From the IMG/VR virus record IMGVR_UViG_2548877009_000014: a DNA stretch of 22,726 nucleotides; one strand, written 5' to 3'. This document shows positions 1-22,726 of the stretch, in pieces. This stretch comes from a virus. Its lineage: Duplodnaviria; Heunggongvirae; Uroviricota; Caudoviricetes. Numbering within the stretch: the stretch's first letter is position 1; each line of letters begins with the position of its first letter. The notes below the pieces were generated by a model that saw only the letters and a list, made by a program, of their open reading frames with translations, was not told the origin of the DNA and did not search any database. A program made the translations under genes and the position numbers.

Positions 1-1158
1 ATGCTCACCGTTAAGCAGATTGAAGCAGCAAAGCCGAAAGAAAAACCATACCGCCTTCTCGATGGTAATGGTCTGTACCTTTATGTGCCTGTATCCGGGA
101 AAAAGGTATGGCAGCTTCGCTACAAGATTGGCGGTAAGGAGAAAATCCTGACCGTCGGAAAATATCCGCTTATGACTTTGCAGGAGGCAAGGGGTAAAGC
201 ATGGACTGCGAGGAAAGATATCTCGGTTGGCATCGATCCGGTAAAGGCGAAAAAGGCTTCGTCTAACAACAATTCCTTTAGTGCGATTTACAAGGAATGG
301 TACGATCACAAGAAGCAAGTATGGTCAGTAGGGTATGCGACTGAACTTGCAAAAATGTTTGATGACGACATTTTACCCATCATCGGCAGCCTTGAAATTC
401 AGGATATTGAGCCGATGCAACTGCTGGAAGTAATCCGCAGATTTGAAGATCGCGGTGCAATGGAGCGAGCCAACAAAGCCCGCAGAAGATGCGGCGAGGT
501 TTTCCGTTACGCTATTGTCACCGGAAGGGCTAAATATAACCCGGCACCTGACCTTGCAGACGCCATGAAAGGATACCGCAAGAAGAACTTCCCGTTTTTA
601 CCTGCAGACCAGATCCCGGCATTCAACAAAGCACTTGCAACATTTTCAGGAAGTATCGTATCGCTCATTGCGACAAAAGTTTTACGCTACACAGCCCTAA
701 GAACGAAAGAGCTTCGTTCCATGCTATGGAAGAACGTCGATTTTGAAAACAGGATTATCACCATCGACGCCAGTGTGATGAAGGGTCGCAAAATTCATGT
801 GGTTCCTATGTCAGACCAGGTAGTTGAACTTCTCACTACGCTAAGCTCTATCACCAAACCAGTATCAGAGTTTGTTTTTGCCGGGCGCAACGATAAGAAA
901 AAGCCAATCTGCGAGAACGCGGTGCTACTTGTGATCAAACAAATCGGCTATGAGGGTCTGGAAAGCGGTCACGGATTCAGGCATGAATTCAGCACGATTA
1001 TGAACGAGCACGAATGGCCTGCAGACGCCATTGAAATGCAACTGGCACATGCCAACGGCGGATCTGTGCGCGGGATTTACAACCATGCTCAGTATCTCGA
1101 TAAGCGCAGAGAAATGATGCAATGGTGGGCGGATTGGATCGATGAAAAGGTGGTGTGA
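1..1158 (+). CDS. int: Tyrosine integrase, P4/CP4-57 type; probably complete, but the start coincides with the window edge
   Basis: 385-aa ORF. N-terminus MLTVKQIEAAKPKEKPYRLLDGNGLYLYV matches the conserved N-terminal arm-binding motif of P4-family integrases; C-terminal region (HGFRHEFSTIMNE ... VRGIYNHAQY) is consistent with a tyrosine-recombinase catalytic domain. TGA at 1156-1158. Confidence 0.9.
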   Translation: MLTVKQIEAAKPKEKPYRLLDGNGLYLYVPVSGKKVWQLRYKIGGKEKILTVGKYPLMTLQEARGKAWTARKDISVGIDPVKAKKASSNNNSFSAIYKEWYDHKKQVWSVGYATELAKMFDDDILPIIGSLEIQDIEPMQLLEVIRRFEDRGAMERANKARRRCGEVFRYAIVTGRAKYNPAPDLADAMKGYRKKNFPFLPADQIPAFNKALATFSGSIVSLIATKVLRYTALRTKELRSMLWKNVDFENRIITIDASVMKGRKIHVVPMSDQVVELLTTLSSITKPVSEFVFAGRNDKKKPICENAVLLVIKQIGYEGLESGHGFRHEFSTIMNEHEWPADAIEMQLAHANGGSVRGIYNHAQYLDKRREMMQWWADWIDEKVV

Positions 1159-1220
1159 TCCACCTATATCGCCGTACAATTATCCAACTCACATAATATG
1201 GCGAGAGTAAAGCCTTTAGG

Positions 1221-1251
1221 TTGGTTGTTTTTTTGGGTTTATTCATATAAT
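1221..1251 (+). promoter_or_regulatory. Candidate sigma70 promoter for the cargo gene (TTGTTT-like -35, TATAAT at 1246-1251)
   Basis: Perfect TATAAT hexamer at 1246-1251 with a TTG-containing hexamer upstream, in AT-rich DNA about 100 bp before the 1352 ATG. AT-rich DNA produces such matches by chance. Confidence 0.2.
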
Positions 1252-1351
1252 ATTCTATATGTACGACAATTAAATTTATCTAATATTTAATTGCAATTTA
1301 AAAAATAACAAACTCACATTATACACTATAAAACAACATAAGGATTATGAC

Positions 1352-1939
1352 ATGTTGGTAGATAAGATATTGCACAAAACTGGATTATTTGACTTTCTGG
1401 ACAAAATTTTAATAACCCGTCCTTTCGCTATTGTATCCAATAACTGCTGGGGCTATAGACTATATAAAAATATAGGACTTGAATATAATACTCCCTTTAT
1501 CGGCCTGTACATCACAGCATCTGATTTTGTTGAAATGTGTATTAATTTGGAGCATTTTTTATCAAGAGACATTGTTGAAAGCGATTTCATTAATACAGAG
1601 CATAATTTCCCCGTTGCATTTGTGGATGGAGTAAAAATATACTTTATGCATTATAACTCAAGGGCAGAAGCCATGGATAAATGGAATAGAAGAATAAAAA
1701 GACTTCAATCTTTTATATCATCACATGGCCTTGATAGAGTTGTTTTTAAAATGTGTGATAGAGATGGAAGTTACATGGATGTAATGAAATTTAATGAGTT
1801 AAAAATAAAAAGAACGATATCTTTCACCTCGAAAGAAAACAAAGGACTCGTTGAGAGCAATGGTAATATTTACCCGGGAGATGTATTGTTCAACTTCAGA
1901 CACAGATATTATCTCAAGTATATCAAAACATTTAGATAA
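1352..1939 (+). CDS. Hypothetical cytoplasmic protein on an AT-rich moron; tentatively DUF1919-like (SNNCWG motif), a family associated with polysaccharide biosynthesis loci
   Basis: 195-aa ORF with AGGA ribosome-binding site about 7 nt upstream of the ATG. Markedly AT-rich versus flanking phage genes. No transmembrane segment evident. Motifs IVSNNCWGYRLY, NTPFIGLY and HYNSRAEAMDKWNRR recall DUF1919 from memory. Confidence 0.75.
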   Translation: MLVDKILHKTGLFDFLDKILITRPFAIVSNNCWGYRLYKNIGLEYNTPFIGLYITASDFVEMCINLEHFLSRDIVESDFINTEHNFPVAFVDGVKIYFMHYNSRAEAMDKWNRRIKRLQSFISSHGLDRVVFKMCDRDGSYMDVMKFNELKIKRTISFTSKENKGLVESNGNIYPGDVLFNFRHRYYLKYIKTFR

Positions 1940-1988
1940 CCACTCGACAAGAATATCTAAAGGAAATTATCAGTAGTATTAAAGATTT

Positions 1989-2027
1989 AGTGTCATTCAG
2001 GTAAAAGACTTAAAAAAGAATGACACT
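1989..2027. repeat. Perfect 10-bp inverted repeat (AGTGTCATTC ... GAATGACACT) with 19-nt spacer, 50 bp downstream of the cargo gene
   Basis: Arms at 1989-1998 and 2018-2027 read directly from the sequence. No U-tract after it on the + strand, so not a canonical intrinsic terminator; could be a weak terminator or a protein-binding site. Confidence 0.3.
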
Positions 2028-2340
2028 TGTCTCAATCCTTTAGTTTCGATAAAGCAATCTGGTCCAACCTAACTCTCACGAGTAAAGATAGTATCTCGAC
2101 ACTATCGAGTCAGGTGTCTGGAAATTCAGAAAGATGACCAAAGCAAAATATGCCTTCCAGAATGTGAAGGCAGTCTATTGAAGCTACTTACTGATGAATA
2201 TGCAAGAAAGATAGCCAATGGCACTTCAAAGCTGAAATTTAACATTGTCGTAATTAGCCATTTACTTTGAAGAATGACTGAATAATGTGATGAATCTGCA
2301 GAATTTTTAACGTGGCATAACATTCTGAATGCCTTCGATA

Positions 2341-2508
2341 TCAACTGGCTGCCACCTCCGGTGGAGGCGTAAATTCGCCGCTATTGTATATATAGCCACG
2401 CTGAGTGTCAGGAGGGCATTCAACCCAGATTAACGAGTCATGATATCTACCCGTTGGGTCTATATCAGTTAACTCCATTACCACGTTGTTTTCAATTCGT
2501 GCCCACAT
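2341..2508 (-). pseudogene. 55-aa ORF translationally coupled to the tail fibre gene; probable truncated remnant of a tail-fibre assembly chaperone (P2 gpG / Mu U-like)
   Basis: ATG at 2508 lies 11 nt after the tail fibre stop with a GAGGT ribosome-binding site. Translation MWARIENNVVMELTDIDPTG...WVECPPD resembles an internal segment of gpG-type chaperones (from memory). The ORF stops exactly where GC-rich phage DNA gives way to AT-rich DNA. Confidence 0.35.
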
Positions 2509-2518
2509 AATTTATACC

Positions 2519-3442
2519 TCACCAATAAATAATTACAATCCCGCTATGACCAGCACCAGTAACTCCGCCAGTCTTTTTCGTTGCCAACCCAGCGCCACCA
2601 CCGCCAGGACCTTTTGCATTACTGCCAACATTCCCCGCCGAATCTAAAACCTGTCCATGCCCGCCAGGACCACCGCCACTACCTCCGACAGCCGAATCAG
2701 TGCCTGCTATCATTGATGCACCAGGAGAGCCTGGGCCAAGAGACGTATTTATCTGCCCCCCCACACCTTCTCCCCCCACTCCTCCGGATATCTGACCTCC
2801 ACCATATCCGCCTGTTGCCGAGAGATATGTGCCAAAACTACTGGTGCCACCAGGATTTCCGTTTCTTGCTGACGTATTTTGACCTTTTCCACCACTGCCT
2901 ACAGTGATTGTGACGGTGTCAATACCTGTTAAGTCAATGACGGACTCGCTCACACCACCGCCGCCACCGCCGCCGCCACCGGCAGCGTTCGTTGAGCTTA
3001 TCGACGGGTAACCGCCAGACCCGCCACCGCCGATAACCTTCACCCTGACGCGTCGGCCCTTTTTCACTATGTCAGGAACATTCCAGGTGCTGACGCCTGC
3101 ATTATCAAATACAGCGCAATTTTGAGCGCCAAATGTGGCTTCTCCCAAACCAAGGTTTTCGAGAGCCGTTTGCACAGTGCCATCCGATTTGATATCGCCA
3201 AACGGATTCTTGCGGCTTAACAGCAGCGCGCGAAGTGCGGTAAGCAACTGATCGTGCCGCCCCTTCTCCAGGCTGGCACCGGATGCCTCCACCACGCTGC
3301 AAAGCTCCTCCTGCAACATATCAAAGTAGTCATCATCCAGATCGGTGGCAGGTGTGCCAGTCTGGGGGTTACCACGGGTAAAACCGTTCTTACCCGCGCC
3401 GAACTTATCCTTCTGCGCGGTTTTCGTGTCTATACGATGCAT
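2519..3442 (-). CDS. Tail fibre protein with conserved N-terminal baseplate-attachment domain and glycine-rich C-terminal region; unusually short
   Basis: 307-aa ORF. N-terminus [47 protein letters not shown] is a conserved enterobacterial prophage tail-fibre N-domain; the remainder is Gly-rich low complexity. GGAG ribosome-binding site 8 nt upstream. Position is last in the Mu-like baseplate operon. Confidence 0.8.
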
Positions 3443-3445
3443 GGA

Positions 3446-4030
3446 TTACTCCGGATATTTAAAAATTACGTAGGTATGCGACGGGCAGAGTTTGTTAAGC
3501 ACACATTCGACAACGGTGTCGCCCCAGATACGCAGCGCGGAATCACAGGGATCGCCACATGTCATCCAGGTGGTGTTTGTGGCGGCTGGCATGTTGACCT
3601 GCCAGTAATACCGCCATTCCGGCGCATTCACCGCGTCAGTACAGGCCGATGAGCAGGTGAACGTGCTTTTGTCGTATCGCGTGATGGTAGCGTCTGGTCT
3701 GCCCAGGGCAGCAAGCTGTGCAAGATAAAAATTCTCGTTGATGCCGCCCGCCAGGTTAACCTTCGCATCCAGCCGTTGCTGACGCTGGCGAAGGGTCTGT
3801 GTCCCTGCGGGAATACATTCATCCGGCAGACCGCACAGACGCTCCCAGCGGTTTATCAGTTCAGTGGTGGTGCGCGGATCCAGCTCCCGCATCAGGGCAT
3901 CCGCACGCTGATGAACGCGGGTTAATGACGGTGCCGCACCGGCAATCGCCGGATCGCTGGCTGACCACGCCGGACCGGGGGGCAACAGTGCCGACAACAG
4001 ACGGATGTAATCATCGTTTGTCACGTCCAT
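3446..4030 (-). CDS. Tail/baseplate protein, Mu gp48-like (DUF2313 / YmfQ-like)
   Basis: 194-aa ORF; position between the baseplate J-like gene and the tail fibre; start overlaps the upstream gene; sequence recalls the YmfQ/gp48 family. Confidence 0.8.
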
Positions 4031-5079
4031 GAAATCGTCCCCAGTACCGCCAGTTCATTTTTTGCAATGGAGATATTGTCTGCCGGTGCAAGCAACTGAT
4101 GGCTGTATTCCCCGTTCGCACCGGAAATCGCCTCACTGATACGCGATACCTTCAGTTCTCCCTGCGGATAACCATCACGCAGCAGGAACGAACGCAACTC
4201 CGCGGTGATGGCAGCCCGTATTTCCGGTGTGTCCGGCGTCACGCGGATATGAAAATCCACCGTATGTGCCACCGGCCTGAACACATACAAATCAGAGCCT
4301 GCCACCGGGGCCAGTGGCCCGATATGTTGTCTTGCCGCCGTTTCCGTTGATTCTTCCGGAATGGGATTAATCAGGTCACTGCTGGCAATCATCACACCGA
4401 CAGTTCCCGTTCCCATCCAGTGACGGTATGTCCATGCGCGGGTAATGCCGGGCACTTCTTTAGCCCATACGACATAGTCCCCGTCAGCCCCGCCCTGCGG
4501 CGTCCAGTAATACCGCTCAATGACGCGGGCGCGCCACGTTTCCAGCTCTTCAGTATCAAATCCGCCTGTCAGGGTGTCAGCCACACCGGAAGACGGCAGA
4601 CCATTCACCGGCGTGACCAGGATTAATGCCGTACCGTCGTCAGCGTTACCGACCGCGCCTGCATTTGAGCAGGCGATCGGCACGCGCAGGACACCACCGG
4701 AGCTGGTTGCATCGGCAGTTGCAGTATACTGAACCAGGTCATCGCGCTGAATAACACTCCCGGCGGTCACCTTCAGGCCATCGCTGACACCTTCCCAGCG
4801 CATATACCCGCTGGCAGCCGTGGCCCCCTTGCGCGGACACCGTTTCATCGCAGCATGTCGCGCCAGCCAGGACTCATCGCACAGGTCAGGCAGCATGTTC
4901 ATTGCCAGATAATCGATGTACCCGTAAACCGTATGCAGCGCCGCCGCATACACCTTTGCCCGCACGTCTTCATCCATGCGCCGGAGCGTGTCGCTGACGT
5001 CCAGCCTGGCGAATAAATCGTTACGGAGCATACTGATATTTTCAGCCAGCGTCGGGCGCTGAAATTCACTGTCCGCCAT
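4021..5079 (-). CDS. Baseplate J-like protein (Mu gp47 homologue)
   Basis: 352-aa ORF overlapping its neighbours; typical size and position for baseplate J-family wedge proteins in Mu-like tails. Confidence 0.85.
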
Positions 5080-5494
5080 GCGTTATCGCACTCCACAGAT
5101 CATCAAAAGAAATCATTACCGGTCCGTCACGACGCCAGAGAGTGATACTGTTACCCAGTTCATTAATCCCGGTGCGGCGGATATCCAGATCAATACGGGA
5201 CACCACGCCGTCATCAATCATCCATTGCAGGCATTCGCGGATATACCCCCTTACCGTCAGCACCAGCTGATTGGTCAGTTTGCTGCGCTGAAGCAGCCAC
5301 AGTCGGGAGCCGTAACGGTCATTCTGTACCGCAGGCCAGGTATCCCCCCACCATCCCATCGGGACGTCGGCGTTGTCATCAGGCTCCGCCCGCCGCCAGG
5401 TAAACAGGGAAATCACCACGGCGCGGGTCAGCGGATCCAGCGGTGCGCTGGCGCAGGTGCGTTTACCGTTCACCGTCAGCCACAGTTCCATCAT
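5066..5494 (-). CDS. Baseplate protein, Mu gp46-like
   Basis: 142-aa ORF with 4-nt overlap to the upstream gene and 14-nt overlap to the downstream gene; gene order matches the Mu gp45-gp46-gp47 block. Confidence 0.8.
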   Translation of the reverse strand: MMELWLTVNGKRTCASAPLDPLTRAVVISLFTWRRAEPDDNADVPMGWWGDTWPAVQNDRYGSRLWLLQRSKLTNQLVLTVRGYIRECLQWMIDDGVVSRIDLDIRRTGINELGNSITLWRRDGPVMISFDDLWSAITHGGQ

Positions 5495-6039
5495 GCCTCC
5501 ATCGCTTTATCAGGTTTGTCGGTGTTACTGCCCTGACCGTTCTCTCTGTGACGATGCCCGTTATAGGCAAGCCGCATCGCTGACATGGTGGTGCCGCTGG
5601 AGTCGCACAGGTCTTTCACCTGTCCTGTCACTTCCAGGTCCATTTCAAAACGTGCTTTAGGTGAATTGCGAAACGTGATCGTTTTACCTGCACCGTCCAC
5701 CACGATCCCCTCCCGGGTCAGCGTCACGGACTGCCCCTGATCGTCATAGACAGCCACCTCACCCGTCTGCAGCCCTTTCAGGCGGTAGCGCCGGTCCGAC
5801 ACCGTAACAACCACCGCATGAGAACGGTCACCATCCGGAAACAACACCACCGCTTCCGCACCGCTGTTTGCCCTTGCGGTAAAACCGTAGGGTTCAAGAT
5901 GTTCAACCCCGGCTTTGGGTTCACCGGCAATCAGGGATACATCCACGGTCTGACATTTCGTGGCGGCACTGATGCTTTTCACCACCGCCCGCCCAATCAG
6001 GCCGAGGAGTTGTCGCTGTATGGTTTCAATCGCCTTCAT
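5491..6039 (-). CDS. Baseplate assembly / spike protein (Mu gp45, gpV-like)
   Basis: 182-aa ORF; size, position and overlap pattern fit the baseplate V family. Confidence 0.8.
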   Translation of the reverse strand: MKAIETIQRQLLGLIGRAVVKSISAATKCQTVDVSLIAGEPKAGVEHLEPYGFTARANSGAEAVVLFPDGDRSHAVVVTVSDRRYRLKGLQTGEVAVYDDQGQSVTLTREGIVVDGAGKTITFRNSPKARFEMDLEVTGQVKDLCDSSGTTMSAMRLAYNGHRHRENGQGSNTDKPDKAMEA

Positions 6040-7118
6040 CAGAACGGGTCCTCCTGTACTCTGGCTTTTTTCTTTTTCCGCGCGCCGGGGGCTTCGGGTT
6101 CAGGCAGATAAGCATCAGGTGGGCCGACACGGATTTCCGTCAGGGTGCCATTCTGGTCCTGAGTAAACGTGACTTCCGAGACAAGCAGTTCGGTATTGTC
6201 GAAACCACAGACCGGATCGAAGACAATCACCCGCTGGTTGGGCTGCCACAGCGTACCGTTACCCTGTCGCCAGCCCTGCACCACATAGGTGGTTTCATCC
6301 GTCCGCGCCGCCCGTTGTCGGGCTTCAAAGTCAGCACGCGCAATACAGCCTGCCCCCGTAGCCTGCCCTGTCTGCCTGATATACATCGGACGGTAACGGG
6401 CAATAAATGCATCCTCTGTGCGGGCCCGCAGCGCGGTGGTGGTGGCCTCACCGAAATCATCGTCGTTTCCGGCACGCTGCCCCGCCACCTGGTAAACTGA
6501 AAACCGCTCCCGGATACTCTTCTCCGTATCACAGGAAAGGATGTTTTCCCCAAGTACCAGCGCGGTATGTGCCCGCGTTGAGCCAATACCACCAATCACC
6601 AGCCTGCCGTGCGGGTCGTCATAAGCCAGCGCCTGCTGCTGACCGAGTATTTTGTTGATCACCTCGATCACCGTTTCACCGTGATCAGGCTGGACATCCG
6701 GAATAACACCCGACGGCGCATCGCTGTTCACCACCTCAATGCCGAAAGGCGCAGCAAGCGCCTGCGCAATCTGTACCAGCGATCGTCCGTTAAACTGTGT
6801 CGGTTCGGCTGCACAGTCAATCAGGTCAGCAGTCAGACTACGTCCGGCAATACCGGTGCTGACCGAACGGGCATCGTAACGAACGGGGGTCGCCTCCACC
6901 CAGCCGGTGATCACCAGCTCATCACCAATCAGCACTTCCACTTTTGAACCATTTTTAATGCGCGGCTGAAGCGTGGTGATACCCTCATCTCCCGGCCACT
7001 GGCGGGTGATCTCCACGCTGAAATCCCGCGCCAGCCGTTCAATACCGGCACCGATGCGCACCGATGTCCAGCCATTCCACTCCCGGCCATTTACCCGTAG
7101 CGTGACGTTATCGTTCAT
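6039..7118 (-). CDS. Baseplate hub protein, Mu gp44 / P2 gpD-like
   Basis: 359-aa ORF immediately downstream of the DNA circulation gene with ATGA overlap; size and position typical for gpD-family tail proteins. Confidence 0.8.
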   Translation of the reverse strand: MNDNVTLRVNGREWNGWTSVRIGAGIERLARDFSVEITRQWPGDEGITTLQPRIKNGSKVEVLIGDELVITGWVEATPVRYDARSVSTGIAGRSLTADLIDCAAEPTQFNGRSLVQIAQALAAPFGIEVVNSDAPSGVIPDVQPDHGETVIEVINKILGQQQALAYDDPHGRLVIGGIGSTRAHTALVLGENILSCDTEKSIRERFSVYQVAGQRAGNDDDFGEATTTALRARTEDAFIARYRPMYIRQTGQATGAGCIARADFEARQRAARTDETTYVVQGWRQGNGTLWQPNQRVIVFDPVCGFDNTELLVSEVTFTQDQNGTLTEIRVGPPDAYLPEPEAPGARKKKKARVQEDPF

Positions 7119-8443
7119 TGCACTGGCACCTTCAGAGGGATCACCGGCACAAAGCCGGGATGCGTAATGGCATTACGCCGGATAATGTCCGCGTCACGCG
7201 CCGCGTTATCAAACCAGGTCGCCGCCAGCACCAGTGCGGGTAAAACCTCATCCGGCGTGCGCTGAATGATCCGTGCAGACTGTTCAAGGCGCGTGTTGAT
7301 ATCCGCATTCAGATCTGCTTTCACCCGGCGCAGCGCCAGAAACAGCGCATCACTGGTTGTGCGGGACAACTCCTTATCAATTGCCGTATTCAGTGTGTAG
7401 CGAATGTCAGTCAGTTCTTCCCACGTCGGCAGGTCAACCGTGCTTTTCACCGCCGGTGCATTGTTCAGTGCCGGATGCGTGACGGAAGGCCAGCCAGTGC
7501 TCTGCGCGGGTGTTGTTGCCTGCCCCACTGCGGCATTCTGCATCACCGCGGAAGTTGTTGGCGCAGGCAATCGGGTGACGGCATACGCCGCTTCGCTGAT
7601 TGCGGTCGTACGAAGGATGCTGGCAACCACGTTACGCTGCTGCGTCGCCGTAGCGGTGGTTTTACTGTCCGTTTTCCAGACGCCGCGCGGTTGCAGATCG
7701 CTGCCGAGGCTGACACCGGAAAGCGTTTTGATCATGGTGACCAGGTCGCTGGCGTTACCATAAAGGCGTTTCCCGGTACGCCACATTTTCTGCACCTGTT
7801 CAACGAAATTTTTGCCTGACGATGGCGGCGGCAGAAGTACCGAGATATCCCCCTGCAACAGCCTGGCGGCATCCGATACGGCAGAATCCACCACTTTCAT
7901 CGCATCAGAAACATACCCAAGCATTGTGCCGGCATTACCGACGACGTCGTTCTGCACAAAATCTGCCACGCCATCGATACTGAAACCACTGAAACTTTCA
8001 CTGATGCAGTCATCCAGTGCAGAACAGGATGACATCAGCGTCTGCGCCGTCGCCGCACCTGATGTGGGGTAAGAGAGTTCTCCCGCTTCGACAAACTTCA
8101 GGTCAAAGCGGACAATACGCCCTTCACTTTTCGATGTGCTGACCCGAACTTCCCCGTCAACACAGACTTTCAGCTCACCATATGTCGGGTGGACAAGCGT
8201 GCCGGGACCGGGTTTATTCAGCGCTTCAATCAGGCGATCGCGCTGGTCAAAGCAGTCATCTCCCACCACATAAGCTGTGATGGACGGGCGGAAAGTGACT
8301 TTTCCCAGATCTTCGGTATAGGGTTTGTCGCGGTTCGGATATTCGTGTGTTTCCACACGACGGCCGGTTCCCGCACTTTCTTCTTCAACCTTAAACGGCA
8401 CACCTCGAAATGACGCATCCTGAAGCCTGTCTTTCCACGTCAT
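7115..8443 (-). CDS. DNA circulation protein (Mu gp43 / N-like)
   Basis: The ORF track begins at 8485, but the start is more likely the ATG at 8443 (MTWKDRLQDASFRGVPFKVEEE...) with GGAG 5 nt upstream. The 8444-8485 extension overlaps a terminator hairpin. N-terminus is typical of the DNA-circulation family. Confidence 0.85.
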   Translation of the reverse strand: MTWKDRLQDASFRGVPFKVEEESAGTGRRVETHEYPNRDKPYTEDLGKVTFRPSITAYVVGDDCFDQRDRLIEALNKPGPGTLVHPTYGELKVCVDGEVRVSTSKSEGRIVRFDLKFVEAGELSYPTSGAATAQTLMSSCSALDDCISESFSGFSIDGVADFVQNDVVGNAGTMLGYVSDAMKVVDSAVSDAARLLQGDISVLLPPPSSGKNFVEQVQKMWRTGKRLYGNASDLVTMIKTLSGVSLGSDLQPRGVWKTDSKTTATATQQRNVVASILRTTAISEAAYAVTRLPAPTTSAVMQNAAVGQATTPAQSTGWPSVTHPALNNAPAVKSTVDLPTWEELTDIRYTLNTAIDKELSRTTSDALFLALRRVKADLNADINTRLEQSARIIQRTPDEVLPALVLAATWFDNAARDADIIRRNAITHPGFVPVIPLKVPVQ

Positions 8444-8458
8444 ATAAACTCCGGATAT

Positions 8459-8480
8459 AAAAAAGCCCACCGAAGTGGGA
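8459..8480 (-). terminator. Intrinsic terminator or attenuator between tape measure and DNA circulation genes (5-bp GC stem, UUCG tetraloop, U6 tract on the - strand)
   Basis: - strand reads CCCAC-TTCG-GTGGG-C-TTTTTT immediately after the tape-measure stop; read directly from the sequence. Confidence 0.5.
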
Positions 8481-8503
8481 CTCATTAACAGATTAATTTT
8501 TCA

Positions 8504-10339
8504 TTACCTGCCAAAGCGCGTATAGCCAACATCATGGCTGACATCAAAACCGCTGGTTCGCGTTTCCATAACCCGCATACCCGGAGGCGAATTCACAAAA
8601 GAGACCTTGATCTCACCATCAACTTTTGGCGCAGAAGCTTTGTTAATCATGAAGGGATTCGGGCCTGTGGCATCGGAGGCGTTGTTTGACTGAGCCAGAT
8701 CTACCGCCGGATAAGGAGTGTATCCCCGTGCCGGTATTCCCGTCCCATAAGCATCATAAGCACCCGCGCCCCACTGCGCCGAGTTAATGGTATCGACCGT
8801 GTCACCGGAACTGTCGGTAAACCATTCAATAATCGGCTTCAGCTTGTCCCACATATCCTGAAACCACTTAACAACCGGCCCCCAGTTATTGATCACCATC
8901 CCCAGCGGCGACCAGGCAAAAACTTTCTTAAGGAGTTCCCAGCCAGCCTCAAAATAAGGACCAATGGTTTCCCAGAGTTTCTTAAAATAAGGTCCGACAA
9001 CATCCCAGTTAGTGATAATTAATCCCGCAGCCAGGGCTATCGCCGTCGCAATCATGCCAATCGGCGTCATCGACATGATCCTGCTGACAATACTGATGGC
9101 ACTGCCCACGCCCATCAATCCCAGCTTCAGAATCGCAAGACCGGCAGCAAGCCCGACGACGCCGCGAATAACCCGGGGATTTTCATCCGCAAACTTTGTG
9201 AATTTTTCCCCTAACTCCCCCAGCCATTGCGTGATATTTTTAGCGTCACCAGAAAATGCGCCGCCAATAGCTGCAAGACCGTTAGTTGCGGTCCCCGTCA
9301 TTGCCTCCCACAGGTTGGACAGCGTACCAAGCTGAGCCTGAACACGTTTATTCAGGCTGGCCTGTTTATTCATCTTCTGCTGGATCTGATCGTAGCCATC
9401 CTTTCCTTTATCGATCAGGGCATTGACCACCTGAAGGGTTTCGGCATCATCACCAAATATTGCCTTAAGTACGCCTGTTCGCTTAACGTCGGTCAGTTTT
9501 CGCAACTTTGCCAGTTGCCTGAACATGTTATCAAGACCGCCAAAACTCCCTTTGCCATCAGTAAAATCGAGTTGTATCCCGAGTTTCTGGCGGGCCATGA
9601 CTTTATTGACGTCCCTAATTTTCTTAACGCTTAATCCGGACTGGATAACTTTTCGCAGGGCATTACCTGCCGACTCCCCGTTCATCCCCATCTGATCCAT
9701 CATGACACTGATGGGGGCAAGACTCTGTGCAGCCTGAAGACCGTCCTTATTCACCATCTTCAGAACAGAGCTGGTTTTAGTGAAGAATGACAGCATGTTG
9801 GTGTCGTCAACGCCCAGATAAAACGCCTTCTGAATTGTGTCGAACAGCCCCATCATGTCTTCTGAGGCCGTTCCGGTAGCATCCTGCATCTTTGCTGCAA
9901 ACTCGGCAGCCGCTTCCGGTGTTTTTTTCAGTTGTACCGCAAGATAAGCTGTCGCTTTACCCACACCACCCAGAATGTTTTCTGCCGGGATCCCCTGACG
10001 CACCAGCATCTGCATCATGTTCTGGAAATCAGCCGTTGTACCGGGTAGCTGGTTACCCAGGCCAATAGCCAGTTTATTGATGTCCTGAAAGCTCTTTCCA
10101 ACCTCGCCGTTCGCATCCATCATGGCGACTTTCAGCCCGGTAGCGGCGTTTTCCTGATCGGCATAAGATTTCAGGGAAAGCGTCAGCCCCGCTGCCAATC
10201 CGCCACCAAGCGCCAGCCCACCCTGTGACGCTTCTTCCGCCTGGCGTTTAAATCCCCGGATTTTCTTTTGCATTTTCGACAGCGCGGGAGAAAGCCTGTC
10301 GACACCGGTGATCAACGCCTTAAGCTCAAATTCAGCCAT
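8504..10339 (-). CDS. Tail tape measure protein
   Basis: 611-aa ORF with alanine/glycine-rich and hydrophobic central segments; positioned after the tail chaperone pair as in all long-tailed phages. Confidence 0.9.
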   Translation of the reverse strand: MAEFELKALITGVDRLSPALSKMQKKIRGFKRQAEEASQGGLALGGGLAAGLTLSLKSYADQENAATGLKVAMMDANGEVGKSFQDINKLAIGLGNQLPGTTADFQNMMQMLVRQGIPAENILGGVGKATAYLAVQLKKTPEAAAEFAAKMQDATGTASEDMMGLFDTIQKAFYLGVDDTNMLSFFTKTSSVLKMVNKDGLQAAQSLAPISVMMDQMGMNGESAGNALRKVIQSGLSVKKIRDVNKVMARQKLGIQLDFTDGKGSFGGLDNMFRQLAKLRKLTDVKRTGVLKAIFGDDAETLQVVNALIDKGKDGYDQIQQKMNKQASLNKRVQAQLGTLSNLWEAMTGTATNGLAAIGGAFSGDAKNITQWLGELGEKFTKFADENPRVIRGVVGLAAGLAILKLGLMGVGSAISIVSRIMSMTPIGMIATAIALAAGLIITNWDVVGPYFKKLWETIGPYFEAGWELLKKVFAWSPLGMVINNWGPVVKWFQDMWDKLKPIIEWFTDSSGDTVDTINSAQWGAGAYDAYGTGIPARGYTPYPAVDLAQSNNASDATGPNPFMINKASAPKVDGEIKVSFVNSPPGMRVMETRTSGFDVSHDVGYTRFGR

Positions 10340-10750
10340 GTGTGCGTTTCTCCTGCTCTATCCTGTTTGCCTGACTGACCAGCAAGGGAATTTCACTGAT
10401 CGGCATATTCAGCAATTCGAAGGGATTAATGCGCCAGTAGCTGGCGCAGTCAAAGAAGCGATCAGTGAGGTATTCAGCCGTCAGGCCTGGAGGAAAAAAC
10501 CAGCCACAAGCCACGCCGCTGCATTCAGGTCTGCCGGAGACATCTGGTCGACAGAGCTTTGCGGCACTTTCGCCAGCCGCACAATGTATTTCGACACCAC
10601 ATGCGCCAGAAGTCTGACGGACTCATCCTGATTCATCTGGTAGGGATACCCCAGCTCGCGGACATCCTTCCCGGTGGGTTCATCAAACTCCAGTACGGAG
10701 AGTGTCTCACCATGAGCGATAATCGGTTTCTTTAACTCAAGCTCTTTCAT
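10332..10750 (-). CDS. Tail assembly chaperone frameshift fusion product (GT / E+E' analogue) made by a -1 programmed ribosomal frameshift
   Basis: The -1 frame ORF (10332..10514) overlaps the 3' end of the chaperone ORF. Zero-frame codons GGT TTT TTC (G F F) contain the heptamer T TTT TTC; the -1 frame continues ...FFPPGLTAEYL... and stops at 10332, overlapping the tape-measure start. Confidence 0.6.
10481..10750 (-). CDS. Tail assembly chaperone (lambda G / P2 E / Mu gp41 analogue), zero-frame product
   Basis: 89-aa ORF between tube and tape measure genes; TAATG overlap with the tube gene; ends 12 nt after a T_TTT_TTC slippery heptamer. Confidence 0.8.
   Translation of the reverse strand: MKELELKKPIIAHGETLSVLEFDEPTGKDVRELGYPYQMNQDESVRLLAHVVSKYIVRLAKVPQSSVDQMSPADLNAAAWLVAGFFLQA
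10493..10499 (-). other. Slippery heptanucleotide T_TTT_TTC for -1 programmed frameshifting
   Basis: Read directly from the sequence; fits the X_XXY_YYZ rule in the zero frame of the chaperone gene. Confidence 0.6.
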
Positions 10751-11106
10751 TACTGGTAATCCCCTTCTTCACCGTGGAACTCAAGATCAACCGTGCCTTC
10801 TTCGGCATTATGGTTCGCTTCGCCGTGCAGCCAGGCAGACGACAGTACATAGACCTGACCGTTCGCCAGCTCGGCAGTGATGGTCATCTCATCAGACGAG
10901 GTGATTTTGCTCACCGGAAAATTCTTCGGCACCTTGAAGGTTCCTTTGACATAAGGCGCGCGGTGAGTTTCCTTGCGGTCCACTGAACCATCCAGACCGA
11001 TGATGTCATCGTTAACCGTCCTGTTCATGGGCACCTCAATGCCGCCGGTCAGCGATAGCTGCTGACCGTCAATTTTGAAATAACAGGTTCCCCCGATACG
11101 GGCCAT
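10750..11106 (-). CDS. Tail tube protein (Mu gp40 / M-like)
   Basis: 118-aa ORF directly after the sheath gene with TAATG overlap; size and position characteristic of contractile-tail tube proteins. Confidence 0.85.
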   Translation of the reverse strand: MARIGGTCYFKIDGQQLSLTGGIEVPMNRTVNDDIIGLDGSVDRKETHRAPYVKGTFKVPKNFPVSKITSSDEMTITAELANGQVYVLSSAWLHGEANHNAEEGTVDLEFHGEEGDYQ

Positions 11107-12602
11107 TATGCAGACTCCTCTGAATACTGAAGACGGAACTGGTTAACCACGGCAAAGACACGCAACTGGTTAACATAGTCAGGCGGGAACAGCGTGTTCA
11201 GGCGGTTCGGATCGCTGGCATCACGCTCCACAACCAGGTACTGCTTGAACAGTTCGTAGTTTTCCACGATCCCCGCACGCTCGAGCTGACGGTAGGTTGC
11301 CAGCAGTTCCCCTTTGATCACCGCCGGGGTGACAATCGCCTGACCGGGACCAAAGCGGGTACCGTCACTGGCAAGCTTGTGACGCCCGTACTTACTGGTA
11401 ATGACGGATTTCAGTTTGCGCAGTACATACGCGCTGGTATGCAGCGTCTCGCTGTCGAGGTAGCTGTTATCCGCAACCCCGTAAGCGTTTTTCCTGTACG
11501 TGGTGACATCACGCTGAATGCGCAGCACCCCGCTTTCGACATACGCCGTTGCCACGCCATGAGACAGCAGGGTCTGCTGCTCGGTCATCGTGAACCGTTT
11601 CCCCTTCGGCGCAGGCAGCATACCCACCAGCTCACCGGTCTGCGTGGGACGTGCCGGATCGTTGCGGATAAACACCGCTGCGCGGGCGGTACGGCTTGCC
11701 GCCAGCTCGTCGGCAGGCGTCTGGGCCTCTTTTTCGTACCCCGCCAGGGTGATGTGCTGCTGGTTAAACTGGTCACCTGCGTTCACCAGTTCTGACAGTG
11801 TGCCGGTCTTTGCCGTATACACATGACCATACAGCTGACGCGCATAGCTCCAGCGACCGCTGGTATCGTTCATCTCGGTCACCAGCGTGTTAACGGAGGC
11901 CGTGTCGTTGAACGGCAGACCGATATAATCAAACGGCTCATCCGCCATTGCAGCCACCGCGCCGGTGAGAACCGGAGCGCCCGTTCCGGCGGTCCCCGTC
12001 GCCACGGCAATCTGTACGCCCGCTGGCAGCACTTCGCCCCCACCGAAGCCGTAGTAATTGAGGCTGACAGGAATTTCATTCCCGCAAAGCCCCTTATGAC
12101 GCGCGGTCAGCGTGACAACACCAGCCGAAGATGAAGCTGTAAACGGCAGAGTCGGAACGGCATTGATGGCATCTTTGATACTGCTGGCAATCGTCGTGAC
12201 GTTATCGCCGTTGGTCACCGGAGCCTGCACGCGGGTACGTCCCACATAGACATTCACCGTGCCGCTTTCGGTTGCTTCCCCGGTCACCGTCAGCGTAACC
12301 GTTGCCGCCGCGCCTGTGGCTTCCGGAACGGCAATCACATACAGCTCACCAAACGGGTCGGTCTGGCGATAAGCCTCGACCATACGCGCCAGCTGACTTC
12401 CCGTACCACAAATCTGGCGTGCATAGTCTGCCGACGGCATCAGTACCAGACTGTTGGCAACAATCTCTGCACCGTTATTGGCATGACCAATCAGCAGCGA
12501 TGCTCCGCTGTCCTGTGCAGTATTCGCCGCCTGATTATCCATTTCCGCATAAAACAGCGGAACCAGCGTATTCGACGGAATGGTGTTAAAGCTTATCGTC
12601 AT
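11106..12602 (-). CDS. Tail sheath protein (Mu gp39 / L-like)
   Basis: 498-aa ORF; order sheath-tube-chaperone-tape measure is diagnostic of a contractile tail. Confidence 0.9.
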   Translation of the reverse strand: MTISFNTIPSNTLVPLFYAEMDNQAANTAQDSGASLLIGHANNGAEIVANSLVLMPSADYARQICGTGSQLARMVEAYRQTDPFGELYVIAVPEATGAAATVTLTVTGEATESGTVNVYVGRTRVQAPVTNGDNVTTIASSIKDAINAVPTLPFTASSSAGVVTLTARHKGLCGNEIPVSLNYYGFGGGEVLPAGVQIAVATGTAGTGAPVLTGAVAAMADEPFDYIGLPFNDTASVNTLVTEMNDTSGRWSYARQLYGHVYTAKTGTLSELVNAGDQFNQQHITLAGYEKEAQTPADELAASRTARAAVFIRNDPARPTQTGELVGMLPAPKGKRFTMTEQQTLLSHGVATAYVESGVLRIQRDVTTYRKNAYGVADNSYLDSETLHTSAYVLRKLKSVITSKYGRHKLASDGTRFGPGQAIVTPAVIKGELLATYRQLERAGIVENYELFKQYLVVERDASDPNRLNTLFPPDYVNQLRVFAVVNQFRLQYSEESA

Positions 12603-12756
12603 CGGTGTTCACCTTTTTATTCACGCGCCGGATATCACCCGCTACTTCACGGCGCAGCCAGTAGTTGTTCTCGTCAACATTTCGCCCTTCGGCGGGCAAA
12701 AGGTCGCCGCGGGCAGGGTCAGGAACTGACCGCCCTTTAACAGGTTTGACAAACAT
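12586..12756 (-). CDS. Small conserved protein upstream of the sheath gene (56 aa; DUF2635-like, Mu gp38 position)
   Basis: Absent from the ORF track because it is under 60 aa. ATG at 12756 with TGAGGA ribosome-binding site 5 nt upstream; its 3' end overlaps the sheath start by 17 nt. Translation MFVKPVKGRSVPDPARGDLLPAEGRNVDENNYWLRREVAGDIRRVNKKVNTDDDKL. Confidence 0.55.
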   Translation of the reverse strand: MFVKPVKGRSVPDPARGDLLPAEGRNVDENNYWLRREVAGDIRRVNKKVNTDDDKL

Positions 12757-12764
12757 GAGGATCC

Positions 12765-13325
12765 TCAGGAAGGAAGGGTTATTTCGGTGTGATGTTCGAT
12801 ATCGCCGTCAGGCCCGTTACCGGGCTCGAGATAATCAACATCAATCGCCAGCGTTTGCAGTTCATCCAGACTGTTCAGATCATCCTGCTGGCGGGTATCG
12901 TCTTCAGTCAGCTCGCTGATGACCGAAAAATCGAACTGATAAATCAGCTCATGACGATTCAGATCCAGCAGCGTGCCGCCGTCATAGGTAATCGGGTTAC
13001 CGCACGCTTCCGGGTTCCAGCCCAGCAGGGCCTTAAAGAGCATCTGCCGGACATCGTCCACCACATCATACGAGGCAAACTGACCGCGCTCATCACGCCC
13101 GTTACTCAGTATGACAACCACGGAGAAGCCCTCTTTCAGCTCCTGCCAGTAGTCGGTCTGGCTTTTGTTTTCTCCCGGAGAGTCATCACCCGGTACCACA
13201 TACGCCGCCGGGAGTCTCAGCTTTCCGACCTCCGGCAGATTTTTGAACTGTGCCGCGCCTGCCACCCGGTTTTCAAAATACGGGCAGCGGGCACGCAGCG
13301 CAGCAATAACAGGCGTCAGTTTCAT
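12765..13325 (-). CDS. Virion / tail-completion-like protein (Mu gp37-like)
   Basis: 186-aa ORF in the head-tail junction block with ATGA overlap to the upstream gene. Confidence 0.65.
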   Translation of the reverse strand: MKLTPVIAALRARCPYFENRVAGAAQFKNLPEVGKLRLPAAYVVPGDDSPGENKSQTDYWQELKEGFSVVVILSNGRDERGQFASYDVVDDVRQMLFKALLGWNPEACGNPITYDGGTLLDLNRHELIYQFDFSVISELTEDDTRQQDDLNSLDELQTLAIDVDYLEPGNGPDGDIEHHTEITLPS

Positions 13326-13828
13326 CTGTGTCGTCGCTCCGGCTTCAGTGATTTACGCAATTCCCGCGCCAGAAAATAGCGTGTCCAGCTGCGGTTCTTT
13401 TCAAGAGTTTCCACCATGAAGTTATTACGTGGAGCCAGTCGCCAGCCGCTGCCACCGGATGCACCACGATGATGACTACGACGACGTTTTGCTCCTCCCC
13501 GGACACCAAAAAACAGAAATGCCGGATAGAAGTCACCAGAGATCATCCGGTTCCCCTTCCCGTTGCGCTGGTTAGGGGCAATGCGTGTCATAAAACCGGC
13601 TCGCTTTTTACTGGCTCTCGGCACCATATAACCAATCGAACGAGCCAGGCGTCCGGTCTGATAACCGGGGTTTTCACCTGGTGCCGACCGCGCACGGCGC
13701 ATCACCAGCCGACGGGCATCACGCATATGACGCTGCCCAATCGTGACAAACGCCCGCCGGACACGGGCGCGGTTAAAGCGCATCTCGGCGGGCTGCTGAA
13801 CATCAACGTGAAAAAAGGGAGTCGCCAT
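13322..13828 (-). CDS. Arginine-rich head-tail joining protein (HK97 gp10-family-like)
   Basis: 168-aa strongly basic ORF; position after the head closure gene. Confidence 0.65.
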   Translation of the reverse strand: MATPFFHVDVQQPAEMRFNRARVRRAFVTIGQRHMRDARRLVMRRARSAPGENPGYQTGRLARSIGYMVPRASKKRAGFMTRIAPNQRNGKGNRMISGDFYPAFLFFGVRGGAKRRRSHHRGASGGSGWRLAPRNNFMVETLEKNRSWTRYFLARELRKSLKPERRHR

Positions 13829-14213
13829 TGCTGCCTCCGTGACTCTGCCTACATTCGCCCAGCTCCGTACACTCCAGCAGCAGAAAGCGCCGCGCCCCGT
13901 TCAGATCACGCTGACGTTTCACCCGGTACACACTGTCATCACAGACCACCTCATAATCAGCAGTGATCCCCCGGCGGTAACGAATGGTGATGTAATGGGT
14001 GATGGCGTCCCCGGTCTGCGCGGTTTCCTGCCAGGTGGTGGCACTGGTCTGGATAACCTTCGCCCATGTCCGGAACGTAACCGGGTATTGAGGCTCCACG
14101 CCAAAGTTATCCGCGGGCATATCCACCCGCTGGCGGATCAGGACGCGTTTATTCAGTTCACCGGGGTCCGGCAGAATGTAGGTTGCGCTGGTCTGCGCCT
14201 GACGAATTTTCAT
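13803..14213 (-). CDS. Head closure / head-tail adaptor protein
   Basis: 136-aa ORF following the gp6-like connector gene with a 4-nt overlap. Confidence 0.7.
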   Translation of the reverse strand: MKIRQAQTSATYILPDPGELNKRVLIRQRVDMPADNFGVEPQYPVTFRTWAKVIQTSATTWQETAQTGDAITHYITIRYRRGITADYEVVCDDSVYRVKRQRDLNGARRFLLLECTELGECRQSHGGSNGDSLFSR

Positions 14214-14533
14214 TGCGGAAAGTACCTGTACGGGCCGACAAGCCAGCCAAAACTCTGCGGCATGTCGAGTTTCTCCACTTCCGTAACCGACGAGCGGTTT
14301 TCGTAAAAATGGCTGATAAGCATCAGCATCCCCAGACGAATATCATCCGGCAGGTGCAGCCCGTCCGGATCGCTGTCCGGAATGGTTTCATCCGGTGCAT
14401 AGAGCTTCCGGTTCAGATACGTTTCCGTCCGCTTTTGTGCCGCACAGGCCAGCAGTTGCAGATGGCGGTCATCAGCATCGAAATCCTCATCCAGCCGGAG
14501 TTGGGCTTTAATCTCTTCCATTGTCAGAAGCAT
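14210..14533 (-). CDS. Head-tail connector protein (gp6-like)
   Basis: 107-aa acidic ORF (MLLTMEEIKAQLRLDEDFDADDRHLQLL...) typical of gp6-family connectors. Confidence 0.7.
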   Translation of the reverse strand: MLLTMEEIKAQLRLDEDFDADDRHLQLLACAAQKRTETYLNRKLYAPDETIPDSDPDGLHLPDDIRLGMLMLISHFYENRSSVTEVEKLDMPQSFGWLVGPYRYFPQ

Positions 14534-14535
14534 AC

Positions 14536-14736
14536 TCAGCCCTCTTTACTGGTCGTGGCTTTTTTCTCTTTTGCCGCTTTACTGCTTTTTGCACTGATTC
14601 CGCGCTCTGCTAACCCGGCCTGAAGTGCAATCTCCTGCACCCGGGCAGGAAGTGCCCCGTCGTCATACTCACCGGCCCGAATGACCTCAACACGCATACC
14701 GTCCGGTGACCATTTCAGATCTTGTTTCAGGATCAT
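14536..14736 (-). CDS. Hypothetical small protein with lysine-rich C-terminus between capsid and connector genes
   Basis: 66-aa ORF that exactly fills the gap between the capsid hairpin and the connector gene; weak GGTGA ribosome-binding site. Confidence 0.5.
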   Translation of the reverse strand: MILKQDLKWSPDGMRVEVIRAGEYDDGALPARVQEIALQAGLAERGISAKSSKAAKEKKATTSKEG

Positions 14737-14760
14737 GATTCTTCACCCGTCAGAACAGGG

Positions 14761-14780
14761 GGCGCGGTTCCGCGCCCTTG
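14761..14780 (-). other. GC-rich hairpin immediately after the major capsid gene (possible partial terminator or mRNA stabiliser)
   Basis: GGGCGC-GGTTCC-GCGCCC read directly from the sequence, 5 nt after the capsid stop; no strong U-tract. Confidence 0.4.
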
Positions 14781-14785
14781 AGTGA

Positions 14786-15991
14786 TTACGCCGCTGCAAT
14801 CTTCAGCAGTTTGATGGCCTGCGAATCGACCAGCATCCCGCCGGTGCGCTTGGTGGTATAAAAACCGACAAACGGTTTATTGGTGTACGGGTCACGCAGA
14901 ATGCGGGTGCCGATACGGTCAACGATGGTGTAACCCCGTTTGAAGTTACCAAATGCAATGGCTTTCGCATCAGCGGCGATATCCGGCATCTGTTCGTTTT
15001 CAGCGATACCGTAACCCGCCAGAGAGGACGGCTGCCCCAGTTCCAGCCCCGGACGCCACAGATAGTTACCCTCGCTGTCTTTAAGCAGACGGATGGCAAA
15101 CAGGCTGTTGTTGTTCATCATGAACTTCGCGCCAGTGCGGTGTGCCTTACGCAGCGTGTAAATCAGTTTGATAATGGCGTCTGCGGTCACCGCGGTCGCT
15201 TCGCCGGATACAATATGCTGAAGTTTGCCGAACGCCCGGACCTTGTCGGTTTCATCAGTGGATTCATACGCCAGGAACCCTTTCGGCTTCTTGGTGCCAT
15301 CGCCTGAGGTAAAGGCAATTTCTTCCTGTTCGGCAAATTCGGTTGCCAGCTCGCTGTTGATCCAGGCCTCCACGTTGAAGAAGGCATCGTCCAGCATTTT
15401 CTGGGTAGCCTGCGGGTTGCCGTAAATTTCCCCCATGAGAGGTTCAATCAGCTCCAGTCTGGAGGTGGCAGTCTGGGATCGCGTATCCGTTTCCCCCACC
15501 CATCCGGAAGCCGTACCGCCCAGATTCGCCAGTTTTTTGTAGTCGGAACCGCCAACGGTGATCACCGTGGCTTCCTGACGCATCACCACTTCATCTTTCA
15601 GCAGGTTAAGAATGTTGCGATCCAGTTCTTCCGGCACGGCGTAGCCACCGTCTTCATCGGTACCCACCTGCAATGCCTTACGCTCCAGATCGCGCAGACC
15701 GTCTTCACGGCCTTTACGCAGGAAGCCCACAAACGCCTCTTTATGCTCGGTGGCCAGTTTATTTTGCGCTCCACCAGCCGGACGTTTCAGCTCAAGCAGC
15801 TCTTTTTCAAGGTCGCTTTTGAGATTTTCCAGCTCGCTGAGTTTCCCGTTCAGGGTTTCCACCTGCCCGGCAAGCTTGCCTTTTTCCTGCTCAATCGCAT
15901 CCACGCGCTTGTCGTTCTTTGCTTTGAAGTCGTCAAACTTCTGCTGCAGCTCCTGCGCGACCTGTTCGACATCTTTAATATCAACCGCCAT
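14786..15991 (-). CDS. Major capsid protein, HK97 family (with N-terminal coiled-coil delta/scaffold domain)
   Basis: 401-aa ORF; N-terminal 70 aa heptad-rich (VEQVAQELQQKFDDFKAKNDKRVDAIEQEKGKLAGQVETLNGKLSELENLKSDLEKELLELK), followed by a domain typical of HK97-fold capsid proteins; AGGAG ribosome-binding site 8 nt upstream. Confidence 0.9.
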   Translation of the reverse strand: MAVDIKDVEQVAQELQQKFDDFKAKNDKRVDAIEQEKGKLAGQVETLNGKLSELENLKSDLEKELLELKRPAGGAQNKLATEHKEAFVGFLRKGREDGLRDLERKALQVGTDEDGGYAVPEELDRNILNLLKDEVVMRQEATVITVGGSDYKKLANLGGTASGWVGETDTRSQTATSRLELIEPLMGEIYGNPQATQKMLDDAFFNVEAWINSELATEFAEQEEIAFTSGDGTKKPKGFLAYESTDETDKVRAFGKLQHIVSGEATAVTADAIIKLIYTLRKAHRTGAKFMMNNNSLFAIRLLKDSEGNYLWRPGLELGQPSSLAGYGIAENEQMPDIAADAKAIAFGNFKRGYTIVDRIGTRILRDPYTNKPFVGFYTTKRTGGMLVDSQAIKLLKIAAA

Positions 15992-16005
15992 CGTATTTCT
16001 CCTGA

Positions 16006-16692
16006 TTAGAAGTTCAGATTTTTCAGTGCATTCAGTGCAGAGCCCACATCCTCAGCGTCGCGCAGGGACAGTGCGCTATAGCCCCCGGCCATGAATGCTT
16101 TGGCCTGGGTGCGGGAGAGTCCGACATCACGCAGGACTCTTTCGATTTTTTTCTGTTCGGGGATTTCCCCGCGGGCCAGTGCGTTCTTGACGTCGCTGAT
16201 CCGCGCCTCGTCGTTAGACGGGAACGTCACCAGGCTGACTTCCCAGAGGTCGATTTCTTTCAGCAGAAAGGCTTCTTTGCTCCGGTCGTATTCCCAGTCT
16301 TTCAGGACGTACCCAATAGAAAGGCCGGTTAACGAACCGGCCTTCATGTGTGCATGTGCGCGTTTTGCGAGGGGATCATCATCAATAAGCAACCGTCCCC
16401 TGACGTAAAGCCCGACATCGTCTTCCTTCATTTCGGTGTAAACACCGATGGGTTCATCCATGCGGTGCTGCCAGAGCAGCGCAGGTAACGCTTTTCTGTC
16501 ACTCCACGCCCGCAGGGAAGCAGCAAATGCCCCGGACATCACCACATCATCGTGGCTGTCCTTTACACCAAAGACGGAGCCATACCCTTCAAACTCACCG
16601 GAGTCACTGACAGATTTCAGACTCAGCGGTACATCAAGACGTTGTTTCGTCTGCATTGGCGTTATCCTTCTGCTTACCGGCTTTACTGCCAT
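16006..16692 (-). CDS. Prohead protease, HK97 family
   Basis: 228-aa ORF; motif FEGYGSVFGVKDSHDDVVMSGAF is typical of HK97 prohead proteases. The real start may be the internal Met at 16656 (MQTKQ...). Confidence 0.85.
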   Translation of the reverse strand: MAVKPVSRRITPMQTKQRLDVPLSLKSVSDSGEFEGYGSVFGVKDSHDDVVMSGAFAASLRAWSDRKALPALLWQHRMDEPIGVYTEMKEDDVGLYVRGRLLIDDDPLAKRAHAHMKAGSLTGLSIGYVLKDWEYDRSKEAFLLKEIDLWEVSLVTFPSNDEARISDVKNALARGEIPEQKKIERVLRDVGLSRTQAKAFMAGGYSALSLRDAEDVGSALNALKNLNF

Positions 16693-17875
16693 CGGAGGGT
16701 TTCGTGGTCATGTTCATCGGTGTGAGATAGACATCACCACCGGGACGCGGATTCATATCTTCCAGGTCGCGGCAGTCATTGGGAGAGTAAATTCCCCAGT
16801 TGATCCCGGTGGCGTAGGCTTCAAAACGGGACTTCATATCCCCGCGCAGTAACGCCCCGGCGTTAAATTTGGCGTAATAAACGCCCTGCTTACTTTTTCG
16901 TACCAGTCCGGTGTTGATCCGCTGTTCGATGCGGGTCAGATACGGCACCAGTGAATAGTTGATAAATCCCAGCCCCAGCTCTTCGATATTGTTGAAGGTG
17001 GCGCGATCGGTGTTCTGCACCATGTGCAACGGCACCCGGAACAGACGACAGATTTCTTCAAGCTGAAACTTGCGGGTTTCCAGGAACTGGCTGTCCTCGG
17101 CGTTCAGCGCCATCGACTTCCAGTCCAGCCCCATCTCAAGGATCATCGGGCGGTGAGCATTGCCAAGCCCGGTGTGACGCTCCTCAAAATCTTTCTTCAG
17201 GCGCTCATAAGCCTGATCTGACAGCGTCTGCTCTGTACGCAACACACCCGACGTCACCGCGCCATTGCTGAACAGTCTGGCCCCGTGCTCTTCGGTCGCA
17301 GCTGCCAGCGATATTGCCTCGCGGGCATAGGCGATGGGATTCAGCCCCACCAGTCCGTCCAGCGTCAGCGTGCGCACATGCCAGATATCCTCCTGGCTCA
17401 GTACATCCGTGGAGCCATCCGGGAATGTGACCTGATAGATCGGCTCCCAGCTACTGTTAAGCTTCGGTACCACACAGCCGGGATCGACGGGCAGCAGTTC
17501 AGCCACTTCGCCAAATGCTTTCACTTTGTAGGCGTAAAAGTTTCCCCGCAGGCACAGACAGGTGACCACCAGCTCCCAGAACTCCTGCGGCGTCATATAG
17601 CCATTGGGATGCGTGGAGATCAGTTTATGCAGACGTTCGCCGGTGGCTCTCTGTTTCAGGCTGCCGTTCAGGTGATACAGGTTGCAGGGCAACATCCCGA
17701 CCGACTCCGCCAGCACCCTGACGCAGGAAAAAACCGCCGTCAGTCGCATGGCCCGCTGGCTGCTGATCTGCTTTCCGGTATAGGTGTCATATGACAGCCC
17801 GATAGCATCCGCCAGCTCTGCTGGCGTGGTCACCGGTGCGTCACTTTTTCGTTGAAATAATCCCGAAAAGAACAC
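16634..17875 (-). CDS. Portal protein, HK97 family
   Basis: 413-aa ORF; GTG start at 17875 with GGAGGT 5 nt upstream; position after terminase large subunit. Confidence 0.88.
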   Translation of the reverse strand: MFFSGLFQRKSDAPVTTPAELADAIGLSYDTYTGKQISSQRAMRLTAVFSCVRVLAESVGMLPCNLYHLNGSLKQRATGERLHKLISTHPNGYMTPQEFWELVVTCLCLRGNFYAYKVKAFGEVAELLPVDPGCVVPKLNSSWEPIYQVTFPDGSTDVLSQEDIWHVRTLTLDGLVGLNPIAYAREAISLAAATEEHGARLFSNGAVTSGVLRTEQTLSDQAYERLKKDFEERHTGLGNAHRPMILEMGLDWKSMALNAEDSQFLETRKFQLEEICRLFRVPLHMVQNTDRATFNNIEELGLGFINYSLVPYLTRIEQRINTGLVRKSKQGVYYAKFNAGALLRGDMKSRFEAYATGINWGIYSPNDCRDLEDMNPRPGGDVYLTPMNMTTKPSDGSKAGKQKDNANADETTS

Positions 17876-18057
17876 TATTTACCTCCGCCGACAGACGGCT
17901 GTGTACGGTCGAGATATCGCGCCACCAGCCACGACCAGAACAGGCACAGCGCCCCGGCAACAACAAACCCCGCCGGGGGATAAATCAGCCAGGCACCATA
18001 CGCCAGCAAAAGCGCACCCAGCACGCCCACCAGAGGCGCGAGAATCAGCATGATCAT
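17875..18057 (-). CDS. Small hydrophobic (two predicted transmembrane helices) protein between terminase large subunit and portal
   Basis: 60-aa [52 protein letters not shown]... with GAGGT ribosome-binding site 6 nt upstream; its stop overlaps the portal GTG start (TAGTG). Confidence 0.5.
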
Positions 18058-18068
18058 AATTACCTCAG

Positions 18069-19802
18069 TTAAAGCGAGCGGATCCCATAGGATTCAATGT
18101 GGTCAGACAGCGTGTCTTCTTTCTCGTACAGCATGGCTCTGCCAACCGCCATAATCAGCGCAACTGCACCATCGATTTTGTTTTCCGCCTGCTCTTTGAC
18201 GGGCTTCACCACATCATCGTTACCCGGAATGGTTTTGCCGACCACGTTGCCGATACACCAGGTCATGATGGGATTGCCATCATGATGAAAGCGCCCCGAT
18301 TCAATTGCCGCTTCCAGCTCTTTCATCGGGTCGGACATGTTGGTGTAGTTCTGAATGATGGTGACGGGGTTCAGGTCTTCATCAGCAAGGTCATGTGAGA
18401 GCCCGGTCGCCCCGAAGGGGTCGATGGGTGACTCGCTGACCGGGCTGATTTTGTTCGCCGCTTTGGCCTCTTCGAGGATGTAGCGATAATCCACCTCTGC
18501 ACCATCGGTAACGGTCAGGACGCCCATTTCCACCCATTTCTGAAAGCGTTCGGCTGTCCGTCGATCTTCATTTTTCTCGACGCTGTACACCGTGTCATAC
18601 GGTACCCAGAAACGCGGGGCCACACTGTAGTAATGCGTTTTACCGTCAATCTCGCGGGTATAAAGTCGCGCCATGCTGTTCATATCCAGCTTACGCGCCA
18701 GGTCAAAGGCCAGAATGCACGGCTGCCCCTCGAACTGCTCAAGGGTCAGTGATTTATCCTCGCAGCTCTGCCAGCTTACCAGGTTGAAATACGCCGAACG
18801 CGCCGACACCCAGATATTGAGGTGTTTTGTTTTAAAGACGTTTGCCAGACGGGCGTTATTTTTCGCACGCTGCTGCTGACTTAACAAAAATTCGCGATAA
18901 ACCGACACGCCAATATTTGGATTGGCTTTTTCCAGCACCTGCGGGTCGGTCCAGTCGTCACCTTCATCAACGGTATAGATGATCCCGAACAGTTCATCGT
19001 TGGGTACCGAACCGTTGAGCATCTCGATGACTTCCCGCCGTTTGTCGTAGCACGGCCCCTCAATGTTGTACCCGGCGGTAGTGATAGCCCACATCAGTGG
19101 CTGACGTCGCGCCCCCATCCCGGTAAGCATCGTGGTGTAAAGCGCATCTGTGGCGTGCTCGTGATATTCATCCACCACCGCACAGTGGGGTGATGAACCA
19201 TCACCAGGGTTACCGATCAGCGGTTCAAAACGCGCACCATCCTCCGGACGGTTCATGTTTGAGGCGTTAACCTCAATCCCGAACGCTTCCGTCAGCATGG
19301 GTGTGCGTTTACACATCAGTCGTGCCGGACGAAAGACTTCCCACGCCTGTTTCTCCGTCGTGGCACCGGAATACACTTCCGCGCCAAACTCGTTATCACA
19401 GGCAAAACAATACAGGGCAACACCGGCAGAGATTGCCGATTTGCCGTTCTTACGGGGGATTTCGGTATACACCTCCCGGAAGCGGCGCAATCGGGAGCCT
19501 TTATTGACCCAGCCAAACGCACAGCAGATCACAAATAGCTGCCACGGCTCCAGCGTGATGGGCATCCGTTTAAATGCCCACTCACCCTTGGTGTGCGGCA
19601 ACAGCTGAATAAATTTGGCGGCCCGTTCAGCCAGGTCCTTGTCGAAGCGGTAACGAAACGACTTACTTTTTTCCGCCATCAGGTCATCAAGATGGCGCTG
19701 GCAGGCCTGAATCACAAACTGGCAGGCCACAATCTTTCCGCGCACGACATCACGGGCATACTGATTGGCAGCATTTACGTTGGGGTAAGATTTCCGGCTC
19801 AT
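18069..19802 (-). CDS. Terminase large subunit
   Basis: 577-aa ORF with ATPase and nuclease regions typical of large terminases; ATGA overlap with the small subunit. Confidence 0.92.
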
Positions 19803-20293
19803 GATTCGATGATTTTCAGAAACGGGTTAGTGGCTTTCTTCTGCCCCGCCAGGCCAATCAGACGCTGGCGGCTGCTGGGGTCGAGTCCGAGCATTGCCCC
19901 CGTGCTGCTCATCTCGGACTCCTGTTCTTTCTTGGCGGTCAGCTCCGGATTTTTGACCATGCCGCCCATTGCACCGGTGATGGTGTTGCCCTGTCTGGCA
20001 ATATTTTTCACGGCACGTCGCCAGAACTCATAGGCCACGCACCACCGCTCAAGCACTGCGAGGTCAGTCACGCACAGCAGGCCCTGACCGCAGAGTTCTT
20101 TGGTTGTCAGTTGCCACATGATCGTGGCGAGAGGAAGCTCTTCTTCAGCGAACCACTCCGGTGGCTCAACACCTTTGATGGGCGTAAAAACAGGTTCATC
20201 TTTGTTCAGGGCTCGCTTGCCGGGGTTTCCGGCCAGCGCCTTGCGCGCCGTTGGCTTAGGGCGACGCCCGGAACGCCCCGCCGTTCCAGCCAT
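19799..20293 (-). CDS. Terminase small subunit, P27 family
   Basis: N-terminus [30 protein letters not shown] matches the P27-family small terminase signature. The track start at 20302 is a GTG; the ATG at 20293 has AGGAG 8 nt upstream. Confidence 0.85.
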
Positions 20294-20343
20294 ATGCGGC
20301 ACTCCTGGTTAAATTTCATTTTTCGCGGGTATAAAAAAACGAT

Positions 20344-20392
20344 GGGGCGGGCAGTCCGGAAGACGTCAGGTCACAGGGATTTGACCCGCCCC
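20344..20392 (-). promoter_or_regulatory. GC-rich inverted repeat (GGGGCGGG ... CCCGCCCC) with downstream U7 on the - strand; candidate cos / packaging site or intrinsic terminator
   Basis: Perfect 8-bp arms at 20344-20351 and 20385-20392, 33-nt spacer; - strand continues ATCG-TTTTTTT. Lies in the 116-bp gap between the HNH and small terminase genes, where cos sits in HK97-like phages. The G-rich arm resembles the lambda cohesive end GGGCGGCGACCT. Confidence 0.35.
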
Positions 20393-20418
20393 TCCCCTCT
20401 GGCAGTGGGAACTGGTTC

Positions 20419-20769
20419 TTACTTCAGCCGTTCACGGGCCGTCTTCGCCTTATGACACGGCCAGCACAAACTCTGCAGATTACTGTCGACATCAGTGCCG
20501 CCATGCGATTTAGGGATGATGTGGTCAACGGTCTTCGCCTCACGCACCACACCAGCACGCCGACATAACTGACACAGGCCTTTGTCACGCTTGAGCACAC
20601 GTTCACGGATAACATCCCATTTCGAACCATAACCGCGCTGATGACGGGATTGTCCTGGCTTGTATTGCTTCCAGCCTTCGCTTTTGTGGCTTTCGCAGTA
20701 GCCTGACGGGTCAGTCGTGGTATTGCGGCAGCCGCGAACACGGCAGGCTTTTGGGGTTCGTGGGGGCAT
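20419..20769 (-). CDS. HNH endonuclease (terminase-associated)
   Basis: 116-aa ORF with Cys-rich zinc-finger pairs and DHIIPKSHGG...N...H motif; GGAGT ribosome-binding site 6 nt upstream; located just upstream of the terminase genes. Confidence 0.88.
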   Translation of the reverse strand: MPPRTPKACRVRGCRNTTTDPSGYCESHKSEGWKQYKPGQSRHQRGYGSKWDVIRERVLKRDKGLCQLCRRAGVVREAKTVDHIIPKSHGGTDVDSNLQSLCWPCHKAKTARERLK

Positions 20770-20885
20770 ATGTACTCCAATGAAGAAACCAGCGAAATAG
20801 CTGCCTTCATTCGTAGCAAACCTTTTTCATCAACGCAGTAATGGATTCTTTGAAGAGTCGCGATCAATACAACTCACTAATGGAG

Positions 20886-20908
20886 AGACTTGTCTCACGC
20901 ATGAGACA
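20886..20908. repeat. GAGAC/GTCTC pentamer cluster including a perfect 7-bp palindrome TGTCTCA-cgca-TGAGACA
   Basis: Read directly from the sequence in the non-coding region between the HNH gene and bor; possible operator or RNA hairpin. Confidence 0.3.
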
Positions 20909-20989
20909 AATTTCCCGTTTGATTTAATGGACACTATAGAGGGACAGAATGCCTTCCTCACTCGAATCACATCAATTAAGGAGGTTCAA

Positions 20990-21112
20990 CATGTTTCATT
21001 CCACAAGTCATCAGGCTGTAATTATGGCAGCATCAGTTTGTGCCACAGACCTTTTCCGCTTCACTTTGAGCCTGATTCATTTCTACCTGACCGGCTCGCC
21101 TCTATCTTTTTA
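20990..21112 (+). CDS. Candidate small ORF (40 aa) with a near-consensus Shine-Dalgarno (AAGGAGGT)
   Basis: AAGGAGGT about 6 nt upstream of the ATG at 20990; translation MFHSTSHQAVIMAASVCATDLFRFTLSLIHFYLTGSPLSF, moderately hydrophobic. No homology recognised. Confidence 0.3.
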
Positions 21113-21293
21113 ATCCCCGCTTTATCCAAATTGCATTGCCAGAATGCCGACAACAGACTGACATTCAAATCCTGACTACCTCCAATAGTCTGACCGTACA
21201 CCTATATAGTTTTAATTTTCATCAATCCATTTAACTATCGTTTAATTGTTGTCACATAGGATTCTGCCGTTTTTAACAATGCAGGATAATAAG

Positions 21294-21587
21294 ATGAAAA
21301 AAATGTTGTTTTCTGCCGCTCTGGCAATGCTTATTACAGGATGTGCTCAACAGACGTTTACTGTTGGAAACAAACCGACAGCAGTAACACCAAAGGAAAC
21401 CATCACCCATCATTTCTTCGTTTCGGGAATTGGACAGGAGAAAACTGTTGATGCAGCCAAAATTTGTGGCGGCGAAGAAAATGTTGTTAAAACAGAAACC
21501 CAGCAAACATTCGTAAATGGATTGCTCGGTTTTATTACTTTAGGCATTTATACTCCGCTGGAAGCGCGTGTGTATTGCTCACAATAA
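21294..21587 (+). CDS. bor: Bor lipoprotein (lambda bor homologue; serum-resistance outer-membrane lipoprotein)
   Basis: Translation MKKMLFSAALAMLITGCAQQTFTV...ICGGEENVVKTETQQTFVNGLLGFITLGIYTPLEARVYCSQ is near-identical to lambda Bor as recalled; lipobox LITGC. Start refined to the ATG at 21294 with AGGA upstream. Orientation opposite to the lysis genes, as in lambda. Confidence 0.93.
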   Translation: MKKMLFSAALAMLITGCAQQTFTVGNKPTAVTPKETITHHFFVSGIGQEKTVDAAKICGGEENVVKTETQQTFVNGLLGFITLGIYTPLEARVYCSQ

Positions 21588-21597
21588 TTGCATGAGT

Positions 21598-21613
21598 TGC
21601 CCATCGATATGGG
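21598..21613. terminator. Palindromic hairpin (TGCCCAT-CGAT-ATGGGCA region) between convergent bor and Rz
   Basis: Perfect palindrome read directly from the sequence, 10 nt after the bor stop and 6 nt after the Rz stop; no strong U-tract on either strand. Confidence 0.35.
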
Positions 21614-21618
21614 CAGCT

Positions 21619-22080
21619 CTATCTGCACTGCTCATTAATATACTTCTGGGCTCCTTCCAGTTGTTTTTGCATAGTGATCAGCCTCTCTCTGAGGGTGAAA
21701 TAATCCCGTTCAGCGGTGTCTGCCAGTCGGGGGGAGGCTGCATTATCCACGCCGGAGGCGGTGGTGGCTTCACGCACTGACTGACAGACTGCTTTGATGT
21801 GCAACCGACGACGACCAGCGGCAACATCATCACGCAGAGCATCATTTTCAGCTTTCGCATCAGCTAACTCCTTCGTGTATTTTGCATCGAGCGCAGCAAC
21901 ATCACGCTGACGCATCTGCATGTCAGTAATTGCCGCGTTCGCCAGCTTCAGTTCTCTGGCATTTTTGTCGCGCTGGGCTTTGTAGGTAATCGCGTTATCG
22001 CGGTAATGATTAACCGCCCATGAAAGGCAGACGATGACGCAGATAACCAGAGCGGAGATAATCGCGGTTACTCTGTTCAT
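21619..22080 (-). CDS. Rz: Rz i-spanin
   Basis: Translation from [55 protein letters not shown]... is near-identical to lambda Rz as recalled; start refined to the Met at 22080, overlapping the endolysin stop. Confidence 0.93.
21678..21860 (-). CDS. Rz1: Rz1 o-spanin lipoprotein, embedded in the +1 frame of Rz
   Basis: [60 protein letters not shown]; lipobox VVGC and proline-rich region as in lambda Rz1. Confidence 0.9.
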
Positions 22081-22574
22081 TGCTGGCCCCACAAACAGAT
22101 TTCACGCTCAATCTCACGACGAGTCATGAGACCTTTCCATTGCTTACCGCCAGCATATGTCCAGCGACGTAGCTGATCACATGCGCCTTTGATATCGCCC
22201 TGGTTTATTTTGCGAAGAAGCGTCGATGTTCTGAAATTGCCAGCACCCACGTTGTAAACGAATGAGTAAAGAGCGCCGCGCGTTGTTTCCGGTATATCGA
22301 CTTTGATGTACGGGTTAATTTGTCTGGCGACCGTGGCAAGGTCTTTATTCAAGAGTGTTTTGCATTCTGCTTTGGTATACGTTTTACCGAGCATGATGTC
22401 TTTTCCTGTATGCCCGTGACATACAGTCCATACACCAACAATATCTTTGTATGGTATGTAGCTGACACCTTCCAGACCATCGTTACCACTTGGGCCAGTG
22501 ATTAACACTGATGCTATAGCAATTGCTCCGCCACCAATAGCAGCAGCAACGGCTTTTCGTAATGATGGAGGCAT
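22077..22574 (-). CDS. R: SAR endolysin (T4-lysozyme-fold muramidase with N-terminal signal-arrest-release helix), phage 21 R type
   Basis: N-terminus [27 protein letters not shown] is a Gly/Ala-rich SAR domain followed by a lysozyme domain; matches the phage 21 endolysin as recalled; start overlaps the holin stop (TAATG). Confidence 0.92.
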
Positions 22575-22726
22575 TATTCACCTCTCGCAGCCTTGCGCTT
22601 ATCTTCTTTAATCTTGAAATAAAGGTTTGTCAGGTACGTCAGCAGGCCAAATACCAGACTACCCAGCACACCGATTGCAGCCCACTGTGACGGAGTTACT
22701 CTATCGAGCAACTGTAAAAACCAGTA
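22574..22726 (-). CDS. S: Holin, phage 21 S (pinholin) type; partial, 5' end beyond the window
   Basis: - strand translation ...[50 protein letters not shown] ends at TAA 22574-22576, directly upstream of the SAR endolysin. Confidence 0.8.

Follow-up and report, generated by a model that had tools for sequence, protein, structure and literature searches.

Phage-encoded changes of LPS decide the serotype, the vaccine and typing targets and the infecting phages of a bacterium. The known toolkits for such changes are Gtr, the AT3 acetyltransferases and a small number of soluble enzymes, NeuO among them. Gtr is a three-gene membrane system that performs glucosylation on the periplasmic side through Und-P-glucose. 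The GtrABC cassettes of SfV, SfII, SfX and P22, as well as yfdG-yfdH-yfdI of K-12 CPS-53/KplE1, occupy a slot after the argW integrase and before the fiber genes, and conversion morons located between int and tail fiber are well known as a kind of element. The AT3 O-acetyltransferases, including Oac of Sf6, OacB and the OafA-like AT3-SGNH enzymes, are polytopic membrane proteins. Prophage CUS-3 has NeuO, which O-acetylates polysialic acid and is a soluble enzyme encoded by a single-gene moron on the same intS/argW recombination module (PMC9659370, PMC2951348); it is a left-handed beta-helix hexapeptide acetyltransferase, its expression is switched by a 5′ tandem repeat, and it protects against K1 phages (PMC9659370, PMC2951348, PMC3046976). 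The hotspots of P2-like and P4-like phages hold defense morons such as old and tin, which act intracellularly with nuclease, NTPase or TIR-type domains and are likewise variable, AT-rich, single-gene cargo of temperate phages (PMC9122126).

The locus described here lies in a 22,726-nt stretch of prophage DNA (the window), in which an AT-rich island between the integrase gene and a tail-fiber gene carries one intact gene, encoding a DUF1919 protein. This gene shares with the GtrABC cassettes the slot, the orientation, the foreign composition and the backbone prophages, and its purpose (LPS change, serotype conversion and phage exclusion) is presumed to be the same. However, its product is a single, predicted soluble protein that shares no homology with GtrA, GtrB or GtrC and is not an integral membrane enzyme. 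It also differs from the AT3 enzymes in its predicted fold and in lacking transmembrane segments as well as any AT3 or SGNH domain. It resembles NeuO as a soluble, putatively glycan-modifying product of a single-gene moron on the intS/argW module, but there is no Hexapep match and no tandem repeat, and the modeled fold is different. The Xenorhabdus homologue adjoins the fiber genes of a P2-like prophage, as is the case for the hotspot morons; in contrast to these, DUF1919 matches no defense model and is associated with glycan synthesis. Within the libraries and literature that we searched, what is new is DUF1919 in a putative conversion role, repeatedly tied to phage receptor-binding genes.

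Results

A foreign island between integrase and tail fiber

The features of the left part of the window are as follows.

1..1158, plus strand: intS-type tyrosine integrase, 385 aa (Pfam Arm-DNA-bind_3, Phage_int_M and Phage_integrase); left prophage edge at tRNA-Arg argW
1166..2354, no strand: AT-rich foreign island, 32.5% GC, bordered by composition and homology; in 8 of 5,426 complete E. coli genomes
1221..1251, plus strand: candidate promoter TTGGTT, 19 nt, TATAAT (-10 at 1246-1251), proposed from reading by eye
1340..1344, plus strand: ribosome-binding site AAGGA, read from the sequence, 7 nt before the ATG
1352..1939, plus strand: DUF1919 gene, 195 aa, proposed lysogenic-conversion enzyme (Pfam, alignment, model and composition)
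1989..2027, plus strand: hairpin, a perfect 10-bp inverted repeat AGTGTCATTC ... GAATGACACT (sequence and RNA fold)
2122..2332, plus strand: decayed 3′ fragment of an IS256-family transposase gene (blastn and broken translation)
2341..2508, minus strand: 55-aa ORF, probable small fiber accessory gene, directly downstream of the fiber gene and outside the island
2519..3442, minus strand: tail fiber, 307 aa (Pfam Gly_rich_2; PHROG tail-fiber families)

The window opens at the start codon of the integrase, which is encoded on the same strand as the cargo gene. The first 1.5 kb around the finding are 100% identical to E. coli ECC-1470, whose integrase is annotated intS and directly follows tRNA-Arg (argW), the attachment site of K-12 CPS-53/KplE1 (PMC2951348). 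Rightward on the minus strand, the fiber gene is followed by Mu Gp48-like, baseplate J, gp46 and V genes and, further right, by tape measure, sheath, head and terminase genes. The prophage architecture is SfV-like, with an SfV-like or Mu-like tail.

The GC content is 0.475 in int (1-1158), 0.275 in 1159-1351, 0.320 in the ORF (1352-1939) and 0.354 in 1940-2340, compared with 0.55 in the fiber gene and 0.546 in the remainder of the window. Among all 1189-bp sliding windows of the stretch, 1166-2354 has the lowest GC content (0.325); those outside the island have a mean of 0.549 (sd 0.033, minimum 0.445), which places the island at z = -6.8 and bears out the AT-richness that a first-pass annotation had ascribed to about 1160-2340. 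The borders by homology agree with the composition: matching of other intS loci ends at window positions 1165-1183, and matching of a P2-like prophage resumes from 2355. The segment between these borders has no counterpart in 5,418 of the 5,426 complete E. coli genomes, save for 70-75% matches to IS256 transposase genes. In the same genome set the DUF1919 gene occurs in 8 genomes, with copies 99.9-100% identical over a 1.5-kb query, whereas the adjacent baseplate genes occur in 1,876. The gene therefore does not belong to the conserved backbone. As had been claimed for it, the region is a horizontally acquired moron, in view of its foreign composition and the absence of its content from nearly all E. 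coli genomes. Its initial extent, 1159-2518, was right for the AT-rich part, but 2341-2518 belongs to the fiber module, with its conserved 55-aa ORF; and the description as a single-gene island holds for the one intact gene (1352..1939) but leaves out the transposase fragment at 2122-2332.

The fiber joins a StfP-like N-terminus to a glycine-rich receptor-binding tip. According to the coverage pattern, this tip (to about 3120-3140) was co-inherited with the island in the same 8 genomes, and the same tip is found in a P2-like prophage of strain L73, where a 52-aa version of the 55-aa ORF follows it. We had considered the 55-aa ORF, which has no match in Pfam or PHROG, as a tail-fiber assembly gene truncated by the insertion; the 52-aa version after the same tip in this unrelated prophage ruled that out.

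Six genomes contain the whole 22.7-kb window at >= 99.8% identity. The ECC-1470 element has decayed: ISEc52 interrupts its tail-tube gene, the head genes are missing, and the sequence continues with lambda-like early genes and torI. In strain Res13 an IS1 lies between intS and the DUF1919 gene. The DUF1919 gene is intact in both, which is mild evidence of retention, the copies being too alike for a selection test.

Other contents of the island

The TATAAT at 1246-1251 is a perfect -10 match, with TTGGTT 19 nt upstream of it. The consensus promoter scan found no plus-strand site upstream of the ORF and no more sites than in shuffles; it accepts spacers of 16-18 nt only, and the 19-nt spacing of 1221..1251 falls outside this range. 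Promoter and terminator scans of the plus strand gave nothing above chance. Of the promoter-like region and ribosome-binding site first attributed to the gene, the latter is present (AAGGA at 1340-1344), but the promoter was not established, the scan being negative and 1221..1251 a reading by eye.

The hairpin at 1989..2027 begins 50 nt past the stop codon of the DUF1919 gene and has no U tract. RNA folding of 1936-2050 gave -22.3 kcal/mol (z = -2.66), and the hairpin possibly serves as a weak terminator or stabilizer. Further downstream, 2122-2332 matches annotated IS256-family transposase genes at 70-75% identity (blastn, E 2e-31), and its translation is split over two frames, with a frameshift and stops. 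This remnant is likely a trace of the route by which the cargo arrived. No flanking direct or inverted repeats of any meaning were found at the island, and recognizable IS ends or target duplications were rejected on this ground. A NeuO-like phase switch was rejected as well, because 1100-2600 contains no tandem repeats at a minimum score of 30. An Rfam search of 1-3500 returned nothing credible, with a lone isrK-like match inside int at E 0.31.

The DUF1919 protein

The ORF at 1352..1939 is intact and begins with ATG, in agreement with the 195-aa gene described initially. The only Pfam match of its product is DUF1919 (PF08942; 115.2 bits against a cut-off of 25, E 3.5e-33, residues 18-164), so the assignment made in the first-pass annotation was correct; NCBIfam and PHROG gave no match. 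The maximum 19-residue Kyte-Doolittle mean is 1.15, without a transmembrane segment, and the pI is 9.15. The protein is thus predicted to be soluble and basic, which upholds the earlier cytoplasmic placement. Literature searches for DUF1919 and its synonyms returned three passing mentions only, two of them in EPS or CPS loci, and no functional study; the family is uncharacterized, as had been stated.

By sequence, the protein matches PDB 2G6T (E 6e-11), the only solved member of DUF1919, and our model, a globular alpha/beta domain, is predicted to share its fold. The 2G6T protein, from Clostridium acetobutylicum and homologous to H. influenzae HI1244, is an uncharacterized structural-genomics entry solved in 2006. 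It carries an extra N-terminal domain (C2185-like_N). The window protein and the relatives from enterobacteria and phages lack this, consisting of DUF1919 alone, with a C-terminus that is shorter and divergent. A Foldseek search of viral models yielded marginal matches only (E about 2e-3, TM 0.41-0.45). These were giant-virus 'putative papain-like cysteine peptidases' and one glycosyltransferase; they are compatible with a Cys/His center, but we did not rely on them.

In an alignment of 76 sequences, nine columns are invariant (C32, W33, Y38, P48, F98, H100, W111, R114 and R117), and all are kept in the window protein, together with the near-invariant N30, N31, K110, R113, K133, C135 and D136. 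The DUF1919 motifs are present (the NNCWG loop, YNTPF, F-x-H-Y, K-W-x-R-R-x-x-R and K-x-C-D), and most near-invariant columns are kept. In the model, the conserved residues lie after strands (26-29, 94-97 and 130-135) and on the long helix 104-125. This pattern would fit an active site with a Cys/His center and a basic patch for a phosphorylated donor. The 76 aligned relatives contain no second Pfam family at E <= 1. The window protein matches no defense model of PADLOC-DB 2.0 at E <= 1; one DUF1919 relative had a chance-level PADLOC match (E 0.011).

Occupants of the slot in other prophages

The cargo is variable and foreign and lies between the integrase/att end and the fiber gene. We compared this slot in a sample of intS prophages, including prophages that share the backbone (87-91% of the 22.7-kb window at about 97% identity). 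K-12 CPS-53 carries gtrA/gtrB/gtrS (yfdGHI) in the same intS-to-fiber slot and in the same orientation. Among the backbone-sharing prophages, that of O17_K12a has gtrABC there, that of PRO_A-1401 has gtrA, gtrB and a gene for a 485-aa protein, that of LSC52 encodes a 373-aa AT3 acyltransferase, and that of P470 encodes an AT3-SGNH acyltransferase. The prophage of NADC1036 encodes two proteins without a Pfam match and an invertase; the 200-aa protein after intS in this strain was considered as another DUF1919 and ruled out. P22-like intS prophages have a GT2 or Wzy-like gene adjoining the tailspike, or nothing. The gene neuO is found on CUS-3, whose recombination module is the same (PMC9659370, PMC2951348). 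Since gtr, AT3, GT2 or Wzy-like genes and neuO make up the identifiable occupants, each of these modifies surface polysaccharide, and DUF1919 is a rare alternative. The comparison with the gtr slot that had been drawn initially therefore applies to K-12 CPS-53 and to backbone-sharing prophages, and the content of the slot does vary among related prophages.

Relatives in phages, LPS loci and fusions

An exhaustive search of the family returned 2,145 cluster representatives at E <= 1e-3, of which 8 lie at E <= 1e-30. Enterobacterales account for all of the closest relatives, many of which are carried by phages. About ten phage contexts have a relative (30-53% identity) as the immediate neighbor of tail-fiber or Tfa genes, usually in convergent orientation. 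One of these is L117 (49% identity), where the gene is convergent with those for a Tfa-like protein and a fiber whose N-terminus is 78% identical to that of the window fiber. In five others (L019, L020, L033, L022 and L021), it converges on Gp10_C-type fibers adjoining Mu Gp48-like genes, and in the viral contig L022 an AT3 gene lies upstream of it. An Arsenophonus phage-plasmid has the gene after a GT32-like glycosyltransferase, converging on Tfa and fiber genes; a Xenorhabdus P2-like prophage has it among fiber genes, with GT8 and GT4 genes; and in a Providencia remnant its neighbors are a broken integrase gene and part of a fiber gene. Two siphovirus contigs carry a more distant copy, convergent with the gene for an 800-aa GDSL-domain tail-module protein.

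Chromosomal homologues of the 35-46% identity class are found in LPS loci. That of Pectobacterium is in the waa locus, beside waaA-coaD and a GT32-like gene; that of Proteus is in an O-antigen locus, with wzx, licD, GT2 and CDP-ribitol genes; another lies between a KdoO-like gene and a GT25 gene. Edwardsiella has a lone low-GC DUF1919 gene. In a neighbor-joining tree, which carries no bootstrap support, phage copies and LPS-locus copies are interleaved. The GC content of the gene is below that of its surroundings in nearly every mobile copy and in several chromosomal ones; LPS genes and morons are usually of low GC.

In Flavobacteriaceae the gene has a conserved chromosomal arrangement, RuvX-DUF1919-Def, and about 30 such loci were removed by hand before neighbors were counted. 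The commonest neighbors were then GT2 (17/124) and GT1 (7/124), with Wzx, Wzy, hexapeptide transferases and sugar-nucleotide enzymes as further ones. DUF1919 is also fused to glycan-assembly proteins, namely GT2, Glyco_tranf_2_5 and the Wzx flippase, and to an FrhB-like Fe-S protein; PDB sequence searches with three longer fusion proteins identified no partner domain. Homologues are found on many mobilizable Lactococcus dairy plasmids, and the literature on these plasmids makes no mention of the DUF1919 gene.

Discussion

The functions originally envisaged for this gene were surface-polysaccharide modification and an unrecognized single-gene anti-phage system. The evidence favors the former, because relatives lie in LPS-core and O-antigen loci, adjoin glycosyltransferases and are fused to GT2 and Wzx; PADLOC, in turn, was negative. 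Position, linkage to receptor-binding genes, exchange with LPS loci and fusions agree with one another and point to a glycan-modifying conversion enzyme. On balance, we lean toward the view that the soluble DUF1919 enzyme is an LPS-altering lysogenic-conversion factor of the argW prophage.

We therefore outline a putative mechanism. The moron in the lysogenic-conversion slot of the argW-integrating prophage would provide, from its single gene, a soluble DUF1919 enzyme. Because the gene is parallel to intS and convergent on the late tail operon, its expression in the lysogen may be independent of late transcription. As the protein appears to be soluble, its place of action would be the cytoplasmic side of the inner membrane, and its target a nascent surface glycan, lipid A-core or an undecaprenyl-linked O-unit. 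A substituent would be added or altered, and the finished LPS would be changed. This change would alter the serotype and reduce the adsorption of phages that use that LPS structure, possibly including relatives with the co-inherited glycine-rich fiber tip. The invariant Cys32 and His100, the near-invariant Asp136 and the basic cluster of K110, R113, R114, R117 and K133 suggest a chemistry based on a Cys/His center and a phosphorylated or nucleotide-linked donor. For the substrate, the partner glycosyltransferases of the enterobacterial clade (GT8, GT25, GT32-like, and the waa locus) hint at the LPS core, and the Proteus locus and the usual content of the slot hint at the O-antigen.

A broader proposal, which we put forward tentatively and hold with less than even confidence, is that DUF1919 constitutes an unrecognized class of soluble glycan-modifying transferases with an orphan fold and a Cys/His center. 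Such proteins would be a one-gene receptor-masking device, spread by temperate phages of several tail types and acting cytoplasmically on lipid A-core or the O-unit, by a mechanism distinct from those of Gtr, AT3 and NeuO. If true, this would give a first function to a family of >2,000 sequence clusters with a crystal structure from 2006, explain why many bacteria have DUF1919 in their loci for LPS core, O-antigen, capsule and EPS, and supply a new marker for the genome-based prediction of serotype and phage susceptibility. The E. coli case is convenient to test, with one small soluble gene, well-known host LPS and six genomes containing all 22.7 kb, and the prophage gene thus offers a simple route to the role of the large DUF1919 family.

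It is unlikely that the gene is a passive passenger, dropped with an IS256-family element, silent or useless in E. coli and simply not yet decayed. The transposase remnant immediately downstream would fit such a history, as would the confinement of the gene to 8 nearly identical copies, which show no sign of long residence or selection. Moreover, no promoter rose above chance, and DNA of 27-32% GC, as here, is of a kind usually silenced in E. coli. H-NS is responsible for the silencing of such AT-rich DNA. However, the ORF is intact with all invariant residues kept, it has stayed intact in two decayed or IS-hit prophage copies, and genes of this kind are placed likewise in about ten further phage contexts from several genera, which argues against accident. 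An even smaller probability attaches to an intracellular single-gene anti-phage system unrelated to host glycans, for example one that acts by abortive infection or by modifying a component of the incoming phage. Defense genes are frequent in variable loci of temperate phages such as the P2-like and P4-like hotspots (PMC9122126), the island that holds the Providencia homologue also has McrBC, BrxR-like and Piwi-like genes, and the Lactococcus plasmid homologues could be read in the same way. We nevertheless consider this quite improbable, given that the protein has no PADLOC match, no partner gene and no nuclease, NTPase or toxin-like domain, that the neighbors and fusions of the family are glycosyltransferases and flippases, that close relatives belong to LPS-core and O-antigen loci, and that the gene is conserved in Flavobacteriaceae chromosomes.

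The direct adjacency to fiber or Tfa genes in most phage copies might also suggest a role in modifying or maturing the fiber, as an enzyme or chaperone. We give this hardly any weight, as the gene runs toward the late operon on the other strand and differs in composition, its close homologues include those of phage-free LPS loci, and most prophages of the same backbone lack it. A glycan-directed activity might, on the other hand, serve the host in an animal niche, through immune evasion or serum or bile resistance, by modifying a surface polymer as NeuO does by acetylating the K1 capsule, or with ECA, colanic acid or capsule, rather than LPS, as the target. The LPS-core and O-antigen relatives, the glycosyltransferase neighbors and the fusions apply equally to this explanation, and the carriers are gut, mastitis and clinical isolates. 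NeuO, which is likewise encoded by an argW prophage, influences resistance to phages as well as to neutrophils (PMC9659370, PMC13001214). Even so, we regard host benefit as unlikely to be the main purpose, because the tight linkage to tail fibers in many phages and the co-inheritance of the fiber tip here point to a phage receptor. Host benefit and phage exclusion are not mutually exclusive purposes.

DUF1919 in other genomic settings

In Flavobacteriaceae, DUF1919 lies in a conserved RuvX-DUF1919-peptide deformylase order (loci L006, L007 and approximately 30 of loci L037-L106). There it has the appearance of a core gene, not of one belonging to a polysaccharide locus, and this arrangement does not fit a simple account in which the DUF1919 protein modifies surface glycans. 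A homologue with 31% identity, carried by a giant-virus MAG contig (L025), adjoins an RNA polymerase Rpb2 gene, and among the BFVD structure matches the predicted model of the window protein shows a weak likeness to proteins of giant viruses that carry the label 'putative papain-like cysteine peptidase'.

A DUF1919 gene was also found, at approximately 30% identity, on 26 Lactococcus plasmids, of which almost all were typed as mobilizable (matches H29-H53; for example, pCIS8, L119, and SK11 plasmid 3, L120). On pCIS8, the gene is flanked by IS elements and preceded by a glycosyltransferase fragment. Because lactococcal phages bind cell-wall polysaccharide, it is conceivable that the plasmid-borne DUF1919 blocks phage adsorption.

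In two siphovirus contigs, a DUF1919 gene is convergent with a tail-module gene whose product bears a GDSL/SGNH esterase domain:

L023 8600-11026, GDSL/SGNH tail-module protein, approximately 800 aa
L024 8594-10951, GDSL/SGNH tail-module protein, approximately 800 aa

Here, a candidate glycan-modifying gene adjoins a candidate glycan-deacylating receptor-binding protein. In Providencia sp. PROV152 (L003), one island holds the DUF1919 gene, part of a fibre gene and a broken integrase, along with McrBC, BrxR/WYL, SMEK-like and Piwi-like genes.

The cargo slot in other E. coli prophages

In E. coli NADC1036 (L122), the intS-to-fibre slot of a backbone-sharing prophage holds two genes, followed by the pinE invertase and alternative fibre ends:

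L122 1493-2095, slot protein, 200 aa
L122 2577-3476, slot protein, 299 aa

Neither protein had a match in Pfam, and the pair is another uncharacterised cargo. The prophage of ECC-1470 (L121) is a remnant that lacks head and terminase genes and in which ISEc52 interrupts the tail-tube gene; to the right of the window counterpart lie lambda-like cIII-kil-gam-bet-exo genes and torI, and beyond these the csc sucrose genes together with a truncated dsdX.

The fibre module and its flanks

Three features of the window follow the DUF1919 gene, the first of them lying between it and the fibre module, and the small ORF has a counterpart in a P2-like prophage of strain L73 (L012):

2122-2332, +, IS256-family transposase gene, frameshifted 3′ fragment
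2341-2508, -, small ORF, 55 aa, MWARIENNVVMELTDIDPTGRYHDSLIWVECP...
2519-3442, -, tail fibre ORF, 307 aa, intact, chimeric
L012 4996-5154, small ORF, 52 aa

The RefSeq annotation of ECC-1470 has no IS256-family fragment corresponding to window 2122-2332. The fibre consists of a StfP-like N-terminus of approximately 105 aa fused directly onto a glycine-rich tip; RefSeq divides this ORF into an stfP pseudogene and a separate CDS. The tip shares 96% DNA identity with the end of the 560-aa fibre of the L73 prophage, which indicates that Mu-tail phages and P2-type phages exchange fibre tips with one another. In both phages, the glycine-rich tip is followed by the small ORF, which is annotated in neither genome and had no match among Pfam and PHROG families. 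This ORF may encode a dedicated fibre chaperone.

Follow-up and report, generated by a model that had tools for sequence, protein, structure and literature searches.

A probable receptor-recognition cassette of a glycine-rich tail fibre and a 55-residue candidate chaperone in an Escherichia coli prophage

The described system closest to the locus studied here is the fibre gp24 with its chaperone gp25 in the cyanophage Pam3 (PDB 7YPX, 7YFW), a myophage with a minimal Mu-like baseplate. Pam3 carries a single short fibre composed of a helical anchor, a TNF-like domain and a glycine-rich tip, and the chaperone gene lies directly downstream of the fibre gene. Gp25 comprises 162 aa and ends in a four-helix domain that trimerises and caps the tip. 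Some gp24 trimer forms without gp25; the C-terminal domain is said to drive trimerisation, the helical cap must leave before the distal loops of gp24 are exposed, and mass spectrometry found no gp25 in virions (PMC9608196). Gp38 of Salmonella phage S16 has been cited as a structural relative of gp24 (PMC9608196). It shares the lattice of glycine-rich strands and the variable distal loops, as do the TG domains of ALK/LTK, but only at the level of the fold (12–16% identity to our fibre); S16 gp38 is a separate adhesin on the end of a long fibre and ALK/LTK are animal receptor kinases. The Pam3-like fibre TFP_Y of a Klebsiella phage binds LPS, and mutations that alter host range have been located in its glycine-rich domain (PMC12671077). 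Phage backbone and N-terminal domain of TFP_Y differ from those of our locus.

Chaperones of the Caudo_TAP group, such as Mu Tfa (gpU), P2 gpG and lambda Tfa, are likewise encoded downstream of the fibre and have a variable, client-specific N-terminal domain. In invertible segments of the Din type (Mu G/Gin, P1 C/Cin, e14 P/Pin and Fels-2-type P2-like phages) the crossover site is located between the constant and the variable part of the fibre, so that tip and helper are exchanged together. Fibres of this class, chaperones of modular build and the exchange of cassettes at invertase sites are already established, and the current understanding is not overturned by what we describe below.

We analysed a stretch of 22,726 nucleotides (the window) from the IMG/VR virus record IMGVR_UViG_2548877009_000014. 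The features discussed are the following.

1-1158, integrase intS, flanking the cargo slot
1168..2037, plus strand, AT-rich cargo ('moron') slot from intS to the fibre operon
1352-1939, DUF1919 gene, the sole gene in the slot (Pfam DUF1919, E 3.5e-33)
2038..2340, minus strand, non-coding cassette tail, GC 0.37, with about 80% identity to the end of the L015–L017 prophage type
2151-2172, terminator-like hairpin (consensus scan)
2341..2508, minus strand, putative mini tail-fibre assembly protein, 55 aa (family profile, predicted fold)
2509..2520, minus strand, junction between fibre and putative mini-chaperone, with a GAGG ribosome-binding site over the fibre stop and an 8-nt spacer to the ATG
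2519..3442, minus strand, tail fibre, 307 aa, one unbroken ORF (ORF list; full-length match to phrog_863, residues 1-307)
2519..3146, minus strand, distal module, presumed to bind the receptor, predicted TNF-like plus glycine-rich, about aa 100-307 of the fibre (Pfam, AlphaFold, Foldseek)
3140..3165, 26-bp crossover site of the Din-invertase type, minus strand CTCTCGAAAACC TT GGTTTGGGAGAA, encoding LENLGLGE where anchor and tip meet
3147..3442, minus strand, N-terminal anchor of the fibre, about aa 1-99 (backbone homology, Mu S profile match)

The locus lies in a prophage of the SfV/e14/CPS-53 type with a Mu-like tail, integrated beside tRNA-Arg and intS. Baseplate wedge genes (Pfam matches to Baseplate_J and Phage_Mu_Gp48; Mu gp47/gp48-like) directly precede the fibre gene. 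Both the 307-aa fibre and the 55-aa ORF downstream of it, reported by the first-pass annotation, were recovered on the minus strand; they are separated by 10 nt, with the ribosome-binding site of the second overlapping the stop of the first. An identical fibre protein (P0015) exists in public E. coli assemblies. PGAP divides the fibre ORF into an 'stfP pseudogene' and a 'glycine-rich domain-containing protein', a split that is wrong.

A conserved N-terminal attachment domain had also been proposed, and its conservation was borne out. Several PHROG tail-fibre families matched fibre residues 1-110, and the fibre profile aligned with residues 40-126 of the Mu fibre protein S (E 1.7e-5). At the DNA level the anchor was 96–98% identical to sister prophages and to SfI, SfII, SfIV and SfV, with the identity ending at about 3139-3141. 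AlphaFold predicted helices at residues 37-53, 63-75 and 90-96, at a low pLDDT of 35–60. We concluded that the anchor belongs to the SfV/e14-type backbone; its presumed role is to attach the fibre to the baseplate. Being of the Mu S/StfP type, it is a point of difference from the Pam3 fibre.

The remainder of the fibre had been described as low-complexity sequence lacking a receptor-binding domain, which the domain analysis contradicts. Residues 115-307 contain 33% Gly, and the Pfam domain Gly_rich_2 (PF21722) spans exactly this part and is complete (profile positions 3-225 of 226, E 2.4e-10, 41.3 bits versus a cut-off of 24.3 bits). The AlphaFold model of the monomer reached a pLDDT above 90 over most of residues 110-307. 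In Foldseek the top match of the fibre model was the Pam3 fibre (7ypx_A, E 6.6e-9, probability 1.00) at an identity of only about 23%, followed by Bxb1 gp33 (9d93_Q) and then by the ALK/LTK TG domains. The predicted fold is a TNF-like beta-sandwich combined with a glycine-rich lattice. In an alignment of relatives the tip was fused to several different N-terminal parts and was always C-terminal, ending ...IIYW. Many E. coli proteins of 300–316 aa are built in this way, of which P0114 and P0080 belong to the same prophage family and P0114 lies beside the same yfdC/intS site; the solved Pam3 chain has 289 aa as compared to 307 in the window. We concluded that fibres of this type normally measure 300–316 aa when carried by this backbone, and that the one in the window is a simplified fibre like Pam3 gp24, an established class and not the remnant of a longer fibre. 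The possibility of a distinct short-fibre type, which had been offered as a fallback, was therefore the one that held. A literature search under PF21722/Gly_rich_2 found no papers.

The recombination joint lies between anchor and tip. Here the homology to the sister SfV-like prophages ends and homology to a P2-like cassette begins, megablast matches to SfI, SfII, SfIV and SfV stop at the same place, and the GC content at third codon positions differs between the N-terminal part of the fibre (0.63) and the glycine-rich part (0.41) or the small ORF (0.45). The core of the crossover site, AAACCNNGGTTT, occurred once in the window as compared to 0.01 occurrences expected by chance, and its inner half-site does not differ from the one flanking the invertible segment of the P2-like prophages L010 and L014. 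The site resembles the hix, gix, cix and pix sites. Din-type segments differ in having an inverted copy and an invertase gene: in the window we found no second inverted site (a single core match), and no resolvase or invertase gene was present in the window or annotated in the Ec40743 prophage. The arrangement is therefore fixed, and the locus is a fixed derivative of a Din-family invertible segment. Its true breakpoint lies within the fibre gene, at 3140-3165, and not at the AT-rich boundary.

That boundary had been interpreted as a recombination scar. The fall in raw GC just beyond the stop of the 55-aa ORF is real (about 0.55 to 0.37 to about 0.30), but homology to the L015–L017 prophages runs through it for about 300 bp beyond the stop, up to position 2038, with indels that break any reading frame. 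A 72-aa ORF at 2126-2344 on the minus strand was considered as a gene and rejected, as it matched no family and indels disrupt its frame in the homologous stretch of L015. When three Caudo_TAP (Tfa) proteins were compared with the window by tblastn in search of a C-terminal chaperone remnant, the best match had an E of 0.42, was located on the opposite strand overlapping the 3' end of the small ORF, and was mostly forced by the overlap. It may be a trace of a few codons of a convergent chaperone gene as in invertible segments, and we did not rely on it. An Rfam scan of the whole window gave no structured RNA.

The AT-rich DUF1919 island is the occupant of the usual cargo slot beside the integrase. 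In sister prophages the same slot is filled by an Acyl_transf_3 gene or by gtrA/gtrB-type genes. The DUF1919 filling was found in 8 of 5426 complete E. coli genomes, the same 8 that carry the fibre, to which the island is confined.

The small ORF was compared with fibre assembly proteins, and the comparison led to the N-terminal domains of Tfa-type chaperones, that of Pam3 gp25 included. Its family consists of 14 clusters of 50–84 aa, mostly 50–55 aa, all beginning with MWARIEN, and in E. coli, Yersinia and Pseudomonas phages the length is 52–59 aa. Sixteen residues are invariant among the versions of these three genera, and the polar motif ELTD.DP.GR.H is very strongly kept. An exhaustive profile search with the family gave 709 matches. 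Among the best 150 nearly all aligned over the first 50 or so residues of the matched protein; most of these 150 were proteins of 100–215 aa with DUF4376, Phage_tail_APC or Caudo_TAP, and about 15% stood alone. The 55-aa protein itself had no Pfam or NCBIfam match, including none to Caudo_TAP, DUF4376 or Phage_tail_APC, and in PHROGs only phrog_8716 was found (E 0.015). Against the Pam3 chaperone (7ypx_a) the family profile gave an E of 5.6e-7 over residues 6-118, with the N-terminal domain as the well-aligned part, while the narrow profile of the 55-aa family alone matched weakly (E 0.21). The AlphaFold model (pLDDT 83) consisted of five strands and a short helix. Its top Foldseek match was again 7ypx_a (TM 0.69, rmsd 3.1 Å), with an E of 0.044 because the query is short. 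By hhalign the protein was placed on residues 3-58 of the 131–134-aa Caudo_TAP chaperones that accompany other glycine-rich tips in sister prophages, which align to it over their first 55 or so residues (probability 44–47%). [quoted passage not shown] By profile and predicted fold the ORF is thus homologous, as a stand-alone protein, to the N-terminal beta-sandwich with which Tfa-type chaperones grip the fibre, equivalent to residues 1-55 of gp25. The first-pass annotation was thus correct in relating the peptide to fibre chaperones, but the peptide is not an internal piece: it is the equivalent of the N-terminal domain and has the full length usual in its own family, about 50–60 aa.

Start codon and ribosome-binding site at the junction were kept in L010, L015 and MLG42, and so was the position of the small-ORF stop. 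Most pairwise comparisons of the small ORF gave a dN/dS of 0.23–0.39; the one pair above 1 (MLG42 versus L015, 1.27) was based on six substitutions. In comparison with the Pseudomonas phage Amjad_SA the synonymous sites were saturated while dN was only about 0.35–0.39. The small ORF is under purifying selection. The stop is shared across backbones and genera, the dN/dS is low and no remnant was found downstream in the window, none of which fits a pseudogene. PGAP does not call the ORF. This domain-minimal chaperone relative is an unannotated variant; the fibre itself is of a known kind.

Tip and small ORF recur as a unit with the same stop codon in four phage backbones and in unrelated genomic contexts. 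In each of the seven contexts compared (the window, L010–L014, L015–L017, L019, L021, L022 and MLG42) this tip subtype was accompanied by the small ORF. The tip DNA (2519..3146) was 95% identical to the cassette of P2-like prophages and 81% identical to that of the Yersinia phage MLG42, and the window from 2337 to 3164 was 95% identical to one half of the P2-like invertible segment. That segment, 1.57 kb beside a Resolvase/HTH_7 invertase gene and found in both orientations, swaps the glycine-rich tip and a 52-aa ORF with a Gp53-like tip and a Caudo_TAP chaperone. The MLG42 cassette has neither an N-terminal anchor nor an adjoining invertase gene, and no convincing inverted crossover sites were found in MLG42. 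The cassette is therefore silent there, a fossil that is uninformative on function. Amjad_SA, a plaque-forming myophage, encodes a Gly_rich_2 fibre and a 59-aa homologue of the small protein, separated from the fibre by a 419-aa gene, and none of 40 of its mid-size proteins had a Tfa-type Pfam domain. With the tip of the window as tblastn query only MLG42 and Amjad_SA were matched among isolated phages; the commoner P0114-type tip gave none, but the low-complexity filter of BLAST may mask matches. No isolated phage in the phage collection combined the backbone of this prophage with its fibre.

The explanation that we consider likely, with good confidence, is that the locus is an intact two-gene receptor-recognition cassette, in which a simplified glycine-rich fibre is paired with a 55-aa chaperone reduced to its fibre-binding half. 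This explanation builds on what was observed directly: the complete domain, the homologies and predicted folds, the recurring cassette, the position of the breakpoint and the purifying selection on the small ORF. In the first gene a backbone anchor of about 100 aa leads straight into a predicted TNF-like and glycine-rich tip. In tips of this class, among them those of Pam3 gp24, S16 gp38 and the LPS-binding Klebsiella fibre, extended glycine-rich strands form a lattice and variable distal loops contact the host surface. The second gene would be expressed from the same late transcript. The 55-aa protein may bind to the side of each nascent tip and aid the folding of the lattice, and in doing so it would dispense with the helical domain through which Pam3 gp25 and Mu Tfa trimerise. 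The cassette is mobile; it was joined to the backbone at the Din-invertase crossover site within the fibre gene, and a non-coding tail of its own closes it. What we infer from the comparisons concerns how the two proteins would bind, whether the small one acts as a chaperone and stays on the virion, and which receptor the tip uses. That the MWARIEN family as a whole represents a minimal stand-alone fibre chaperone, a client-binding 'tentacle' domain without the helical trimerisation and cap domain, is a more general proposition to which we give an even chance.

According to the first-pass annotation, the distal fibre and the greater part of a gpG/U-type chaperone were lost when the island inserted, so that a stub fibre, a 55-aa pseudogene and a tail that may be defective or altered in host range remained. 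The drop in raw GC just past the 55-aa stop, the PGAP label of part of the fibre ORF as a pseudogene with a 'missing C-terminus' and a small protein devoid of the chaperone C-terminal domain all agree with this. It is nevertheless very improbable, given a complete Gly_rich_2 domain, a fibre size shared with many relatives and with the Pam3 structure, a small ORF whose length and stop recur in other phage backbones, homology to L015 that extends 300 bp beyond that stop, no downstream remnant of a chaperone C-terminus in the window, and a breakpoint at 3140-3165. The fibre could also be as we describe it and the 55-aa ORF a functionless linked relic, the tip folding alone or with the help of host chaperones.

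For such a relic speak the missing domain, which is the one credited with trimerisation in Pam3 gp25, the formation of part of the gp24 trimer without gp25, the one dN/dS value above 1 and the omission of the ORF by automatic annotation. We consider it unlikely, though less so than a deletion, since 16 residues are invariant from E. coli to Yersinia and Pseudomonas, dN relative to Amjad_SA is only about 0.35–0.39 although synonymous sites are saturated, the start codon, the ribosome-binding site and the place of the stop have all been kept, about 15% of the 150 best representatives of a diverse family stand alone, and the small ORF has been kept within a compact invertible segment of 1.57 kb. 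A somewhat better chance, albeit still a minor one, is given to a small protein that works as a permanent subunit of the fibre, a lateral clamp or co-adhesin aiding receptor binding. Mu Tfa was reported to stay on its fibre, which favours such a role; there is no cap-forming helical bundle in the small protein, so nothing would force its release, and the strong conservation of the polar motif would fit a stable interface. The absence of gp25 from Pam3 virions argues against it, as does the binding site predicted by analogy, which would be lateral and away from the distal loops.

If the MWARIEN family is indeed a minimal chaperone, nothing beyond the client-binding domain would be required to fold a TNF-like/glycine-rich tip. 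The protein would then be the smallest known fibre-assembly factor, one that travels together with the tip, in about 0.8 kb of DNA, via invertase crossover sites. With the mini-chaperone one could ask in a natural setting which chaperone domain the folding of glycine-rich tips requires. Tip and helper would form a compact, self-contained unit with LENLGLGE as the splice point, useful for the retargeting of phages or pyocins. The prophages carrying the fibre have IS elements in the early region, and therefore this particular copy of the fibre may never reach expression in a virion. A locus that looks damaged, and that is part pseudogene in the NCBI pipeline annotation with the second gene missed, is on this reading a host-recognition module without damage. 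E. coli prophages frequently encode short glycine-rich fibres of this kind, and labels such as 'carbohydrate kinase' are often wrongly given to them.

The two open reading frames (ORFs) named in the first-pass annotation, of 307 and 55 aa, were both found, and they form an operon next to the AT-rich cargo slot. The features of this region are as follows.

2519-3442, minus strand: fibre ORF, 307 aa
2341-2508, minus strand: small ORF, 55 aa, 10 nt from the fibre ORF
2038-2340, minus strand: non-coding stretch of ~300 bp that shares 80% identity with the end region of a different, E217/Pam3-like E. coli prophage type (L015-L017)
1168-2037: AT-rich cargo slot, GC ~0.30, with a single gene, DUF1919, at 1352-1939 on the plus strand

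The C-terminus of the fibre had been described as low in complexity and as lacking a receptor-binding domain, which proved wrong: residues 115-307 match Pfam Gly_rich_2 (PF21722) nearly whole, over model positions 3-225 of 226. PHROG tail-fibre families match the fibre over its full length or over the C-terminal part alone, and this part was also found at the end of much longer fibres. In an alignment the glycine-rich tip was joined to half a dozen or more distinct N-terminal parts and ended the protein every time; the N-terminal part of the present fibre is homologous to the N-terminal region of the Mu fibre protein S. The AlphaFold model, for which 33 homologues were used, was confident for residues 110-307 and weak in the N-terminal 100. 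The solved structure nearest to it was gp24, the cyanophage Pam3 tail fibre (7ypx_A, E 6.6e-9), and further matches were mycobacteriophage Bxb1 gp33 and, in the receptors ALK and LTK, the TNF-like/glycine-rich domains. Pam3 gp24 was termed a 'simplified' fibre (PMC9608196), and a fibre of this architecture from a Klebsiella phage is a lipopolysaccharide binder, with host-range mutations arising in its glycine-rich domain (PMC12671077). Nor is the size of the fibre anomalous. The solved Pam3 chains have 280-289 aa, and public E. coli assemblies hold many proteins of 300-316 aa with the same anchor and Gly_rich_2 tip; two of these, P0114 and P0080, sit in the same prophage family as the window, and for P0114 the chromosomal site, next to yfdC and intS, is the same too. 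The fibre belongs to a known class and is ordinary within it. NCBI PGAP breaks the uninterrupted 307-aa ORF into an 'stfP pseudogene, missing C-terminus' and a 174-182-aa 'glycine-rich domain-containing protein' in strains ECC-1470 and Ec40743, where it also leaves the 55-aa gene uncalled; in other records Gly_rich_2 fibres are labelled 'carbohydrate kinase'.

The fibre stop codon is overlapped by a GAGG ribosome-binding site for the small ORF. The small-ORF family comprises 14 sequence clusters, mostly of 50-55 aa with a few up to 84 aa, in which every member begins MWARIEN and 16 positions are invariant. Yersinia phage MLG42 carries a version of exactly 55 codons (80% identity). Pairwise dN/dS was 0.23-0.39 in most comparisons, and against the Pseudomonas copy dN was about 0.35-0.39 with synonymous sites saturated. 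When 1.8 billion representative proteins were searched exhaustively with a profile, 709 relatives were found. In nearly all of the best 150 of these 709 the match falls in the first ~50 residues; most of the 150 have 100-215 aa, and about 15% stand alone with <80 aa. Among 68 longer relatives, the N-terminal module is followed by DUF4376 in 20, by Phage_tail_APC, a tail assembly chaperone domain, in 9 and by Caudo_TAP in 2.

A profile of the family together with its longer relatives matched a single solved structure, at E 5.6e-7: gp25, the fibre chaperone of Pam3 (7ypx_a), with the alignment running from the gp25 N-terminus. For this short protein the similarity scores were modest in the following comparisons: the narrow profile by itself again had gp25 as its top match, weakly (E 0.21); the structure nearest to the AlphaFold model (pLDDT 83; five strands and a short helix) was gp25, with TM 0.69 and rmsd 3.1 Å over 56 columns; and the 131-134-aa chaperones of sister prophages whose tips are of other subtypes carry an N-domain alignable with the small protein (E about 2e-4) and, behind it, a Caudo_TAP domain. 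In gp25, residues 1-55 form a beta-sandwich 'tentacle' that grips the side of the TNF-like/glycine-rich domains, whereas residues 64-162 form a helical bundle that trimerises the chaperone (PMC9608196). The small ORF resembles the former and does not have the latter. Profile alignment, fold match and published domain limits together point to the small-ORF protein as the client-binding domain of gp25 alone, ending at the linker. Its earlier reading as an internal piece of a gpG/U-type chaperone was therefore right as to chaperone kinship but not as to the piece, which is an N-terminal module and full-length for its family. Such a putative domain-minimal chaperone is a variant not annotated before. 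From the make-up of the sister chaperones, the C-terminal module appears to be interchangeable or dispensable.

It had also been suggested that arrival of the AT-rich island removed the distal fibre and truncated the chaperone. The evidence contradicts this. Nothing similar to the chaperone C-terminal domain was detected downstream of the small ORF on either strand. Raw GC does drop after the small ORF, as had been noted, but this junction is not the recombination joint: third-position GC is 0.63 in the anchor, 0.41 in the tip and 0.45 in the small ORF, and hence breaks inside the fibre gene, a shift hidden in raw GC because GGN glycine codons mask it. Since homology to L015-L017 runs about 300 bp past the stop, to 2038, the lower-GC DNA there is part of the cassette; it holds a terminator-like hairpin (2151-2172, minus strand), and indels relative to L015-L017 break the reading frame. 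On the plus strand, 2331-2372 reads AFDINWLPPPVEA-stop and resembles the C-terminal end APDIEWPTPPVVE-stop of the Caudo_TAP gene that, in invertible segments, runs convergently into the small ORF and overlaps it. This may be a few-codon relic of that gene, although the likeness is mostly forced because the stretch overlaps the small ORF.

The limits of homology place the joint inside the fibre gene: homology to sister prophages with other tips stops at about 3141 and cassette homology starts at 3164. The joint reads CTCTCGAAAACC-TT-GGTTTGGGAGAA, and its core AAACCNNGGTTT has a single match in the window, where chance would give 0.01. The site resembles the consensus sequences of the hix/gix/cix/pix class, to which it probably belongs. 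In P2-like prophages (L010 and L014, 4353-5918) a 1.57-kb segment beside a Resolvase/HTH_7 gene has such a site at either end, the two being inverted relative to each other. The inversion itself is present in the data, as the segment is flipped exactly at the sites between these two public assemblies. One orientation joins the constant fibre part to a glycine-rich tip followed by a 52-aa ORF, and the other gives it a Gp53-like tip with a 137-aa Caudo_TAP chaperone behind. With these pairs swapped between the orientations, the small ORF takes the place of the chaperone behind the glycine-rich tip, and it does so in a phase-variation system that works. The cassette exchange follows a known route, and the window fibre was built by recombination at the joint site. 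Unlike the P2-like segments, with two inverted sites and an invertase, the window has one crossover site and no invertase, so its arrangement is fixed. The same two-tip array without an invertase was seen in the SfV-like prophage L021 (3411-4357), and in L019 the convergent chaperone exists only as a 33-aa remnant (3589-3690).

The tip and small ORF, with the same stop, recur in contexts that are not related to one another. Window 2337-3164 shares 95% nucleotide identity with P2-like E. coli prophages (L010-L014); the cassette is 81% identical in the Fels-2-like phage MLG42 and 80% in the E217/Pam3-like type, and other SfV-like prophages (L019, L021, L022) carry the pair as well. In MLG42 the cassette is silent because it is carried without an anchor. 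The plaque-forming myophage Amjad_SA of Pseudomonas (PMC12968170) combines Pam3/E217-type structural genes with a Gly_rich_2 fibre and a 59-aa homologue of the small ORF; a Tfa-type Pfam domain was found in 0 of its 40 mid-size proteins scanned. Between fibre and mini-chaperone this lytic phage (L023, 26051-28768) encodes a protein of 419 aa that has a polysaccharide-deacetylase domain and may be an enzyme associated with the tail.

The tip domain is thus complete, its partner is conserved and under purifying selection, their linkage is strict, and the two have their respective homologues in a fibre-chaperone pair of known structure. We propose that the fibre would trimerise via its anchor and that its variable glycine-rich loops would face a surface receptor, for which LPS is a possibility. 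The 55-aa protein would bind each nascent tip laterally and help the glycine-rich lattice to fold, without a trimeric cap. This picture fits the N-domain shared with the sister chaperones and the gene content of Amjad_SA.

By sequence identity the window is assigned to a chromosome of Escherichia coli. Over bases 1100-4100 its identity to strain ECC-1470 and five further complete genomes is 100%, and across the structural region as a whole (8000-22726) its identity to six genomes is 99.9%. This prophage adjoins tRNA-Arg and intS; it has a Mu-like baseplate (gp44, gp45, gp46, gp47 and gp48 homologues) and shares its backbone family with phages SfI, SfII, SfIV and SfV and with the remnants e14/CPS-53. 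In minus-strand order, the baseplate wedge genes are followed by the fibre, the small ORF, the AT-rich stretch (its DUF1919 gene on the other strand) and the integrase. The host prophages are probably defective for reasons unconnected to the fibre, because two ISEc52 copies lie beside frameshifted or partial genes in the early/regulatory region of the Ec40743 prophage (L018, about 14350-20471) and one copy cuts the tail tube gene of the ECC-1470 prophage (L001, 18785-19960). The window's own prophage may likewise be non-inducible from causes unrelated to its fibre.

The cargo slot lies between intS and the fibre operon, and in sister prophages it holds O-antigen-modifying genes of the acyltransferase-3 (Acyl_transf_3) or gtrA/gtrB type. 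A DUF1919 filling is uncommon: of 5426 complete E. coli genomes only 8 have it, each time with the window's fibre; this island may be a surface-polysaccharide-modifying moron. At about 21294-21587 on the plus strand, iss ('increased serum survival', a Bor-like lipoprotein) adjoins the prophage lysis genes, according to the annotation of the identical Ec40743 region.

What the first reader, a model, noticed from the sequence alone, without database searches (positions are those of the whole stretch)
10332..10750. Programmed -1 ribosomal frameshift in the tail assembly chaperone (T_TTT_TTC slippery site)
The chaperone ORF ends 12 nt after a canonical X_XXY_YYZ heptamer (at 10493-10499 on the - strand), and the -1 frame stays open for a further 53 codons, ending where the tape-measure gene starts. 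This is the conserved G/GT (lambda) or E/E+E' (P2) arrangement and supports a functional tail module. The ORF track shows only two separate short ORFs.
Basis: partly seen in the sequence, partly recalled or inferred. Interest (0 to 1): 0.45.

Follow-up and report, generated by a model that had tools for sequence, protein, structure and literature searches.

The report
Tail chaperone programmed -1 frameshift site
This prophage's small tail-assembly chaperone gene carries a conserved slippery T_TTT_TTC site that lets a fraction of ribosomes slip back one base and make a longer second protein, the same well-known trick as phage P2's E/E+E' and lambda's G/GT, so it is real but ordinary, though public annotations miss it.

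Summary
On the minus strand, an 89-aa chaperone ORF (10750-10481, Pfam Phage_TAC_7) contains T_TTT_TTC (10499-10493) in the X_XXY_YYZ register, 9 nt before its stop. The -1 frame then runs 53 codons to a TGA (10334-10332) that overlaps the tape-measure ATG.

The window is an SfV/SfI/SfII-type prophage with a Mu-type contractile tail module.

Comparative evidence is strong. 12 phages and 26 of 29 species-level genomic relatives, down to about 30% identity, keep an in-register heptamer at the same codon with the -1 frame open to the tape measure. The extension has dN/dS of 0.07-0.36 only in the -1 frame. 17 of 25 lineages have no possible independent start. The fused 139-aa product aligns full-length with P2 E+E' (95% probability), with the junction at the same column.

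No conserved stimulatory structure lies 5-9 nt downstream, as in P2. Mu itself differs: no heptamer, and only its -2/+1 frame is open.

Verdict: a genuine programmed -1 frameshift and a new (unannotated) member of a well-known kind. Expression, shift efficiency, and ribosomal versus transcriptional slippage remain untested.

The parts
10481..10750 (-). 0-frame tail assembly chaperone ORF (89 aa; the short, presumably abundant product, analogous to P2 gpE and lambda gpG)
   Evidence: ORF list. Pfam PF10109 Phage_TAC_7, E=2.4e-15, 56.7 bits against a cut-off of 25. phrog_166 'tail protein', 4e-23. Annotated 'phage tail assembly protein' by PGAP.
10493..10499 (-). Slippery heptamer T_TTT_TTC in the X_XXY_YYZ register (P-site TTT, A-site TTC)
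   Evidence: Sequence. Invariant in 12 diverged SfV-clade sequences, and replaced by T_TTT_TTT, T_TTT_TTG or G_GGT_TTT in other clades at the same codon. The base before the Phe-Phe codons is T in 24 of 25 lineages across 7 different amino acids, and G in the one lineage with G_GGT_TTT.
10332..10493 (-). -1 frame extension (53 codons, PPGLTAEYL...EKRTHG, plus TGA at 10334-10332); an E'-like C-terminal domain of the 139-aa trans-frame product, join(10750..10493, 10493..10332)
   Evidence: phrog_32181, 2.3e-41. dN/dS 0.07-0.36 in this frame, against about 1-2.5 with stops in the other frames. hhalign to P2 E' gives E=2.3e-5, and the full-length fused product against P2 E+E' gives 95% probability, E=2.9e-8.
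10512..10514 (-). GTG that makes the -1 ORF appear as a separate 60-aa ORF. It is not a conserved start and has no SD-like motif.
   Evidence: ORF list. Census: 17 of 25 lineages have no ATG, GTG or TTG in the -1 frame up to 15 codons past the junction, and none of the 8 candidates has an SD-like 4-mer. Annotated as a separate hypothetical protein only in ON470584.
8504..10339 (-). Tape measure protein gene. Its ATG (10339-10337) overlaps the stop of the -1 frame (ATGGCTGA).
   Evidence: PF10145 PhageMin_Tail, 6e-27. phrog_28 and phrog_17727, tape measure. The ATGGCTGA/ATGGCTAA overlap is conserved in most enterobacterial relatives. P2 has the same 8-nt overlap between E' and T.
10750..11106 (-). 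Tail tube gene immediately upstream (its stop overlaps the chaperone's start)
   Evidence: PF10618 Tail_tube, 2.4e-33. phrog_185.
10430..10448 (-). Perfect 8-bp hairpin UGCGCCAG-CUA-CUGGCGCA, 44 nt downstream of the heptamer, inside the extension (codons C-A-S-Y-W-R). Role unknown; too far away to be a canonical stimulator.
   Evidence: the stem is kept in 8-10 of 10 SfV-clade sequences, with no real covariation. The Ala GCC and Tyr TAC codons are invariant in 12 sequences, while other Ala columns use 4 codons. Absent from the SfIV/ST64B clade.

Best explanation
This is a programmed -1 ribosomal frameshift in the tail assembly chaperone gene of an SfV-type prophage with a Mu-type contractile tail.

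Most ribosomes translate the 89-aa chaperone and stop at TGA 10483-10481. A minority slip back one base, with tRNA-Phe on TTT in the P site and tRNA-Phe on TTC in the A site (T_TTT_TTC, 10499-10493); both tRNAs re-pair with UUU. Those ribosomes continue for 53 codons in the -1 frame and terminate on the tape-measure start codon. The result is a 139-aa protein (...VAGFF-PPGLTAEYL...) that shares the chaperone's N-terminal domain and adds an E'-like C-terminal domain.

By analogy with lambda G/GT and P2 E/E+E', the two proteins are made in a fixed ratio. Both would act on the tape measure during tail assembly, with the extension recruiting the tube/tail subunit, and neither would end up in the virion.

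Shown here: the anatomy, its conservation, selection on the -1 frame, and homology to P2 E+E'.

Inferred: that the shift occurs, that it is ribosomal, its efficiency, and the assembly role.
For: 1. **Anatomy** is exactly as described.
2. **Setting:** a Phage_TAC_7 chaperone between tube and tape measure, within a complete terminase-to-tail-fibre module.
3. **tblastn** with the fused 139-aa product finds two-frame matches in phages down to 39% identity.
4. **Twelve phages from five clades** carry T_TTT_TTC, T_TTT_TTT or T_TTT_TTG in register at the same aligned codon. In each, the -1 frame is open for 50-63 codons to the tape-measure start. The 0-frame stop wanders (9, 30, 48 or 63 nt downstream), and the +1 frame is closed or unconserved.
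5. **Genome census:** 26 of 29 species-level genomic loci keep the arrangement. The 3 exceptions are disrupted copies in insect endosymbionts.
6. **Near-identical contigs:** 79 of 80 keep the exact site.
7. **Selection:** the extension has dN/dS 0.07-0.36 with no stops in the -1 frame only.
8. **Nucleotide-level constraint:** the codon before the slip site ends in T in 24 of 25 lineages although it encodes G, R, N, S, V, P or D. The first slip codon ends in T in 25 of 25. Neighbouring synonymous sites vary freely.
9. **No conserved independent start** for the -1 ORF: 17 of 25 lineages have none.
10. **Homology to P2:** the full-length fused product against P2 E+E' gives probability 95%, E=2.9e-8, with the junctions aligned. 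P2's record annotates a -1 translational frameshift at TTTTTTG and shows the same 8-nt overlap with its tape-measure gene.
11. **Published motif data:** U_UU.U_UU.Y and R_RR.U_UU.Y are among the shift-prone motif classes in E. coli (PMC4066793).
Against: - No expression data exist. No public record examined annotates a joined CDS.
- No conserved stimulator was found: no SD-like motif upstream and no structure 5-9 nt downstream.
- In a reporter, naked UUUUUUC gave only 0.121% shifting against a background of about 0.055% (PMC4066793 supplementary Table S3). Efficiency could therefore be very low unless the native context helps. For comparison, lambda's own GGGAAAG gives only 0.277% in the same naked reporter, and P2's UUUUUUG gives 0.118%.
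- One near-identical contig (L078) has G_TTT_TTT, an imperfect P-site match.
- Phage IPK keeps the -1 extension without any heptamer.
Confidence: 0.88

Rival explanations
1. Transcriptional slippage. RNA polymerase occasionally adds one extra U on the T6 run (T7 in the SfIV/ST64B clade), producing a subpopulation of mRNAs in which normal translation reads straight into the extension. The same two proteins would result, but the recoding would happen at the RNA level.
For: The site is a homopolymeric T run in nearly all lineages. UUUUUUU is under-represented in all three frames in E. coli genes, which the authors attribute partly to transcriptional slippage (PMC4066793). Only a small percentage of long product is needed, by analogy with lambda's roughly 30:1 ratio (PMC5009743). 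L078 keeps T6 but breaks the canonical P-site match. The naked heptamer is a weak ribosomal shifter in reporters.
Against: T6 is shorter than the runs of about 9 or more known to support substantial RNAP slippage in bacteria (my own knowledge of the field, not tested here). The Acetobacteraceae relative L119 uses G_GGT_TTT with only four Ts, which is a good ribosomal motif class but a poor polymerase slippage site. The run is always in the ribosomal register, and the last heptamer base follows A-site rules (C, T or G). The homologous P2 site is annotated as a translational frameshift.
Confidence: 0.07
2. Two independent genes. The 60-aa -1 ORF (10514-10332) would be translated from its own GTG as a separate small protein, as annotated in phage vB_EcoM-689R6, with no recoding.
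For: A GTG lies 7 codons upstream of the junction. One GenBank record annotates it as a separate hypothetical protein. PHROGs holds it as a family of its own, phrog_32181.
Against: There is no SD-like motif before the GTG. 17 of 25 lineages have no ATG, GTG or TTG anywhere from the last upstream -1-frame stop to 15 codons past the junction, and in several the -1 frame opens only 7-12 codons before the heptamer. This model also fails to explain the invariant heptamer and the constraint on the preceding third base.
Confidence: 0.02
3. No function. The open -1 frame and the T run would be coincidental, or a remnant of a frameshift mutation (pseudogene or sequencing error), and only the 89-aa protein would matter.
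For: T6 runs are common in the window (23 observed, 17 expected). A 53-codon open stretch is not very rare by chance. PGAP annotates nothing there.
Against: The identical arrangement occurs in about 900 E. coli genomes and in 12 isolated phages. It is conserved across genera with saturated synonymous divergence. The extension is under purifying selection only in the -1 frame and is homologous to P2 E'.
Confidence: 0.01

Closest known systems
Phage P2 E / E+E' (programmed -1 frameshift at T_TTT_TTG in the FETUD tail operon)
   Same: The N-terminal domain belongs to the same Pfam family (PF10109; P2 E 47.5 bits, window 56.7 bits). Both have a T-run heptamer in register right after the G-F-[FL] codons at the end of that domain. 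The geometry matches: 85 + 57 = 142 aa in P2 against 86 + 53 = 139 aa here. The -1 stop overlaps the tape-measure ATG by 8 nt in both. Neither has a downstream stimulatory structure. Full-length hhalign gives probability 95%, E=2.9e-8, with the junctions aligned. Both are contractile-tail phages.
   Different: The last heptamer base differs: C here (A-site Phe) against G in P2 (A-site Leu). The extension is too diverged to hit Pfam Phage_P2_GpE. The surrounding tail module is Mu-type (gp43-48 homologues, DUF2635), not P2-type. The 0-frame stop lies 9 nt after the heptamer here, against 17 nt in P2.
Phage lambda G / GT (G_GGA_AAG, about 30:1 ratio, chaperone for the tape measure gpH)
   Same: The gene position is the same, between the major tail protein and the tape measure. 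Both have a short product plus a -1 trans-frame product sharing the N terminus, and neither requires a downstream structure. The presumed logic is the same: a fixed ratio of two chaperone forms (PMC5009743).
   Different: No detectable sequence similarity. The heptamer differs. Lambda has a non-contractile tail. The function of the extension (binding the major tail protein gpV) has been shown for lambda only.
Phage Mu gp41 (reported -2 frameshift, Xu et al. 2004, as cited in PMC5009743 and PMC2628397)
   Same: The tail module type and gene order are the same. The N-domain is weakly related (PF10109 at 23.8 bits, below the cut-off; its own family is PF23746). Mu's +1/-2-frame extension scores above all 300 shuffles, and above Mu's other two frames, against the extension profile built here (score 21.1 against a maximum of 16.5).
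   Different: Mu has no X_XXY_YYZ heptamer. Its -1 frame closes after 12 codons, and only its +1/-2 frame reaches the tape measure. In the window the +1 frame closes after 2 codons. The direction and kind of shift therefore differ.
E. coli dnaX and IS3/IS911-type -1 frameshift sites
   Same: Tandem slippage on an X_XXY_YYZ heptamer by E. coli ribosomes.
   Different: Those sites use an upstream SD-like stimulator and/or a hairpin or pseudoknot 5-9 nt downstream. Neither is present or conserved here.

Membership tests
Tail assembly chaperone with programmed frameshift (lambda G/GT, P2 E/E+E' class; Xu et al. 2004) | Gene lies between the major tail/tube gene and the tape measure gene | tested here: met
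   Tube 10750-11106, chaperone 10481-10750, tape measure 8504-10339.
Tail assembly chaperone with programmed frameshift (lambda G/GT, P2 E/E+E' class; Xu et al. 2004) | A second ORF overlaps the 3' end of the chaperone in the -1 frame, lacks its own conserved start, and ends at the tape-measure start | tested here: met
   17 of 25 lineages have no start codon. The 8-nt overlap ATGGCTGA is present.
Tail assembly chaperone with programmed frameshift (lambda G/GT, P2 E/E+E' class; Xu et al. 2004) | Slippery X_XXY_YYZ heptamer in the 0-frame register inside the overlap | tested here: met
   T_TTT_TTC at 10499-10493.
Tail assembly chaperone with programmed frameshift (lambda G/GT, P2 E/E+E' class; Xu et al. 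2004) | Heptamer and frame arrangement conserved in diverged homologues; extension under purifying selection in the shifted frame | tested here: met
   12 of 12 phages, 26 of 29 genomes and 79 of 80 near-identical contigs. dN/dS 0.07-0.36. Third-base constraint.
Tail assembly chaperone with programmed frameshift (lambda G/GT, P2 E/E+E' class; Xu et al. 2004) | Two proteins sharing an N terminus are actually made in a fixed ratio; both are needed for tail assembly and absent from virions | not testable with these tools
   Requires proteomics, reporter assays and genetics.
Pfam PF10109 Phage_TAC_7 (P2 gpE / Mu gp41 type chaperone domain) | HMM score above the gathering threshold | tested here: met
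   56.7 bits against 25, residues 4-86 covering profile positions 2-78 of 79. The domain ends exactly at the slip site.
Pfam PF06528 Phage_P2_GpE (the E' extension domain) | HMM score above the gathering threshold on the -1 extension | tested here: not met
   No hit even at E<=10 for the window's fused product. The Bordetella relative scores 13.2 bits against 23. Profile comparison nevertheless supports distant homology: E=2.3e-5 for the extension alone, and 0 of 300 shuffles reach the score.
Mu-type -2 frameshift chaperone (gp41) | +1/-2 frame open from the chaperone's end to the tape measure; no -1 heptamer | tested here: not met
   The window's +1 frame closes 2 codons past the stop. Mu's is open for 43 codons.
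Stimulated -1 PRF sites (dnaX, IS3 family) | SD-like element 6-17 nt upstream and/or stable hairpin or pseudoknot 5-9 nt downstream | tested here: not met
   No SD-like 4-mer. Only a 3-4 bp stem near +6. The 63-nt downstream fold has z=-2.1, driven by a hairpin at +45. Nothing is conserved across clades.
Programmed transcriptional slippage sites | Long homopolymer run (about 9 or more) conserved irrespective of reading register | tested here: not met
   The run is T6 here, T7 in the SfIV clade and T4 in L119, and is always in the ribosomal register. The run-length criterion comes from my own knowledge, not from a tool result.

The most novel reading that the evidence does not exclude
The naked heptamer is a weak shifter in reporters (0.12%), so something else may tune the ratio. 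One candidate is the perfect 8-bp GC hairpin 44 nt downstream (10448-10430). Its synonymous sites are frozen across the SfV clade, and only -1-frame ribosomes traverse it. It could be a non-canonical long-spacer stimulator, or a switch coupling trans-frame translation to tape-measure initiation.

Separately, the family appears to reach one homologous E'-like domain through different recoding events: a -1 shift in SfV and P2, a -2 shift in Mu, and a heptamer-less 7-nt window next to the stop in phage IPK. That would make it a natural system for studying how recoding signals are swapped during evolution.
Probability: 0.12. Interest if true: 0.45.

Novelty: new member of a known kind. Interest (0 to 1): 0.15.

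Why it matters
The value is mainly in annotation. The 139-aa trans-frame chaperone is missing from RefSeq/PGAP and from the GenBank records of SfV, SfI, SfII, SfIV, ST64B, phiP27 and relatives. The element is present in about 1100 of 5426 complete E. coli genomes (about 900 with the full stretch), so a likely essential tail gene product is systematically unannotated or mislabelled as a separate hypothetical protein.

It also shows that the P2-type E/E+E' recoding site extends into Mu-type tail modules, while Mu itself uses a different shift. That is useful for prophage-intactness calls and for tailocin engineering: the Pseudomonas SfV-like tail cluster DVM-2008 has the same site.

It does not change what is understood about frameshifting.

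Tried and rejected
- **NCBIfam:** no model hits either part or the fused product, even at E<=1.
- **PDB sequence search** with the family profile: only noise, E>=0.1.
- **Viral-contig scan:** returned only relatives at least 99% identical. These served as a population check, not for divergence.
- **Genome-contig scan with the 10-sequence alignment:** A 5-sequence alignment worked.
- **Primary papers:** Xu et al. 2004 and the SfV genome paper are not held, so I could not check whether SfV is already listed there. Searches for SfV, ST64B or serotype-converting phages together with frameshift found no description of this site.
- **Sharma et al. 2014 E. coli screen:** lists five prophage clusters, none of which is this chaperone.
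- **Canonical downstream stimulator:** searched for and rejected.
- **Upstream SD stimulator:** rejected.
- **Full-length hhalign against the Mu fused product:** inconclusive (E=0.044). The extension-only comparison was better.
Full report
**What is in the sequence**

All features are on the minus strand. The 89-aa ORF 10750-10481 ends ...GCT GGT TTT TTC CTC CAG GCC TGA. T_TTT_TTC (10499-10493) therefore sits in the X_XXY_YYZ register: the P-site codon is TTT and the A-site codon is TTC. Three sense codons and the stop follow.

The -1 frame read from the last C gives PPGLTAEYL... for 53 codons. It ends at TGA 10334-10332, which overlaps the ATG (10339-10337) of a 611-aa ORF. The +1 frame closes after 2 codons.

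**Context**

- The 89-aa protein is a Pfam Phage_TAC_7 chaperone: 56.7 bits against a cut-off of 25. The domain ends exactly at the slip site.
- Its neighbours are the tail sheath, tail tube, tape measure, and homologues of Mu gp43, gpP/gp44, gp45, gp46, gp47 (Baseplate_J) and gp48. Further along lie a tail fibre, tail terminator, capsid, portal, large terminase and an integrase.
- The DNA is 98-99% identical to Shigella phages SfV, SfI and SfII, and 100% identical to prophages in several E. coli chromosomes. Related DNA occurs in 1100 of 5426 complete E. coli genomes.
- None of the records inspected annotates a joined CDS. PGAP leaves the stretch empty, and one phage record calls the -1 ORF a separate hypothetical protein.

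**Is it more than chance?**

A T6 run alone is not unusual: 23 occur in the window against about 17 expected. In-frame heptamers are rare, with 3 in 2320 tail-gene codons. The decisive evidence is comparative.

- **Two-frame matches.** tblastn with the fused 139-aa product gives two-frame matches in phages down to 39% identity.
- **Phage survey.** I examined EPP-1, AH07, SfIV, F1055, ST64B, phiP27, BgVeeders33, the Pseudomonas tail cluster DVM-2008, PG1 and a Bordetella phage. Each has T_TTT_TTC, T_TTT_TTT or T_TTT_TTG in register at the same aligned codon (...FF or ...FL). In each, the -1 frame is open for 50-63 codons to the tape-measure start. The 0-frame stop moves between clades (9, 30, 48 or 63 nt downstream), and the fused products are 129-150 aa.
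- **Genome survey.** In a species-dereplicated genome collection, 26 of 29 loci keep the arrangement, including one with G_GGT_TTT. The three exceptions are disrupted copies in insect endosymbionts.
- **Near-identical contigs.** 79 of 80 viral contigs keep the exact site.
- **Selection.** The extension has dN/dS 0.07-0.36 and no stops in the -1 frame. In the other two frames the values are about 0.9-2.5, with stops.
- **Nucleotide-level constraint.** The base preceding the Phe-Phe codons is T in 24 of 25 lineages, although that codon encodes seven different amino acids. It is G in the lineage whose heptamer requires G. The first slip codon ends in T in 25 of 25. Neighbouring four-fold sites use all bases.
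- **Independent initiation.** 17 of 25 lineages have no ATG, GTG or TTG in the -1 frame upstream of the conserved core. The window's GTG (10514-10512) has no SD-like motif.

**Relation to known systems**

*P2.* Its record annotates E (91 aa) and E+E' (142 aa) with a -1 translational frameshift at TTTTTTG, and E' overlaps the tape-measure gene T by 8 nt. The family profile aligns with P2 E+E' over 122 columns (probability 95%, E=2.9e-8), and the junctions coincide: VAGFF|PP against VVGFL|FA. The extension alone matches P2 E' at E=2.3e-5, and no shuffle out of 300 reaches that score. The Pfam E' model itself does not reach the window's extension. This site is therefore the positional and sequence homologue of the P2 site, placed in a Mu-type tail module.

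*Mu.* Mu has no heptamer. Its -1 frame closes after 12 codons, and its +1/-2 frame is open for 43 codons. This agrees with the published -2 shift (PMC5009743; PMC2628397). Mu's -2-frame extension nevertheless scores above all 300 shuffles, and above Mu's other two frames, against the extension profile. That suggests the same C-terminal domain is reached by a different shift.

**Mechanism and stimulators**

None is there.

- The 93-nt downstream fold has z=-1.3.
- The clade consensus has only a 3-bp stem near the site.
- Folds of 63 nt from eleven lineages give z from +1.2 to -3.6, with no shared structure. Only BgVeeders33 has a strong stem at canonical spacing, and P2 has none (z=+0.1). The absence of structure in P2 matches the published statement cited in PMC3091744.
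- No SD-like element lies upstream.

Published E. coli reporter data put U_UU.U_UU.Y in the shift-prone class. The naked efficiencies are nonetheless low: UUUUUUC 0.121%, UUUUUUU 0.326%, UUUUUUG 0.118%, and lambda's GGGAAAG 0.277%, against a background of about 0.055%. The real efficiency here is unknown and may depend on native context.

A perfect 8-bp hairpin at +45 to +63 (10448-10430) is conserved, with frozen synonymous sites, in the SfV clade only. It is too distant to be a canonical stimulator, and its role is unexplained.

**Rivals**

- *Transcriptional slippage* on the T run cannot be excluded from sequence alone, since only a small percentage of long product is needed. It is disfavoured by the short run, the strict ribosomal register, and the G_GGT_TTT variant with only four Ts.
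- *Independent initiation* and *a non-functional coincidence* are contradicted.
- ST64B's published tail-gene 'frameshift mutation' concerns sb21/sb22, not this site.

**Verdict**

This is a genuine, conserved, P2-type programmed -1 frameshift in a tail assembly chaperone. It is well understood as a class and is unannotated for this widespread prophage family. I could not read Xu et al. 2004, so it is possible that SfV is already listed there.

Novelty: new member of a known kind. Interest: low (0.15). The side observations are modestly interesting: the -1 versus -2 routes to a homologous domain, the distal hairpin, and the heptamer-less IPK.

Noticed in passing
window 10430-10448 (- strand): A perfect 8-bp GC-rich hairpin, UGCGCCAG-CUA-CUGGCGCA, lies 44 nt downstream of the heptamer inside the -1 extension. 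It is conserved in the SfV clade, where the Ala GCC and Tyr TAC codons are invariant in 12 diverged sequences. It is absent from the SfIV/ST64B clade. Only -1-frame ribosomes would traverse it. Its role is unknown.
   Followed up: partly
L015 (phage Mu NC_000929) 2950-3115: Mu's +1/-2-frame extension after gp41 (…ILKSGPEWALSLPLSRFFRHCQQAKTL…) scores 21.1 against the profile of the -1 extensions. The maximum over 300 shuffles is 16.5, and Mu's other two frames score 8.2 and 10.7. A homologous C-terminal domain therefore seems to be reached by a -2 shift in Mu and a -1 shift in the SfV/P2 lineages.
   Followed up: partly
L011 (Paraburkholderia phage IPK, PV588664, UNVERIFIED) 689-1200: This homologous chaperone has GGC TTC TTC at the slip position, so it has no slippery heptamer. 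The conserved extension is still in the -1 frame, but that frame opens only 7 nt before the 0-frame TAA. Any shift would have to occur within GAG GGC GCG TAA, or the record contains a sequencing error.
   Followed up: no
L078 (IMGVR_UViG_2585427757_000001) 1147-1160: One of 80 near-identical contigs carries two 0-frame-synonymous changes (GGT->GGG and TTC->TTT), giving G_TTT_TTT. This is an imperfect P-site re-pairing variant that still keeps a T6 run.
   Followed up: no
L010 (Burkholderia phage BgVeeders33) about 863-912: Unlike the other lineages, this relative has a strong stem (-26.8 kcal/mol, z=-3.6) starting 8 nt after its T_TTT_TTC. This may be a lineage-specific canonical stimulator.
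   Followed up: no
L121, L123, L124 (Ca. Pantoea bathycoeliae; Arsenophonus endosymbiont of Aleurodicus): The chaperone/extension region in these insect endosymbionts is disrupted: frames are broken and the heptamer is lost or out of context. This is consistent with prophage decay in reduced genomes.
   Followed up: no
window 10332-10339 (- strand); L125 (P2) 851-858: The -1 frame stop overlaps the tape-measure start by 8 nt: ATGGCTGA here and ATGAGTAA in P2. The overlap is conserved in most enterobacterial relatives, which suggests termination-reinitiation coupling for -1-frame ribosomes. An AGGAG sequence lies about 10 nt upstream of the tape-measure ATG.
   Followed up: no
window 1-1158 (+) and 1352-1939 (+): A tyrosine integrase (Arm-DNA-bind_3, Phage_int_M and Phage_integrase domains) sits at the window edge. 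It is followed by a DUF1919 protein placed between the integrase and the tail-fibre gene, a position where SfV-type phages carry lysogenic-conversion cargo.
   Followed up: no
window 7805-7811 and 8300-8306 (- strand): Two other in-frame X_XXY_YYZ heptamers (A_AAT_TTC and G_GGA_AAA) lie inside the DNA-circulation (Mu gp43-like) gene. They were not examined for alternative-frame ORFs or conservation.
   Followed up: no
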